NCBI GenBank assembly: GCA_965227515.1
Contig: CBDDFZ010000001.1
Location: 2,848,001-2,912,000 of the forward strand
Origin: Alphaproteobacteria bacterium
GTDB taxonomy: Bacteria > Pseudomonadota > Alphaproteobacteria > CALKHQ01
Length of the DNA stretch: 64,000 bases
Direction of reading: 5' to 3'
Shown: positions 1 to 64,000 of the stretch, piece after piece
How positions within the stretch are numbered: position 1 is the stretch's first letter
How the letters are laid out: each line of letters starts with the position of its first letter
Program-made: the position numbers and the translations under genes
The notes under the pieces: generated by a model
What the model was told of the DNA's origin: nothing
The model's database searches: none
Seen by the model: only the letters and a program-made list of their open reading frames with translations

Positions 1-727
1 GGATCGACGCCGACACCACGGCGTTGGTTGTCGCGGCACCCACGCCCTGCGCGCCGCCGCGCGAATGATAGCCGTTGTAGCAGCCCATCAGCGCGACCAG
101 GAACCCGAACACCGATGCCTTCACCAGGCCGGAGATCACATCCAGCGCGGACACGAAGTTGATCGTGTTGTGCAGGTAGGTGGCCGGGTTGAAATCGAGC
201 TTGAAGACGCTGACCAGATAGCCGCCGAACACGCCGATGATGTCGGCCGTCAGCACCAGCAGCGGCAGCATGGTGAAGCCGGCGATCAGCCGGGGTGCGA
301 CCAGGTACTTGTAGGGGTTGGTCGACAAGGTGGTCAGCGCGTCGATCTGCTCGGTCACCCGCATGGTGCCGATCTCCGCCGCCATGGCGGCGCCGATGCG
401 CCCGGCGACCATCAGCCCGGCCAGCACCGGACCCAGTTCGCGGGTGATCGACAGCACCACCACGTTCGGGATCGCCGACTCGGCGGAGAAACGTGAGAAG
501 CCGGTGTAGCTCTGCAGCGCCAGCACCATGCCGGTGAACACCGCGGTCAGCCCCACCACCGGCAGCGAGTAGTAGCCGATGTCGATCATCTGGCGCAGAA
601 TCAGGCGCGGGAAGAACGGCGGCCGCACGCAATGGCTGATCGAGATGCCGGTGAAGATGGTCAGCCGGCCGATGATCGCCAGGAAGCGCAGGAAGACGCG
701 CCCGATGGGTGCCAGCGGATTGATCAC
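1..727 (-). CDS. mlaE: MlaE family lipid-asymmetry ABC transporter permease (3' end runs off the window)
   Basis: Not in the ORF track; read by hand on the minus strand. GTG at 727 overlaps the alr stop (GTGA). Translation includes 'GYYSLPVVGLTAVFTGMVLALQSY', 'RELGPVLAGLMVAGRIGAAMAAEIGTMRVTEQIDAL' and 'GGAQGVGAATTNAVVSAS'. Confidence 0.92.
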   Translation of the reverse strand, partial: MINPLAPIGRVFLRFLAIIGRLTIFTGISISHCVRPPFFPRLILRQMIDIGYYSLPVVGLTAVFTGMVLALQSYTGFSRFSAESAIPNVVVLSITRELGPVLAGLMVAGRIGAAMAAEIGTMRVTEQIDALTTLSTNPYKYLVAPRLIAGFTMLPLLVLTADIIGVFGGYLVSVFKLDFNPATYLHNTINFVSALDVISGLVKASVFGFLVALMGCYNGYHSRGGAQGVGAATTNAVVSASI

Positions 728-1848
728 GCCGCGCCCTCTTGCGCCGGTTCGTTGACGTAGCGCCGCTCGAACCGGCGGCCCAGCGACGTCAGCACCTCAT
801 AGCCGATGGTGCCGGCATCGTCCGCGATCGCATCGACGGTCCGGTTCGGGCCGATGATCTCGACACGCGCGCCCGGGTGCACCAGTTCCGCCGGAACGTG
901 TGTCGCGTCAACGCAGATCAGGTCCATGGAAACGCGGCCGACGACGGGCATGGGATGGCTGTCAAGGAATACCGTTGTGGTGTCGCCAAGGCTGCGAAAG
1001 AACCCGTCCGCATAGCCGATGGCAATGGTGGCCAGAGTTGCGGGGCCGCCAAATTGGCGCGCGGCACCATAGCCAACGCTCTCACCCCGGTCAACGCGGC
1101 GGACCTGCAGGATCGGCGCGTCGAGAGCGGCCACCTGGCGCATCGGATTGGGCGTGCCGGGCACCGGGTTGACGCCCCACAGCGCGGCACCCGGCCGGGC
1201 GAGGTCGAAGTGGTAGCCGGGCCCGAGAAAGATGCCGGACGAATTGGCGAAACTGGCGGGCAGCCGTTGCCCGGTCTGCGCCAACGCCTGCCGGAACCGG
1301 TCGAGCTGGGCCGCGTTCAGCGGATGATCGGGTGTGTCGGCGCAGGCGAGGTGGCTGAGCACGCCCTGGATGTTAAGGCCAGACAGGCGCTCGGGAGTCT
1401 GCCACAGCGCCGGCCAGTCGCGCATGGCGAAGCCGAGCCGGTTCATGCCGGTGTCGACATGGAGGAAAGCGGGCAGGGCGTCATTGTCGCTGCGCGCGGC
1501 CTGCCAGGCCTCGACGTCGCCGGTGTGATTGAGCACGGGAATTTGGTCTTGAGCGATCAGGTCGCCGGAATTCTGCGCGCGGGCGTTGGTGCCGCCGGGG
1601 CCGTTCAACACGCCGATGCGCGGTCCGGCGCCCAGGGCATCGCGCAGGGCCAAACCTTCCTCGGCCAACGCGACGAAGAAGGTACGGCAGCCGGCCGCCA
1701 TCAGCGCAGCACCCACGCGTGCCGCGCCCAGCCCATAGCCATCGGCCTTCACCACGGCGGCGCATTCGCCCGGCGCCACCCTTGCGGCCAGTGCGCGCCA
1801 GTTGGCCGCGACCGCGCCCAGGTCGACGGTCAGCCGCGCGCCGCTCAA
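724..1848 (-). CDS. alr: Alanine racemase
   Basis: 'AVVKADGYGLG' PLP-lysine motif, 'HVDTGMNRLG', 'IGYADG', 'GRVSMD', 'GTIGYEVLT'. Confidence 0.97.
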   Translation of the reverse strand: MSGARLTVDLGAVAANWRALAARVAPGECAAVVKADGYGLGAARVGAALMAAGCRTFFVALAEEGLALRDALGAGPRIGVLNGPGGTNARAQNSGDLIAQDQIPVLNHTGDVEAWQAARSDNDALPAFLHVDTGMNRLGFAMRDWPALWQTPERLSGLNIQGVLSHLACADTPDHPLNAAQLDRFRQALAQTGQRLPASFANSSGIFLGPGYHFDLARPGAALWGVNPVPGTPNPMRQVAALDAPILQVRRVDRGESVGYGAARQFGGPATLATIAIGYADGFFRSLGDTTTVFLDSHPMPVVGRVSMDLICVDATHVPAELVHPGARVEIIGPNRTVDAIADDAGTIGYEVLTSLGRRFERRYVNEPAQEGAA

Positions 1849-1858
1849 CGATGTGCGC

Positions 1859-3430
1859 TCAATGATGGGCGGGCAGGTGGCTGTCCTGCGCCAGATCGCC
1901 GAACTTCGCGTGCTGGCCGTCGAAGCGCAGGCGCGCGGTGCCGATGGGGCCGTGGCGCTGCTTGGCGATGATCACTTCGGCGGTGTCGTAGACCTCCTCG
2001 CAGCGCGCCTTCCAGCGGTCGTGGCGGTCGTTGTACTTCTCCAGCGACTCCTCGGCGCGCTGGGTCGGCTCCGCGCGCTCCAGATAATACTGCTCGCGAT
2101 ACACGAACATCACCACGTCGGCGTCCTGCTCGATCGAGCCCGATTCGCGCAGGTCGGCAAGCTGAGGGCGCTTGTCCTCGCGCTGCTCGACCGCACGGCT
2201 GAGCTGTGACAACGCCACCACCGGCACGTTAAGTTCCTTGGCTAATGCCTTGAGGCCACGCGTCATTTCACTGATCTCCAGCACGCGGTTCTCGCTGCGC
2301 CGGCCGGGCGGGCTGCCGAGCAATTGCAGGTAGTCGACAACGATGAGGCCGAGCCCATGGGTGCGCTTCATGCGCCGGGCGCGGGTGCGCAGTTGCGGCA
2401 CCGAGATTGCCGGCGTGTCGTCGATGAAGAGCGGCGTGCGGGCCAGTTTCTGGCTCGCCAGCACCAGCTTCTCGAACTGGGCGGTCGACATCTCGCCGCG
2501 CCTCAGCTTCTCCGACGACACCCCCACCCACTCCGACAGGATGCGGGTGGCCAGTTGCTCGGCGGACATCTCCAGCGAGAAGAAGGCGACCGGGTCCAGG
2601 CGCTCGACCTCGTTGCCTTCCTCGTCGACTTCCACCCGGCGCGCGCTGGCGGCGCTGAACGCGATGTTGGTGGCGAGCGCCGTTTTACCCATGGACGGGC
2701 GACCAGCGAGGATGATCAGGTCGGAGGCATGCATGCCGCCCAGTTTGGCGTCCAGGTCGGTCAGCCCGGTCGGCATGCCGGCGGAATGGCCGTCGCGGCG
2801 GTGCGCCGCCTCCGCCATCTTGATCGCCTCGGTCATCGCATGCTGGAAGTCGATCAGCCCACGGTCGACCTGGCCGACGGTCGCGAGATCGAACAGCTTC
2901 TGCTCGGCGACCTCGATCTGGTCGTTGGCGTGCAGGTTGAGGTCGAAGCTGTAGGCGTCGTTGACCACGGTCTCGCCGAGGTCGATCAGCTCCCGCCGCA
3001 GGTAGAGGTCGTGAATGACCCTGGCGTAGTGGCCGGCGTTGATGACCGAGGTGACCGAGCCCGCCAACTGCGACAGGAACCGCGCGCCGCCGACTTCGGA
3101 GAGCGCGTCGTCCTGGTCGAACAGGTTCTTCAGCGTCACCGGGTTGGCGAGCTGGCCCGCATTCACCAGTTGGCCGATGGCATCGTAGATGCGGCCGTGG
3201 GCCGGGTCGGCGAAATGATCCGGCAGCAGGAAGTCGGCCACCCGCTCATAGGCGCGGTTGTTGGCCAAGAGGGCGCCGAGCAGCGCCATCTCCGCATCCA
3301 GATTGTGCGGCGGCGTGCGCAGCGCATTGGGCGCGATGAAACCGGCCGACGACGGGGACGACGTGTCATCGCGGGGATGCTCGTCGCGGGGGGATCCGTC
3401 GCCGCCGAACTCGGTTCGGTCCGTATCCAT
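1859..3430 (-). CDS. dnaB: Replicative DNA helicase
   Basis: 'PPHNLDAEMALLG', Walker A 'GRPSMGKT', 'FFSLEMSAEQL', 'VDYLQL', 'DLRESGSIEQDAD', 'KQRHGP'. Confidence 0.98.
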   Translation of the reverse strand: MDTDRTEFGGDGSPRDEHPRDDTSSPSSAGFIAPNALRTPPHNLDAEMALLGALLANNRAYERVADFLLPDHFADPAHGRIYDAIGQLVNAGQLANPVTLKNLFDQDDALSEVGGARFLSQLAGSVTSVINAGHYARVIHDLYLRRELIDLGETVVNDAYSFDLNLHANDQIEVAEQKLFDLATVGQVDRGLIDFQHAMTEAIKMAEAAHRRDGHSAGMPTGLTDLDAKLGGMHASDLIILAGRPSMGKTALATNIAFSAASARRVEVDEEGNEVERLDPVAFFSLEMSAEQLATRILSEWVGVSSEKLRRGEMSTAQFEKLVLASQKLARTPLFIDDTPAISVPQLRTRARRMKRTHGLGLIVVDYLQLLGSPPGRRSENRVLEISEMTRGLKALAKELNVPVVALSQLSRAVEQREDKRPQLADLRESGSIEQDADVVMFVYREQYYLERAEPTQRAEESLEKYNDRHDRWKARCEEVYDTAEVIIAKQRHGPIGTARLRFDGQHAKFGDLAQDSHLPAHH

Positions 3431-3476
3431 GGGCGCAACCTAACAAACCGACTCGGCGCGCAGGAACGCTCCAGGC

Positions 3477-3485
3477 TGTGGATAA
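3477..3485. promoter_or_regulatory. DnaA box upstream of dnaB
   Basis: TGTGGATAA is the reverse complement of the consensus TTATCCACA and lies about 47 bp upstream of the dnaB start. A degenerate box CGTGGACAA is at 3496-3504. Confidence 0.6.
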
Positions 3486-3638
3486 CTAAATGCAGCGTGG
3501 ACAAACGAGGTTATGCAGCCGGACCAATGGCTTGCGATTCGCTAACGGCCGCTGTTGCGGTTGTGTTGCAGCAATATTGCACAACATCCGGGATGACGCG
3601 CGTTCCTGCTCGTCCGGCGCAGGACGGCGGCCCGGCGA

Positions 3639-4886
3639 CTACTCCGCGGCGTGACGGGTGTGCTGTTGAGGCGATGCCCCGTCGCGCATCTCCCGCTCGG
3701 TGTCGGTGATGTAGTCGCGGGTCAGCGGGGCCGCCTCGGGGCGCTTGGCGAGCTGGATCTGGAACACCATCTGGCCCATGTGGCGGAAGCTCATCTCGCA
3801 GCCGACCAGATAGAACTCCCACATCCGGCAGAACTGCTCGTCATAGAGCTCGACGACCTGGTCGCGGTTGGCCATGAACCGCCGATGCCAGTGCTTCAGG
3901 GTCTCGGCATAGTGCAGGCGCAGGATCTCGATGTCGGTCACCCACAGGCCGGCATCCTCGATGGCGGCGAGCGTTTCCGACAGGGCGGGGGTGTAGCCGC
4001 CAGGGAAGATGTACTTGCGCAGCCAAGGGTTGGTGGTGCCGGGCGGCTCCATGCGGCCGATGGAATGCAGCAGGCAGACCCCGTCGTCGGCCAGCAACGA
4101 CTTCACCTTGCCGAAGAACTCGCGGTAGTGGCCGACGCCGACATGCTCGAACATGCCGACCGACACGATGCGGTCGAAGGTGCCGGTCTGGTTGCGGTAG
4201 TCGCGCAGGTGGAACGACACCCGGTCGTCCATGCCCTCGCTCACCGCGCGGGCGGAGCTGTAGCCGTGCTGTTCGGTCGACAGGGTGACGCCGGTCACCT
4301 CGGCGCCGCTCTCGCGGGCCAGGAACAGGCCGAGCCCGCCCCAGCCGGACCCGATGTCCAGCACCTTGTGCTCCGGTTGCAGCAGCAGCTTGGCCGCGAT
4401 GTGCTGCTTCTTGTTGAGCTGCGCCGTCTCCAGGTCGACATTGTCGTTCAGGAAGTAGCCACAGGAATACTGCCGGTCGCGATCCAGGAACAGGTCGTAC
4501 AGCCGGTCGGACAGATCGTAGTGGTGGGCCACGTTCTTGCGCGCCCTGGACAGCGGATTGTGCTGGCTGATCCGGCGCATGGCGCGGGCCAGCGTGTTGC
4601 CGACCTTCTGCAGCGGGTGGTTGGAGAAGCGGCCGATATTGGCGCACAGCACGTCCAACAGGTCGTGCAAGGTGCTGTCTTCCAGGGTCAGGCTGCCGTC
4701 GGTATAGGCCTCGCCGAAATAGAGCTGCGGGCGGTAGAACAGGCGGCGGTGCAGCCGCTTGTCGTGCAGCCTCATTATGGCGTGCGGCGTCTCGTCGGTG
4801 CCGAACACGTGGGTCCGCCCGTTGGCGTCGATCATCGTCAGGCGGCCGACCTTGATCAGGTCGCTCAGAAGGTGGGCTAACAACAT
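3639..4886 (-). CDS. cfa: Cyclopropane-fatty-acyl-phospholipid synthase family SAM methyltransferase
   Basis: 'NVAHHYDLS', 'YSCGYF', 'VLDIGSGWGGL', 'FDRIVSVGMFEHVG', 'KYIFPGG', 'RMWEFYL'. Confidence 0.92.
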   Translation of the reverse strand: MLLAHLLSDLIKVGRLTMIDANGRTHVFGTDETPHAIMRLHDKRLHRRLFYRPQLYFGEAYTDGSLTLEDSTLHDLLDVLCANIGRFSNHPLQKVGNTLARAMRRISQHNPLSRARKNVAHHYDLSDRLYDLFLDRDRQYSCGYFLNDNVDLETAQLNKKQHIAAKLLLQPEHKVLDIGSGWGGLGLFLARESGAEVTGVTLSTEQHGYSSARAVSEGMDDRVSFHLRDYRNQTGTFDRIVSVGMFEHVGVGHYREFFGKVKSLLADDGVCLLHSIGRMEPPGTTNPWLRKYIFPGGYTPALSETLAAIEDAGLWVTDIEILRLHYAETLKHWHRRFMANRDQVVELYDEQFCRMWEFYLVGCEMSFRHMGQMVFQIQLAKRPEAAPLTRDYITDTEREMRDGASPQQHTRHAAE

Positions 4887-5016
4887 GGCCGTAACTCGCC
4901 GTGCCTATCGCTTAGTCTGCGTTCGTTCCCAATTTTGCCACGTCGCGCGGCGCATGCAAGAGGCAGGGCGCGGAGTCGCGCGCCACGGGCCCATTTGATG
5001 GCTGCGCCCCGGGCAT

Positions 5017-5058
5017 AAAAAGAAACGCCCCGGCGGTTGTCGAGACCACTGGGGCGTT
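5017..5058 (-). terminator. Intrinsic terminator after rpsF-rpsR-rplI
   Basis: Stem AACGCCCCGG...CTGGGGCGTT with an A-tract on its left, which is a U-tract on the minus-strand transcript. Confidence 0.6.
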
Positions 5059-5111
5059 CCAAAAATCTATCGGGCGCGGGCCATTAGACCCGCTGGACGG
5101 CAGGCCAGGCG

Positions 5112-5765
5112 CTAGGCCTCGGGCTTGTCCTCGTCGTCGGCGACCTCGGTCTCCGCGGGGGCGTCCTCGCCTTCGATCAGCGCGGCGGTCTCTTCCACCG
5201 GCTGCGGCTCTTCGACGCCTTCTTCCAGCAGCTCGGCGACGTCGACCTCTTCCTCGTCGTCCTCTTCCTCAAGACCGATCACCGCGCCGCCACGCTCCAG
5301 TTGCATGGCAGCCTCTTCCTCGGTCCGCGCGACATTGCCGGTGATCTCCACCGAGACCTCGGGATGCAACACGATCCTGATCGGGTGCAGGCCCAACGCC
5401 TTGATCGGCCGGTCCAGCACGACCTGCGAACGGTCGATGGTGACGCCGCCGTCGTCGCTCAGGGTGGTGGCCACGTCACGCGCCGACACCGAGCCGTAGA
5501 GCTGCCCGTTCTCGCCGGCCTGGCGGACCAGGGTGATGACGGTGCCTTCCACCTTCTCCGCGACGCTCTCGGCCTCCTGGCGGCGCTCCAGGTTCACGGC
5601 CTCAAGCTGCGCCTTCTGGTTCTCGAAGACGGCGAGGTTCTGCTTGGTTGCCCGCATCGCCTTCTGCTTCGGCAGCAGGAAATTGCGCGCATAGCCGGGC
5701 TTGACGGTGACGACGTCGCCCATCTGGCCCAGTCGCTCGATCCGTTCGAGCAGGATGACTTGCAT
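5112..5765 (-). CDS. rplI: 50S ribosomal protein L9 (acidic C-terminal tail)
   Basis: 'MQVILLERIERLGQMGDVVTVKPGYARNFLLP', 'GQLYGSV'. Confidence 0.98.
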   Translation of the reverse strand: MQVILLERIERLGQMGDVVTVKPGYARNFLLPKQKAMRATKQNLAVFENQKAQLEAVNLERRQEAESVAEKVEGTVITLVRQAGENGQLYGSVSARDVATTLSDDGGVTIDRSQVVLDRPIKALGLHPIRIVLHPEVSVEITGNVARTEEEAAMQLERGGAVIGLEEEDDEEEVDVAELLEEGVEEPQPVEETAALIEGEDAPAETEVADDEDKPEA

Positions 5766-5818
5766 GGATCTGAACTCCCGGCCGGCCGTCCTTGTGACGC
5801 CGGCGCTCTCTCAAACGG

Positions 5819-6079
5819 CTACTTCAGGACGTACGGCAGCAGCGACAGGAACCGCGCCCGCTTGATGGCAATCGCCAGCCGGCGCTGCTTCTTCGCGGAT
5901 ACGCCGGTGATCCGGCTCGGCACGATCTTGCCGCGCTCCGAAATAAAGCGCTGCAGCGTGCGCACATCCTTGTAGTCGATCTTCAGACCGTTCGGCCCGC
6001 TGAACGGGCAGGTCTTGCGGCGGCGGAAAAACGGCCGGCGGCCACCGCCGCCCGACGACCGGCGCGGTGCCTGGCTCAT
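5819..6079 (-). CDS. rpsR: 30S ribosomal protein S18
   Basis: 'RRKTCPF...IDYKD...[13 protein letters not shown]...[13 protein letters not shown]'. Confidence 0.98.
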
Positions 6080-6624
6080 GATTCTGCCTCATTGCTGGTG
6101 GTGGTTTCGGAAGCGGTGCTCTCGGATGCAGTGCTGGCGGATGCAGTGCTGGCGGATGCGCCGCTGTCGGCGTCCTCGCCCGCAGCGCGGCGCGGGCGGT
6201 CCCGATCGCCGCGATCGCCCCGGTCTCCGCGATCCCGGTCACGACCGCCCCGGTCGCCCCGGTCACCGCGATCGCGGTCCCCACGGCGGCCACCGCGCTC
6301 GTTCTTGTTCTGCATCACGATGGACGGGCCTTCCTCCAGCTCGTCGACCTTCAGGGTCAACTGGCGCAGCACATCCTCGTTCAGGCGCATGTTGCGCTCC
6401 ATCTCCGCCACCGCCGGGTGCGGGGCGTCCAGATGCAGCATCACATAGTGGCCCTTGCGGTTCTTCTTGATCCGGTACGACAGGTTGCGCAGACCCCAAT
6501 ATTCGGTCTTCGCGACAGACCCGCCGCCGGTGGTGATGATTTCGCTGAAGCTCTCGACCAATCCGTCAACCTGACCGGAAGAGATATCCTGGCGTGCGAT
6601 GAACACGCACTCGTACAAAGCCAA
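6076..6624 (-). CDS. rpsF: 30S ribosomal protein S6 with long low-complexity tail
   Basis: '[11 protein letters not shown]...[20 protein letters not shown]...NEDVLR'. TTG start preceded by GGGAG. Confidence 0.97.
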
Positions 6625-6889
6625 GTCTGAGACTCCCTATGGCTGATTTGGCGCAGCCGGTACCAAACCCTCGGCACCACGCAAAGCTGCGCCCAGCCGA
6701 CAAGCTTCGCTTGCCGGCAAGGAGCGATGAAGGCGCGGATAATACGCATCGCGCCCGGCCGTGCAAGCGCAATCGCGCCGCCGGAGCGAATTCGCGCGGG
6801 GCATCGCTTGACACTCTGGAACGCCAGCGCCATCAAGGCGCGTCCCGCCGGCCGCGCCGCCGTCATTCGCCATCCCCGAGGAACCCGTC

Positions 6890-7840
6890 ATGTCAGTCGC
6901 TTTCGTCTTTCCCGGCCAGGGCTCGCAGAAGGTCGGCATGGCCGGCGCTCTCGCTGACGCCTATCCGGCCGCGCGGGCGGTGTTCGAGGAGGTGGACGGC
7001 GCCTTGAACCAGAAGCTGTTCGCGCTGATCGAGGATGGGCCCGAGGACGAGTTGACCCTGACCGAGAACGCGCAGCCGGCACTGATGGCGGTCAGCATGG
7101 CGGCGCTCGCCGCCTTGCGCTCGGAAGGCGGCGACACGGCGACCGACGCGGCAGCCTTCGTCGCGGGCCATTCGCTTGGCGAGTATTCCGCGCTGTGTGC
7201 CGCCGGCGCGCTCAGCATCGGCGATGCGGCGCGCCTGTTGAAGCGGCGCGGCCAGGCCATGCAGCAGGCGGTGCCGGTGGGCGCCGGCGGCATGGCGGCC
7301 GTGCTGGGCCTCGATCTGGATGCGGTGCGCGCGATCGCCGCCGACGCCGCGGAGGGCGAGGTCTGCGCCGCCGCCAACGACAACGCGCCGGGGCAGGTGG
7401 TGATCAGCGGCGCCAAGGCCGCGGTGCAGCGGGCATCTGCCCTGGCCAAGGAGCGCGGGGCCAAGCGGGCGGTCGACCTGCCGGTCTCCGCGCCGTTCCA
7501 TTGCAGCCTGATGGCGCCGGCCGCAGAGGTGATGGCCCAGGCGCTGGCTGAGGTCGACCTGCGCGCTCCGCAACCGCCGCTGGTGGCCAACGTCACCGCC
7601 GCCGCGGTCGACGACGCCGACGAGGTGCGCCGGCTGCTGGTGGCGCAGGTGACGGGTACGGTGCGCTGGCGCGAATCCATGATCTGGCTGGCTGACAACG
7701 GGGTGACCGCCCTCTATGAGATCGGCGCCGGCAATGTGCTCAGCGGCTTGGCGCGTCGGATCGACGGTAGGCTGCAGGCGACGCCGGTCGGCACGCCGGA
7801 TGCGGTGGTGGCGGCCGCGGCGGCGCTCGCGGGGGCCTGA
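6890..7840 (+). CDS. fabD: Malonyl-CoA:ACP transacylase
   Basis: 'FVFPGQGSQ', 'GHSLGEYSAL', 'LPVSAPFHC'. Confidence 0.97.
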   Translation: MSVAFVFPGQGSQKVGMAGALADAYPAARAVFEEVDGALNQKLFALIEDGPEDELTLTENAQPALMAVSMAALAALRSEGGDTATDAAAFVAGHSLGEYSALCAAGALSIGDAARLLKRRGQAMQQAVPVGAGGMAAVLGLDLDAVRAIAADAAEGEVCAAANDNAPGQVVISGAKAAVQRASALAKERGAKRAVDLPVSAPFHCSLMAPAAEVMAQALAEVDLRAPQPPLVANVTAAAVDDADEVRRLLVAQVTGTVRWRESMIWLADNGVTALYEIGAGNVLSGLARRIDGRLQATPVGTPDAVVAAAAALAGA

Positions 7841-7915
7841 AGCACAACTGCATCACAACGACACAAGGTCGGAAGCGACAACGCCGGCGCATATGACCGG
7901 CGGGAGGAGGGGCGA

Positions 7916-8656
7916 ATGTTCGAATTGACGGGTCGTACGGCGCTGGTCACCGGCGCCACCGGAGACATTGGCGGCGCGATTGCCCGAGCACTGGCCAACC
8001 AGGGTGCCCGCGTGGTGCTGACCGGCCGCCGGCAGGACGCGCTGGACGCACTGGCCGGCGAGCTTGGCGACAGCGCCGTGGCGATTGCCGGCGACCTTGC
8101 CAGCGCGGACGGTGTTGCGGCCCTGGCCGCGGCGGCGGACGAGGCCGCGGAGAACGGCATCGACATCCTGGTCAACAACGCCGGGTTCGCGCGCGACGGG
8201 CTGAGTATGCGCATGAGCGACGAGGACTGGGCGGCGGTGATGGAAGTGAACTTGGCCGCCTGCTTCCGGCTGACCCGCGCCATGCTGCGTGGCATGATGA
8301 AACGGCGCTATGGGCGCATCGTGTCCATCTCGTCCATCGTCGGCCAGACCGGCAATCCCGGCCAGGCCAACTACGCGGCGTCCAAGGCCGGCCTGATCGG
8401 CATGTCGAAGTCGATCGCGGCGGAGGTCGCCAGCCGGGGCATCACCGTGAACTGCGTGGCGCCGGGCATGATCTCCGGCCGCATGACCGACGAGATCGGC
8501 GAGGCGGCCAAGGCGCGGATGCACGAGTCGATCCCGATGGGCCGGATGGGCGCGGTCGAGGAGATCGCGGCGGCGGTCGCGTTCCTGGCCAGCAACGAGG
8601 CATCCTACGTCACCGGCCACACGCTCAGCGTGAATGGCGGCATGGCGATGCTGTAG
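7916..8656 (+). CDS. fabG: 3-oxoacyl-ACP reductase
   Basis: SDR motifs 'TGATGDIG', 'NNAG', 'GQANYAASKAG'; lies between fabD and acpP. Confidence 0.95.
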   Translation: MFELTGRTALVTGATGDIGGAIARALANQGARVVLTGRRQDALDALAGELGDSAVAIAGDLASADGVAALAAAADEAAENGIDILVNNAGFARDGLSMRMSDEDWAAVMEVNLAACFRLTRAMLRGMMKRRYGRIVSISSIVGQTGNPGQANYAASKAGLIGMSKSIAAEVASRGITVNCVAPGMISGRMTDEIGEAAKARMHESIPMGRMGAVEEIAAAVAFLASNEASYVTGHTLSVNGGMAML

Positions 8657-8908
8657 GGTGAATGGGGCGAGACGGGCCGTGAGAGCCGCATCCGAATTGC
8701 CGATCAGAGACTTGCGCAGAATGATGGTGGGTGGTAAGGCCGATCTCCGCACAGGATTTGGCCAGCCGGAAACATCACTCCGGCCGTGGGCGGCCGGCAC
8801 GCGTTATGGTCAGTTTGTGTTGGACGGCGTAAGCTTCACAGGTTGCGTCGCCCGAATGGAAACGCCAACCTTGGTATCTGCCACCAAATTGGGAGTGGGG
8901 AACTGCAC

Positions 8909-9145
8909 ATGAGTGATGTTGCCGATCGCGTCAAGAAGATCGTTGTCGAACACTTGGGCGTCGACGAGGGAAAAGTAACGGAATCCGCGAGTTTCATTGA
9001 CGACCTCGGCGCCGACAGCTTGGATACGGTCGAATTGGTCATGGCGTTCGAGGAAGAATTTGGTGTTGAGATCCCTGACGATGCGGCGGAGAAGATCGTC
9101 ACCGTCAAGGATGCTATTGATTTCATCCAGGAAAACGCCAATTAA
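8909..9145 (+). CDS. acpP: Acyl carrier protein
   Basis: '[18 protein letters not shown]...[20 protein letters not shown]'. Start reassigned to ATG 8909. Confidence 0.98.
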
Positions 9146-9231
9146 CGCGGCTAACTGACAATGGGCACGCTTGCCCTGCCTGCTTTCCGCCCCCGCGCTT
9201 TGGCAGCCGGGGCGGCAAGGGCGATTGGACG

Positions 9232-10494
9232 ATGAGACGCGTTGTCGTTACCGGAATGGGTGTGGTTACGCCGCTCGGGGTCGGACTCGACCAGAACTGG
9301 CGGCGGCTGACCAATGCCGAATCGGGCGTGCGCGCGATCGAGCACTTCGATGTCGCCGACATGCCGGCGCGGATCGCGGGCCAGATCACGCGCGGCACGG
9401 GTGAGGGCGAATTCGATCCCGACGCCTACATGACCTACAAGGACCAGCGCCAGGTCGACGACTTCCTGCTCTACGGCTTCAGCGCCGCCACGATGGCGGT
9501 GGCGGACTCCGGCTGGGAGGCCGAGACCGAGGAGCAGCAGAACCGGACCGGCGTGATGATCGGGTCCGGTATCGGCGGGCTGGAGACCATTTGCGACGGC
9601 GCGATCACGCTCAGGGACAAGGGCCCGCGGCGCGTTACGCCGCACTTCATCCCGGCGGCGCTGATCAATCTGGTGTCGGGCCGGGTGTCGATTCGCTTCG
9701 GCTTCCGCGGTCCCAATCATTCCGCGGTGACCGCATGCGCCACCGGTGCCCATGCCATTGGCGATGCCGCCCGCCTGATCATGTGGGACGATGCCGACGT
9801 CATGGTTGCCGGCGGTGCAGAGGCGGCGATCTGCCGGATCGGGCTGGCCGGGTTCGCGGCCTGCCGTGCGCTGTCCACCGGCTACAACGACACGCCGCAG
9901 GAGGCATCGCGCCCCTGGGACCAGGGGCGGGACGGCTTCGTGATGGGCGAGGGCGCCGGTATCGTGGTGCTGGAGGAGTTAGAGCACGCCAAGAAGCGCG
10001 GCGCCAACATCTATGCCGAAATAGTCGGCTATGGCCTGTCGGGCGATGCCAACCACATCACCGCACCGGCCGAGGACGGCAATGGCGCGGTGCGTGCCAT
10101 GCAGGCCGCCCTGAAGCGCGCGGAGATCGACGCCAGCGAGATCGGCTACATCAACGCCCATGCCACGTCGACGCCGCTGGGCGACGATGTCGAGTTGCGG
10201 GCCATGCGGACCGTGTTCGGCAACCACGCCGGCAGCGTGATGGTCTCCTCGACCAAGTCGGCAATCGGCCACCTTCTGGGGGCGGCCGGCAGCGTCGAGG
10301 CGATCTACACCATCCTGGCCCTGCAACGCGGCACGGCGCCGCCCACGCTGAACCTTGCCGACCCGTCGCCGGAAGCCGGCGGGTTCGACCTGGTGCCCCA
10401 TCAGGCACGCGAGGGCAAGTTCTCGTATGCGATGTCCAACGCCTTCGGCTTCGGCGGCACCAATACGTCGCTGATATTCAGCGCGGCCGCCTGA
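9232..10494 (+). CDS. fabF: Beta-ketoacyl-ACP synthase II
   Basis: 'RRVVVTGMG', 'TACATG', 'NAHATST', 'GHLLGAAG', 'NAFGFGGTN'. Confidence 0.97.
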   Translation: MRRVVVTGMGVVTPLGVGLDQNWRRLTNAESGVRAIEHFDVADMPARIAGQITRGTGEGEFDPDAYMTYKDQRQVDDFLLYGFSAATMAVADSGWEAETEEQQNRTGVMIGSGIGGLETICDGAITLRDKGPRRVTPHFIPAALINLVSGRVSIRFGFRGPNHSAVTACATGAHAIGDAARLIMWDDADVMVAGGAEAAICRIGLAGFAACRALSTGYNDTPQEASRPWDQGRDGFVMGEGAGIVVLEELEHAKKRGANIYAEIVGYGLSGDANHITAPAEDGNGAVRAMQAALKRAEIDASEIGYINAHATSTPLGDDVELRAMRTVFGNHAGSVMVSSTKSAIGHLLGAAGSVEAIYTILALQRGTAPPTLNLADPSPEAGGFDLVPHQAREGKFSYAMSNAFGFGGTNTSLIFSAAA

Positions 10495-10607
10495 GCGGGC
10501 GGACCCCACCGGCAGGCGGCCGGTGGACGCGGGAGAGGCCGGACGGGGAACGCCCAGTAGGCTGCTAACAGTAGACGCTGAGGCGCAAGGTTCCGGAGAC
10601 GACAGGT

Positions 10608-11639
10608 ATGGTGAAGTTCCTCGGCCGCCTCATCGGGTTCGTGTTCATTGTCGGGTTGATTGGCGCCGGCGTGCTGGCGTGGGGGCGCGCCCAGTTCACC
10701 GCGCCCGGACCGTTGCAGACGGACACGGTCGTGGTCATCCCGCGCGGCGCGTCGGTGGAGCAGATCGCCGCCGTCCTGGCCCAGGAAGGCGTGATCGACG
10801 ACGGCGACGGCCCGATCAGCATGCGGGTGATCTTCCGCTACGGCGATCGCGCCATGCGCTTTTTCGCCGAGGAGGGCGCGCCTGTGAACATGCGGGCCGG
10901 CGAGTACAATATTCCCGCCGAGGCCAGTGCACAGGAAGTCCGCCAGATCCTGATCGACGGCAACGCGGTCGAACGGCGCTTTACCGCGCCGGAGGGCTTC
11001 ACCTCGCGCCAGATCGTGGCCCAGTTGGCGGAAACCGAGGGCCTGACCGGGGAGGTGACGGAGGTCCCGCCCGAGGGCTCGCTGTTGCCCGAGACCTTCT
11101 ATTTCCAGTTCGGCGATTCGCGTCAGTCGATGCTCGAGCGGATGGCGGCGGCGATGGACGACCTGGCCGAGGAGGCCTGGCCGAACCGCGCCGAGGGCCT
11201 GGCGATCGAGACCTGGGACGAGGCCGTGATCCTGGCTTCCATCGTGCAGGAGGAAGCCGGCAACCTGCAGGAGATGCCCCGCATCGCGGGCGTGTTCTAC
11301 AACCGCCTGAACGGCGGCATGCGCCTGCAGGCCGACGCGACGGTCGAGTACGGCATCACCCTGGGCGAGGGGCCGCTGGGCCGTGGGTTGCTGCGCTCCG
11401 AACTGGAAGACCCAACGCCCTACAACACATACCTGATCGACGGCCTGCCGCCGACGCCGATAGCCAATCCGGGGGCCGATGCGATCCGTGCCGTGCTGCA
11501 CCCGGCCACCCATGACGAGCTCTATTTCGTTGCCGACGGCACCGGCGGCCACGCCTTCGCCGTCACCCTGGAAGAGCACGAGCGCAATGTGGCGCGCTGG
11601 CGCGAGATCGAGGCGGCGCGCAACGGCAACGGCGGCTGA
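10608..11639 (+). CDS. mltG: Endolytic transglycosylase MltG
   Basis: N-terminal TM helix, 'EGSLLPETFY', 'ILASIVQEE', 'GMRLQADATV', 'PYNTY...GLPPTPIANPG', 'LYFVADGTGGH'. Confidence 0.95.
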   Translation: MVKFLGRLIGFVFIVGLIGAGVLAWGRAQFTAPGPLQTDTVVVIPRGASVEQIAAVLAQEGVIDDGDGPISMRVIFRYGDRAMRFFAEEGAPVNMRAGEYNIPAEASAQEVRQILIDGNAVERRFTAPEGFTSRQIVAQLAETEGLTGEVTEVPPEGSLLPETFYFQFGDSRQSMLERMAAAMDDLAEEAWPNRAEGLAIETWDEAVILASIVQEEAGNLQEMPRIAGVFYNRLNGGMRLQADATVEYGITLGEGPLGRGLLRSELEDPTPYNTYLIDGLPPTPIANPGADAIRAVLHPATHDELYFVADGTGGHAFAVTLEEHERNVARWREIEAARNGNGG

Positions 11640-11710
11640 GGCTCGGTCTCTGCATGCTTGAGGTCATGGCTCGGTTCGAGGCGAGGTCGCTCGGCATCCA
11701 AAAATGTTCC

Positions 11711-11884
11711 GTCGCCCTCGGTCTTGTGCCGAGGGTCCACTTTTGTCCAATAAATCAACGCATTAATCTGGTTTCTTATCGCCTGCGGCGGGCGACCAAT
11801 ATTGTTTGACCCATGCCATCTGTTTCGCTTGGCTTGACCTGATCTGTCTCGCAAATGGACCCTCGCGACAAGCGCGAGGGTGAC
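11711..11884. repeat. Inverted pair of 29-bp REP-like palindromes (174-bp REPIN/MITE-like unit)
   Basis: GTCGCCCTCGGTCTTGTGCCGAGGGTCCA (11711-11739) faces the reverse complement of GTCACCCTCGCGCTTGTCGCGAGGGTCCA (11856-11884). Confidence 0.75.
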
Positions 11885-11973
11885 GATTATTCTTATCTCG
11901 GTGCATCAGGGCAGCTGCCATCAACTTCTATGAGTTGGCTAGATCGGGATCAGCTTTCGCTGAATCTGAGCCA

Positions 11974-12037
11974 GCCCTCTCACCCACCTGGCCACCCAGC
12001 AGGATACTCTCGTGGGTGGCCGGGTGGGGGAGAGGGC
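11974..12037. repeat. Long GC-rich hairpin (CCCTCTC...GAGAGGG type)
   Basis: GCCCTCTCACCCACCTGGCCACCCA pairs nearly perfectly with TGGGTGGCCGGGTGGGGGAGAGGGC. Confidence 0.6.
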
Positions 12038-12210
12038 CGGTGCCGACTTAAGTGATCATGCTCTAGGCCAACGCCCGAGTCTACGACCCCTGCGGTCATT
12101 GCCTGGTAACCGGCAAGGCGGTAGGGTCGGGCCCATCGTCGGTGCCGATCCCCTTGCGGAGTCGCCGGCGCCCCGTCCGTTACCCTCGACCAACATCCGT
12201 GGCGGTACAG

Positions 12211-13116
12211 ATGGCCCTGTCCAGCATGACCGGATTTGCCCGCGTCGCCTCTGAGGCGGCGCGCCGCGCGCCCGAGTGGCCCGGCTGGGTGTGGGAGGTG
12301 CGCAGCGTGAACCACCGGGGGCTGGACATGCGCGTGCGGCTGCCGAGCGGCATGGATCGGCTGGAACCGGAAGTGCGCAAGCGGCTGCAGGCCGCGTTCG
12401 CCAGGGGCTCGGTCCAGGTGACCTTGAGCCTGGGGCGCGCCAAGGTGCAGCGCCAGCTCAACGTGAACTGGGAGATGCTGGACCAGGTGCTGTCGCTGCA
12501 GGAGCGGCTTGGCGACAAGGTGGCGGACGAGAAGCCCACGCTGGCGGGCTTGCTGGCGATCAGGGGCGTGATCGACGACGAAGCCGGCGGCGAGGACGGC
12601 GAGGTCGTGGACGACGCGCTGGCCACCGCGATGCTGGAGGACTTCTCGAAGACCGTGGAGACGCTGGCCGCCTCGCGGGCGGCCGAAGGCGCGCGGTTGG
12701 AAAAGGTGATCGCCGGCCATCTCGACGAGATCGGGCGGCTGACCGGCGAAGCCGCGGCTGCAGCGGCCGCGCAGGGCAGTGCGATTCATGCGCGCTTGCT
12801 GGCGCAGATCGCCGAGTTGCGCGCCGACGGCGCCGACATGCCGGAGGACCGCCTGGCGCAAGAGGTTGCGCTGCTGGTCGCCAAGGCTGACGTGCGCGAG
12901 GAGATCGACCGCCTGGCGGGCCATGTCGAGGCCGGCCGGGCGCTGCTGGACGAGGGGGGCGCTATCGGCCGCCGGCTGGACTTCCTGTGTCAGGAGTTCA
13001 ACCGCGAGGCCAATACGGTCTGCTCGAAGTCGTCCGACATGGCGCTGACACGCGTCGGGCTGGCGCTGAAAACCAGCATCGACCAGTTGCGCGAGCAAGT
13101 GCAGAACCTGGAATAG
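12211..13116 (+). CDS. yicC: YicC/YloC family endoribonuclease
   Basis: 'SSMTGFAR', 'WEVRSVNHRGLD', 'KADVREEIDRL', 'GRRLDFLCQEFNREANT...REQVQNLE'. Start at ATG 12211. Confidence 0.95.
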   Translation: MALSSMTGFARVASEAARRAPEWPGWVWEVRSVNHRGLDMRVRLPSGMDRLEPEVRKRLQAAFARGSVQVTLSLGRAKVQRQLNVNWEMLDQVLSLQERLGDKVADEKPTLAGLLAIRGVIDDEAGGEDGEVVDDALATAMLEDFSKTVETLAASRAAEGARLEKVIAGHLDEIGRLTGEAAAAAAAQGSAIHARLLAQIAELRADGADMPEDRLAQEVALLVAKADVREEIDRLAGHVEAGRALLDEGGAIGRRLDFLCQEFNREANTVCSKSSDMALTRVGLALKTSIDQLREQVQNLE

Positions 13117-13130
13117 GCCTGGATGCGAGC

Positions 13131-13841
13131 ATGAGTGAGCGGCAACCAGCGGCTATGGCGCCCGGCGCGCATGGCACCGACGTGTCGGCCCCCGATACCG
13201 GCGCGGGCGACATCCGGATCGCGCGCCGCGGCCTGATGCTCGTGCTGTCGTCGCCGTCCGGTGCCGGCAAGACCTCGATCTCCCGCGCGCTGCTGGACAG
13301 CGACCCGAACCTGGAACTGTCGATCTCGGTGACCACCCGCGCGAAGCGGCCCGGAGAGGTCGCCGGCTCGCACTACCATTTCATCAGCGCCGACGAGTTC
13401 GGCCTGATGGTCAACCGGGACGAGTTGCTGGAGCACGCCAAAGTGTTCGGCCACTACTACGGCACGCCCCGGTCGGCGGTGGAGGAGGCGCTGGCGGGCG
13501 GGCGCGACGTCATATTCGATATCGACTGGCAGGGCACGCAGCAGATCGCGGAGCGCGCGCGCGACGACCTGGTCAGTGTGTTCATCCTGCCGCCGTCGAC
13601 CCGCGAGCTTGAGCGCAGGCTGCGCACCCGTGCTCAGGACTCCGACAAGATCGTCGCCGAGCGGATGGCCAAGGCGTCCGACGAGATGAGCCACTACGCC
13701 GAGTACGACTACATCGTGGTCAACTCGGATTTCGAGCGCAGCGTGGAGGCGGTGCGCGCCATCCTGGCGGCCGAACGGCTGAAGCGGCACCGGCGCGTCG
13801 GCCTGGGCGACTTCGTCAAGGCCCTGCGCGCCGGCCAGTAG
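13131..13841 (+). CDS. gmk: Guanylate kinase
   Basis: 'SSPSGAGKT', 'SVTTRAKRPGE', 'YYGTP', 'FDIDWQG'. Confidence 0.97.
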   Translation: MSERQPAAMAPGAHGTDVSAPDTGAGDIRIARRGLMLVLSSPSGAGKTSISRALLDSDPNLELSISVTTRAKRPGEVAGSHYHFISADEFGLMVNRDELLEHAKVFGHYYGTPRSAVEEALAGGRDVIFDIDWQGTQQIAERARDDLVSVFILPPSTRELERRLRTRAQDSDKIVAERMAKASDEMSHYAEYDYIVVNSDFERSVEAVRAILAAERLKRHRRVGLGDFVKALRAGQ

Positions 13842-13844
13842 AGC

Positions 13845-14708
13845 CTAAGACGCTCCCCCGCGCAGCTGCTCGAGCGCCCGGGCGATCGCACACATCCCGG
13901 CCACATCCACGGTCTCGGCGCGGGCGGTCGGGGCCACGCCTGCCTCGGCCAGCAGCGCTTCCGTGTCGACGCGGAGCTGCTTCAGGCTACTGCGCAGCAT
14001 CTTCCGGCGCTGCCCGAAGGCGGCCGCGGTGACCTCCTGCAGCAACCCGGTATCGGCGGGTGCCAGCGGCGCCGCACGGGGCACGAGCTGGACCACGCTT
14101 GACGTCACCTTGGGCGGCGGCACGAAGGCCGCGGCGGGCAGGTCGAACACACGCCGCACCTCGCACAGCCATTGCGTCAGGATGGACAGGCGGCCATAGG
14201 CGCGGCCGCCGCACGCGGCGGTCAGGCGGTCGGCGACCTCGCGCTGGAACATCAGCGTCATGCTGGCGATGTCGCCGATACGCTGTAGCCAGCCGATCAG
14301 CAGCGGGGTCGAAATGTTGTAGGGCAGGTTCGCCACGATCCGCCTGGGGGCGGGGCCGGCATCGGCAATGTCATAGGCCAGCGCATCGCCGGACACGATG
14401 GCCAGCCGTCCCGTGGCGGCCTCGGCCAGATCCTGCAATGCCGCGACACAGCGCGCATCGCGCTCCACCGCCACGATGCGCGCGGCGGAGGTGGCGAGCA
14501 GGGCGCGGGTCAGCCCGCCCGGGCCGGGGCCGACCTCCACCACCGTCTCGCCGTCCTCGATGCCGGCGGACCGCGCGATCTTGGCGCAGATGTTCTGGTC
14601 GAGCAGGAAGTGCTGGCCCAGGCCGTGGCGCGCACCCAACTGATGCCGCGCGATGACGTCGCGCAACGGAGGCAGGGCGTCGAGCCATGTCTCGGCCCCG
14701 GCCGACAT
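13845..14708 (-). CDS. rsmA: 16S rRNA adenine dimethyltransferase
   Basis: 'LGQHFLLD', 'EVGPGPGGLT', 'VANLPYNIST', 'MFQREVA', 'AAFGQRRKMLR'. Confidence 0.97.
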   Translation of the reverse strand: MSAGAETWLDALPPLRDVIARHQLGARHGLGQHFLLDQNICAKIARSAGIEDGETVVEVGPGPGGLTRALLATSAARIVAVERDARCVAALQDLAEAATGRLAIVSGDALAYDIADAGPAPRRIVANLPYNISTPLLIGWLQRIGDIASMTLMFQREVADRLTAACGGRAYGRLSILTQWLCEVRRVFDLPAAAFVPPPKVTSSVVQLVPRAAPLAPADTGLLQEVTAAAFGQRRKMLRSSLKQLRVDTEALLAEAGVAPTARAETVDVAGMCAIARALEQLRGGAS

Positions 14709-14723
14709 TCGTCGTCGGTCCGA

Positions 14724-16040
14724 TCAGACCCTGATGTCGATGAACGCGGTCTGGCGCAGATCCCGCAACAGGCGCTGCGACAGCAGCTCCAGTTTCTCGC
14801 GGAACAGGTCGTCGCGAATCTCGTCGCGCGCTGGCAGCGCACCCTGCGGCGCATTGCGGTCGCACACCACGTAGACGCGCACCGAATCGTCCGCCTGGAT
14901 CGGCGTGCTTGGCTGGTCGATGGACAGGGTCTCGAACAGACTGCGCTGTGCCTCGGTCAGGCTGCTGACCGGACGGTTCGTCACCTGGTCGCCCAGCCCC
15001 AGGCCGAGCTCTTCGGCAATGACCGCGAAGTCGTCGCAGCCAGTGGCAAGCTCGGCAACGGTCTGGGCAAGGTCGATCTGGCTCTTCCGCTCGGCCGGGC
15101 TCATATCAGGCGACAGCGGCAGGGCGATCTCGCGGTACGCCACGGTGACATCGCCGGGCGACGGGCCGGTCAGCGCCTCACGCTCGACCAGTGCGATGAT
15201 GGTGTAGCCGCTGACGCCACGGATCGGTGAAGACACCTCGCCGACCGACAGCGTCGACAGCACATCGTCGATGGCGGGTTCCAGCTCGCCGGCAAACACG
15301 AAGCCCAGATCGCCGCCCACCGCGGCGGTCGCGCTTTGCGAGAACTGACGGGCCAACGCCTGGAACGATGCGCCGCGCCCCAGCTCCTGCAGCAATCCGT
15401 TGGCGGTCGCGCGGACATCTTCCTCGTCGGCGGGATTGTCGACGGCAAGGAAAATCTCCGCCACCCGATACCGGGTCGAGCCCTGGTTGGCGGCGATGCG
15501 GCCGAGAACCTCGTCGATCTCGTCCTCGGAAATCTCCACGGTCGGCGCCAGGCGCAGGGCCTGCAGCTTCTGCCAGCGCAACTCGGCATTGATGCGGTCG
15601 AGCAGGGCCGAATAGGGCACGCCAATGCTCTCGATCGCGGTCTGGAGCTGTCCGGCGGGGATGTTGTTGTTCGACTCCAACTCGGCCAAACCGGCGGCCA
15701 GCTCCGACTCCTCAACCTGGATGCCCAGGCGCACCGCTTCCTGTTCCTGCAGGCGTTCGTCGATCAGTTGGCGCAGGATCTGGGGCGCCAGTCGTTGCTG
15801 GGTCTCCTGGTCGGCAGGCAGGCCCGATGTGCGGATGATCAGCTGCAAGCGAACGATCACGTCGAATTCTGTGACGATGTCGTTGTTCACCACCGCGGCG
15901 ATGCGCAGGCTTTGCTGCGCCATGGCCGCGTGCGGCAGCGCGGTTGCCAGCAGCGCCAGCGCAACGGCGGCACACGCCGCCAACCGGCCAAGGGAAGGGA
16001 TCAGGCATACCTGCATAAGTGAACGCATTTCGCTCGCCAT
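14724..16040 (-). CDS. surA: Periplasmic chaperone/PPIase SurA
   Basis: Signal peptide, 'IAAVVNNDIVT', parvulin-type 'FQALARQFSQSATAAVGGDLG'; follows lptD. Confidence 0.9.
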   Translation of the reverse strand: MASEMRSLMQVCLIPSLGRLAACAAVALALLATALPHAAMAQQSLRIAAVVNNDIVTEFDVIVRLQLIIRTSGLPADQETQQRLAPQILRQLIDERLQEQEAVRLGIQVEESELAAGLAELESNNNIPAGQLQTAIESIGVPYSALLDRINAELRWQKLQALRLAPTVEISEDEIDEVLGRIAANQGSTRYRVAEIFLAVDNPADEEDVRATANGLLQELGRGASFQALARQFSQSATAAVGGDLGFVFAGELEPAIDDVLSTLSVGEVSSPIRGVSGYTIIALVEREALTGPSPGDVTVAYREIALPLSPDMSPAERKSQIDLAQTVAELATGCDDFAVIAEELGLGLGDQVTNRPVSSLTEAQRSLFETLSIDQPSTPIQADDSVRVYVVCDRNAPQGALPARDEIRDDLFREKLELLSQRLLRDLRQTAFIDIRV

Positions 16041-16046
16041 CGTGTC

Positions 16047-18260
16047 TTAGAAACTGAATTCGCCCAGGGTCTTCAAGGCGACGCGGAAGATCAGCGTGTC
16101 CGACTGCTGGATCTCGCGATCCTCGAAAAAGTCCCGCACGAATGTGCCGCTGAATATGAAGCACTCGTCCTCGTAGGTCAGGCTGGCATTTGCCGTCCTG
16201 GTCTCGCCCTCATTGAGGTCAAACGTGATACCGCTGCTCAATCGCCATTGATCGTCGATCTGCGACGACAAGTTGGCGACCACCTGTTCGCGGTCGTCGA
16301 ACTCACCGGTCACGTCGCTGCTCTTCAGGAAGACATAGCTCAAATTGCCGCGCAGCGCGGGTGGGCCGAGAGCGAGTTGGATGTCGTGGCGCACAAGGTC
16401 GCCCGAACCGACATCTATCCGGAACCGGTCGACGAAGGTGAAATTGGCGTCCGGACGAATTTCCAGCCTGCCGACAATGTCCGAAAGCTGGTCGGTGACC
16501 CCCGACCCGGTGCGGTAGGATTCATCGGTCTGGACCTGGAAGCTCTGTCCCAGGAACAGGGACGAATAGCCGCCGGACTCGCCCGCCGCCGCCAGGTTGA
16601 GGCCGTAGTTGAAGCGCTGGCCCGGATCGACCGTGTCCTTGCCCGGGAACCGGTTGGCCGCGAACAGGTTGGAGTCGTCCAGGTCGAAGTCGCGGCTGTC
16701 CTCGTCCGGAATGTCCTCCGGATTGTTGCCGAACGGCGCCACCACAACGCCCAGGCGCGGCTCCAGCGTGATCTGGTAGGGCGCCACGTAGCGCACGAGT
16801 GGGTAGCGCCATGTCAGCGACGCCTGCGGGAAGATGCGGCCGGTGAAACCGTCCGGGAACGCTTCGCCGGTCAGTTCATCGACGAAGTCGCGCACGTAGT
16901 ACAGGTCGCCGCGCAGGCTGACATTGAAGTCGTAGAGCTCGCCGATCGACGATGTGTAGGGCAGGTGCCACCCGCCGGCCAAGGACAGGCGCACATTGTC
17001 CGAGCCCTCTTCCTGCCGGAAGATGGTGCGCAGGTCCGCATCCGCGGTCCAGTAGCCGCCCCAATCGTCGAACTCGCTCACGTAGTTGGCCTGCACGTAG
17101 GGGAAGACGAACGGGGTCTCCGCATCGTCGTCCAGTGCGCGCTGGTCGCGATAGGCGTACAAGTCCGCCGACACGTAGCTCTTGCCGTAGAAGCCCTCCA
17201 ACCGCGCGTTCGACGTCAGGATGCTGGACGACGGGAAGCCGTAGAGCCGGCGATATGTGTCGTCGGTCGAAAGCTGAATGTTGTGGCTGGCCCGCCAGTG
17301 CTCGTCGATCGCGTAGGCGCCGAGGAAATCGAGGTGGCCACGGAAGCTGCCTTCCTTGGTGATGCCATCGTCGTCGACCCGGTCGGCAAACGTGGCGCTG
17401 GCATTCAGGTTCAACTCGCCAAAGCTCATGCGTTCGCGGAACTCGGTCGCCAGCACGATGCTCTGCGAGGTTGTCAGGTATGGCTCGATGATGATGTCGG
17501 ACTGATCGTCGATGACGATGTAGACCGGTAATCGCGCGAACCCGCCGAGCTGGGTGTTGTTGCCGAAGGTCGGGGCCAGGATGCCGGTCTTGCGCGCGAT
17601 GTTCGGGCCTGGGTGCTCCAGGTACGGCGTGTACAGCAGCGGAATGCCGAAGAACTCCAGCGTCGCATTGCGGTAGCGCACTTCCTCTTCGACCTGATCG
17701 TAGACCACGCGCTCGGCCTTGATCTGCCACAGCGGCGGGCTGGTGGGATCCTCCTCACAGACGGCGCACGGCGAGTACACGGCCTGGCCAAGCTCGGTGT
17801 AGTTGCCGTCGCGGCGTTGCGCGACGCTGGCGGCAATCCGCGCGTTGTCGCTCAACAGCACGCCCAGATTGGAGATCACGGCGTTCTTCAGGTCGCCGGT
17901 CAACTCGGCGAAATCGGTGAAAATGACCTCGCCCGTCGGCTCCAGCAGGGAAACGTTGCCGCTGGCGGTAACGATGTCGCTGAGCTGGTTGAAGGTCACG
18001 ACATCGGCCAGCACCGTGCGGTCGGCCTGGGTGATCTCCACATTGCCGCGCGCCGTCACGACATCGAGCTGGTCGTCGTATTCCAGATAGTCGGCGACGA
18101 AGGTGACCGGCTGCTCTGCCGAAATGGGCGGCAGCTCGCCATCCTGCGCGTGCACGTGATCCGGCGCCAGCACCGCCGCCCCCGCCAGTGCCAGCAGACC
18201 CGCGAGCCTACCTGTAAGCCTATGTGCCGCCTGCCAAACCATCGTGCCCGAGTCAGCCAT
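16047..18260 (-). CDS. lptD: LPS-assembly protein LptD
   Basis: OstA-like N-terminus 'VTARGNVEI', 'YSPCAVC...PPLWQIKA', C-terminal 'YEDECF...LKTLG'. Start placed at ATG 18260, overlapping the lptG stop. Confidence 0.93.
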   Translation of the reverse strand: MADSGTMVWQAAHRLTGRLAGLLALAGAAVLAPDHVHAQDGELPPISAEQPVTFVADYLEYDDQLDVVTARGNVEITQADRTVLADVVTFNQLSDIVTASGNVSLLEPTGEVIFTDFAELTGDLKNAVISNLGVLLSDNARIAASVAQRRDGNYTELGQAVYSPCAVCEEDPTSPPLWQIKAERVVYDQVEEEVRYRNATLEFFGIPLLYTPYLEHPGPNIARKTGILAPTFGNNTQLGGFARLPVYIVIDDQSDIIIEPYLTTSQSIVLATEFRERMSFGELNLNASATFADRVDDDGITKEGSFRGHLDFLGAYAIDEHWRASHNIQLSTDDTYRRLYGFPSSSILTSNARLEGFYGKSYVSADLYAYRDQRALDDDAETPFVFPYVQANYVSEFDDWGGYWTADADLRTIFRQEEGSDNVRLSLAGGWHLPYTSSIGELYDFNVSLRGDLYYVRDFVDELTGEAFPDGFTGRIFPQASLTWRYPLVRYVAPYQITLEPRLGVVVAPFGNNPEDIPDEDSRDFDLDDSNLFAANRFPGKDTVDPGQRFNYGLNLAAAGESGGYSSLFLGQSFQVQTDESYRTGSGVTDQLSDIVGRLEIRPDANFTFVDRFRIDVGSGDLVRHDIQLALGPPALRGNLSYVFLKSSDVTGEFDDREQVVANLSSQIDDQWRLSSGITFDLNEGETRTANASLTYEDECFIFSGTFVRDFFEDREIQQSDTLIFRVALKTLGEFSF

Positions 18261-19347
18261 CCTCCAGATGCAACAGCATGGATAGCCCAAGCAGCATCAC
18301 GATGCCAGCGGGTGCCCAACCGGCGAGCTCAATCGGAATGCGCGCGGAGATTCCCAAGGCCAGAACGATGTCGGTCAGGATATAGAGACCGAAGCTGACG
18401 GTTATGCCGGCGGCGAATATGAAGAACAGGCCGCTGCGGCGTGCGTGCCGCAACGAGAACCCGGCGGCCACCAGCACCATGCCGCAGAGCAGCAGCGGCT
18501 CGGCCACCGAAGCGTGCCAGTGCACCCTGAGCGCGCGGCTGGGGAAACCGGCCAGGTCCAGCAGCTCGGCGTAGCGCTCCAGGTCCCAGAACGACACGGT
18601 CTCGGGGGAGGCCAGGCTGTCTTGCAGCTCGGAGATGGTCAGGCGGGTTGGAAAATCCAGCGTGTCGACCATCTGCGGCAGGGCGCCGGCCTGGTTGACC
18701 GCGACATCGCGCAGTTCCCAGTTGCCCGGCTCGATCACGGCGGACCCTGCGTCCAGCCGCTGCATGAACCTGTCTTCGGAATCCGTCTGGTAGATCAGCA
18801 CCTGATAGAGGGTTGCGTCCTCCGGCGCCCAGGACCCGGCATTGACGATGGCGTAGCCGTCGTCGCGCGCCTCGCGCAGCCAGATGCCGCTCTGCGAAAG
18901 GCTCAGTGTCGACGGATCGCCTTGCATGTAGCGGCGGTCGAGCTCGTCGTAGCGCGCCATCAGCGACGCCGACAACGGGTTGAACACGGTCACCCGGAAC
19001 ACCCCCAGCGCGATCACCGCGGCCATCACCGGCAGCAGGAACTGCCAGGCCGACACGCCCGCGCCGCGCACGATGGTCAGCTCGTTGTTGCGGGTCAGTC
19101 GCCAGAAGCTGCCCATGGCTGCGAACAGAATGCTGAACGGCAGCACCTTCTGCGCGGTGTTCGGCAGCCGCAGCAGCGACATCTCGATCACCAGGCCGAA
19201 GGTGACGTCGTCGCGGTTGGCGCTGCGCCGCAGCAACTCCACCAGGTCCACCAGCAGGATCAGCAGCGACAGCACCAGGAAGACGGCCAGAAACCAGCCC
19301 GCGAACTGGCGCGCGATATAGAGCGCGAATGTGCTGGAAATCCTCAT
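18253..19347 (-). CDS. lptG: LPS export permease LptG
   Basis: 'YIARQF...LVELLRR...LTRNNELTIVRGAGVSAWQ...LLHLEDG'. Start at ATG 19347. Confidence 0.92.
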   Translation of the reverse strand: MRISSTFALYIARQFAGWFLAVFLVLSLLILLVDLVELLRRSANRDDVTFGLVIEMSLLRLPNTAQKVLPFSILFAAMGSFWRLTRNNELTIVRGAGVSAWQFLLPVMAAVIALGVFRVTVFNPLSASLMARYDELDRRYMQGDPSTLSLSQSGIWLREARDDGYAIVNAGSWAPEDATLYQVLIYQTDSEDRFMQRLDAGSAVIEPGNWELRDVAVNQAGALPQMVDTLDFPTRLTISELQDSLASPETVSFWDLERYAELLDLAGFPSRALRVHWHASVAEPLLLCGMVLVAAGFSLRHARRSGLFFIFAAGITVSFGLYILTDIVLALGISARIPIELAGWAPAGIVMLLGLSMLLHLEDG

Positions 19348-20471
19348 GTCGGCGCCATCTCCGCCGTGCGGCGGCGCCTGGGCCGTCTTCGGTTGTGGCG
19401 GTACAGCAGGTAGGCGGCGACCGCGGCCGGCAGCACGACATTGGCGTAGAGCAGGGGATAGGCCGCCGGCTCCGAGCGGGCGACCGACTGCAGGCCGATC
19501 TCCGACAGTTTCAGGGCGCCGACCATCACGCCGGCGGCAACCAGCCGCCATATGCGTGCGCGCCGGTTGAATTCGGTCGCCAGCAGGGTGGCGAGCCCGA
19601 TCATCACGAACGCGACCGGATAAAACGGGGCCGCGATCCGCGCGTGTCCCTCCGCGATCAGCTCATTGCGGTAGACCTCGTCGGCGACCGTCTGCGGCGC
19701 CCGGAACAGTTCATCCAGATTGCGCTCGCGCGGCCCCAGGAACCGGTCGTCCAGCGTCTCGGCCAGCGTGCCCAGGTCCATGGTGTAGGTCTCGAACTCC
19801 AGCGAGGTAACGGTGCCCCGCTCGCGGTCGAACTCCTGGCGCAGCCCGTTGGCCATCAGCACCCGGTGGCCTTCGGCGGTGATCACGAGCTTGCCGCGCT
19901 CCGCCGTGGTGGTGACGGGTTTTTCCGGATCGCGGCTGTCGTGGGCGAAAATGCCGTACAGGTCGCCCTCGGCACTGCGGTCGCGGACATAGACGGTGAT
20001 GCCTTCGTCCACGGTGTTGAACACGCCTTGCTGCAGGATGGACGCGATCTCGCTGCGGAACGAGAACTGAAGCGTCTTGAACGCGCGGTAGCTCATCGGC
20101 AGCAGATAGAAGTTCAGCGCCATCAGGATCACGCAGACACCGCCGGCGAGCAGGAATGCCGGCCGGGCGAGCCGGAAATGGCCGAATCCTGCCGCGCGCA
20201 GCACGACCAGCTCGCTGTCCGACAGCATGCGGTTGTAGACGAACATCACCGCGATGAAGGCGGCTATGGGCAGGATCGCGACCAGCAGCGACGGCATCAG
20301 CAGCAGCACGAAATAGAAGAAGGCGCCGACCGACAGGCCGCGATTGACGATCAGGTCGACGAACCGCAACGACTGGGTCAGCCAGACCGCGAACGTCAGC
20401 ACCAGCGTGATGACGATCAGCGCCAGCACCAGTTGGCGCAGCATGTAACGCGTGGTGTGGGACATCAGCAT
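19344..20471 (-). CDS. lptF: LPS export permease LptF
   Basis: 'RYMLRQL...WLTQSLRFVDLIVNRG...DSELVVLRAAG'. Start could be 20471 or 20465. Confidence 0.92.
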   Translation of the reverse strand: MLMSHTTRYMLRQLVLALIVITLVLTFAVWLTQSLRFVDLIVNRGLSVGAFFYFVLLLMPSLLVAILPIAAFIAVMFVYNRMLSDSELVVLRAAGFGHFRLARPAFLLAGGVCVILMALNFYLLPMSYRAFKTLQFSFRSEIASILQQGVFNTVDEGITVYVRDRSAEGDLYGIFAHDSRDPEKPVTTTAERGKLVITAEGHRVLMANGLRQEFDRERGTVTSLEFETYTMDLGTLAETLDDRFLGPRERNLDELFRAPQTVADEVYRNELIAEGHARIAAPFYPVAFVMIGLATLLATEFNRRARIWRLVAAGVMVGALKLSEIGLQSVARSEPAAYPLLYANVVLPAAVAAYLLYRHNRRRPRRRRTAEMAPT

Positions 20472-20568
20472 CGGATGGCTATTGCCGTGGTGCGGCCATT
20501 CGGCATAGACCGGGCGCCGTTGCGCGCCTGCCCAGTTCACCGGTTTGCGAAGATGCTGATGCCCCGCG

Positions 20569-21960
20569 ATGCTGTTTCATAGTCAGCTCTTCCTGCTGAT
20601 ATTCCTGCCGCTTACCTTCATCGCCTACCGTCTGGCGGCGCGGCTGGAGGACCGCCTGGGCCCGCGGCCGCGCCAGATCGTGCTGCTCGTCGCGTCGCTG
20701 TGCTTCTACGGCTACTGGGACGTTCGCCTGCTGCCGCTGCTGGTGGTGTCGGTGCTCGTCAACTGGTCCGTCGTAGCGCTGACTGTCCGGCATCGGCAAT
20801 GGCTTGTCCCGGCCGCGGTGGTCGCCAATCTGGCGGTGCTGGGCTGGTTCAAGTACGCCAACTTCTTCGCTGACGCCCTGAGCGCCCTTGGCGGCATGGA
20901 CCACCAGCCGTGGAGCATCGCGCTGCCACTGGGTATCAGTTTCTTCACCTTCCAGCAAATCTCCTATCTCGTCGATGTGCGGCGCGGCCAGGCGCCTGCC
21001 TACACGCTGCTGGACTACGCGCTTTACGTCAGTTTCTTCCCGCAACTCATCGCCGGCCCGATCGTCCGTCACGACCAATTGATCCCGCAGTTCGCAACGC
21101 CGGCCCGCGCCCTGGCGGCCGAGCAGGTGGCGCGCGGGCTGACGTGGCTCACCATCGGGCTCTGCAAGAAGGTCTTCCTGGCCGATCCGTTGGGCGACAT
21201 CGCCGATCCGCTGTTCGGCGAGGCGGTGGGCAACGGCTCGCTCACCTTCGCGGAATCGTGGATCGGCGCGTTTGCCTTTGCCGGCCAGATCTATTTCGAC
21301 TTCTCCGGCTATTCGGACATGGCGCTGGGCCTGGCGCTGATGTTCGGCTTCACGCTGCCGCTCAACTTCGACGCACCGTACCGCGCGACATCGATCAGCG
21401 CGTTCTGGCGGCGCTGGCACATGACGCTGATGTCGTTCCTGCGCGACTACGTGTACGTGCCGCTGGGCGGCAGCCGGCGCGGGCGTCTCCGCCTGGTGCG
21501 CAACATCCTGATCGCCTGGTTCCTGAGCGGCCTGTGGCACGGCGCGGGCTGGACCTTCATCGCCTGGGGCCTGGCCCATGGCATCGCGATGGTGGTCGAG
21601 CGGGCGTGGCGCTGGGCTGGCCTTGGCATGCCGGTCGGCCTGGGCTGGCTGCTGACCTTCGTCTTCGCCGTTGCCGCGTTCGTGGTGTTCCGCACGCCAG
21701 ACCTGGGCGACGCGGCGCTGTTCTATGGGCGCATGCTCGGCAGCGACGGCCTGTCGATGGAGGTGCGGGGCGGCGGCCGGCCGATCATCCTGCTGTTGGC
21801 CTATGTCGTGATCCTGACCATGCCGACCAGCCAGCGCCTGGTGCGGCAATGGCTGTGGCCGTCGCCGTGGCTGGCGGCGGTGCTGGGGGTTGCGCTGCTG
21901 GCGGTGGTGATGCAGGTCGGCATCGGCGCCAATGAAGAGTTCATCTACTTCCAGTTCTAG
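20569..21960 (+). CDS. MBOAT O-acyltransferase, AlgI/DltB/PatA-like
   Basis: 'LPLGISFFTFQQISY', 'FFPQLIAGPIVR', 'QIYFDFSGYSDMA', 'FWRRWHMTL', catalytic 'GLWHGA', C-terminal 'EFIYFQF'. Confidence 0.93.
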   Translation: MLFHSQLFLLIFLPLTFIAYRLAARLEDRLGPRPRQIVLLVASLCFYGYWDVRLLPLLVVSVLVNWSVVALTVRHRQWLVPAAVVANLAVLGWFKYANFFADALSALGGMDHQPWSIALPLGISFFTFQQISYLVDVRRGQAPAYTLLDYALYVSFFPQLIAGPIVRHDQLIPQFATPARALAAEQVARGLTWLTIGLCKKVFLADPLGDIADPLFGEAVGNGSLTFAESWIGAFAFAGQIYFDFSGYSDMALGLALMFGFTLPLNFDAPYRATSISAFWRRWHMTLMSFLRDYVYVPLGGSRRGRLRLVRNILIAWFLSGLWHGAGWTFIAWGLAHGIAMVVERAWRWAGLGMPVGLGWLLTFVFAVAAFVVFRTPDLGDAALFYGRMLGSDGLSMEVRGGGRPIILLLAYVVILTMPTSQRLVRQWLWPSPWLAAVLGVALLAVVMQVGIGANEEFIYFQF

Positions 21961-21964
21961 GAGG

Positions 21965-23029
21965 ATGGGACGCGGCATGCGCTGGGCGCGCTACATCAAG
22001 GTGATGCTGACCACGGCGGTCGGGGCCGGGCTGGGCCTTTACCTGTTCATCGTGCTGAGCGATCCCTATGACCTGTTCGCGTTCTCGCCCGGGGAGGTGC
22101 GCGAGCCGGTGTCGACCAACCAGCGCTTCTCGTTTCCCGCCCTGGCGCGGGCGGAGCGGTTCGACAGCGCGATTGTCGGCACCTCCACCACCCGGTTGCT
22201 GCGGCCGGAGCAACTGGATGCCCTGTTCGACGCGCGGTTCGTCAACCTGTCGATGAACAGCGCGACGGCGTTCGAACAGCGCGAGATGCACCGGCTGTTC
22301 CTGGCCCACCATGCCACGCCGAAGATCGTCATCTACGGCCTGGACGCCACCTGGTGCCAGATGACCGAGGTGCCGCGCCACACCTTCCGGGCGTTTCCGG
22401 CGTGGATGTATGACGACGACCCCTGGAACGACCTCTTCTACCTGTTCAACTTCACCGCACTGGAACAGGCCGGCCGGCAATTCGGCTTCCTGATGGGGTG
22501 GAAGGCGCAGCGCTACGGCCGCGACGGCTACACCAATTTCCTGCCGCCGCCCGAGGAGTACGACCTGGCCCAGGCGCAGCGAAACATCTATGGCCCGGGC
22601 GGGCCGGTGGAGATCGACACCATTTATGCGCGCGGGGAAGCGACAGCCGACGAACTGGCCCAGGCGCGGTTCCCGACTCACGATTGGTTGAGCGAAATGC
22701 TGGCCGCACCGCCGCCGCAGACCCTTCAGATTCTGGTGTTCGTGCCCTATCACGCGGCTAACATCGCGCCGCCCGACAGCCGCGCGGGCGCATTCCTGCA
22801 GGAGTGCAAGCGCAGGATTGCCGCCATGGCGGCAACCCATCCCAACGCCGTGGTGCTGGACTTCATGATCAACAGCGCGGTGACGCGGGTCGACACCAAC
22901 TACTGGGACCGGCTGCATTTCGGCACCCCGATCGCCGATTTGCTGGCCGATGCCATTGCGCGCGCCGTCGACAGCCGTTCCGGCGAGGCCGACCTGTTCG
23001 AGGTGCTCTACCCGAACAGCGGGATTTGA
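21965..23029 (+). CDS. Membrane-anchored SGNH-like partner of the MBOAT (AlgJ/DltD/PatB-like role inferred)
   Basis: One N-terminal TM helix, 'IVGTST' (Ser block), 'VNLSMNSA', C-terminal D-x-x-H 'YWDRLHF'; starts 4 bp after the MBOAT stop. Confidence 0.7.
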   Translation: MGRGMRWARYIKVMLTTAVGAGLGLYLFIVLSDPYDLFAFSPGEVREPVSTNQRFSFPALARAERFDSAIVGTSTTRLLRPEQLDALFDARFVNLSMNSATAFEQREMHRLFLAHHATPKIVIYGLDATWCQMTEVPRHTFRAFPAWMYDDDPWNDLFYLFNFTALEQAGRQFGFLMGWKAQRYGRDGYTNFLPPPEEYDLAQAQRNIYGPGGPVEIDTIYARGEATADELAQARFPTHDWLSEMLAAPPPQTLQILVFVPYHAANIAPPDSRAGAFLQECKRRIAAMAATHPNAVVLDFMINSAVTRVDTNYWDRLHFGTPIADLLADAIARAVDSRSGEADLFEVLYPNSGI

Positions 23030-23046
23030 AGCCCTTCGAACACTTG

Positions 23047-23072
23047 TTCACCATCCTTTAACCTCGTGTTAA
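23047..23072. promoter_or_regulatory. Tandem CtrA-binding motif
   Basis: TTAA-CCTCGTG-TTAA (23058-23072) is a perfect TTAA-N7-TTAA. It overlaps TTCA-CCATCCT-TTAAC (23047-23062) and lies ~100 bp upstream of 23171. Confidence 0.65.
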
Positions 23073-23170
23073 TCTTATCCTCGCACATCTCCGGTCGGGG
23101 CTGGCGTCATCCAGAAAGACCAGTCTATTGTTAGGTTTGCGTCGATTCGCTCAGAAAAAGGGGTAGCAGG

Positions 23171-23794
23171 ATGCGTTATCTTGGGTTGGCCGCGGTGGCT
23201 GTCGTCATGGTCGGGTGTTCCTCCACGCAGCAGGCAACCGTGTCCACGCCGGAAACAAACGTGCTGCCGGATGACTTCGCTGAGATGATCGGGTTGTTGG
23301 AATCGGACGGCAACTATGAGGTCATCAACCCCTACGGATATCTGGGCAAGTACCAGATGGGCGAATGCGCCCTGATCGATGCCGGCGTCTACATCCCGGA
23401 CGAGACCGGCTGCCGCAGCCAGGACTGGTCGGGGGCGTGGACGGGTGTCCTGGGCGTGCACAGCCTGGATGACTACATGACCACCCCCGACGCGCAGGAA
23501 TATGCCTTCAAGGCGTTCACCCTGGCGAACTGGGAAAACATCAAGACCCGCGGCCTGCACCACTTCGTCGGCCAGACCGTCGGCGGCGTGCATGTCTCGG
23601 CGTCCGGGCTGCTGGCCGGCGCGCATCTTGGCGGCGTTGGCGGCGTGGAGGCGTTCCTGCTCTCCGACGGCGATGAGAACCGGGGCGACGCGAACGGGAC
23701 GCGCATTTCGACCTACATGGCGCTGTTCACGTCCATCAATCCCCCGGCGGAAGTGTCCCGCGACCTGCCGAGCACGGTCATCGGCACCAACTAG
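23171..23794 (+). CDS. Lipoprotein with lysozyme-like / lytic transglycosylase-like domain
   Basis: Lipobox 'VMVGC'; catalytic-type 'LESDGNY...GYLGKYQMG'; 'GLLAGAHLGG'. Confidence 0.75.
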   Translation: MRYLGLAAVAVVMVGCSSTQQATVSTPETNVLPDDFAEMIGLLESDGNYEVINPYGYLGKYQMGECALIDAGVYIPDETGCRSQDWSGAWTGVLGVHSLDDYMTTPDAQEYAFKAFTLANWENIKTRGLHHFVGQTVGGVHVSASGLLAGAHLGGVGGVEAFLLSDGDENRGDANGTRISTYMALFTSINPPAEVSRDLPSTVIGTN

Positions 23795-24039
23795 GCCGGG
23801 CTTCGACGCCACACCGGAATTCACATCAGGCAAGTTGGTTGGGAGGCTGATCGCCTCCCAATACGCGCGCTTGGGCGCGCCCACGGCAGCGGCGGGCGAA
23901 AAGCTCACAGGATCAATATCTTGAGTCCTGGCCGCCGCCGCAGTACGTACATGGTCCTATTGACGCGTACGAGCCCCGGAGTCGGGGTGCCGTCGGCAAC
24001 CGGCCGAACACGTCGCCGAACAAGTCATTGGGGCTGCTC

Positions 24040-25539
24040 ATGAAAATCTCCTTTGCCGAACCGAAAGACATCGACAAGGAATGGCTGGCGGTCCCGCTGG
24101 CAAGCGGCGGCTCCCTGGGGCCGGTCGCCGAAGCGTTGGACGCGCGGGCCGGCAACGCCATCTCCCGCGCCATCCAGGTCACCGGATTTGACGGCGCTTC
24201 GGGCAAGGCCCTGAAGATCGTCGCACCAGGCGGCACCGGGTTGGACACGGTGGTCGTCTACGGCATCGGCGACCCGAGCGAGTTGACGACGCTGCAGTTG
24301 GAGCGGGTGGGCGGCGCGATCTGCAGCGAAGCGCTGGGCAGCAAGGCCACGCAGCTCCACGTTGCCGTCGACGGCACGCTGTGCGGCGATATCGAAGCCC
24401 CGGTGGTCGCCGCCGACATCGCCCATGGCATCCACCTGCGCGCGTACGATTTCGACAAGTACCGGACCAAGGACAAGAAGAAGGCCGCCAAGCTCGGCAA
24501 GGTGACCGTGCATGTCGAGCGGTCGTCCAGCGCGCGCAAGGCCTATGCGCCGAAGGCCGCGGTGGGCGAGGCCGTGTACTTCGCCCGCGATCTGGTCAGC
24601 GAGCCGGCGAACGAGCTTTATCCGCGCAGCTATGCCGAGCGCATCTCCAAGGAGCTGTCGCCGCTTGGCGTGACGGTGGAAATCCTGGGCGAGAAGGCGA
24701 TGGCGAAGCTCGGCATGGGCGCGCTCCTGGGGGTCGGCCAGGGTTCGGCCCGCGAGTCCCAGCTCGTGGTGATGGAGTGGAACGGTTCCAAGGGCAAGTC
24801 GCGCCCGAAGAAGCCGTTGGCGTTCATCGGCAAGGGCGTCACCTTCGACACCGGCGGCATCTCGATCAAGCCGTCCGCCGGCATGGAAGACATGAAGTGG
24901 GACATGGGCGGCTCGGCCGCCGTCGTCGGCCTGATGCACGCGCTGGCCGGCCGCAAGGCCAAGGTCAATGCCATCGGCGTCGTCGGCCTGGTGGAGAACA
25001 TGCCCTCGGGCACCGCCCAGCGGCCCGGCGACGTGGTGAAGTCGCTGTCGGGCCAGACCATCGAGGTGCTGAATACCGACGCCGAGGGCCGCCTGGTGCT
25101 GGCCGATGCGCTCTGGTACACGCAGGAAAAGTACAAGCCGCGGTTCATGATCGACCTCGCGACCCTGACCGGCGCCATCATGGTGGCGCTGGGCAAGGAG
25201 AATGCCGGCCTGTTCTGCAACGACGACGCGCTTTGCGACCAGATCCTGCAGGCCGCCGATGCCACCGGCGAGCGGTGCTGGCGCCTGCCGCTGGACGAGG
25301 CCTATGACCGCCTGATCGACGGCGACATCTCCGACGTCAAGAACATCAGCGCCGGGCGTTGGGGCGGCAGCATCACCGCCGCGCAGTTCCTGCAGCGCTT
25401 CACCAACGGCGTGCCGTGGGCGCACCTGGACATCGCCGGCGTGGCCTGGGCCGACAAGCCGACCGGCGTCGGGCCGAAGGGCGCCACGTCGTTCGGCGTG
25501 CGGCTGCTGAACGAGTTCGTGGCCGCGCACTTCGAATAG
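24040..25539 (+). CDS. pepA: Leucyl aminopeptidase (M17)
   Basis: 'GKGVTFDTGG', 'MKWDMGG', 'NTDAEGRL', 'DLATLTGA', 'WAHLDIAG'. Confidence 0.97.
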   Translation: MKISFAEPKDIDKEWLAVPLASGGSLGPVAEALDARAGNAISRAIQVTGFDGASGKALKIVAPGGTGLDTVVVYGIGDPSELTTLQLERVGGAICSEALGSKATQLHVAVDGTLCGDIEAPVVAADIAHGIHLRAYDFDKYRTKDKKKAAKLGKVTVHVERSSSARKAYAPKAAVGEAVYFARDLVSEPANELYPRSYAERISKELSPLGVTVEILGEKAMAKLGMGALLGVGQGSARESQLVVMEWNGSKGKSRPKKPLAFIGKGVTFDTGGISIKPSAGMEDMKWDMGGSAAVVGLMHALAGRKAKVNAIGVVGLVENMPSGTAQRPGDVVKSLSGQTIEVLNTDAEGRLVLADALWYTQEKYKPRFMIDLATLTGAIMVALGKENAGLFCNDDALCDQILQAADATGERCWRLPLDEAYDRLIDGDISDVKNISAGRWGGSITAAQFLQRFTNGVPWAHLDIAGVAWADKPTGVGPKGATSFGVRLLNEFVAAHFE

Positions 25540-25568
25540 CGCTGGCCGGGACTGCCGAGGCGCGTCGC

Positions 25569-26021
25569 GTGACCGAGGTTCGCTTCTATCATCTGCAACG
25601 CACCACGTTGGAGCGTGCGCTGCCGCGCATGCTGCACCGTACGGTGTTCGATCGCGAGCAGCGTGCCGTGGTGATGGTCGGCTCCACCGAGCGGGCCGAG
25701 GCGCTGAACGCGCACCTGTGGACCTATGACGACCGCAGTTTCCTGCCGCATGGGTCGGCCCGCGACGGCAATGCGGCCGACCATCCGGTCTGGCTGACGC
25801 CTGAGGACGAGAACCCCAACGGGGCGTCGGTGCTGTTCCTCACCGATGGCGCCAGCACCGGCAACGCTGCCGGGTTCGAGATGGTGGTCGAGCTGTTTGA
25901 CGGCGGTAACGAAGAAGCGGTGGCCGGCGCGCGCCAGCGCTGGAAGGCCTACAAGCAGGACGGGCATGCCGTGACCTATTGGCAGCAGGACAATTCCGGC
26001 CGATGGCAGCAACAGGCATGA
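25569..26021 (+). CDS. holC: DNA polymerase III chi subunit
   Basis: GTG start; 'EVRFYHL...LWTYDDRSFLPHG...ARQRWKAYK'; follows pepA. Confidence 0.93.
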   Translation: MTEVRFYHLQRTTLERALPRMLHRTVFDREQRAVVMVGSTERAEALNAHLWTYDDRSFLPHGSARDGNAADHPVWLTPEDENPNGASVLFLTDGASTGNAAGFEMVVELFDGGNEEAVAGARQRWKAYKQDGHAVTYWQQDNSGRWQQQA

Positions 26022-26055
26022 GGCGGCGCCGAACCAAGGGCGTGTCGGGCCGGCG

Positions 26056-26769
26056 ATGCTGAAGAAGATCATGCGTGCACTGGGCTATGACCTGGTGCCG
26101 CGCGGCGCGCCCGACCCGGCCACCGCCAACCTGGCGGCCCTGCTGGATAGCCACAACGTCGACCTGATCGTCGATGTCGGCGCCAACGAGGGGCAGTACG
26201 CGACGCGCGCGCGCAACGCCGGTTATCGCGGTGGTATCGTGTCGTTCGAGCCGGTGTCGGAGGCCCATGGCAAGCTGAGCGCAGCGGCGCAGGGCGATGC
26301 CAAGTGGACCGTGGCGCCGCGCATGGCCATCGGCGACCGCGACGGCGAGGTCGCCATCAACGTCTCCAACCGCACCGACATGAGCTCGGTGCGCGAGATC
26401 GACCAACGCACGCTTGAGGCGCTGCCGAAATCGTTCATGGTCGGCCAGGAGCAGGTGCCGATGCGCACGCTAGATCACGCCCTGGGCGAGGTCGGGGTGG
26501 CCGGTGACCGCCCGTTCCTGAAGGTCGACACCCAGGGCTACGAGGCGCAGGTGCTGGACGGCGCGCCGGACCTTCTGGGGCGGGTCGTTGGCGTCCAGCT
26601 CGAATTGTCGCTGATCCCGAACTACGAGGGCGAGGCTCTCTATCTCGACTTGCTGAACCGGTTGGCTGGACTGGGGTTCGAGCCGTTCATGGTGCTGCCG
26701 GGCTTCTTCAGCCGCACCCTTGGCCGCCAGCTCCAGTTCGACGTCGTCGCGATGCGGCCCGAGTCCTGA
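26056..26769 (+). CDS. FkbM family methyltransferase
   Basis: 'DVGANEGQY', 'SFEP', 'LKVDTQGYE...VL'. Confidence 0.88.
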   Translation: MLKKIMRALGYDLVPRGAPDPATANLAALLDSHNVDLIVDVGANEGQYATRARNAGYRGGIVSFEPVSEAHGKLSAAAQGDAKWTVAPRMAIGDRDGEVAINVSNRTDMSSVREIDQRTLEALPKSFMVGQEQVPMRTLDHALGEVGVAGDRPFLKVDTQGYEAQVLDGAPDLLGRVVGVQLELSLIPNYEGEALYLDLLNRLAGLGFEPFMVLPGFFSRTLGRQLQFDVVAMRPES

Positions 26770-26833
26770 CTCACCAGACACCCTCGGCCTGGTGCCCACG
26801 GCATTCGCATATCTCTGCGGGTTGGCTGCACTT

Positions 26834-27065
26834 CCCCTCTCCCAGCGGCACGCTCGGGAGAGGGAGGGGCCCGCGAACCGCAGGTTTGCGGGAGGGTGAG
26901 GGCCTGGGATTCGATGCCCGCATCTTCACGGCCTTGCAGCCAAGGCCGTCGTCAACTTGCCATCGGTACTTTGAACGCGCGACCGATCGCGCCGCGCCCC
27001 TCACCTTCCCAGCCTGCGGCTGGGCCCCTTCCTCTCCCGCACCGCTCCGCGGCGGGGCGAGGAGA
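26834..27065. repeat. Inverted pair of CCCTCTCCC/GGGTGAGGG-type composite palindromes
   Basis: 26834-26902 (CCCCTCTCCC..GGGAGAGGGAGGGGCCC..GGGAGGGTGAGGG) mirrors 26997-27065 (CCCCTCACCTTCCC..GGGCCCCTTCCTCTCCC..). Confidence 0.65.
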
Positions 27066-27170
27066 TTCAAGCCGGCGCTGTTCAAGTGTGAGAATCTTGA
27101 AGCCACAAGGGCGAGGACGACAATTGAGGTGGTGGGTGCGAGTTCGACGCGCGTGTCGCGGCAGCGCCGC

Positions 27171-29066
27171 TCACGTCTCCGCCTCGGCCATGGCGGCCTC
27201 GAACGCTTCCTGCGCCTCCAGCCAGCTTTCCTCCGCCGTTTCCAACTGGCGGGCGATGTCGGCCAGCTCGATCTGCAATGCCGTCACCGCATCCGCCGGC
27301 CCGTCATAGAGTTTCGGATCGGCGAGCTTCGCTTCCAGCTTGGCCTTGCGGGCATTGAGGTCGGCCATCTGCCGCTCGCTGTCGCGCACGTCGCGCTTCA
27401 GATGCGCCACCGACTGGCGCACGGCGGCCGCCGCGCGGCGCTGTTCCTTCTTGTTGCCCTCGCCTGACGCATCGCTTCCGCCGCCGCTGCGCGCCGTGCG
27501 ACCGGTGCGCTGCAGCAGGCCCTCGGTATAGGTGTCTAGATCGCCGTCCAGCGGCTTGCAGGTGCCGTCGGCAACGTGCCACAGCCGGTCGACCGAGCGG
27601 TTGAGCAGGGCCGGGTCGTGGCTGACCAGGATGACCGCGCCCTCGTACTCGGCAAGCGCTGAGATCAGGGCCTCGCGCGCGTCCATGTCCAGGTGGTTGG
27701 TCGGCTCGTCCAGCAGCATCAGGTGGGGGGCCGAGCGGGTCATCAGCGCGAACAGCAGCCGCGCCTTCTCGCCGCCGGAGAGCAGGCCCACCCGCAGGTC
27801 GGCCTTCTCGGTGTCGATGCCGAAGCGGGCGAGGTGGGAGCGGCAGGCCTGGTCGTTGGCGTCTCGCAACGCCGCGCGCATGTGGTCCATGGCGGTGCGG
27901 TCCAGGTCCATCTCGTCGGACTGGGCCTGGCTGAAATAGCCGATCTTGAGCTTGCGCGACTTCGACACGTGGCCCGACTGCGGCTCCAGGCGGCCGGAGA
28001 GCAGGCGGATCAGCGTGGTCTTGCCGTTGCCGTTGGCGCCGACCAGGCCGATGCGGTCGTCCATGTCGATGCGCAGGTTCAGCCGGCTGAGGATCGGCTT
28101 GTCGGGGTCGTAGCCGACGGCCACGTTCTCGACGCCGATCACCGGCGGCGGCAATTGGTCGACGGGCGGGAAGTCGAAGCGTGTCGCCCGGTCGTCGCCG
28201 ATGGGGGCGATGGTCTCCATCCGCTCCAGCGCCTTGATCCGGCTTTGCGCCTGGCGCGCCTTGGTCGCCTTGGCGCGGAACCGGTCGATGAACGACTGGA
28301 TGCGCGCGCGTTCCCTTTGCTGGCGGGCGAAGAGGGCGGCGGCATGGGCCTCGCGCGACCGGCGGGTGCGGTCGAAGGTGTCGTAGTTGCCGCGATAGGA
28401 GACCAGTTGGCGCTGCTGGATGTGGACGATGTGGGTGCACACCGCGTTCAGCAATTGGCGGTCGTGGCTGATCAGCAGGAGCGTGCCGTCGTAGCGGGCC
28501 AGATAGGTCTCCAGCCACAATCGCGCTTCCAGGTCCAGGTAGTTGCTGGGCTCGTCCAGCAGCATCAGGTCGGCGCGGGCGAACAGCACCGCCGCCAGCG
28601 CCACCCGCATGCGCCAGCCGCCGGAGAACGTGCTGCACGGCCGCTGCTGGGCCGCGTGGTCGAAGCCCAGCCCGGCCAGGATGGTGGCGGCGCGCGCCGG
28701 GGCGGCATGGGCGTCGATATCGTCCAGGCGGGTGTGGATGTCGCCCAGCCGGTGCGGGTCGGTGGCGTGCTCGGCCTCGTCCAGCAGGGACGCGCGCTCG
28801 GTGTCGGCGGCGAGCACGGTCTCCAGCAGGCTCTGGGGGCCGTCGGGCGGTTCCTGCGCCATGGCGACGATATCGACCCGCGGTCCAGGGTTGATGGTCT
28901 GCGGCGGCGCCATCCACGGGTTCTGGATCAGGCGGAACAGGGTCGACTTGCCGGCACCGTTCGCTCCGACCAGGCCCACCCGCTGGCGCGCGGTGATCGC
29001 CATCGTCGCATGCTCATAGAGCACGCGGTCGCCGATCTCGTAGGTCAGGTCATTGATATGCAGCAT
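27171..29066 (-). CDS. ABC-F family ribosome-associated ATPase (YheS/Uup-like)
   Basis: Two ABC domains ('GANGAGKST', 'FSGGWRMR', 'LLDEPSN'; 'GANGNGKTT', 'LSGGEKAR', 'LLDEPTNHLD'), no TM segments, C-terminal coiled coil. Confidence 0.93.
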   Translation of the reverse strand: MLHINDLTYEIGDRVLYEHATMAITARQRVGLVGANGAGKSTLFRLIQNPWMAPPQTINPGPRVDIVAMAQEPPDGPQSLLETVLAADTERASLLDEAEHATDPHRLGDIHTRLDDIDAHAAPARAATILAGLGFDHAAQQRPCSTFSGGWRMRVALAAVLFARADLMLLDEPSNYLDLEARLWLETYLARYDGTLLLISHDRQLLNAVCTHIVHIQQRQLVSYRGNYDTFDRTRRSREAHAAALFARQQRERARIQSFIDRFRAKATKARQAQSRIKALERMETIAPIGDDRATRFDFPPVDQLPPPVIGVENVAVGYDPDKPILSRLNLRIDMDDRIGLVGANGNGKTTLIRLLSGRLEPQSGHVSKSRKLKIGYFSQAQSDEMDLDRTAMDHMRAALRDANDQACRSHLARFGIDTEKADLRVGLLSGGEKARLLFALMTRSAPHLMLLDEPTNHLDMDAREALISALAEYEGAVILVSHDPALLNRSVDRLWHVADGTCKPLDGDLDTYTEGLLQRTGRTARSGGGSDASGEGNKKEQRRAAAAVRQSVAHLKRDVRDSERQMADLNARKAKLEAKLADPKLYDGPADAVTALQIELADIARQLETAEESWLEAQEAFEAAMAEAET

Positions 29067-29201
29067 AGCGGTGAGGGTGGCCTGCCTGCGCACGGCACGT
29101 GGCACGTGTCAATGGGGAGAATTGCCGGCGCTGCCCTTGCGCATGGGCGCGCACGCCGTCTATAAGGCCGCGTCGTTTTCAGGCCAAGGAGAAGTCACCA
29201 C

Positions 29202-29624
29202 ATGGCGGTCCAGCGCACTTTGTCAATCATCAAGCCGGACGCAACGCGCCGCAACCTGACCGGGCGAATCCTGGCCATGTTCGAGGAGGCGGGCCTGCGC
29301 ATCGTCGCGCAGAAGCGCATCCACCTTTCGCAGGCGGATGCCGAGCGGTTTTATGCCGTGCACAAGGAGCGTTCGTTCTTCAACGACCTGTGCGCGTTCA
29401 TGTCGTCCGGCCCCGTCGTGGTGCAGGTGCTGGAGGGCGAGGATGCCATCGCCCAGAACCGCGCCGTCATGGGCGCCACCAACCCGGCGAATGCCGACGA
29501 GGGCACGGTGCGCAAGCTCTACGGCGAATCCGTGGAGGCGAACTCGGTGCACGGCTCCGACGCGCCGGAAACCGCGGCGGCGGAGATCAAGTTCTTCTTT
29601 TCCGATATGGAAATCGTGGGCTGA
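29202..29624 (+). CDS. ndk: Nucleoside diphosphate kinase
   Basis: '[10 protein letters not shown]', 'MGATNP', 'NSVHGSD'. Confidence 0.98.
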
Positions 29625-29662
29625 CGGTCCACGTCGCTCAAGACCAGATACACACAAAAGTT

Positions 29663-29838
29663 GTCGCCCTCGCCCTCGTGGCGAGGGCCCATCGATGTGC
29701 AGGACTCCAGAGCAGCCCGATGCTTTCGAGCCTTGTGATGCGACGGTCGTCAGCCGACCGCCATCAGTGTGATGACCTGCTCTTAAGCTATTGAAATACT
29801 GGACACAAATGGATCCTCGGGACAAGCCCGAGGATGAC
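29663..29838. repeat. Second inverted pair of 29-bp REP-like palindromes (176 bp)
   Basis: GTCGCCCTCGCCCTCGTGGCGAGGGCCCA (29663-29691) and the reverse complement of GTCATCCTCGGGCTTGTCCCGAGGATCCA (29810-29838). Same family as 11711-11884. Confidence 0.75.
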
Positions 29839-29922
29839 GATGAAGTGTCCGTATTACGTCTAATTTCGCCGCCCACATTGGCGAAGACGGCGAATGGAGT
29901 ATGGGGGTAGCGACCCGTCGGC

Positions 29923-30048
29923 CTACAGGAACGCCCAGGCCATCAGCAGCAGGATGATCACCACGGCGATGATCGACTTCATCGAGATGCTGGTGAAGCT
30001 CTTCCAGGTCTTGACGTGGGCTTCGTCGATCTGGTTCAGGTCGACCAT
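29923..30048 (-). CDS. aa3-type cytochrome c oxidase subunit IV-like small membrane protein (41 aa)
   Basis: Below the ORF-track cutoff. MVDLNQIDEAHVKTWKSFTSISMKSIIAVVIILLLMAWAFL; strong RBS GGAGGGG; H-x-x-T-[YW]-x-x-F motif followed by one TM helix. Confidence 0.8.
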   Translation of the reverse strand: MVDLNQIDEAHVKTWKSFTSISMKSIIAVVIILLLMAWAFL

Positions 30049-30115
30049 GCTTTCCCCTCCGGTCTGTTCCCGCTAGCGCGCTGAAATCAGCTTTTGCCGC
30101 AGCCGCCGGCCAGGG

Positions 30116-30754
30116 TCAAGCACCGGTGTCCGGTGGCACGATGTCGGCCAGCCCCGGCGGCGGGCGGACGTCGCCGCGGGCGATCGCGGCGACCGCCGAC
30201 GGGTACAGGCGATGCTCCACCGCGAGCACCCGCGCAGCGAGCGTATCGGGCGTGTCGCCGGGCAGGACCGGCACGCGCTCCTGCGCGATGATCGGGCCGC
30301 CATCCAGTTCGGCGGTCACGAAGTGCACCGTACAGCCGGATTCGGCGCGGCCATCGGCGATGACGCGGGCGTGGGTGTCCAGCCCCTTGTAGTCGGGCAG
30401 CAGCGACGGATGGATGTTGACCAGCCGCCCGGTCCAGGCCTGTACGAATGACGGCGACAGCACCCGCATGAAGCCGGCCAGGCACACCAGGTCCACCCCG
30501 GCGGCACGGAGCGCGTCAGTCAGGGCAGCTTCGAAGCCCGCCTTGTCTGCGTGGGCTTTGTGATCGACCACCGAGGACGGAATGCCGGCGGCGTCGGCGC
30601 GGGCGAGGCCGGCGGCGTCGGCACGATTGGAGACGACCAGCACGATCTCCGCCGGGGCGCCGGGGACCGAGAAGGCGTCGATCAGCGCCTGCAAATTCGA
30701 TCCGCGGCCGGAGATCAGGACGCCTAGCCGCATCACGCCCTGTACTTCGCGCAT
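30116..30754 (-). CDS. purN: Phosphoribosylglycinamide formyltransferase
   Basis: 'LISGRGSNLQAL', 'CLAGFMRVL', 'NIHPSLLP', 'GCTVHFV...DGGPII'. Start is 30754 (coupled to purM) or 30733. Confidence 0.96.
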   Translation of the reverse strand: MREVQGVMRLGVLISGRGSNLQALIDAFSVPGAPAEIVLVVSNRADAAGLARADAAGIPSSVVDHKAHADKAGFEAALTDALRAAGVDLVCLAGFMRVLSPSFVQAWTGRLVNIHPSLLPDYKGLDTHARVIADGRAESGCTVHFVTAELDGGPIIAQERVPVLPGDTPDTLAARVLAVEHRLYPSAVAAIARGDVRPPPGLADIVPPDTGA

Positions 30755-31827
30755 CACGCCCGGTTCGGCCAGTCGTTGACGATCTCCGCGTCCGGTGCAC
30801 CGTCGCCTTCGATCACCTCGCCGACCACATGGACGGTCTCGCCATAGGTGGCGAGCACCTGACGCAGCACGCCAAGCCTGTCCGGCCGGACATAGGCAAG
30901 CATGCCGAGGCCGCAATTGAAGGTGCCGATCAGGTCGGCGCGGTCGAGCCCGCCGGTGTCCGCCAGCCAGCCGAAGACAGGCGGCAATTCCCAGGCCGAC
31001 AGGTCGATGCGCGCGCTCAGCCCACGGGGCAGCACCCGTGGCGGGTTCGTCACCAGCGCACCGCCGGTGATGTGGGCGAGCCCGGTGACCAGGCCGGCCT
31101 GATGCGCGGCCAGGCAGGAGGCGACATAGAGCCGGGTCGGCGTCATCAGTGCCGCGCCGAGCGACAGCGCTTGGGCGGGGAAGGGCGGTGGTGCCGACAG
31201 GTCGCAGCCGGCGTCGGCGACGATGCGCCGGACCAGCGAGAAGCCGTTGGCGTGCACGCCGTCGGAGGCCAGGCCCACGATCAGGTCGCCGGCGGCGATG
31301 TGGCTGCCGTCGAGCAGGTTGCCGCGCTCCGCCGCACCGACCGCGAAGCCGGCGAGGTCGAAATGGCCCGGCGCATAGAGCCCGGGCATCTCCGCCGTCT
31401 CGCCGCCGATCAACGCGCAACCGGCGGTCTTGCAGCCCTGGGCGATGCCGGCGACCACGGCCTCGGCCGCCGCCGGCTCCAGCTTGCCGGTGGCGAAATA
31501 GTCCAGGAAGAACAGCGGCTCGGCGCCCTGCACGACCAGGTCGTTCACGCACATGGCGACAAGGTCGATGCCGACGCCCTGGTTGAGGCCGGTTTCCGCC
31601 GCCATCTCCACCTTGGTGCCGACACCGTCGGTGGCCGCGACCAGGATCGGGTCGCGATAGCCGGTGGCGGCCAGGTCGAAAAGCCCGCCAAACCCGCCCA
31701 GCCCGCCATCCGCGCCGGGCCGCGCGGTGCTGGCGGCCAGCGGCGCAATATTGCCGACGAAGCGGTCGCCCGCTTCAACGTCGACACCGGCGTCTCGATA
31801 TCGGTCGGCCAAGGTCCGAGTCCCCAA
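30754..31827 (-). CDS. purM: AIR synthetase
   Basis: 'YRDAGVD', 'TDGVGTK', '[11 protein letters not shown]', 'GGETAEMPG', 'HITGG', 'TFNCGLG'. Confidence 0.97.
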
Positions 31828-31915
31828 AAAATGCCCTAATCTCCGATAGCATATGGTGGCCGTCGGTGCGATGCGTCGTGGTGACGGCAGCGCGGGGCTT
31901 GCGGTAGCGGAGGGA

Positions 31916-33211
31916 ATGATGGCGTCGGGAATTATGGCGTCGAGATTGATGGCGTTACGGGGCGCATTTCTGGCGGTTCTGGCGTGCCTGTTGGCGTTGC
32001 CGGCGCTGGCGACGACGGCGCGCGCCGATGCGTTCGCGGGCCGCGTGTCCGTGACCTATACGCCGGCCGGCGATGCGGCCGCGCGCGAGGCGGCATTGCT
32101 CGATGCCCAGGCCCAGGTGATGTCGATGGTTCTGCAACGGCTGACGTCCAGCCGCGACCATGGACGGCTGCCGCAGGCCAGCGGACCGAACGTGCCGGGC
32201 TATGTGCGCGAGGTAACCGTGCTCACCGAAACCGACGACGGCGGCGGGACCCGCATGGATGTGCGGGTCAGCATGCGCTCCGACGCGCTGACCCAGATGC
32301 TCGACAGCCTGGGGCTGGAATACTGGACCAACCGCGCGCCGAACCTGGTGCTGGTCGCGGTCGACCAGCGCTCGGGCACGCCCACGCTGTGGGGCGGGGT
32401 CAATCCGTGGCTGGATGCCTGGGGGCTGGATGACCACAGCGGCGATCTGGTGCCGTTGCTGGTGCCCTATGGTGAGATCGGCGACCTGCGCACGATCACG
32501 GTGGAACAGGCGGTCGCGGGCGACGCGGTGGCGCTGCAGGCCCTGGCCAACAAGTACGGCGCGGCCGGTGCGCTGGTCGCCATCGTACGGACCGACGGCA
32601 TCGACCTGATGGCGTACGGCCCCGAGGTGCCGGAGATCGACATCCAGGTGCCGGTGCCGGCGGGCGGCGACCTGACCACGGCGGTTGGCGCGGCGGTCGA
32701 GGCGCTGAGCCGGCAGTGGGTCGACGACAATCTGGTGCCGAGCTTCGACGGCCCGGTGTCGCCCATCGACCTGATGGTAACGTTCACCAACTTCCAGGAC
32801 TGGGCCGAGATCCGCCGCCGGCTGACCGAGTCGCCGGTGATCGAGCGCATCGAGGTGCCGACCATGGCGGCCGGCCAGGCCCATGTGGTTATCTACCACT
32901 ACGCCGACCTGTCCACGGCGACGCGGGAACTGGCCGCGGCGGGCCTGGAGATGCAGGCTGGCGTGCCAGGCCCGATGTCGCACAGCGGCTATGTGCTACG
33001 GCTGGCGCCCGGTGTCTCGCCGCAGGCGGTGGTGGACGGCAACGTGCCGCAGCAGCCGGGCCAGCCCTTGAACCTCCACATCGTGCCGGGGCCGCCCGGC
33101 ATTGTCAGCGAAGGCGACCAGGGCGGCCAGCCCGGCCCCGCGGGCAGCGATTTCGGCATTTCGCCTGACGCGACCTCCATCCCGTCCTTGCAGTTCCGCC
33201 CGCAGCAATAA
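31916..33211 (+). CDS. Exported DUF2066-like protein
   Basis: Signal peptide, '[11 protein letters not shown]', 'NPWLDAW', '[12 protein letters not shown]', 'DWAEIRRRL'; conserved position divergent from purM. Start uncertain (31853-31949). Confidence 0.65.
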
Positions 33212-33267
33212 CCGATTGGCTGCCGCGCGCCGCGTGGGGTCTTGCCCGCGCGGGGTTTTGCGGTCAC

Positions 33268-33996
33268 ATGAAGGCCATGAGCAATGGGCAATTGACGCTG
33301 GCGTTCGACCGGTCGGTTTCGTTCGCGCCGAGCGACTATGTGGTGACCGACGCGAACCAGGCGGCGCGCCAGACGGTGGACGCCCGGGCGGTCTGGCCGC
33401 ATTTCGCGCAGGCGCTGGTCGGGCCTGTCGGGGCCGGCAAGACCCATCTGGCCCACATCTGGCTTGGCGACGGTGGCGGCACTCATCTGCCGGCGGCGCG
33501 ACTCGGCGAGGTCGACATCGCCGCGGTGCTGGCGGACGTGCCGCGTGTCGCGCTGGACATGGGAGAACTTGCGGCACCGCCGCCCGCGCTCGAGGAACCG
33601 TTGCTGCATCTCTACAATGCGGTCGGCGAGGCGGACGGCCGCCTGTTGCTGGTGGCGCGCGAGCTGCCGGCGCGCTGGCCGGTGTCTCTGCCCGACCTGC
33701 GTTCGCGCCTGGCGGTGATCCCGGTGGTCGAACTGCCGCCGCCGGACGACGACCTGCTGGTCGCCGTGATCGCCAAGCAGGCGACCGACCGGCAGATCCA
33801 CATCGACGCCGACGTGATTACGATGATCGTCAAGCGCATCGACCGCACCTATGTCGAGGCGCAACGGGTCGTGGCCGCCCTGGATGCCAAGGCGATGGCG
33901 ACACGGCGGTCGATCAACCGCGGCTTGGCGGGCGACGTGCTGCGCGAACTGGGCTATATCCCAGCGCCAACAAACATTGACGAGACAACGGGGTAG
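33268..33996 (+). CDS. hdaA: DnaA regulatory inactivator HdaA
   Basis: Clamp-binding 'QLTLAF', '[14 protein letters not shown]', 'LLHLYN', 'LPDLRSRL'. Confidence 0.9.
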
Positions 33997-33998
33997 CG

Positions 33999-34778
33999 AT
34001 GGATCTGGGAATTGCCGGCCGCAAGGCGATCGTATGCGCGGCCAGCCGTGGGCTTGGCCGGGCGTGCGCCACGGCGCTGGCGGCCAATGGCGTCGACGTG
34101 GTGATCAACGCACGCGGTGCCGAGGCGTTGGAGGCGACGGCCGAGGACATCCGCCAAGCGCACGGCGTCAAGGTGACGGCGGTGGCCTGCGACATCACCA
34201 CGCCGGCCGGGCGCGACGAGGTGCTGGCCGCATGCCCGGACCCGGACATCCTGGTGAACAATGCGGGCGGGCCGCCGCCCGGCGACTTCCGCGATTGGAC
34301 CGACGAGGACTGGCACAAGGCGGTGCAGGCCAACATGATCACCGCGATCATGCTGATCCAGGCGGTTGTGGACAAAATGCGCGAACGCGGGTTCGGGCGC
34401 ATCGTCAACATCACGTCGGCGGCGGTGAAGTCGCCTATTCCGACCCTCGGGCTCTCGAACGGTGCGCGGGCGGGGCTGACCGGGTTCTGCGCCGGCCTGT
34501 CGCGGCAGGTGGCGCGCGACAACGTGACCATCAACAACATGCTGCCGGGCCCGTTCGAGACCGACCGGCTGACCAGCAATATCCAGATGGCGGCGGACAA
34601 GGCCGGTGTGGACTTCGACACCATCGCCAAGGAACGCGCGGCGCAGAACCCGAGCGGCCGGTTCGGCCAGCCGGAGGAGTTCGGCGCGATCTGCGGCTTC
34701 CTGTGCAGCGCCCATGCCGGCTACATCGTCGGCCAGAACATCACCGTCGACGGCGGCCTGTTCAACAGCACGTTCTGA
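33999..34778 (+). CDS. SDR family oxidoreductase
   Basis: '[20 protein letters not shown]', 'NNAGGPPPG', 'LSNGARAG'. Confidence 0.92.
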
Positions 34779-34858
34779 CTTGTGTCCAGAACGGTCACGC
34801 AACCGCAATTGTGGCGTGCTATGTATATGACCAGCTTGAACAATTGACCGGGCCAGAA

Positions 34859-37120
34859 ATGTCGTCGTCCACGGCGCTGCAGAAGATCAAGGATGAGGTG
34901 GTGCAGGTCGGCGAAGAGGCCACCGGGAAGGACGCGCAGACTGCCGCGCAGAGTGCCGCGAAGACCAAGCAGCGCTCGGGCACGCCGCGCGCCAAGACGC
35001 CTGCCATACGTCGACGGGCGGACCGCTTCATCAACCGCGAACTCTCCTGGCTCGCCTTCAACCAGCGTGTGCTGGACGAGGCGGAGAACCACAATCACCC
35101 GCTGTTCGAACGGGTGCGGTTCCTGTCGATCTCGGCCAGCAACCTGGACGAGTTCTACATGGTGCGCGTCGCCGGCCTGAAGAGCCAGGTGGACGCGCGG
35201 CTGGACATGCGCAGTGCCGACGGCATGACCCCGGCGGAGCAGTTGGTGGCGATCAACCAGCGTGCGGCCGCGCTGATGGACGACCAGCAGCGTGTCTGGG
35301 ACAAGCTGCAGCAGGAACTGGCGGAGGCGGGACTGGCCATCGTGGGGCAGGACGACCTGTCCGAAGCCGACCTGGTCTGGCTGTCCGACCATTTCCTGGA
35401 GCATATCTTCCCAGTGCTGACGCCGTTGGCGATCGATCCCGCCCATCCGTTTCCGTTCCTGCCCAATCTGGCGTCGGCGCTGATCCTGCAACTTGAGAAC
35501 AAGGAGCAGGACCATTCGGTGCAGGCGCTGGTGCCGCTGCCGCAGCAGGTGAAGCGTTTCGTCCGCCTGCCCGATTCGCCGGTGCGTTTCGTGCGGCTTG
35601 AAGTGCTGGTGGAAATGTTCCTGGGCGAGCTTTTCCCCAAGTTTTCAGTGGTTTCCAGCGGTGTCTTCAGATTGATCCGGGACAGCGAGGTGGAGATCGA
35701 CGAAGAGGCCGAGGACCTGGTCCGCCACTTCGAGAGCGCCTTGAAGCGGCGCCGCCGCGGCAACACGATCCGGCTGACCTTCGGCGCCGACCTGCCGCAG
35801 CACCTCAAGCGCATCGTGATGCACAACCTCGAGATCGAGGAGATCGACGCCTTCAAGCTCACTGGCCTGACCGGTCTGCGCGACGTCAGCCAACTGATCA
35901 CCGACGACCTGCCCGGCCACGAGTTCCCGCCCTACCGCCCGCGCTTCCCGGAGCGGATCAAGGAGTTCGGCGGGGATTGCTTCGCGGCCATCCGGCAGAA
36001 GGACATGATCGTCCACCATCCGTACGAATCGTTCGACGTGGTGGTCGACTTCCTGCGCCAGGCGGCGGCCGACCCGGCGGTGATCGCGATCAAGCAGACC
36101 CTCTACCGCACCAGCGACGACTCCCCGATCATTCGCCAGCTCATCAATGCTGCCGAGCAGGGCAAGTCGGTGACCGCGCTCGTGGAGTTGAAGGCGCGGT
36201 TCGACGAAGAGGCGAACATCCGCTGGGCCCGCGACCTGGAACGCGCCGGCGTGTCGGTGATCTACGGCTTCGTCGACCTGAAGACCCACGCCAAGGTATC
36301 GATGGTGGTGCGGCGCGAGGGCACCGGCCTGCACACCTATTGCCATTTCGGCACCGGCAACTATCACCCGGTGACCGCGAAGATCTACACCGACCTGTCG
36401 TTCTTTACCGACGACCCCGCGCTGTGCCGCGACGCCGCGCGCACGTTCAACTTCATGACCAGCTATGCCTGGCCTGACCAGCTCGAGAAGCTGGCACTGG
36501 CGCCGCATTCCCTGCGCTCCACGCTGGTGGAGCTGATCGACGAGGAGATCGTGCACGCCAAGGCGGGCCGGCCGGCCGCGATCTGGGTCAAGCTGAACGC
36601 ATTGGTCGATGCCGACATCATCGACCGGCTCTACGACGCCTCGCAAGCCGGCGTGGAGATCGACCTCGTCATTCGCGGCATCTGTTGCCTGCGGCCCGGG
36701 GTGAAGGGCCTTTCCGAGCGCATCCGCGTGCGCAGCATCGTCGGCCGCTTCCTGGAGCACTCACGCATCGTTTGCTTCGGGGCCGGCCACGGGCTGCCGT
36801 CGCCGCAGGCGCGGGTGTTCATCTCGTCGGCCGACTGGATGCCCCGGAACCTCAACCGCCGGGTCGAGACCCTGGTGCCGATCGAGAACGAGACCGTGCA
36901 CCAGCAGGTGCTGGACCAGATCATGATGGCCAGCCTGAAGGACAATATGCAAAGCTGGACCCTGGATGCGGAAGGCACGTTCCATCGCGTGGTTTCCGAC
37001 GATCAGGAGTTTTCGGCCCACCAATACTTCATGACCAATCCGTCGCTGTCCGGTCGCGGGTCGTCGCTGGAGTACGACCGGCCGGCGATGATCGCGACGG
37101 CTTCGGTCGCGACTGACTAG
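34859..37120 (+). CDS. ppk1: Polyphosphate kinase 1
   Basis: '[12 protein letters not shown]', '[13 protein letters not shown]', 'HHPYESF', 'KTHAK', 'GRFLEHSR', 'SADWMPRNL'. True start is near ATG 34859, not 33851. Confidence 0.97.
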
Positions 37121-37131
37121 GTCTTTGGTAC

Positions 37132-38634
37132 ATGCCCAAGTTTGAGCGCGCCGTCGATCAGGCGCGGTTGGCGGTTATCGATATCGGCTCCAACTCGGTG
37201 CGGATGATCGTCTATGACGGCATGCACCGCGCCGCCCAGCCCATATTCAACGAGAAGGCGAATTGCGGGCTTGGGTCCCAGGCGGCCGAGCCAGGCATGC
37301 TGGACGACAAATCCATCGCGCGCACCGTCACCACACTGGTGCGCTTCTGTCGTATCGCACGGGCCATGGATGTGGCCGACATTGACGCGTTCGCGACGGC
37401 GGCCGTGCGCGATGCCAACAACCGTGACGCGCTGTTGGCCGCGATCGATCGCGCCTGCGGGCTGAAGGTCGAGGTGCTGAGCGGCGAGGACGAGGCCCGG
37501 ATGGCCGCGGCCGGCGTGCTGGCGTCCTTCCGGAACGCGACGGGTGTGACCGGCGACCTGGGCGGTGGCAGCCTGGAGTTGGTGGCGCTGGAGAACGGGC
37601 GGCAGGAGCGTCACGCGACCATGCCGCTGGGCGTCGTGCGGCTGATCGACGCCACCGGGGCCAAGCCGATCGCCATCGAGAGGGTGATCGAGGCCGAGAT
37701 GTCGCAACTGGCGTGGCTGGACGACGCCAAGTCGGACGTATTCTATGTTGTCGGTGGGGCATGGCGGGCGCTGGCGCGCACCTTCATGAACGCCATCGAC
37801 TATCCGCTGCACATTGTGCATGCGCTGCCGGTGCCCTGCGGCGACATGATCGACTTCGCCCGTGTGATCGAGCGCATGGACAGCTACGATGAGGGGCTGG
37901 TTCGCGGTCTGTCGCGCCGGCGCGTCGAGATGCTGCCGGTGGCCGCCACCCTGATGCGCGTGGTGCTCAATCATCTGCGCCCGAAGACCGTCGTGTTCTC
38001 GGCCCATGGCGTGCGGGAGGGACGGCATTTCCAGCGCCTGAGCGCCGCCGAGCAGGCCCGCGACCCTTTGCTGGCGGCGTGCACGGCGCTGGCCCAGGAC
38101 ACGCCGCGCTTCAAGCTGACCGCCGAGGATGTCTTCGACTGGATGTCGCCGGCATTCGGTGCGGAGACGGACGAGCAGCGCCGCTGGCGCCGCGCGGCGT
38201 GCGTGGTGGCCGATATCGGCTGGCGCCACCATCCGGACTACCGACCGGAACAGGTCTACCGCCGGTTGCTGCTGATGCCGGCTATGGGCCTAGACCACGA
38301 GGGCAGGGCGTTCCTCGCCGCCGCCGGCTTCGCGCGCCACTCCCACCATATCGACCATCCCTGCCTGAAGCCGTCTTTCGCGCTGTTGGAGGCGGACCGG
38401 CTGCGCGCCGCGTTCCTGACCGGAGCGGCGCAGCGATTGGCCTATGAATTGAGCGGGGGCGATCCGGCGGTGCTGAAAGCCTGCAGCCTGGAGCGCGAGG
38501 GCGACGACTTCGTGGTGACCGCCGACGATGTGTTGCCGGACATCATGGACCCGATCATCCAGCGGCGGCTGAACCAGATGTCGCGCCTGGTGGCGACCGA
38601 TGTCGGGGCGGTGGAGACGGCGGCGGTCGCCTGA
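37132..38634 (+). CDS. ppx: Ppx/GppA exopolyphosphatase
   Basis: 'IDIGSNSVR', 'ATAAVRDA', 'GEDEA', 'DLGGGSLEL', 'GVREG'. Confidence 0.94.
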   Translation: MPKFERAVDQARLAVIDIGSNSVRMIVYDGMHRAAQPIFNEKANCGLGSQAAEPGMLDDKSIARTVTTLVRFCRIARAMDVADIDAFATAAVRDANNRDALLAAIDRACGLKVEVLSGEDEARMAAAGVLASFRNATGVTGDLGGGSLELVALENGRQERHATMPLGVVRLIDATGAKPIAIERVIEAEMSQLAWLDDAKSDVFYVVGGAWRALARTFMNAIDYPLHIVHALPVPCGDMIDFARVIERMDSYDEGLVRGLSRRRVEMLPVAATLMRVVLNHLRPKTVVFSAHGVREGRHFQRLSAAEQARDPLLAACTALAQDTPRFKLTAEDVFDWMSPAFGAETDEQRRWRRAACVVADIGWRHHPDYRPEQVYRRLLLMPAMGLDHEGRAFLAAAGFARHSHHIDHPCLKPSFALLEADRLRAAFLTGAAQRLAYELSGGDPAVLKACSLEREGDDFVVTADDVLPDIMDPIIQRRLNQMSRLVATDVGAVETAAVA

Positions 38635-38659
38635 CCGTTGCCTCGCTGCGGCCTGGCGC

Positions 38660-39880
38660 TCAGGACGGGCTGGCAGCCCGTTCGAACACCTGGACTTCCT
38701 TGCCCTCGGCCGCCAGGCCCAGTTCGCCGCGTGCCACACGCAGCGCATCGGCGCCGAACACTTCGCCGCGCCAGCCTTGCAGGGCGCGCACCTTCGCCTT
38801 GGCCCCGAAGGCGGCGATATGCTCCAGGTCGTCGCCGGTGGCCAGCAGCTTCGGCGCCACGTCGTGCTTCTGGCAGCGCATCCGCAGCAGCACCTTCAAC
38901 AGGTCGACAATCGGGTCCAGGCCCGACGGCAGGTCGGCCCGCGACGGCAGTTTCGGTGCTGCGGAATCGGGAAGCTCCAATCCGCGCTCGACCGCGGCCA
39001 GGATATGGCGCCCCTGGTTGCCGCGCACCGCATTCTTGCCCAGACCGCGAGTGCGTTCCAGCGCCTCCACCGTCGTCGGCTGGCGGGCGGCGATCTCGGC
39101 CAGCGACTCGTCGCGCACGATCCGGTTGCGCGGCACGTCGCAGCGCTGCGCCTCGCGCTCCCGCCATGCCGCCAGCTCGCGCAAGACTTTCAGCACCTTC
39201 GGGCGCGCGTTGCGCACCTTGATCCGCCGCCAGGCGTCGCTGGGATCGGTCTCGTAGAGCGACGGGTCGGCCAGGGCGGCCATGTCGTCCGCCACCCAGT
39301 CCAGCCGACCCGACTTGCGCAGCCGATCCTGCATCGCCTCATAGACCGGCCGCAGATAGACCACGTCGCTCAGCGCATACTCCATCTGCTGCGCGCTCAG
39401 CGGGCGGGCGGCCCAATCGGTGAAGCGCGCGCCCTTGTCGATCCTGACGCCGGCCAGCTTGGAGACCAGGGTGTCATAGGCCGCCTGGTCGCCGAAACCG
39501 CAGACCATGGCCGCGATCTGGGTATCGAACACCGGCGCCGGCAACTTGTCGGACAGGCGCGCGAAGATCTCCATGTCCTGGCGCGCGGCGTGCAGCACCT
39601 TCACGATGCCCGGGTCGTGGAACAGCTCCAGGATCGGCGACAGGTCGATGCCGGGCGCCAGCGGGTCGATCAGCGCGCTGTGCTGGGCGCCCGCGACCTG
39701 CAACAGGCAGAGCTTCGGATAGTAGGTGCTCTCGCGATGGAACTCGGTGTCGACGGTGATGTAGTCGTCGCCCGCCACCGCCTCGCAGAACGCGGCAACC
39801 GCCGCGGTCTCGGTCAGCAGCACCAGTTGGCTTTCGTCGATGCGCGGTGGGGTCTGGCGCTGGCGTCGGTCGGCATTCAT
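38660..39880 (-). CDS. rnd: Ribonuclease D
   Basis: 'VDTEFHRESTYYPKLCLLQ', 'HAARQD', 'FDTQIAA', 'TDWAARPL', HRDC region 'AWREREAQ'. Confidence 0.96.
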   Translation of the reverse strand: MNADRRQRQTPPRIDESQLVLLTETAAVAAFCEAVAGDDYITVDTEFHRESTYYPKLCLLQVAGAQHSALIDPLAPGIDLSPILELFHDPGIVKVLHAARQDMEIFARLSDKLPAPVFDTQIAAMVCGFGDQAAYDTLVSKLAGVRIDKGARFTDWAARPLSAQQMEYALSDVVYLRPVYEAMQDRLRKSGRLDWVADDMAALADPSLYETDPSDAWRRIKVRNARPKVLKVLRELAAWREREAQRCDVPRNRIVRDESLAEIAARQPTTVEALERTRGLGKNAVRGNQGRHILAAVERGLELPDSAAPKLPSRADLPSGLDPIVDLLKVLLRMRCQKHDVAPKLLATGDDLEHIAAFGAKAKVRALQGWRGEVFGADALRVARGELGLAAEGKEVQVFERAASPS

Positions 39881-39983
39881 GGTGAGAGGCGTTGTATAGA
39901 CCAATTCGCCGAATTGGGAAAACCGTTAGCGGTTGTCCCGGCCCATCGGGCAAGACCGGGCTCAAGAGTGTCGTTTCCGAAGT

Positions 39984-40000
39984 GTAGCTATTTATGCTAC
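39984..40000. promoter_or_regulatory. Putative parDE operator palindrome
   Basis: GTAGC-TATTTAT-GCTAC in an AT-rich patch 32 bp upstream of the antitoxin ATG. Confidence 0.4.
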
Positions 40001-40032
40001 TCCATTCGTGCGCATGGAATGGAGCTTCGACG

Positions 40033-40302
40033 ATGGCACGCAATCCCAGCATTTCGCTAACCGAGCACCAGCAACTTTTTGTCGAGAAGCTGGTATCGAG
40101 CGGCCGCTACCATGGCGTTTCCGAAGTCGTGCGCGCCGGATTGCGGCTGCTGGAGGCTGAGGAGGAGAGCAGGCGTGCCGCACTGGAAAATCTGCGCAGC
40201 GGTGTTGCCGAAGGTCTGAGTGATATCGAACAAGGGCGGGTCCGAGAATTCGATGAGGAGCGCATCATCGCCATGGCGGAGCAAGCTCGATCAAACCGCT
40301 GA
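40033..40302 (+). CDS. parD: Type II antitoxin, ParD (CC2985-like RHH) family
   Basis: 'SISLTEHQQLFVEKLVSSGRYHGVSEVVRAGLRLLE...LRSGVAEGLSD'; RBS GGAG. Confidence 0.9.
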   Translation: MARNPSISLTEHQQLFVEKLVSSGRYHGVSEVVRAGLRLLEAEEESRRAALENLRSGVAEGLSDIEQGRVREFDEERIIAMAEQARSNR

Positions 40303-40598
40303 GGCTCCGCATCACCGAACGGGCCGAAGCTGACTTCGTCGATATTTGGGACTATATCGCGCGAGAATCGCCTGATCGTGCCAGCGGGTTCATTCGCGAG
40401 ATCAGGGCGCGGTTCAAACCGTTGTGCCTGCACCCGGAACTCGGTCCGTCGCGCGGCTCACTCGGCGAAGGCCTGAGGGTCCATTTCCACCGGGCCTATG
40501 CCATTTACTACCGCGCCACCGATACAGACCTCATCATCGTGCATGTGACGCACGGTTCGCGCGACATCGCCTCGTCTTTCGAGCCGCCAGAGCGCTGA
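40290..40598 (+). CDS. parE: Type II toxin, RelE/ParE family, lacking a canonical start codon
   Basis: Not in the ORF track. Frame reads [42 protein letters not shown]...[28 protein letters not shown]...[10 protein letters not shown]. Candidate starts are ATC 40290 and CTG 40299. Confidence 0.85.
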
Positions 40599-40729
40599 CG
40601 GCGCCGCTGAAATTATGCCTGCTTGACATTGCCGCGCCGCGTGTGGACTTTCGCGGCGCTTTTCCACCCCATTTATCTGCCGGGCCCCACGGCTTGCCGA
40701 GCTGTTGGTCCAACCAGTCGAACGAGGCC

Positions 40730-42568
40730 ATGATGCACCCATATCGCACCCACAACTGCGACGAGCTTCGCCCTGAGCATGTGGGAGAGACGGTCCGGAT
40801 TTCAGGCTGGGTAGACCGCAAGCACGATCTGGGCGGGCTGCTGTTCGTGGAACTGCGGGACGATTTCGGCCTGACCCAGTGCGTCATCGAGACCGACCAC
40901 GAGCTGTTCGCGGCGGTCGAAGGGGTGCGCGTCGAAAGCGTGGTGACAGTGACCGGCCGGGTGGTCAAGCGGTCGGAGGAAACCATCAACCCGAAGCTGA
41001 GCACCGGCCTTGTCGAGATACGGATCGAGGGGTTCGAGGCGCAGTCGCAGGCCGAGGTGCTGCCGCTGATCGTGCACGGGGGCGAGGACACGGCGGAGGA
41101 CATTCGCCTGCGCTACCGCTTCCTCGACCTCAGGCGCGAGCGCATGCACGCCAACGTCAAGCTGCGCTCGGCGGTGATCGCGAGCATCCGCCAGCGGATG
41201 ATCGCGCAGGGCTTCCAGGAGTTCCAGACCCCGATCCTGACCGCAAGCTCGCCGGAGGGCGCGCGCGACTATCTGGTGCCGAGCCGCGTCCACCCCGGCA
41301 AGTTCTATGCGCTGCCGCAGGCGCCGCAGCAGTTCAAGCAGTTGCTGATGGTGGCCGGCTTCGACCGCTATTTCCAGATCGCGCCGTGCTTCCGCGACGA
41401 GGACAGCCGCGCTGACCGGTCGCCGGGCGAGTTCTACCAGCTCGACTTCGAGATGGCGTTCGTGACCCAGGAGGACGTGTTCGCGGCGCTGGAGCCGGTG
41501 CTCGCCGGGCTGTTCGAGGAATTCGGCCAGGGCCACGCGGTCGACAAGCCGCCGTTCCGCCGCATCCCGTTCGATGAGGCGATGCTGACCTATGGCTCCG
41601 ACAAGCCGGACCTGCGCAACCCGCTGGTCATCAGCGAGGCGACCGAGGTCTTCGCCGGCTCCGACTTCAAGATCTTCGCGCGCCAGATCGAGCAGGGGGC
41701 CGTTGTTCGCGCCATCCGCGCCCCGGGGGCGGCCGCCCGGCCGCGCAGCTTCTTCGACAAGCTGAACGACTGGGCGCGTGCCGAAGGCGCCGGCGGGCTC
41801 GGCTACGTGATCCTGCGCGAGGGCCGGGGCGACGGGCCGATCGCCAAGTTCCTGGTCGACGGGCGGCTGGAGCGCCTGCGCGAGCTGACCGGCGCCGAGG
41901 ACGGCGACGCCGTGTTCTTCTCCTGCGGCCAGCCGGAGGACGCCGCCCTGTTCGCGGGCGCCGCGCGCACACGGTTGTGCGACGAACTCGACCTGCTGGA
42001 GCGCGACGCCTTCCGCTTCTGCTGGATCGTCGACTTCCCGATGTTCGAGCGCGATGCGGACACAGGGGCCATCGAGTTCAGCCACAACCCGTTCTCGATG
42101 CCGCAGGGCGGGCTGGAGGCGCTGGAGACCCAGGACCCGCTGACCATCAAGGCGTGGCAGTACGACATCGTCTGCAACGGCGTCGAGTTGTCGTCTGGCG
42201 CCATTCGGAACCATCGCCCTGACATCATGATCAAGGCGTTCGGCATCGCGGGCTATCCGGCCGAGGAAGTGGAGGCGCGGTTCGGCGGTATGCTGAACGC
42301 GTTCCGCTATGGCGCGCCGCCGCACGGTGGGTCTGCGCCCGGCATCGACCGTATCGTCATGCTGCTGGCCGGTGAGCCGAACATCCGCGAAGTGATCGCC
42401 TTCCCGCTGAACCAGCGGGGCGAGGATCTGATGATGCAGGCGCCGGCGGAAGTGGAGATGGAGCGGCTGCGCGAACTGCGCCTGCGGGTGGTGTTGCCGC
42501 CGAAGAGCAAGACGGACGAAAAGGCGGATGCCAAACCGGAAGCGGGCCCGGACGGCCAATCTGGATAA
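40730..42568 (+). CDS. aspS: Aspartyl-tRNA synthetase
   Basis: 'HPYRTHNC', 'SSPEGARDY', '[16 protein letters not shown]', 'CFRDED', 'GAPPHGG..PGIDR'. Confidence 0.98.
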
Positions 42569-42645
42569 AGCATTAATCTTCGTTTCGTTGCTTTGCACGG
42601 TTCTTGCCTGGATAGTCGTAGAAATTGCGACTCAGTGAGGTACAC

Positions 42646-43230
42646 ATGCGCAAGATCGTGGCCGTGGTCACCCCCGTACTGCTGGCCGGTTGCGGCATTC
42701 CCCCTGCGGTAAGCGTCGGGTCCTATGTCGTCGATGGCGTCGTGATGGCGACGACCGGCAAGAACATGCGCGACCATGCGCTGTCGACCGCCGCGCAGCA
42801 GGACTGCAACATGTTCCACGTCGTTGAAGGCGGAAACATCTGCCAGGACTACGAGCCCAACGACCGTGTCCGGATCGGCCTGTTGGGCCTGGAAGACAAC
42901 GAGCGGGTGTTTACGACAACTTCAGACGGGCGGGCGATCCTGGTCGCCGCCGATGGCCCCCCGACCGAGCGCGTCCTGACATCGTCGGCAAACGGGCGCG
43001 ATGTCATGGTGGCGATCGAGGACACGCCGAACTATGTATTCAACAGCGCGGTCGCCAACGACATTTCGGATGGCGGCGTGACCGAGCCGTCACCGGCACC
43101 GGCAGCCATGCTGTCGCAGGAAGTTGCGGAGGGCGAGGAACTTGCGGCCGTCGACCGGCTTACGTTGCCCAATTTGGCGCCGCGTGACCGGGTACCTTCG
43201 CCGCAACTATCTCACGCGGCGGCCCAGTAA
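42646..43230 (+). CDS. Hypothetical lipoprotein
   Basis: Lipobox 'LLAGC'; 'TGKNMRDHALS...QDC...GNIC' segment. Confidence 0.75.
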   Translation: MRKIVAVVTPVLLAGCGIPPAVSVGSYVVDGVVMATTGKNMRDHALSTAAQQDCNMFHVVEGGNICQDYEPNDRVRIGLLGLEDNERVFTTTSDGRAILVAADGPPTERVLTSSANGRDVMVAIEDTPNYVFNSAVANDISDGGVTEPSPAPAAMLSQEVAEGEELAAVDRLTLPNLAPRDRVPSPQLSHAAAQ

Positions 43231-43440
43231 TTGACACGTTTGCTGTTTCTTCTGCCTGTTTGTTGGGCTGGCGCGCGTTGAAGCGGCAGGAAAGGGCGGG
43301 CCTGCGGGCCGGTTTGGGCCGTTAGGACGGGCGCCCACCATGTTGTGAAGTGGCCGCGATGGCGTGTGGCCGCTGACTTGCATAAATGTTACCACGCAGT
43401 GACGGCCCGTCACGGCGACGAGCAACAGGGGCGATAGCTG

Positions 43441-44349
43441 ATGACACTGGTGCAGCGCGACCACAACGGTATCCCGGCGACCGGGGTTACGCGCCATCGC
43501 CACGCGCCGCGCATGGGCGTCGGCATGGCAGCGGTGTCTGCCGTGGCTCTTGGCCTGACAGCGGCCGGCGCGGCCATGCCGTCAGCCGCGGAAGCGGCCG
43601 AGATTGCGGCCCACAGGGCGATCTACACGCTGGATCTGGTCAGCATTGTCGATGACAGCCACGTCGCCGATGCCCGTGGCGCGCTGGTGGTCGAGTGGCG
43701 CGATGTCTGTGATGGCTGGCAGGTGGAACAGCACTACGCGCTATATGTCTCGCACCACGAGCAGCCGGACCGGCGCATCGAGTCCAGCTACTCGACCTGG
43801 GAGTCCAAGGACGGCCTGACCTACACGTTCGACGTCGAGACCAGCCACGACGGGCGCGGCGGCGACCGGGTGCGCGGCAGCGCAACCCTGGACCCGGAGA
43901 CCGGCGCCGGGGAGGCTGAGTACGCCCGCCCGCGCGGTGTGACCGTGGAGCTGCCGGCCGGCACCATGTTCCCGATGGCGCACACGCGCGAGGTGCTGGG
44001 CCAGGCGGAGAACGGCGGCGTGGTGATCAATCGCGTGGTGTTCGACGGCTCGAACGTCGATCAACCGCTGGAAATGAACGTGCTGGTCGGCGCGCGGGTG
44101 AACATGGGCGACGACCCGTCGCCGCAGCTTGCCGCGGACTCCGGCAATCCGTTGCTCGAGGCGCCCGGCTGGAACATCCGCATGGCGATCTTCCCGATGA
44201 CGTCGGTGCTGGCGGTGCCGGATTATGAGATCGAGGTCGGGCTGCTCAATAACGGCGTGGCCCAGACCATGCTGCTCGACTATGGCGACTTCATCATGTC
44301 GGCGTCGTTGCGCCAGATCGAGGCCTTGCCGGCCGAAGTCTGCGAATAG
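43441..44349 (+). CDS. eipB: Cell-envelope integrity EipB (DUF1849) family protein
   Basis: 'AHRAIYTL', 'CDGW', 'STWES', 'TMFPMAHT', 'VFDG', 'NGVA..LDYGDF'. True start may be downstream (~43513). Confidence 0.8.
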   Translation: MTLVQRDHNGIPATGVTRHRHAPRMGVGMAAVSAVALGLTAAGAAMPSAAEAAEIAAHRAIYTLDLVSIVDDSHVADARGALVVEWRDVCDGWQVEQHYALYVSHHEQPDRRIESSYSTWESKDGLTYTFDVETSHDGRGGDRVRGSATLDPETGAGEAEYARPRGVTVELPAGTMFPMAHTREVLGQAENGGVVINRVVFDGSNVDQPLEMNVLVGARVNMGDDPSPQLAADSGNPLLEAPGWNIRMAIFPMTSVLAVPDYEIEVGLLNNGVAQTMLLDYGDFIMSASLRQIEALPAEVCE

Positions 44350-44355
44350 GTCCGC

Positions 44356-45639
44356 CTATCCCAGGCCACGTCCGCGGGCGATGGCCTTGTCGCCCAGTTT
44401 CGCCCTGACATCGTCGATGGCGCGCTCCACCTTGGCGCGCCGCATCGAATCCGGGTCCGCCAGGTCCGGTTGATCGGCGAAGCGTGCGTCGGCCAGGCCC
44501 GACGTGCCGATGCCGATCAACCGATAGGGTGTGCCGTCGCTGGACGCCTCCAGCAACGGCCGCGCGGCCTTGTAGAGCTGGTCGGCCAGTTGGGTGCAGC
44601 CGGTGAGCTGGCGGCTGCGGGTGAGGATGCGGAAATCCGCGCGCTTCAGCTTCAGCGTGACCCCGGTGGTGGCGAGCGATTTCGCCTTCAGCCGGCGCGA
44701 CACCTTCTCGCATAGCGGCCACAGCCGCTTCGACAGGTCGTCGAATGTGGTCAGGTCGTCGTTGAAGGTGGTTTCCGCCGAGATGCTCTTCGCCGGCCCG
44801 TGCGGGTTCACCCGGCGGGTGTCGTGGCCACGCGCGAAATGGAACAGCCGGTGGCCCATCTGGCCGTAGCGGTCCACTAGCGCCGCCTCGCTGTGCGGCA
44901 ACAGGTCGGCGATGGCGGCGATACCGTCGCGGTGCAGCGCGCCCGCCAGGGCCTTGCCGACACCCCAGATCAGGGTCACGGGTTGTGCGGCCAGGAACGC
45001 CTGGGCATCGCCGCGGCCGATGACGAAGAAGCCGCGCGGCTTGTCGGCGTCCGACGCCACCTTGGCCAGGAACTTGTTGTAGCTGAGCCCGATCGAGGCG
45101 GTGATGCCGACCTCGTCCTTCAGGCGATTGACCAGGGCCACCAACAGCTCGGCCGGTGTGTGGCGGTGCAGCCGGCGGGTGCCGCTGAGGTCCAGGAACG
45201 CCTCGTCGATGGAGATCGGCTCCACCAGCGGCGTGACCGACAGCATGATCTCGCGCACCTGGCGGCCGGCGGCGGCATACTTCTGCATGTCCGGCTTGAT
45301 GACGACCGCGTCGGGGCAGGCCTTCAACGCCTTGAACATCGGCATCGCGGAGTGGATGCCATAGAGGCGGGCGTGATAGCAGGCGGCCGACACCACGCCA
45401 CGCCGCCCGCCGCCGATGATGACCGGCCGGTCGCGCAGGCTGGGGTCGTCCCGCTTTTCCACCGTCGCATAAAACGCATCGCAGTCGATGTGTGCGATTT
45501 CCAGGCTGTCGAGCTCGGGGTGGGCGAGCAGGCGGGGCGATCCGCAGGCCTTGCAGCGGCTTGTCTCGGCCGGCTGTCGGGTCGCGCAGTCCCGGCACAG
45601 CGCGTCGACACTCACGGACGCCTGCGATGTGCCGTTCAT
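44356..45639 (-). CDS. dinB: DNA polymerase IV with N-terminal CxxC-CxxC
   Basis: 'HIDCDAFYATVE', 'GVVSAACY', 'SIDEAFLD', 'KFLAKVASD..KP'. Confidence 0.96.
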   Translation of the reverse strand: MNGTSQASVSVDALCRDCATRQPAETSRCKACGSPRLLAHPELDSLEIAHIDCDAFYATVEKRDDPSLRDRPVIIGGGRRGVVSAACYHARLYGIHSAMPMFKALKACPDAVVIKPDMQKYAAAGRQVREIMLSVTPLVEPISIDEAFLDLSGTRRLHRHTPAELLVALVNRLKDEVGITASIGLSYNKFLAKVASDADKPRGFFVIGRGDAQAFLAAQPVTLIWGVGKALAGALHRDGIAAIADLLPHSEAALVDRYGQMGHRLFHFARGHDTRRVNPHGPAKSISAETTFNDDLTTFDDLSKRLWPLCEKVSRRLKAKSLATTGVTLKLKRADFRILTRSRQLTGCTQLADQLYKAARPLLEASSDGTPYRLIGIGTSGLADARFADQPDLADPDSMRRAKVERAIDDVRAKLGDKAIARGRGLG

Positions 45640-45669
45640 GCTGCGGTTCCCGTTATCGAGGGCCGGGCG

Positions 45670-46572
45670 TCAGGTCTTGGGCGGCCACAGCCAGGCCGCG
45701 CCGCGCACGCCAGTGGAATCGCCATGCACCGGCGGCCTGAGCTTGGTATCGACCCGGTCGGAGAACACATAACGGTCCCAGATCGCCGGCACGTCGTCAT
45801 AGAGGCTGGTGACGTTGGACATGCCGCCGCCGAGCACGACGACATCGGGGTCCAGCACGTTGATGATGGTGGCCAGCCCCCGTGCCAGGCGGTCGGTGTA
45901 GCGCTCCAGCGCCTGCACCGCAGCAGGCTCGCCGCTTTCCACCCGCTCCATGATCTTCTGGCCGGTCAGCTTGGTCCCGGTGGCCTGGGCATAGTCGCGC
46001 TGGAAGCCGGTCCCGGACAGGAAGGTCTCGATGCAGCCATGCAGGCCGCAATAGCAGGCCGGTCCGGGCCGTTCCTCGTCGCGCGGCCAGGGCAGGGGGC
46101 AGTGGCCCCACTCGCCGCCGATGGCGTTGGCGCCCAGCACAGGCTTGCGGTCGACCACCACGCCGCCGCCGACCCCGGTGCCGATGATAACGCCGAACAC
46201 GACCTTGCCGTCGGCGCCGGCGCCGTCGACCGCCTCCGACACCGCCATGCAGTTGGCGTCGTTGGAACAACGCACCTCGCGCCCCATCGCCTCGGACAGG
46301 TCGCGGTCCAGCGGGTGGCCGATCAGCCAAGTGGAATTGGCGTTCTTGACCAGCCCGGTGGCCGGCGAGATGGCCCCGGGCATCGACAGCCCGACCGTGG
46401 CCTTTTCGCCCAATTCGGCCTCCGCATCGCGGACAAGACCGACGATGGCCTGAATGGTGCCGTCGTAGTCGTCTTTCGGTGTGTCGATCCGCCGTCGAAT
46501 CAACTCGACCCCATCATCGTCCAGCGCGATGATTTCGGTCTTGGTGCCCCCCAAGTCTATGCCGATCCGCAT
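45670..46572 (-). CDS. mak: ROK family sugar kinase (fructokinase Mak-like)
   Basis: 'GIDLGGTK', 'NDANC', 'GTGVGGG', 'GEWGH', '[15 protein letters not shown]'. Confidence 0.9.
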
Positions 46573-46733
46573 GTTTTTCGCCCGTTTCTAAGTTGCTTCC
46601 GCGCATCAGGGCCGATAGTACTGAGACCCCCGATCCAGGCAAAGCCGAATGCGCCTGGACATTCGAGAGCATACGCCTAGCTGATGACGATGCAGGCCGG
46701 TGCGCCCCACGGCACCCGCCCAGGAAAGCGTAC

Positions 46734-47114
46734 ATGACCAAGACCGTTCTGATCGTCGAAGACAACGACCTGAACATGAAGCTGTTCCATGACCTGCTGG
46801 AGGCGCATGGCTATGCGACCATCCAGACCAAAGACGGCATGGAAGCCCTGAAGATCGCCCGCGACCAGCGCCCCGACCTGATCCTGATGGACATCCAGCT
46901 GCCGGAAGTCTCCGGCCTGGAGGTGACCAAGTGGATCAAGGAAGACGACAATCTGCGCTCCATCCCGGTGGTGGCGGTGACCGCGTTCGCCATGAAGGGC
47001 GACGAGGAGAAGATCCGCCAGGGCGGCTGCGAGGCCTATATAGCCAAGCCGATCTCGGTGACCCAGTTCCTTGAAACCGTGCGCGGCCTGGTCGGCGAGG
47101 CCGAGAGCGCCTGA
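46734..47114 (+). CDS. divK: Single-domain response regulator DivK
   Basis: '[25 protein letters not shown]...[21 protein letters not shown]...[27 protein letters not shown]'. Confidence 0.93.
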
Positions 47115-47239
47115 CCCGCAAACGCGGGGGTGCCGTTTCGCCGCGCAATTCTTTGCTTCTCGCGGGTTGCGCCGCCCGCCGGAAGCGACTATCTGATACC
47201 TCCCGCCGCCGGCAACCGTTCCAGGTCGCCGTCAGGCAT

Positions 47240-47313
<74 letters not shown>

Positions 47314-47315
<2 letters not shown>

Positions 47316-47407
47316 CGCTTCGCCCTTGCGGGCTGCGCGTGGCGCAGCCACGTTCGGATCGCTAGCGCGAAGCAGTGCCCGGCGAAGCCAAGTGCGCGAA
47401 GCCGGGC
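47314..47407. repeat. tRNA-adjacent palindromic element
   Basis: Hairpins CACGC..GCCC-TTGC-GGGC..GCGTG and GCCCGGC..GCCGGGC with recurring GCGAAGC. Confidence 0.5.
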
Positions 47408-47453
47408 TGCACCAGCCCGCCCTGACATTACCTCGTCGCTTCTCCGAACCAGT

Positions 47454-47546
47454 TCGGCCCTACGCCCCCAGCAGGCGCTGGTAGGTCTCGCGCACGGTCT
47501 GGCGCACCTTCTGCGGTTGCTCGTCCAGCGCCTGGGTCAGCGCCTT
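47454..47546 (-). pseudogene. Duplicated 3' end of cbpM (left copy of the 93-bp direct repeat)
   Basis: Identical to 57667-57759 except one synonymous base; encodes KALTQALDEQPQKVRQTVRETYQRLLGA*. Confidence 0.92.
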
Positions 47547-48084
47547 ATCTCGTCGCGGACCGAGTTGCCGCAGCGAAGGGCCTGTCGCTGGTGGACTATC
47601 CCACCGCCCGTGCTCGGACACTCGCACATGAGTGGAACATGACCGAGGCGGGCGTCCGGAGACGGATCTTGCGCTTGTGGGACTGCATTCACAAGATGGC
47701 ACTGCCAAGTCACGTGATTGGCCAGATGATGATCTGATCTTGAAATATCAGGCGTGGCACGATTATCGACCAAATCCGCATCGCGTATGTGTCATTGTGG
47801 CCAAGAAAGTCTATAAATGCGCACCACTGTTAACGATATGGAATTGTTGAGTCGTGGTATTATCTCTCGAGTTCTGTCTCACAACAAAATCATAACTGTA
47901 ACGAATGGAGCATAATATTCCAAAATTTTCACATATATATATTTATGCAGCGATTTGTCTTAACAACAATGGAATTCTCGTCACCTCATGGCGCGGAAGA
48001 CAAAAAAGAGACGGTTAGGCGTCGGCTGATGTGCTTGGTATTGCGCCAAAGTCAGATCGACGTATTTGCGCGAAACCATAGAAA

Positions 48085-48100
48085 TGACTGAATTCAGTCA
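48085..48100. promoter_or_regulatory. Perfect 16-bp palindrome, candidate operator of the island operon
   Basis: TGACTGAATTCAGTCA is its own reverse complement; ~140 bp upstream of ATG 48242. Confidence 0.5.
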
Positions 48101-48241
48101 ATCCAATCCTTGGTCATCACTCACAGTATTGCGGATAAATTGCATCACGGGACTTTGAACAATCGCCCTGTACGCCATATCGCGGATGGTGCATAGTATT
48201 TGGCTTGCAAATCCGTCTTAGCTCGCTGTCGTGGGAACGCC

Positions 48242-48775
48242 ATGCCTACAGTGAGGATGGAAGATTGGCTTGAGCTACTGGGCCTGACCGGGTCGGTTCA
48301 GCAGCTCCTTGCCGGGCAGCGAACGCTCAGCGATGCGCGCGAGGACGTAGAGTCGGCCAAGACGACCTGGCCCGGCGTGTCCCAGGATTTCGTCTCTGTT
48401 CTGGACCAGTTGAATCCCTTCTTTGACGACGTCGCCGATGTCATTTCCGAACAACACGATCTGATTGACGAGTTCAATAATGCCGTTGGCGAGTTCGGGG
48501 AAACATTCCCGGCCCCACAGGATCGGCTTCTGAATGAAGAGGATCTGGGGGACATCGCCGACATCCGCGATGCGCTGCTGGATTTCCTGGCCGAACTCCA
48601 CAGCCAAATCGAGTCCATCGTCGACGAGATCGAAGACCTGCTCAACGAGCTCGAGTCCCAGCGAGGCGGTCTGGAGGAAGGCGATCCGTTCCTCGCCGAC
48701 GAAATCGCCGAGACGCTTGAGGAACTGGAAGAGCTGCAGGAGGCGCTGGAAGGCGAGGGGTGCCTGGGTCCATGA
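48242..48775 (+). CDS. Hypothetical, very acidic alpha-helical protein with a W-x-G motif
   Basis: D/E-rich amphipathic heptads; 'KTTWPGVSQDF'; stop overlaps the next ATG (ATGA). Start is 48242 or 48257. Confidence 0.75.
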   Translation: MPTVRMEDWLELLGLTGSVQQLLAGQRTLSDAREDVESAKTTWPGVSQDFVSVLDQLNPFFDDVADVISEQHDLIDEFNNAVGEFGETFPAPQDRLLNEEDLGDIADIRDALLDFLAELHSQIESIVDEIEDLLNELESQRGGLEEGDPFLADEIAETLEELEELQEALEGEGCLGP

Positions 48776-49137
48776 CCGATGTACCGCCGCCCTTTGCCAC
48801 CGGTGACCTTGCCGCCCCCCTGACCCTCCCGGCCAGTGACCCCGACGATCCCATGGCAAAGCTGAGGGCGCTTCAGGCGGAACGCCGCCGCCTGGAGTTG
48901 CGGCGTATCGAGCTGGTGGTCGAACTGACCAATGCGCGCCGGGTCGTGGCGCGGTTCGAACAAGAGGCTTCGGCATCGTTGCAGGGGCCGGTGGAAGCAA
49001 TCCTGTTTGCGCGTGCTGCGTCGAACGCGGCCGAACTCGCGATTGCCGCGCGCATCGTCGAGCAGCGGCTGCGCCATATCGAACTGGAACTGCCGTCCGC
49101 CTTCGGCCGCACCGCCCTGGAGGTGACCCGCCGATGA
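48772..49137 (+). CDS. Hypothetical small Arg-rich coiled-coil protein
   Basis: 'LRALQAERRRLELRRIELVVEL'; ATGA overlaps at both ends. Confidence 0.75.
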   Translation: MTDVPPPFATGDLAAPLTLPASDPDDPMAKLRALQAERRRLELRRIELVVELTNARRVVARFEQEASASLQGPVEAILFARAASNAAELAIAARIVEQRLRHIELELPSAFGRTALEVTRR

Positions 49138-49667
49138 CCTTCCCGCCCGACACTCCGCTGCTGGACTGCGACCGTGTCGGCCTGCTTTGGGCGGAGGACT
49201 ATCTGCCCGCCGTCATCGCTGCGATCGAGGGGGCAAGAACGCGACTGGACGTTGCCATGTTCATTCTGGCGGTCGGCACAACGACACGGGCGCTGGACCG
49301 GGTGCGCGACCTGGCCGACATCTGCGCGCGGGCCCACCATCGCGGCGTCGCTTGCCGCGTCCTCATCAATGATTTTACCGAAGACGAAGAATTGCCGGTG
49401 CTGAACCTGGTCGCCGGCCACTATCTGGCGGCCGCCGATGTGCCCGTGCGCCAGTACCGAAGCGATCGGCACAGCAGCATTCATTCCAAGTATGCGTTGA
49501 TCGACGACGACAACGCCTTCGTCGGCAGCGGAAATTGGACCGGCGGCGGCTTGATGGCCAATCTCGAGGCATCGGTGCATGCGGTGTCGGCGCCGCTGGT
49601 GGCGATCCTGCGACGCCGCTTCGACAACGACTGGCAACGCGCTGCGATGCTGGAGCGCCTACCATGA
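49134..49667 (+). CDS. Phospholipase D superfamily protein, single HKD (Nuc-like)
   Basis: 'IHSKYALIDDDNAFVGSGNWT...NLEAS' and 'RGVACRVLI'; no signal peptide. Confidence 0.9.
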   Translation: MTFPPDTPLLDCDRVGLLWAEDYLPAVIAAIEGARTRLDVAMFILAVGTTTRALDRVRDLADICARAHHRGVACRVLINDFTEDEELPVLNLVAGHYLAAADVPVRQYRSDRHSSIHSKYALIDDDNAFVGSGNWTGGGLMANLEASVHAVSAPLVAILRRRFDNDWQRAAMLERLP

Positions 49668-51346
49668 ACGTGCTGCCCAACATGGCTCCGGAGGCTGCAC
49701 TGCTAACCGGACTGCTCGACCGCTGGCTGCCGGGCGCAAACCTTACGCACAGGCAATGGTGGTCTCTGCGCCGCGCGGTCATCCGCATCGGCAGTGCGCT
49801 GGGCGTTGTCGACGAACTGGCCAGGCTGCCCTTCGAGCAGGGCACGGTGTCCTACCAATCGAAAGTCATTGCCGAGGGCGTTGATGCCCTGGTGCGGCGC
49901 AGCGTCGACGTGGGCCCGACCGAGGCGGTGCCGTTCGCCGTCGCCGCAGCCGGCGGGGCATCCCCGGTGGCGGGAGTCGTGCCGGCCGAAATCGTGCCGC
50001 GCCTCGACATCAATGCTGCCGATACGGACCAGTTGGCCGGCCTGCCCGGGCTCGGGGGAGTCAGCGCCCGGCGTATCGTGGCACGACGGGACGCGCGTGG
50101 CCCCTATGTCGACCTGGAGGATGCGCGAAGGGCCGGCAACGTCTCCAAGGCGGCGTTCGCGCGCGCGACCGTTCACCTGTATGTCGGTGCCGCCGTGCCG
50201 CCCCGGTCCCAATTGCGCGAGACCGAACTGATCCAACGTGGCGGACTGAGCGCGTATCTGCAGCTATGGCAGGACGGTCGCCTCAGCACCCCGCACCTCA
50301 GCGCTGAGACGGCAGAGGACGCGCTGGTGACGCTGGTGCAGGGTTTTGCTGCCGCGGTGCGCGCCAAACCGGCGGTTCCGCGGCTTTGGGCGCCAGGCCG
50401 CCGCCGGCTGCGACGCGGCTCTCGGGCGCTTGGGCGCGCGACGGAACTGGAAGCCGCGATGGCGACCGATGCGCAGGTCGCACCGATCTTCAGTTCCGGC
50501 TATCTGCCGAAGCTCGTCGCCACGATCGATGCGGCCACCGCCACCGTCATTGCGTCCATGTTCTACTTCACGGTCGGCGAAGCAGATGTGGAGACCGACC
50601 CGGGGGACGAGATCGTCACGGCGCTGGAGCGGGCGATTGGGCGGGGAGTCGATGTGCGCCTGATCCTCGACGACGACGTGCCGACCGACCGGCACGGCGC
50701 CCAGCTTGTCAACGCGACCACGTTCTCCGTTCTCGAGGCCAAGGGGATTCCGTTCCGGCGGGATCATCTGGAGGTGACCTCTCACGCAAAGGCCATCGTG
50801 GTCGATGCACAGAACGCCATCGTCGGCAGTCATAATTGGACCGCGTCGTCGTTCTTCCGCTACCAGGAAACGTCCCTGTTCGTCAGGTCGAACGATTTCG
50901 GCCAGACGCTGTTCGAGCGACTGTCCCGGCGCTGGCAGATGCTGGCCCCCAAGAACGAGCGCATCGTGCCGGTCGAGCACCTGGAGAGCCTGGACTCCGA
51001 CCAGAAGGGCGCGGTCTTGGCCGCCGGCCTGGCCGATGGGCCGGCCTTTGTGAGTGCCACACGGCTGAAGGCGCAGCGCGATGCGCTGGTGGAGCCGCTC
51101 TTAATGGGCGAAGACGACATCGCGAACGTGCGGCGCATCGTCAATCTGATGCAGACCTTCCCCATCTCCGAGACGGCGGCCGTGGCGTTGATCGGCGATG
51201 GATTGGACTCAGCCAGCGAGGTGCGGCGGGCCACCGCCGCGCGCTTGCAGCAGGCATTCGCCAGGATGCCGGCACTGCCGGAGCCGTTCGGGCTGCGCGA
51301 GATATTGCCGGAAGTCGCGGACCGGCTGGCGGCCGAGGAGGGTTGA
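49664..51346 (+). CDS. ComEA-type HhH + single-HKD PLD + DUF4332-like C-terminal domain protein
   Basis: 'RLDINAADTDQLAGLPGLGGVSARRIVARRDARGPY' (HhH, ~50000-50180); 'SHAKAIVVD...VGSHNWT' (~50780-50840); degenerate HhH-like tail. Start is ATG 49664 (ATGA overlap). Confidence 0.85.
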   Translation: MNVLPNMAPEAALLTGLLDRWLPGANLTHRQWWSLRRAVIRIGSALGVVDELARLPFEQGTVSYQSKVIAEGVDALVRRSVDVGPTEAVPFAVAAAGGASPVAGVVPAEIVPRLDINAADTDQLAGLPGLGGVSARRIVARRDARGPYVDLEDARRAGNVSKAAFARATVHLYVGAAVPPRSQLRETELIQRGGLSAYLQLWQDGRLSTPHLSAETAEDALVTLVQGFAAAVRAKPAVPRLWAPGRRRLRRGSRALGRATELEAAMATDAQVAPIFSSGYLPKLVATIDAATATVIASMFYFTVGEADVETDPGDEIVTALERAIGRGVDVRLILDDDVPTDRHGAQLVNATTFSVLEAKGIPFRRDHLEVTSHAKAIVVDAQNAIVGSHNWTASSFFRYQETSLFVRSNDFGQTLFERLSRRWQMLAPKNERIVPVEHLESLDSDQKGAVLAAGLADGPAFVSATRLKAQRDALVEPLLMGEDDIANVRRIVNLMQTFPISETAAVALIGDGLDSASEVRRATAARLQQAFARMPALPEPFGLREILPEVADRLAAEEG

Positions 51347-51347
51347 G

Positions 51348-54300
51348 ATGGGCTACCTTCCACACCCGCATTACGCCGAGCAGGACCCGAATAATTCGGA
51401 GGTCATCCACTTCTACGAGACACACTACTCGGACGATCGCGACGATTGGACCCAGATCGGGTTCGGCACGCTGCCGGATGGCCTGACCTGGGACGAGTGG
51501 GTGGAGGGATTCGAGAACAACGAGGGCGTTCCGCTGGAAAACTTCGTCCCGGTCGATCCAGACGCCGGGGAGGGCGATGGAGACGGCCTGCCGGCGGGTG
51601 GAGAAGGCGATGGCGACGAATTGCCAGGGGATGGCGAAGGCGATGGGGGTGCCGGCGGCACGGTGGGCGACTCCGGTGATGGCGATGGCGACGCCGGGGA
51701 CGGCGACAGTGGCGATGGCGATTCCGGTGATGGCGATTCCGGCGATGGCGATTCCGGCGATGGCGCCAGCGGCGATGGCCAGGGCGACGGCGGGCAAGGC
51801 GACGGCCAGGGCGATGGCGGTGGTGGCGGCACCGGCGCCGCCGGTGAAGGCACGGGCGTGCAGGACAGCTTCATCGCGTTCTGCAAAGCCCTCATGGAGG
51901 ACTATGAGTCCGCGCTCGACAACCTGAACGACCTGGGCGAGCAGGTGCCCAGCGGCGGCGGCGAAGACGCTGCCGCGGAAGCCATCGGCATCAGCGAGGA
52001 GATCGGCGATCTTGCCGGTGTTCTGGAAGACCTGAACAGCGAGACGGAAGCGCTGACGTCTGCGTTGGGGCGCGGCCAGCTGGCATTGAATGGATTGCAT
52101 GACTCGGTCGGCGGCATCGACGGTGGCGACATCCTGTCCGACACGCCGTCGGTCTCGATTCAGCAGTTTGAGGAGCCGCCGGAGTTCGCGGAAACCGGCG
52201 GTGAGCCGGTCGCGCTGTCATCGGGCGCGTTCCAGAACGTTACGGTCGACCTGGTGATCCCGTCGGTGGGCGTGGATTTCGATGTCACCCGCATCTACAG
52301 CAACCAAGTCTACAATGCCGGGTCTTTCGGTGCGAAGTGGGATGTCTGGTTCGACGCCAACGTGCGCGAGCTCAGCAGCGGACTGGTCTATCTGTGGAGC
52401 GGCCAGGCGCGCGGCTGGTTCCTCAGCCCGGACGGGCCGAACGACTATGACGGCGGGGTCGGCTTCCGACACCGGTTCGTGCGTGCCGGCGGCGGCTGGG
52501 AGTTGCGCGATCGCACCGGATTTGTCTGGGTGTTCGACGGCGATGGGCACCTGTCCGAGCGCAGGGACCGGTTCGGCAATTTCATTCGCGTCAACCGCAA
52601 TGGCGACGGCCTGATTGTCGGCCTGGAGGACACCAACGGGCGCACCCTGACCGTGTCCCGCGACACGGCCGAGCGGGTTACCGAGATTGCCGACTGGACC
52701 GGGCGTGTCTGGCAGTACGACTATGACGGGCAGGTGCTGAGCGCGGTCACGCTGCCGGCAACGACCGATCATCCCGGCGGCCGGGTGATTCGGTACAGCT
52801 ATGATTCACCCGGACCGCCCCAGATGCGCGCCAACCTGGTGTCGATCGACAGCCCGGTCGGCTCCGAACTGGTGGCCAACATCTACGGCACGTCGGTTGA
52901 CGGCTTCAACAAGGTGATCGAGCAGGACTTCGCCGGCGACGACCATCAGTTCGAATACGAGGTCGTCAACGACGACATAGACGCGGAGGTGGTGAACCGT
53001 CACCAGTTGTCCCACCGCACCACCCATACCGACGGGCGCGGCATCGTCCACATCCATGAATTCAATGTGTTCGGTGGCCTGCTGGAGACGCGCACACTGT
53101 CACAGGGTATCGCCACCAATGCGCCGTCCAACTGGCGGTTCGCGTTCCAGTACGACACCTTGCTGCACAATCAGGAGATCGTCCTGCCCGGCGGTTCGAT
53201 CCTCCGTTTCAACTACGATCTCGGCGCCGGCGATCCGTTGGCGCGCCACGATATCCTGCAGATACGCCACGTGCCCAGCGACGGCGGCACCCACGCGGTC
53301 CACCGCTTCGAATACGGGGCCTTCGGCCAGGTGACCCGGTTCGAGGACCCGCTGGGCAATGTGTTCGAGATCGACGTCGACAACATGGGCCGTCCCACGC
53401 GGTACACGGGGCCGTCGGCCGAACTGGCGACTGGCGGCAGCCACACGCCGATCGTTGACACCGTTTATGATGCGCGCGGCCAGATCGTGAGCATCGCCAG
53501 CGCCGAGGGTGTCACCCACAGCTTCGAATACGAAGGCGGTGGCCAGAACGCCGGCCGTCTGGTGCGTCAGCGCCGCAACGGGACGCAGATCGCACAGTAC
53601 GATCGCGATGCCTTGTGGCGCGTCACCGGGTACACGGACGAGGCGGGTCATCTCTTCACGCTGCAATGGGATGCCGCCGACCAGGTGACGATGGAACTCG
53701 GCCCGACCGGCACCCACGTCAGGCGCAGGTACCGCTATGACGAGGCCGGCAGCCTGGTTGCGGTGGGCGAGCGCAACATCAACGAGAACGGGGTGGTCGG
53801 CTTCCCGGTCTTCGTCGAGACCACGTTCGAGCGTGACGTTCGCGGCCGTGTCACCGCGGTCCACCAGCCGATCGAAAGCGGCGTTTCGGCGGAAACGCTG
53901 ATCGAATGGGACGCCGACAACCGCATCGTCGAGGTGATCGATCCGGAAGGTGTCTCTACGCGTTGGGTCTGGGACGAGCGTGGCCTGATCCACGAGCGCA
54001 TCACGGCGGCGGGCACCAGCCGCGAGGCGGTCGAGCGCTTCGCGCACAACCTGGATGGACTGATCTCGTCGTACGCTGATCCGAATGGGAATGCGCGTAG
54101 TTACGCGTACGACGGCTACCTTCATAACGCGTCCATGCAGAGTCCGGACGGCACCACGGCGCGATGGGCGTTCGACCGCGCCGGGCGGCTGACCCGCGCC
54201 GATGTTGAGGACGGCGCCGGCATCCTGCGCGAACGTCACCGCTTCGACTACGACGCGCTTGGCCGTGTCATGCGCGTGCGACAGCGGGTCATCGAACCGG

Positions 54301-57300
54301 ACGGCATTGCCGTTGCCACCCTGGCCAACGAGGTCGCGTACGACCGGGACGGGCACCCGGTGGCGCTGATCGACGCCGATGGCGGCCGCCATGACATCGC
54401 CTGGAACGCGGCCGAAGACGTTGTTTCCGTGACCGATCCCTCCGGTGACCCGACGCTCTTCGAATACGATCCGCGCGGCCTGATGACACGCATGACCAGT
54501 GTCGGCACCGACACGGCCACCGGTGCGACGTCGGTTGTCAGCCACAGCTTTGCCCACGATGCGCTTGGGCGCCTGACCTCGGCGACCGACGGGCTCGGCA
54601 ACGCCGATCGCTACACTTACGACGGCCGCAACCGGTTGACTCAGTTGGAGCGGCCCGCCGGCGTGATCGAGGAATATGCCTACGACCTGGCCGGCCGCAT
54701 GACCCAGCGGCGCATCGCGAGGGTGCGCCCCAATGGCATCCCGTTGTCCGACGTGGTCGAGCTCGTCGGCTACGACCTTGCCGGACGGCCCGTGCGGCTG
54801 CGCGATGGCGGCGGCAATGAGATCGAAATCACGCGCGACGCCATGGGGGATGCGACCAGGATCGACCTGCCCGACTTCACATACGCTCAGTACGAATACG
54901 ATGCCGCCGGCAACCCGATACGCGTGCAAGACGGCCGCGGAACGGTCGTCGAGATCGATTATGACGGCCTCAACCGGCCAGTCCGCCAACAGGTCGTAAC
55001 GGCAGCCGGCGCGCTCGGCGCCACCGATGAAGAGTTCGAATACGATGCGACCGGCAATCTGGTGCGGGCGGAAAATGCCAGCCACGTTGTCGAGCGAACC
55101 TTCGATTCGCTGGGCCGGCTGCGCAGCGAAGAGGTCGATGGACGAACCGCCACCCGCACCTATCGCGCCAACGGCTTGCCCCGGGACCTGGCCTATCCGT
55201 CGGGGTTCCGGTTACGCGCCAGCTTCGACGACGCGCATCGGCTGCGCGACCTGAGTATCGTCTCGGCCGGCAGCGGGTTTCCAGGTGGAGCGTTGCCGCC
55301 GGACCCGCTGCTCCACTGGGACTATCGGGCCGAGGTTTTCCCCTCACGGCTAACCACAGCCGGCGGCGCCGAGCAGCGCATCGGCTACGATGCCGCGGGG
55401 CGAGACTTGGAAATCGCGGTCGCGACAACGGCGGGGCCGGACGAGCACCTGGTCAATCTGCGTGACGGGTTTGGGCGCATTCGCATGCGATTGCGCGACA
55501 GCCTTCACACCACGGCGGCCAGGTACGAGAGTACCGGCTGGCTCAGCAGCGTTGCGCAAGGCGCGGCGCCCGCACTTCCTGGCCTCTCCAATTGGCGGCC
55601 GACCGGCAACAGCGCCAACCCCAACCCGGCGGGCGATCAGAACTCGCTCAACGTGCTGGCGGCGAGCCTGGATCCCGCCGTACCTGACCGCAGCGACGAC
55701 TACGCCTACGACAGCCGCGGCAACCGAACGTCGCACACCCGCGCGGAAGGTGGCGTGGACAATACGGTGTCATGGACCTACGACGATTCAAGCCGGGTGA
55801 CATCGATGTCCGGCGCGTCTGTGACCTCCGACGGGGCCGGCAACGTGCGCGACGACGGCGTACATCGCTACAGCTATGACCACGCCGGGCGGTTGACCAG
55901 GATTGAGCCCACCGGTGGCGGTGCGGCTCTGGTCGAGATCAGCCGCGACGCGTTGGGCCGGGCGATCGAGGTGACGACGCCGTCTGGCACCCGTCGCCGG
56001 TTCTACGCGGTTCTCGACCTGATCGAGGAAACGACGGCGACCGGCAGCTTGCTGGCGCTCTACGTTCCCGGCACCAGCATCGACCAGCCGCTGGTTGCCT
56101 TCGCGGGCGGTGACGTCGCGTTTGCGCATCAGGACTCGGTCGGCACCGTTTTCGCGACGACGGACCGTGACGGCCGCCTGCAGCACCGCTATGTGCGCGA
56201 CGAGTTCGGGCAGGTGCTCGGCACTCTGGCGGCGGATGGCTTGCCGCTGCCAGCAGGAACTGACATCTACCCGTTCGGTTTGCAGGGCCGCGATGCCTGG
56301 ACCGACGATCCGATCGTCGTCGATTATCGTGCCCGCGTGATGCGCGCCGATTGGGGTCGGTTCCTGCAGCCCGATCCATTGGGGCTGGCCGGCGGCGCGA
56401 ACGTCTATCAGTTCGTTGGCAACAACCCGCTGCTGTACGTTGACCCGACGGGCGAGCTCGCGTTCCTGCTTGCAGGCATCCTGGCGGGTGCGCTGATCGG
56501 CGGCGGCGTCGCGGCGTGGTTCAACCGCGACAAGTCCGGCTGGGACTTCTGGGTGCCGGTGATCGGCGGGGCGGTGGGCGGCGCGGTGATGGGGTCCGGC
56601 CTGGGTCTGGCCGGGTTCGTTGCCGGGGGCGCCATCAGCGGCGGTATCGTTGGCAGCTATGAGGGCTACAAGGCCGGTGGCGTGAAGGGGGCGATAATCG
56701 GCGGCACCTTTGGCACCGTGTTCGGCGGATTGGCTGGGGGCGTCGGCGGCTCGGTCGGGCGCAGCGTCACAACGCGCTTTACCGGCCAGATTACCAACAG
56801 CCTGATCGGGCGGATGTCGGGCCAGAGCGCCTATGCCGTGGGCTCCTATGCCGGTGCCGGCCTTGGCGCCGCGGCGGGCGGCGGCGCTGGCGGCGGCATC
56901 AATGGCTTCGGCAATGGCGTGGGGCAGTCGCTCGCCGCCGGTCAGGATGTCGGGGATTCGCTGCGCAATGGCGCAAACGCCACGCTGCCCGGCGTTGGCT
57001 ACGGCCTGGCAACCGGCGTCGTCTCCGGCGTCGGCACCAAGGGCCTGATGCAAGCGGGCAGCTACCACGGATTCAAAGGCGGGCCGACCTGGCTCAGCGG
57101 TCGGAACAGCCGTGCCGGCGTCATCGGCGCCGAGGGCGAGTTCTTTGTCGGCCAATCCATTGGGCAGCGTGCCAACACCGCGTTCCGTACACCTGGCGGC
57201 AAGATCCCGGACTTCTGGGGCCGCGTGCGCGCGGAGGTCAAGAACACCGCCAAGGTGCCGACGCTCAACCAACAACGCGGGCAATTGCGGCAGTTCATTG

Positions 57301-57470
57301 CCGCCAATCGTGGTGCCGGGTCGGACCCGTTCCAGCTCTTCCTGCGGCCGGGTGTGACGCCGCCGCCGCGTGGCGGGGTGATGGGACAGGTCAATGCCGG
57401 CAATCTGGTGCTGCGGACGATCCCGCACTACGCCTATCCGGCGCTGGCGAGCCTGCCGCTGGGCTGCTGA
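51348..57470 (+). CDS. Rhs/YD-repeat polymorphic toxin (2040 aa) with DUF6531-like domain and PD-(D/E)xK nuclease tip
   Basis: RBS GAGGAGG before ATG 51348; 'GEPVALSSG...TRIYSNQ...FGAKW'; many YD-x-x-GR repeats; core end 'GRFLQPDPLGLAGGANVYQFVGNNPLLYVDPTGE'; tip 'KIPDF...AEVKN...QLRQF'. Confidence 0.93.
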   Translation: MGYLPHPHYAEQDPNNSEVIHFYETHYSDDRDDWTQIGFGTLPDGLTWDEWVEGFENNEGVPLENFVPVDPDAGEGDGDGLPAGGEGDGDELPGDGEGDGGAGGTVGDSGDGDGDAGDGDSGDGDSGDGDSGDGDSGDGASGDGQGDGGQGDGQGDGGGGGTGAAGEGTGVQDSFIAFCKALMEDYESALDNLNDLGEQVPSGGGEDAAAEAIGISEEIGDLAGVLEDLNSETEALTSALGRGQLALNGLHDSVGGIDGGDILSDTPSVSIQQFEEPPEFAETGGEPVALSSGAFQNVTVDLVIPSVGVDFDVTRIYSNQVYNAGSFGAKWDVWFDANVRELSSGLVYLWSGQARGWFLSPDGPNDYDGGVGFRHRFVRAGGGWELRDRTGFVWVFDGDGHLSERRDRFGNFIRVNRNGDGLIVGLEDTNGRTLTVSRDTAERVTEIADWTGRVWQYDYDGQVLSAVTLPATTDHPGGRVIRYSYDSPGPPQMRANLVSIDSPVGSELVANIYGTSVDGFNKVIEQDFAGDDHQFEYEVVNDDIDAEVVNRHQLSHRTTHTDGRGIVHIHEFNVFGGLLETRTLSQGIATNAPSNWRFAFQYDTLLHNQEIVLPGGSILRFNYDLGAGDPLARHDILQIRHVPSDGGTHAVHRFEYGAFGQVTRFEDPLGNVFEIDVDNMGRPTRYTGPSAELATGGSHTPIVDTVYDARGQIVSIASAEGVTHSFEYEGGGQNAGRLVRQRRNGTQIAQYDRDALWRVTGYTDEAGHLFTLQWDAADQVTMELGPTGTHVRRRYRYDEAGSLVAVGERNINENGVVGFPVFVETTFERDVRGRVTAVHQPIESGVSAETLIEWDADNRIVEVIDPEGVSTRWVWDERGLIHERITAAGTSREAVERFAHNLDGLISSYADPNGNARSYAYDGYLHNASMQSPDGTTARWAFDRAGRLTRADVEDGAGILRERHRFDYDALGRVMRVRQRVIEPDGIAVATLANEVAYDRDGHPVALIDADGGRHDIAWNAAEDVVSVTDPSGDPTLFEYDPRGLMTRMTSVGTDTATGATSVVSHSFAHDALGRLTSATDGLGNADRYTYDGRNRLTQLERPAGVIEEYAYDLAGRMTQRRIARVRPNGIPLSDVVELVGYDLAGRPVRLRDGGGNEIEITRDAMGDATRIDLPDFTYAQYEYDAAGNPIRVQDGRGTVVEIDYDGLNRPVRQQVVTAAGALGATDEEFEYDATGNLVRAENASHVVERTFDSLGRLRSEEVDGRTATRTYRANGLPRDLAYPSGFRLRASFDDAHRLRDLSIVSAGSGFPGGALPPDPLLHWDYRAEVFPSRLTTAGGAEQRIGYDAAGRDLEIAVATTAGPDEHLVNLRDGFGRIRMRLRDSLHTTAARYESTGWLSSVAQGAAPALPGLSNWRPTGNSANPNPAGDQNSLNVLAASLDPAVPDRSDDYAYDSRGNRTSHTRAEGGVDNTVSWTYDDSSRVTSMSGASVTSDGAGNVRDDGVHRYSYDHAGRLTRIEPTGGGAALVEISRDALGRAIEVTTPSGTRRRFYAVLDLIEETTATGSLLALYVPGTSIDQPLVAFAGGDVAFAHQDSVGTVFATTDRDGRLQHRYVRDEFGQVLGTLAADGLPLPAGTDIYPFGLQGRDAWTDDPIVVDYRARVMRADWGRFLQPDPLGLAGGANVYQFVGNNPLLYVDPTGELAFLLAGILAGALIGGGVAAWFNRDKSGWDFWVPVIGGAVGGAVMGSGLGLAGFVAGGAISGGIVGSYEGYKAGGVKGAIIGGTFGTVFGGLAGGVGGSVGRSVTTRFTGQITNSLIGRMSGQSAYAVGSYAGAGLGAAAGGGAGGGINGFGNGVGQSLAAGQDVGDSLRNGANATLPGVGYGLATGVVSGVGTKGLMQAGSYHGFKGGPTWLSGRNSRAGVIGAEGEFFVGQSIGQRANTAFRTPGGKIPDFWGRVRAEVKNTAKVPTLNQQRGQLRQFIAANRGAGSDPFQLFLRPGVTPPPRGGVMGQVNAGNLVLRTIPHYAYPALASLPLGC
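51711..51770 (+). repeat. 15-bp coding tandem repeat (GDGDS)
   Basis: GGCGATGGCGATTCC x3 (one with a C>T change) plus a degenerate fourth copy, inside a longer G/D-rich tract of the Rhs N-terminus. Confidence 0.85.
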
Positions 57471-57557
57471 CCGGTCACGTCCTGGTCGGATCAGGCTTCA
57501 TCACCACGGGGCCAAGCCCGCCGCGGTGAGTGCAGCCTTGCAGATCGTGCATACGTT

Positions 57558-57614
57558 GTGAGCGCAGGAACAGGGCGTGAGCGCAGGAACAGGGCGTGAG
57601 CGCCGGACCAGGGC
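57558..57614. repeat. 19-bp tandem repeat x3 near the right island junction
   Basis: GTGAGCGCAGGAACAGGGC twice, then GTGAGCGCCGGACCAGGGC. Confidence 0.9.
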
Positions 57615-57672
57615 TGCGTATCAAGACCCTGTGCCTCGAAACCGCCGTTTGGACCGAGCTCGATGCTCGGCC

Positions 57673-58011
57673 CTACGCCCCCAGCAGGCGCTGGTAGGTC
57701 TCGCGGACGGTCTGGCGCACCTTCTGCGGTTGCTCGTCCAGCGCCTGGGTCAGCGCCTTGAACTCGCGGCGCATGCCGTAGAGCTGGTCGAGCAGCGACA
57801 GCACAACCGGCACGGCGTCGTCGTTCAGGTTCATCTCTTCCTTCAGTTCGCAGACCAGGCGGACGCGCTCAACGTCCAGATCGTCGAACCTGGGGCCGGA
57901 GGTGCTTGTCGCCGGCACCACCCAGCCATTGCGCACCCACAGCCGCAGCCGGCGGAGCGTGATGCGGTCGACCTCGGCGACGACCTGGGTCTCGGTCCAC
58001 ATGGTGGTCAT
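57673..58011 (-). CDS. cbpM: Chaperone modulator CbpM (MerR-like HTH)
   Basis: 'LRLWVRNGWVVP...FDDLDVERVRLVCEL...VVLSLLDQLYGMRR'; ATGA-coupled to cbpA. Confidence 0.88.
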   Translation of the reverse strand: MTTMWTETQVVAEVDRITLRRLRLWVRNGWVVPATSTSGPRFDDLDVERVRLVCELKEEMNLNDDAVPVVLSLLDQLYGMRREFKALTQALDEQPQKVRQTVRETYQRLLGA

Positions 58012-58955
58012 GACGCCCTCCCGAACGCGCCGCGCGGGTCGTAGTGGTTCTTTTCCCGCCACGTCTGCATGAACGCCTCAAGCTCCGGATCGATCCGGCG
58101 CGGCATAACCACCTTCAGCACCACACGCTGGTCGCCGGCGCCCGATTTGGCCTTCACGCCGCGCCCCTTCAGCCGCAGGGTATCGCCGCTGGTGGCGCCT
58201 TTCGGCACCGTCATGCTGACCCGACCGCCGATGGTCGGCACCTCCACCTTGCCGCCCAGCACCGCCTCGTCGATGGAGATCGGCACCTCGACCACGATGT
58301 CGTTGCCGTCGCGGCTGAACACGGCGTGGGGGCGGACGGTGATGTCGATCAGCGCGTCGCCGGCGGGGCCTTCGCCCAGCCCGGCACCGCCCTTGCCCTT
58401 CAGCCTGAGGGTGCTGCCGTCGCGGGTGCCGGGCGGGATCGTCAGGTCCAGCGCATTGCCGTCGGGCATGGTGATGCGTTGCTTGGTGCCGTTGACGGCG
58501 TCCAGGAAGTCGACCTCCAGGTGGTAGCGCGCGTCCGCTCCACGGGCGTGAAAGCCGTGCCCGCCCTGCGCCCCGCCGCGCCGGCCGCCACGGGCCTGGG
58601 CCCGCTCGCCGAACAGGTCGGAGAAGATGTCGGAATAGTTGGCGAAATCCTCGAACCCGGCGGAGCTCGCATAGCGCTGCCCGCCATCGCCCTCGGCATA
58701 GTGGCGATAGCGCGGCTGCTGTGCGCGTTCCGCACCCGAGGCATCGATCTCGCCACGGTCGAAGCGCGCGCGCTGCTCGGCATCGCTCAACAGATGATAG
58801 GCAGCCGACACCTGCTTGAATCGCTCCTCGGCCGCCTTGTCGCCGGGGTTCAGGTCCGGGTGCAGCTCCTTGGCGAGCTTGCGGTAGGCCTTGCGGATAT
58901 CGGCCTCGGACGCGGACTTCTCCACGCCCAGTACGGTGTAGGGATCGTCAGCCAC
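58008..58955 (-). CDS. cbpA: DnaJ-class chaperone CbpA (no zinc finger)
   Basis: J domain 'DPYTVLGV...YRKLAKELHPDLNPGD', DnaJ C-terminal 'LRLKGKG', paired with cbpM. Confidence 0.9.
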   Translation of the reverse strand: MADDPYTVLGVEKSASEADIRKAYRKLAKELHPDLNPGDKAAEERFKQVSAAYHLLSDAEQRARFDRGEIDASGAERAQQPRYRHYAEGDGGQRYASSAGFEDFANYSDIFSDLFGERAQARGGRRGGAQGGHGFHARGADARYHLEVDFLDAVNGTKQRITMPDGNALDLTIPPGTRDGSTLRLKGKGGAGLGEGPAGDALIDITVRPHAVFSRDGNDIVVEVPISIDEAVLGGKVEVPTIGGRVSMTVPKGATSGDTLRLKGRGVKAKSGAGDQRVVLKVVMPRRIDPELEAFMQTWREKNHYDPRGAFGRAS

Positions 58956-59058
58956 CTTGCCTCCACTCCCGAAAGTGACGTGCGCGCACAGTCGCCCGCA
59001 TGGCGATGTGGCGCAACGGAATCAACCCAATCATATATGGGTAAGGTGCCGGGAGGCG

Positions 59059-59286
59059 TCACCCGGCCTTCGGCGTATCGGCGGATTGTTCGTCGTCGCC
59101 CCGGTGCTGCTGTGCGCTCTTGGGCACGGCGACCTGATCGGCCACGCTGTCGTCGTCGATCAGGATGCGATGGGCCGCGCCGTCCAGATCCTCGAACTGG
59201 CCCGATTTCAACGACCACAGGAAAGCGCCCAGGCCGACCAGGCCCAGGAACAGCGCAATCGGAATCAGGAAGAGCAGTTGGTCCAT
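59059..59286 (-). CDS. ccoS: cbb3-type oxidase maturation protein CcoS/FixS
   Basis: 'LIPIALFLGLVGLGAFLWSLKSGQFEDLDGAAHRILIDD'. Confidence 0.93.
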   Translation of the reverse strand: MDQLLFLIPIALFLGLVGLGAFLWSLKSGQFEDLDGAAHRILIDDDSVADQVAVPKSAQQHRGDDEQSADTPKAG

Positions 59287-59290
59287 TGTG

Positions 59291-61519
59291 TCAGCCCAAC
59301 TGGCGCTGGCGGGCCAGCCGCAGCGCGTTGCCGACCACCAGCAGCGACGACGTCGACATGGCGACCGCCGCCACCAGGGGCGTGACGTACCCCGCCATCG
59401 CCACCGGCACCATCAACGCGTTGTAGCCGAACGACAGCCAAAGGTTCTGCCGCACCAGCCGGTTTGCCCGACGCGCGGTCTCCAGCGCAACCGCGACTGG
59501 CGCCAGCCGCTTGCCCTGGAACACCAGGTCGGCGGCGGCCTGGGTGACCGCGATGCCGGAGGCCGGCGACATCGACGCATCGGCGGCGGCAAGGGCCGGG
59601 GCGTCGTTCAGCCCGTCCCCCACCATCAGCACGCGCGCACCCTGGCCGCGCAGCTCAGCGAGCGCGGCACACTTGTCGGCCGGTTTCAGCGCGGCGCGCC
59701 ATTGCGCGATGCCGACGGCCTCGGCGGTCTGCCGTACCGGCGCCGTCTGGTCGCCCGACAGCAGGCCGATGCGGTAGCCGGCGTCCTTCAGGCGGGCCAG
59801 GGTCTCGCGCGCATCGGGCCGCGGCGTGTCGGCGAACCGGAAGCGCACAGGCGCCGCATCGGGCCTGGACAGCCACAACTCCGGCGTTTCGGCCGGCGGC
59901 GCGTCGACGCCGCACCATTCGGCGCTGCCCAGGCGTATCTCGCCCTTCGGCGTGGAAAGGGCGATGCCCATGCCCGGTGTTTCGATCGCGGCCGGATCCG
60001 GCTTTGCCATGCCGGCGGCCTGGACGATGCCGCGCGCCAGCGGGTGCAGGCTGGCGGCCGCCAGCGGGGCCGCATCGTCCAGCGCAGTCGGGTCCGGCGG
60101 GTCGATGCCGGCGAGGCGCGGGGTGCCGTCGGTCAGCGTGCCGGTCTTGTCGAACATGATTGTGTCGATGCCGGCCAGCCGTTCCAGGGCGGCGCCCGAT
60201 TTCAGCAGCACGCCGGCGCGGAACAGGCGGCCGCTGGCGATTACCTGCACGGCCGGCACCGCCAGCGCGAGAGCGCACGGGCAAGTGATGATCAGCACCG
60301 CGGTGGCATAGAGCAGGGCGTCCTGCCAGGCGGCGCCTGCCAGCCACCAGCCGGCGAAGGTCGCCAGCGCCAGCACATGCACGACCGGGGCATAGGCGCG
60401 GGCGATGCGGTCGGCCAGAATGACGAAGCGCGACTTGCGCTGCTCGGCGTCGGCCAGCAATCGCACGATACCCGCCAGCAGCGTGTCGTCGCCGGTGGCG
60501 GTGACTTCGATGGCCAGCTGGCCGGTCCGGCTGATCGTGCCGGCGTGCACATGGGTGCCGGTGCGCGCCGCGACCGATGTGGTCTCGCCGGTGATGGCGC
60601 TCATGTCCAGATCGCTGGTACCGAACACCACGTCGCCGTCGACGCCGATGCGCTCGCCGGGCGCCACCACGACCGTGTCGCCGACCGCGACCGCCTCCGC
60701 CGGCACCTGGCGCACCTGCCCGTCGACAGTGCGCAGGGCGACGGTGCGGCTTTGCATCGCCAGCAGCATGTGCGCGGCGGAGCGTGCCTTGCCACGCGCG
60801 CGACGGTCCAGGAAGCGGCCGATCAGCAGGAAGAACACCAGCGCCGTCGCGCTGTCGAAATAGGCATGCTCGGCGCCGATGATGGTCTGGTGCAGGCTGA
60901 GCCCGCAGGCCAGCAGGACCGCGAGCGTGATCGGCACGTCCATGTTCAGGTGGCCGGCGGCCAGCGCCCGCGCCGCCGAGCGGTAGAATGGGCGGGCCGC
61001 ATAGGCGACCGCAGGCAGCGCGATCAGCGCCGATATCCAGTGAAAGAGGGTGCGCGTCTCCGCCGCCATGCCCAGGTCGTGGCCGGCCCAGATCGAGATC
61101 GACAGCAGCATCACGTTGGCGGCGGCGAACCCCGCAACCGCCAGCGCGCGGAGCAGGGCCTTCTGCTCGCGCTGGTCGCCGTCGTCGGCGGCGGCCGGGT
61201 CGAAGGGTGCGACGCCATAGCCGAGGTTGCGCACCAGCGTCGCCAGCCGGTCGGCTTCGGCAGTGGTGCCGGACCAGCGCACGACCAGATGGCGCGCGGT
61301 CAGGTTGAGGCGGGCATGCGCCACGCCGGGCGCGTCGTTCAATGCGCCCTCGATCCGGGCGAGGCAGCCGCCGCAGTGGGCGCCCTCGACCAAAAGATCG
61401 AGCTGATGCAGCCCATCGCCCAGGTCGCGTACAGCGCCCTGGACCGACTGCTCCGGCAGCTCGGCCGCCGGTTCGGGCCGTGGCCGTATGTCCCCGGTGC
61501 CGAGGACGTCGGTGCTCAT
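59291..61519 (-). CDS. ccoI: Cu-translocating P1B ATPase CcoI/FixI
   Basis: HMA 'GAHCGGC', 'TGET', 'ITCPCAL', 'DKTGTLT', 'MVGDGLNDAPAL'. Confidence 0.95.
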   Translation of the reverse strand: MSTDVLGTGDIRPRPEPAAELPEQSVQGAVRDLGDGLHQLDLLVEGAHCGGCLARIEGALNDAPGVAHARLNLTARHLVVRWSGTTAEADRLATLVRNLGYGVAPFDPAAADDGDQREQKALLRALAVAGFAAANVMLLSISIWAGHDLGMAAETRTLFHWISALIALPAVAYAARPFYRSAARALAAGHLNMDVPITLAVLLACGLSLHQTIIGAEHAYFDSATALVFFLLIGRFLDRRARGKARSAAHMLLAMQSRTVALRTVDGQVRQVPAEAVAVGDTVVVAPGERIGVDGDVVFGTSDLDMSAITGETTSVAARTGTHVHAGTISRTGQLAIEVTATGDDTLLAGIVRLLADAEQRKSRFVILADRIARAYAPVVHVLALATFAGWWLAGAAWQDALLYATAVLIITCPCALALAVPAVQVIASGRLFRAGVLLKSGAALERLAGIDTIMFDKTGTLTDGTPRLAGIDPPDPTALDDAAPLAAASLHPLARGIVQAAGMAKPDPAAIETPGMGIALSTPKGEIRLGSAEWCGVDAPPAETPELWLSRPDAAPVRFRFADTPRPDARETLARLKDAGYRIGLLSGDQTAPVRQTAEAVGIAQWRAALKPADKCAALAELRGQGARVLMVGDGLNDAPALAAADASMSPASGIAVTQAAADLVFQGKRLAPVAVALETARRANRLVRQNLWLSFGYNALMVPVAMAGYVTPLVAAVAMSTSSLLVVGNALRLARQRQLG

Positions 61520-62088
61520 TCCACGACCAGCCGGTGCTCGGCTCGATGGTGGTCGTCACCGTGGTCGATCTCGACCCGAATCTCCCACAGGCCAGCCAAC
61601 GGCAGGTCAACCGTCGCTTCGTATCGACCATCGCCGACAGCCGCCAAATTCGCCTCGATATCGAAGCCTTCGTGGATCGGGCGCCTGAGCGTGGCGGTGA
61701 CCGTGGCGTCGTCGAACGGCGCGCCGTCACGGTCGGACACCGTGGCGCTCACCAGCATCTGCAGGGTTGAGTCACCCGGCACCCTCGTGGCGCCGATGGC
61801 CACCTGCCAGCCCCTGGCGTTCTGCGCCGCGACCTCATCGAGCGTGCGGTTGTAGGTGAGGCCACGGTCGTAGGCGCCGTCGGTGGCCAGCCCGTTGAAC
61901 GAGCCCAATGCCAACGCGAGCATCACGCCGTTGACCGCGATCACGAGCAGGAAGCCGCCGACGATGGCCCAGGGAATCCAGCGGCTGCGGCGCGGGTCGA
62001 CGTCGTCGTCCTGACCATCATTTCGAAATGGGCCGCCGTATCGATTGGGGCCGCTATGTTGGGCCAGTTCATGGTCCATGGAAGACAT
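61516..62088 (-). CDS. ccoH: FixH/CcoH family protein
   Basis: 'WIPWAIVGGFLLVIAVNGVM...AYDRGLTYN...GW'. Confidence 0.88.
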   Translation of the reverse strand: MSSMDHELAQHSGPNRYGGPFRNDGQDDDVDPRRSRWIPWAIVGGFLLVIAVNGVMLALALGSFNGLATDGAYDRGLTYNRTLDEVAAQNARGWQVAIGATRVPGDSTLQMLVSATVSDRDGAPFDDATVTATLRRPIHEGFDIEANLAAVGDGRYEATVDLPLAGLWEIRVEIDHGDDHHRAEHRLVVE

Positions 62089-63589
62089 CGGTCGTCCTCA
62101 CCACTTCGCCGCCATCGGGGTCCTCGACCACGAAGGTCACGTCGACGGTATCGTCGCCGAGCGTGTCGGGCGGCACGGCAATATACACCTGATAGGTCGT
62201 CACATCATCGGCGGCGGCGGGCAGGGCGACCGGCGCCGTCGCCGCGTCGTCAATGCCGACGATCCGGAACGTCGGGTCCTCAAGGCCCTCCACCGACAGC
62301 ATCAGCACGCGGTCGTCGTGCGACATGTTCAGGAGCTTGATCTGGTAGCCGTTGCGGATCGAGCCGTCCGAGAGCGTGATGAACAGCGGGTTGCGCTCGT
62401 GCAGAACCGTCACCGCTTCCGACGAGCGCGTCGACAGCGCGACCGTCATGATGATCGCCACCAGCAGCATGCTGGCGACATAGGCGATGGTCCTCGGCCG
62501 GACGATGCGCGGCTTTTGCATGGGCGGCGCCTTATCCATCGGCAGCGGGCCGCCACCGGCCAGCGCCGCCGCCTCCTTGGTCAGGGCCTGCATGTTGCTC
62601 TCGGTATCGAAGGCGATCAGCCCGCGCGGCCGGCCCACCTTGTCCATGATCCCATTGCAGGCGTCGATACACAGCGCGCAGCCGATGCATTCCAACTGGA
62701 TGCCGTCGCGGATGTCGATGCCCATCGGGCAGACCGCGACGCACTGCTTGCAATCCACGCAGTCGCCGCGCCCCTCCCAGGTCTGGTTCTTCTTGTGGGC
62801 ACCGCGCGGCTCGCCCCGCCAGTCGCGATAAGTCACCACCAGGCTGTCCTCGTCCAGCAGGGCGGCCTGGATGCGCGGCCACGGGCACATGTACGTGCAC
62901 ACCTGCTCGCGCGCCCAGCCGGCGAGGAGGTACGTCGTCATCGTGAACAGGCCGACGAAGAAGTAGGTCGCGGTGCCCGACTGGCCGGTGAAGAACTCGG
63001 CGACCAGGGTCGGCGCGTCCTGGAAGTACATGATCCAGGCGCCGCCAGTGAACAGCGCGATCAGCAGCCACGTGCCGTGCTTGGCGGCGCGGCGCGCCAG
63101 CTTGTTGGTCGACATCGGCGCCTTGTCCAGGCGCATGCGCTGGTTGCGGTCGCCCTCGATCAGCCGCTCGACCCACATGAACAGGTCGGTCCACACCGTC
63201 TGCGGGCACGCATAGCCGCACCAGATCCGGCCGAACAGGCTGGTGGCCAGGAACAGGCCGAGCGCGGAGAGGATCAGGATGCCGGTGAGGTAATAGACTT
63301 CCTGCGCCCAGATCTCGATGAAGAAGAAGTACGCCCGCCGGCCAGCCAGGTCGATCAGGATCGCCTGGTCCGGTACGCCCTCGCCACGGTCCCACCGCAG
63401 CCATGGCGTGATGTAGTAGATGGCGAGCAGGGCGATCAGCCCGCCCCATTTGATCGCGCGATAGCGGCCGTTCACCGCCTTGGGGTACACGCGTACGCGG
63501 CTGGCATAGAGCGAGGTCTTCTGCTCCTTGCGCGACAGAATATCGTCGGCGCCAGCGAGCGCAGCGTCGTTCGAGGTGTCGTCCGTCAA
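62069..63589 (-). CDS. ccoG: cbb3-type oxidase accessory protein CcoG/FixG
   Basis: 'GRIWCGYACPQTVWTD', 'CTYMCPWPRIQ', 'DCVDCKQCVAVCPMGIDIR', 'ECIGCALCIDAC'. Confidence 0.96.
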   Translation of the reverse strand: MTDDTSNDAALAGADDILSRKEQKTSLYASRVRVYPKAVNGRYRAIKWGGLIALLAIYYITPWLRWDRGEGVPDQAILIDLAGRRAYFFFIEIWAQEVYYLTGILILSALGLFLATSLFGRIWCGYACPQTVWTDLFMWVERLIEGDRNQRMRLDKAPMSTNKLARRAAKHGTWLLIALFTGGAWIMYFQDAPTLVAEFFTGQSGTATYFFVGLFTMTTYLLAGWAREQVCTYMCPWPRIQAALLDEDSLVVTYRDWRGEPRGAHKKNQTWEGRGDCVDCKQCVAVCPMGIDIRDGIQLECIGCALCIDACNGIMDKVGRPRGLIAFDTESNMQALTKEAAALAGGGPLPMDKAPPMQKPRIVRPRTIAYVASMLLVAIIMTVALSTRSSEAVTVLHERNPLFITLSDGSIRNGYQIKLLNMSHDDRVLMLSVEGLEDPTFRIVGIDDAATAPVALPAAADDVTTYQVYIAVPPDTLGDDTVDVTFVVEDPDGGEVVRTTDVFHGP

Positions 63590-63745
63590 GCTCCACGGCC
63601 CTTCCTCAACAGTCGGTGCACGGCGATCTCGGGGGACATCGTCGTGCCGACCAATTGATGAAAAACACGCGGGCGCGGGGCAGTCCCGTTCGCCTCGCGT
63701 GGATCAACGGGCCCGGTGTGCCGTATGTGCCACCGGCTGCCCACC

Positions 63746-64000
63746 CTACATGCCGCCACCCAGGCTGTGCACGTACACCGTCAGCATGTTGATGGTGCCC
63801 GGGTCCAACCGGTCGACCCAGGCCGGCATCACGCCATGCTGCGGATTTTCGATCTGTGCGGCAATCGCCGCCGGCGTTCCCTCGAACAGCCAGATGCGGT
63901 CGGCCAAACGTGGGGCACCCAGGGATTGCAGGCCCTCGCCATTTGCACCGTGGCAGGCCGCGCACTGCTGCGCGAAGGTCTCCGCGCCGCGCGCGGCGGC
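63746..64000 (-). CDS. ccoP: cbb3-type cytochrome c oxidase subunit III, C-terminal part (5' end off-window)
   Basis: Read by hand: 'FAQQCAACHGANGEG...GAPRLADRIWL...GVMPAW...YVHSLGGGM*'. Confidence 0.93.
   Translation of the reverse strand, partial: AAARGAETFAQQCAACHGANGEGLQSLGAPRLADRIWLFEGTPAAIAAQIENPQHGVMPAWVDRLDPGTINMLTVYVHSLGGGM

What the first reader, a model, noticed from the sequence alone, without database searches (positions are those of the whole stretch)
48242..57470. Candidate undescribed system: two helical proteins + paired PLD/HhH nucleases + Rhs-caged REase toxin, with no secretion or immunity genes
Seen: five co-oriented genes with ATGA overlaps at 48772, 49134 and 49664 and a 1-bp gap before 51348, i.e. 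one translationally coupled unit that is the island's whole cargo. None has an evident signal peptide; there is no PAAR, VgrG, EagR/DcrB chaperone, TcA/TcB or downstream immunity ORF. Known: Rhs shells encapsulate an autocleaved C-terminal toxin and normally come with a delivery module and an immunity gene; Nuc-type PLD domains act as nucleases in restriction and anti-phage systems (BfiI, DISARM DrmC). Inference, two testable models: (a) an intracellular defence/suicide device in which the HhH-PLD pair senses or cuts foreign DNA and the caged nuclease is released on trigger, so no immunity protein is needed; (b) an antagonism module with a new export route in which the helical proteins are adaptors for the Rhs N-terminus. 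I cannot establish novelty without searches.
Basis: partly seen in the sequence, partly recalled or inferred. Interest (0 to 1): 0.9.

Follow-up and report, generated by a model that had tools for sequence, protein, structure and literature searches.

The report
Rare five-gene Rhs toxin island
A small foreign island carries a caged (Rhs) nuclease toxin with two helical helper proteins and two DNA-cutting enzymes; this gene set recurs in distant bacteria, yet has no visible export machine or antidote gene.

Summary
Five co-oriented, start/stop-overlapping genes (48242-57470) are the only cargo of a 10.1-kb island bounded by a 93-bp direct repeat next to tRNA-Lys. They encode a very acidic helical protein (sub-threshold WXG100), a second helical protein, two single-HKD Nuc-type PLD proteins (one with ComEA-like HhH) and a 2040-aa Rhs. 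After the autocleavage motif the Rhs carries a glycine-zipper hydrophobic segment and a Tox-REase-7-like PD-(D/E)xK domain.

The same gene order, with the same overlaps, recurs at 25-42% identity in two independent metagenome loci, one probably Chloroflexota. The family is very rare. Rhs relatives in five Bacteroidota genomes lack the four upstream genes and have a different unknown partner. No locus has a recognisable immunity gene.

The host has one T6SS (no PAAR) 1.1 Mb away and no T7SS ATPase or sheath gene; the Tc search was uninformative.

Best reading (0.45): an antagonism cassette whose helical pair binds the Rhs N-terminus, like Listeria LrhA-LxpABC, with the export route unresolved. 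An intracellular defence device (0.2) is not excluded.

Verdict: new variant of a known kind.

The parts
47240..47315 (+). tRNA-Lys(CTT), just left of the island (context)
   Evidence: ARAGORN
47454..47546 (.). Left copy of the 93-nt direct repeat: a duplicated 3' end of the MerR-family gene
   Evidence: the repeat finder family D3, 99% identical to 57667-57759; only these two copies in the genome
47547..48241 (.). A+T-richer non-coding leader of the island (GC 0.52 in 47500-48499), presumed to hold the promoter
   Evidence: Composition profile; sequence; no sigma-70-like site found by the simple scan; the 72-aa ORF at 47632-47850 has no Pfam match
48242..48775 (+). Gene 1 (P0001, 177 aa): all-helical, net charge -40, with a W-P-G turn. 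WXG100 and DUF948 matches are below threshold.
   Evidence: WXG100 E 8.6e-4, 20 bits vs cut-off 27.3; AF2 pLDDT 83.3; helices 29-42 and 48-85 flank the WPG. Homologues in L003 and L001.
48772..49137 (+). Gene 2 (P0002, 121 aa): Arg-rich helical protein with no family match
   Evidence: ORFs of 104-107 aa in the same position in L003 and L001 align at 36% and 28% identity. Their pI is 11.6; the window's is 6.6.
49134..49667 (+). Gene 3 (P0003, 177 aa): minimal single-HKD PLD protein of the Nuc/Zucchini kind
   Evidence: PLDc_2 73.6 bits. H117, K119 and G133-N134 are invariant in 3 of 3 sequences. Nearest solved sequences: 7e0m phospholipase, mitoPLD, Nuc 1byr.
49664..51346 (+). Gene 4 (P0004, 560 aa): helical N-terminus, ComEA-like HhH (residues 114-168), single-HKD PLD (284-424), weak DUF4332/HhH-like C-terminus
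   Evidence: H374, K376, D381 and G388-S-H-N391 invariant in 5 of 5; HhH nearest EEPD1, Tex, ComEA; PLD nearest 7e0m, Nuc, mitoPLD, PLD3/4
51348..57470 (+). Gene 5 (P0005, 2040 aa): Rhs protein
   Evidence: The start at 51348 is supported by alignment of the N-terminus with P0012 and L003.
51348..52202 (+). Rhs N-terminal region: small conserved domain (residues ~1-69), Gly/Asp-rich acidic linker (~70-165, tandem DNA repeats), acidic predicted helical stretch (~166-285). Net charge of residues 1-290 is -68.
   Evidence: (repeat family D1). Weak predicted binding of residues 165-285 to genes 1+2.
52200..56456 (+). Rhs shell: DUF6531 plug (residues 285-349), YD repeats, Rhs-associated core ending in DPLGL-(18 residues)-DPTGE (DPTGE = residues 1699-1703)
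   Evidence: motif read
56457..57032 (+). Encapsulated glycine-zipper hydrophobic segment (residues 1704-1895), with three to four hydrophobic Gly-rich stretches
   Evidence: Hydropathy. 42-56% identity to L003, L001 and Hyunsoonleella L027, with an invariant N-x-DK-x-G-x-DF block. Gly-zipper_YMGG in 1 of 4 members, E 0.0015.
57033..57467 (+). C-terminal PD-(D/E)xK nuclease-like domain (residues 1896-2040), Tox-REase-7-like; last residue is Cys
   Evidence: Invariant E34, E36, P59-D60, K70-N71-T72 and Q84-L85-R86 in 5 of 5. The published Tox-REase-7 signature is GxxxE, IxD, ExK, Q (PMC3482391, table rows read). A profile of this domain hits P0043, which carries Pfam Tox-REase-7 at E 1.6e-12.
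57558..57614 (.). Three tandem copies of a 19-nt unit between the Rhs stop and the right repeat (the third is imperfect)
   Evidence: Read by eye; not analysed further
57667..57759 (.). Right copy of the 93-nt direct repeat, overlapping the intact 3' end of the MerR-family gene
   Evidence: MerR_2 and MerR_1 on 57673-58062 (-)

Best explanation
This is a horizontally acquired Rhs toxin cassette for antagonism against other cells.

Shown:
- The Rhs shell has the canonical DPxGL-(18)-DPxGE motif.
- After that motif lies a payload of two modules: a conserved glycine-zipper hydrophobic segment and a Tox-REase-7-like PD-(D/E)xK nuclease.

Inferred:
- The payload is cut off and stays caged in the shell, which keeps the producer safe.
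- After delivery, the glycine-zipper segment inserts into the target's cytoplasmic membrane and carries the nuclease inside. This is as reported for the glycine zipper of the Agrobacterium T6SS DNase Tde1.
- Genes 1 and 2 form a helical bundle with the very acidic helical N-terminal region of the Rhs. They act as chaperone or targeting partners, like Lap proteins with LXG toxins and LxpABC with the Listeria Rhs toxin LrhA.
- The two single-HKD PLD proteins pair into one Nuc-like active site with HhH DNA-binding arms. They are a conserved accessory DNase whose role is open: a co-delivered toxin, processing of released DNA, or self-protection.

The export route in this host is unresolved. It may be an unrecognised route, a loose link to the host's single PAAR-less T6SS, or release by lysis.
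For: 1. Canonical Rhs parts are present: RHS_repeat E 4.9e-58 and DUF6531 30.5 bits; Rhs_assc_core 49.8 bits at residues 1656-1702; DPLGL-(18)-DPTGE.

2. The payload has two modules. The hydrophobic Gly-rich segment is 42-56% identical across the window, L003, L001 and Hyunsoonleella. The nuclease motifs are invariant in 5 of 5 sequences and match the published Tox-REase-7 signature.

3. In Bacteroidota relatives whose shells are 40-43% identical to the Hyunsoonleella Rhs, the C-terminal regions differ. By eye there are three types among five loci, each starting with a hydrophobic stretch. This is polymorphic-toxin logic.

4. Gene order and overlapping starts and stops are kept in L003 and L001/L002 at 25-42% identity. 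HKD residues are intact in both PLD families.

5. Gene 1 is modelled as all-helical (pLDDT 83.3) with W-P-G in the turn between helices 29-42 and 48-85. It has a sub-threshold WXG100 match.

6. Complex prediction on genes 1+2 with Rhs residues 165-285 gave 'weak support'. The score was 0.52 (runs 0.52, 0.57, 0.01) against a best control of 0.01 from 3 controls. The mark was reached by 58 of 80 solved complexes and 2 of 110 mismatched pairs. At 0.60 or under, however, only 7 of those 80 solved complexes and both mismatches passed. The runs agree in at least 13% of contacts, and the partner's pLDDT is at least 41.

7. There is a precedent. Listeria LrhA is a DUF6531-Rhs with a helical N-terminus of no known family, encoded after three small helical genes, one of them WXG100 (PMC10327511, passages read). 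RHS proteins with small WXG100-related partners are candidate substrates of several T7SS variants (PMC11217815, passages read). A glycine zipper is needed for translocation of the DNase Tde1 (PMC10240207, title and start of abstract only).
Against: - No immunity gene follows the Rhs in the window, L003, L027, L028, L029 or L031. That is unusual for an antibacterial Rhs.
- The host has no T7SS ATPase. Its only strong FtsK-family hit is a canonical FtsK with 4TM, alpha, motor and gamma domains.
- The host has no PAAR and no contractile-sheath gene. The TcA search found nothing, but its control rang in no genome.
- 0 of 5 Bacteroidota genomes with related Rhs genes have a TssC match.
- The helical-partner idea rests on sub-threshold evidence. 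WXG100 scores 20 bits against a cut-off of 27.3, and WxG is kept in 2 of 3 sequences. No LXG match was found. Foldseek gave 0 PDB matches at E<=0.001. One of three complex runs scored 0.01.
- The nuclease fold itself is not confirmed (pLDDT 37.9).
- Two PLD genes sit between the helical genes and the Rhs, which no described T7SS or T6SS Rhs locus shows (from the papers read; my literature searches were).
- The toxin domain is not shuffled among other toxin types. All 18 hits among 1.84 billion representatives carry it at the C-terminal end. 9 of the 18 are over 1000 aa, and all 5 that I scanned are Rhs.
Confidence: 0.45

Rival explanations
1. Intracellular defence or suicide device. The Rhs cage holds a membrane-active nuclease effector inactive inside the producer. 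The HhH-PLD pair and the acidic helical proteins sense or process invading DNA and trigger release. No export and no immunity protein are needed.
For: - No recognisable immunity gene in any locus of the clade examined.
- No signal peptide by a crude check.
- No secretion gene in the island.
- The five-gene form occurs in a T6SS-bearing host and in a contig whose flanking gene is at least 90% identical to Chloroflexota MAG proteins. The Rhs clade also occurs in Bacteroidota without TssC (0 of 5 genomes) and in a Thermoleophilia MAG. Dependence on one host secretion machine therefore looks unlikely.
- The cassette is nuclease-rich. An ExeM/NucH-like EEP gene adjoins the unit in both L003 and L001.
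- The best PADLOC and NCBIfam hits of both PLD proteins are DrmC and MkoB.
Against: - Those PLD hits are far below family cut-offs (about 42 bits against 133 for DrmC). The partner genes of DISARM and Mokosh are absent from the island.
- Genes 1, 2 and 5 match no PADLOC model beyond weak coiled-coil noise. The neighbours tested in related loci gave only a generic patatin hit.
- A glycine-zipper segment fused in front of a nuclease is the design of toxins that enter a cell from outside.
- No defence genes flank the island.
- My full-text search for Rhs with anti-phage terms found no paper holding both 'Rhs' and 'anti-phage' among the 15 listed of 17.
Confidence: 0.2
2. Toxin aimed at organisms other than kin (eukaryotic grazers or unrelated microbes), released by lysis or an unknown route, as with Tc-type BC cocoons. 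Sibling cells are never targets, so no immunity gene is kept. The PLD, EEP and, in L003, patatin enzymes would be accessory hydrolases.
For: - Immunity genes are absent across all C-terminal types of the clade.
- The host genera named by the tools are free-living environmental bacteria.
- Hydrolase genes lie next to the unit in L003 (patatin, EEP) and L001 (EEP).
- Tc cocoons are a known case of an immunity-less Rhs-type cage (recalled knowledge; cited in PMC10327511 as Busby et al. 2013).
Against: - No SpvB, TcdB-mid or TcA-like domain. The TcA search of the genome was empty, but its control rang nowhere.
- The HhH domains point to DNA rather than lipid. The nearest relatives of the PLD domains are nucleases (Nuc, mitoPLD/Zucchini, PLD3/4) as well as one phospholipase.
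- There is no lysis cassette in the island.
Confidence: 0.15
3. An orphan: a cassette that works with a T7SS-like machine in its original lineage and was carried into this host on a small island. Here it is intact but cannot be exported and does nothing.
For: - The island has a foreign signature: 93-nt repeats, lower GC3 and an A+T-richer leader.
- The host lacks a T7SS ATPase.
- A relative sits in a probable Chloroflexota contig. That phylum is listed among T7SS holders in PMC3482391.
Against: - All five frames are open, including 6.1 kb of Rhs.
- The catalytic motifs are intact.
- Near-identical pieces of the island (a few differences per 200-335 letters) occur in contigs of a run from a second study (X2), so it persists in related strains.
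- No expression data were available.
Confidence: 0.1

Closest known systems
Listeria LrhA Rhs toxin with LxpABC partner proteins (T7SSb, essC8 locus; PMC10327511)
   Same: - A DUF6531-Rhs with an N-terminal helical region of no known family.
- Small, almost fully helical proteins, one of WXG100 type, encoded just upstream.
- Modelled by its authors as an N-terminal helical bundle.
   Different: - LrhA lies beside essC8 and has an immunity gene (lrhI) downstream. Here there is no T7SS ATPase in the genome and no immunity gene.
- Here there are two helical genes rather than three.
- Two PLD genes lie between them and the Rhs.
- A long acidic linker is present.
- The host carries a T6SS.
T6SS Rhs effectors (P. 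protegens RhsA, P. aeruginosa Tse5)
   Same: - An Rhs cocoon with a C-terminal autocleavage motif.
- Tse5 carries an encapsulated pore-forming payload (PMC10684867, title and start of abstract only). That it is glycine-zipper rich is recalled, not read.
   Different: - No PAAR or prePAAR, no Eag chaperone, no vgrG nearby and no immunity gene.
- The host's T6SS cluster is 1.1 Mb away.
- Relatives occur in 5 genomes without TssC.
Agrobacterium Tde1 (T6SS DNase with a glycine zipper needed for translocation; PMC10240207, title and start of abstract only)
   Same: A glycine-zipper segment is joined to a DNase domain. This suggests membrane entry followed by DNA attack.
   Different: - Tde1 is a small, non-Rhs effector with immunity protein Tdi1 and a different nuclease fold (recalled, not read).
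- Here the zipper lies inside an Rhs cage, directly after the cleavage site.
Tc toxin BC cocoons (TcB-TcC)
   Same: An Rhs-type cage with an autocleaved payload and no immunity gene.
   Different: - No SpvB or beta-propeller part and no TcA partner.
- The payload here has membrane segments.
Nuc-type PLD nucleases in defence systems (DISARM DrmC, Mokosh MkoB) and Nuc/Zucchini
   Same: - A single HKD motif per chain, so dimerisation is needed for an active site.
- Nearest solved sequences include Nuc 1byr and mitoPLD.
- The best PADLOC and NCBIfam names are DrmC and MkoB.
   Different: - Scores are far below the family cut-offs.
- The DISARM and Mokosh partner genes are absent.
- Here the proteins come as a conserved pair, one with ComEA-like HhH arms, locked to an Rhs gene.

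Membership tests
Rhs/YD-repeat encapsulated toxins | YD/RHS repeats forming the shell | tested here: met
   PF05593 E 4.9e-58; TIGR01643 E 8e-57
Rhs/YD-repeat encapsulated toxins | Rhs-associated core with the DPxGL-(18)-DPxG autocleavage motif before the payload | tested here: met
   TIGR03696 49.8 bits (cut-off 32.5) at residues 1656-1702; DPLGL-18 residues-DPTGE read. Cleavage itself was not tested.
Rhs/YD-repeat encapsulated toxins | Cognate immunity gene directly downstream (antibacterial members) | tested here: not met
   196 nt to the island end, with no ORF of 50 aa or more that starts after the Rhs stop. None in L003, L027, L028, L029 or L031 either.
T6SS Rhs effectors | PAAR/prePAAR domain or a link to vgrG and an Eag chaperone | tested here: not met
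   No such Pfam match in the five proteins. 0 PAAR matches in the 99.67%-complete genome. The single vgrG lies at C1:3.998 Mb.
T7SS Rhs/LXG substrates | EssC/EccC-type multi-domain FtsK-family ATPase in the genome | tested here: not met
   One strong PF01580 match, a canonical FtsK (4TM, alpha, motor, gamma); one sub-threshold match of 22.8 bits
T7SS Rhs/LXG substrates | WXG100 or Lap-type small helical partners encoded beside the toxin | tested here: inconclusive
   Gene 1: WXG100 E 8.6e-4, 20 bits vs cut-off 27.3; WxG in 2 of 3 sequences; helical hairpin model; no PDB fold match. Gene 2: no family.
T7SS Rhs/LXG substrates | LXG or LXG-like N-terminal helical domain that binds the partners | tested here: inconclusive
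   No LXG Pfam match. Complex prediction gave weak support: 0.52 vs best control 0.01, one run at 0.01, partner pLDDT at least 41.
Tox-REase-7 (PD-(D/E)xK toxin domain) | Signature GxxxE, IxD, ExK, Q (PMC3482391) | tested here: met
   G-A-E-G-E, I-P-D, E-V-K and Q-L-R in the window. The E, PD, K and QLR columns are invariant in 5 of 5. The first residue of the (D/E)xK motif and the residue before PD vary among the five. Signature read.
Tox-REase-7 (PD-(D/E)xK toxin domain) | Match to Pfam PF15649 above its cut-off | tested here: not met
   0 families for the window's domain; 1 of 5 members at E 0.054. Only the distant hit P0043 passes, at E 1.6e-12.
PLD superfamily, Nuc-type | PLDc_2 domain with an intact HxK...D...GSxN motif | tested here: met
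   73.6 and 70.3 bits (cut-off 27). H, K and G-S-x-N are invariant in both families.
PLD superfamily, Nuc-type | Two HKD chains pair to form one active site | not tested
   Inferred from family knowledge.
DISARM (DrmC) / Mokosh (MkoB) | Family-level score and presence of the system's other genes | tested here: not met
   DrmC model: 42.3 and 41.5 bits vs cut-off 133. No helicase, methylase or DrmA/B-like gene in the island.
Tc toxins (TcA/TcB/TcC) | SpvB/TcdB-mid domains on the cocoon protein and a TcA gene | tested here: inconclusive
   No such domains. VRP1 search of the genome was empty, but its control rang in no genome.

The most novel reading that the evidence does not exclude
A secretion-independent caged-effector device. 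The Rhs cocoon would serve as the safety catch for a membrane-inserting nuclease inside the producer's own cytoplasm. The acidic helical pair and the HhH-PLD nuclease pair would act as sensor or trigger for invading DNA. If so, Rhs cages would be a new class of abortive-infection or programmed-death effector, found from Pseudomonadota to Chloroflexota, and possibly in Bacteroidota with a different sensor gene.
Probability: 0.2. Interest if true: 0.9.

Novelty: new variant of a known kind. Interest (0 to 1): 0.6.

Why it matters
Rhs toxins are normally read through their delivery tag (PAAR, LXG, signal peptide, TcB) and their immunity gene. This clade has neither. It still keeps a fixed set of partner genes across very distant lineages with different cell envelopes.

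If it is an antagonism module, it points to an unrecognised export or targeting route in which small helical partners work outside a classical T7SS. It also points to a new role for paired PLD nucleases.

If it acts inside the producer, Rhs cages would enter the repertoire of defence effectors.

Either way the island is small (10 kb, five genes), self-contained and easy to move into a laboratory host.

Tried and rejected
- Structure of the nuclease domain: AF2 on a 5-row alignment gave pLDDT 37.9. It was not used for any fold search.
- Foldseek of the gene 1 model against PDB: 0 of 445 matches at E<=0.001; best TM-score about 0.3.
- ESM Atlas: gene 1's best score was 0.79, below the usable level. 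The Bacteroidota upstream ORF gave no usable hit.
- hhalign of gene 1 against the Rhs N-terminus: probability 5.6%, so no paralogy.
- PDB sequence searches with the nuclease and glycine-zipper profiles: nothing below E 0.09.
- Genome-contig scan with the P0004 alignment: 52 pattern matches, 0 relatives. The patterns used were narrow, so this is weak evidence of absence.
- Word-based search with the glycine-zipper part of the Rhs: only P0012.
- Empty-site test: the nearest genomes held are too distant (about 70% DNA identity). No tRNA lies beside the cbpM-like homologues in 3 loci.
- Expression: no RNA holder is listed for the stretch.
- Read laying: runs X7 and X8 gave no contig matching the island, only short low-identity pieces in the left flank, so they give no empty site. 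X1 has a 10,243-nt contig spanning 47517-57759.
- Promoter and terminator scans of the leader and tail: nothing above the shuffled expectation.
- L003:7935-9077 (+) and L001:7-495 (+) looked at first like extra operon genes. Their translations are Arg/Val/His-rich wrong-frame products, and the real gene at that place in L003 is the EEP gene on the other strand.
- Earlier findings of this scan: none near this place, none by sequence.

Full report
**What is there.**
The window lies at C1:2848001-2912000 of a two-replicon genome (4.07 + 1.45 Mb, 66.6% G+C). Starts and stops overlap as ATGA at 48772, 49134 and 49664, and a single base separates gene 4 from the Rhs start at 51348.

A 93-nt direct repeat (47454-47546 and 57667-57759, 99% identical) brackets the genes. 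It duplicates the last codons of the MerR-family gene at 57673-58062 (-). tRNA-Lys lies just to the left. The island occurs once in the genome. It has a 695-bp A+T-richer leader. Its GC3 is 0.72-0.82, against 0.88-0.91 for three flanking genes. It holds no integrase-sized ORF. The five genes are therefore the whole cargo of a small foreign island.

**The parts.**
- **P0001** is extremely acidic (net charge -40). It is modelled as all-helical (pLDDT 83.3) with W-P-G in the turn between helices 29-42 and 48-85. Its WXG100 and DUF948 matches are below the curated cut-offs. Foldseek finds no PDB match at E<=0.001.
- **P0002** is an Arg-rich helical protein with no family match.
- **P0003 and P0004** each carry one PLDc_2 domain well above the cut-off, with intact HKD residues. 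P0004 adds a ComEA-type HhH domain and a weak DUF4332 match. By sequence, the nearest solved structures are one phospholipase (7e0m), Nuc, mitoPLD/Zucchini and PLD3/4 for the PLD parts. For the HhH part they are EEPD1, Tex and ComEA. The DrmC and MkoB matches are generic and far below cut-off.
- **P0005** has five regions:
  1. a small N-terminal domain;
  2. a Gly/Asp-rich linker, encoded by tandem DNA repeats;
  3. an acidic stretch that I take to be helical (net charge of residues 1-290 is -68);
  4. a DUF6531 plug and the YD-repeat shell, ending in the Rhs-associated core with DPLGL-(18)-DPTGE;
  5. a two-module payload.
- **The payload's first module** (residues 1704-1895) has three to four hydrophobic Gly-rich stretches. 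It is 42-56% identical in relatives from three other lineages.
- **The payload's last 145 residues** have invariant GxExE, PD, (D/E)xK-NT and QLR columns in 5 of 5 sequences. These match the published Tox-REase-7 signature GxxxE, IxD, ExK, Q (PMC3482391, table rows read). The window's own domain gives no Pfam match and its model is unusable. The nuclease call therefore rests on motifs, and on a profile link to P0043, which carries Pfam Tox-REase-7.

**Is the unit real?**
P0004 is rare. A word-based search of 5.8 billion clusters found 4 other proteins at 50-58% identity. A pattern scan of 185,579 species genomes found none (the patterns were narrow). The metagenome scan gave 18 loci, of which 3 hold full-length relatives (L001, L002, L003). 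L001 and L002 give identical hits and count as one.

In L003 and L001 the order is the same: gene 1, gene 2, PLD, HhH-PLD, Rhs. tblastn did not detect gene 2, but an ORF of 104-107 aa sits in its place and aligns at 36% and 28% identity. All four junctions overlap or abut as in the window. Protein identities are 25-42%, so the arrangement has survived long divergence.

A flanking protein of L003 clusters at 90% identity or more with proteins of Chloroflexota/Dehalococcoidia MAGs. L003's neighbours are only remotely like the window's genome.

An EEP-family gene, weakly ExeM/NucH-like, adjoins the unit in both loci: divergent upstream in L003 and overlapping the Rhs stop in L001. The two copies are 28% identical to each other. 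The window's genome has none.

**The Rhs family beyond the unit.**
A profile of the nuclease domain hit only 18 of 1.84 billion representatives, always at the C-terminal end. Nine of the 18 are longer than 1000 aa. I scanned 5 of these 9: all have RHS repeats and 4 have DUF6531. One member is named as from a Thermoleophilia MAG and one as from Hyunsoonleella aquatilis.

A genome scan with the Hyunsoonleella protein returned five Bacteroidota loci. Fourteen queries (the four upstream proteins from three loci, plus the Rhs N- and C-terminal parts) gave a single hit there, the toxin region in L027. Instead, all five loci carry a related 624-713-aa ORF of no known family directly upstream.

Their C-terminal regions fall, by eye, into three types, each beginning with a hydrophobic stretch. 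In the four loci with downstream sequence, the downstream genes are either convergent, as in L027 (two alpha/beta-hydrolase-like genes, read by eye) and L029 (RsmF), or have housekeeping family matches, as in L028 and L031. None of the five genomes has a TssC match.

**The host's export machines.**
- T6SS: two adjacent TssC genes and one VgrG at C1:3.998-4.006 Mb, plus one partial TssC-like hit at 0.31 Mb.
- No PAAR match.
- This is the only Rhs gene: 4 of 4 RHS matches fall in this frame.
- One canonical FtsK and no EssC-type ATPase.
- No sheath gene.
- No TcA match, although that search's control rang in no genome.

**How it most likely works.**
The payload design is a conserved membrane-inserting segment followed by a nuclease, and C-terminal domains are swapped in the sister clade. 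That is the logic of toxins that enter another cell. The same logic is reported for the glycine zipper of the DNase Tde1 (PMC10240207, title and start of abstract only).

Two small helical genes ahead of an Rhs whose N-terminus is helical and of no known family recall the Listeria LrhA-LxpABC locus (PMC10327511, passages read). They also recall the wider link between RHS proteins, WXG100-like partners and T7SS variants (PMC11217815, passages read).

A complex prediction of genes 1+2 with Rhs residues 165-285 gave weak support. The score was 0.52 against a best control of 0.01, from runs of 0.52, 0.57 and 0.01. Contact agreement was at least 13% and the partner's pLDDT at least 41. In the tool's calibration, passes at 0.60 or under were reached by only 7 of 80 solved complexes and by both of the 2 mismatched pairs that passed.

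I therefore favour an antagonism cassette with helical partner proteins, at 0.45. The export route is open.

**What speaks against it, and the rivals.**
Three facts fit poorly with a classical antibacterial Rhs:
- the consistent lack of an immunity gene;
- the spread across lineages with different envelopes and secretion systems;
- the fixed rather than shuffled toxin in the five-gene form.

These facts keep three other readings alive:
It has no positive support from PADLOC. The full-text search found no paper holding both 'Rhs' and 'anti-phage' among the 15 listed of 17.
- A toxin aimed at non-kin organisms and released without a dedicated machine, at 0.15.
- An exported-elsewhere orphan, at 0.1.

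It is a lead that I did not test.

**Novelty.**
The components belong to known kinds: Rhs cage, Tox-REase-7-like nuclease, Nuc-type PLD. New here are the conserved five-gene architecture, the PLD pair locked to an Rhs, the acidic helical partners in a host without a T7SS, and the clade-wide absence of immunity genes. I found none of this in the papers I searched.

I rate it a new variant of a known kind, with interest 0.6.

Noticed in passing
L003:8028-9011 (-) and L001:9545-10645 (+): An EEP-family (Exo_endo_phos_3, weakly ExeM/NucH-like) gene adjoins the five-gene unit in both metagenome loci, at different positions and orientations. The two copies are 28% identical over 338 aa. The window's genome has no homologue. 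It may be an optional sixth component.
   Followed up: partly
L027:7827-9926, L028:7022-9085, L029:6983-8857, L030:323-2464, L031:7743-9779: A conserved 624-713-aa ORF with no Pfam, NCBIfam or PADLOC match lies directly upstream of a related Rhs in five Bacteroidota genomes that have no TssC match. L028 and L029, which share one C-terminal toxin type, have an extra ORF of about 290 aa between it and the Rhs.
   Followed up: partly
window 57465-57467 (last codon of the Rhs) and relatives: Cys is the very last residue in 6 of the 12 family members printed (P0005, P0010, P0011, P0012, P0038, P0042). I have no explanation.
   Followed up: no
window 51555-51860: The Gly/Asp-rich linker of the Rhs is encoded by overlapping tandem DNA repeats (family D1, 11 copies here). 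Its length could vary by slippage. Relatives have linkers of different length and composition.
   Followed up: no
window 57558-57614: Three tandem copies of a 19-nt unit lie between the Rhs stop and the right island repeat. This was read by eye.
   Followed up: no
G000:C1:4003749-4006252 and C1:312653-313162: The host's T6SS cluster has two adjacent TssC paralogues. A third, partial TssC-like match lies far away. The genome has one VgrG and no PAAR match.
   Followed up: no
window 58008-63589 (-): To the right of the island lie a DnaJ-like gene and genes that look like fixI/ccoI, fixH and fixG/ccoG. I read these by eye from the translations and recalled the names; no tool was used.
   Followed up: no
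window 47517-57759: In run X1 the island assembles as one 10,243-nt contig that ends inside both 93-nt repeats. Run X2, from another study, holds short pieces of the island and its right flank with a few differences each.
   Followed up: partly
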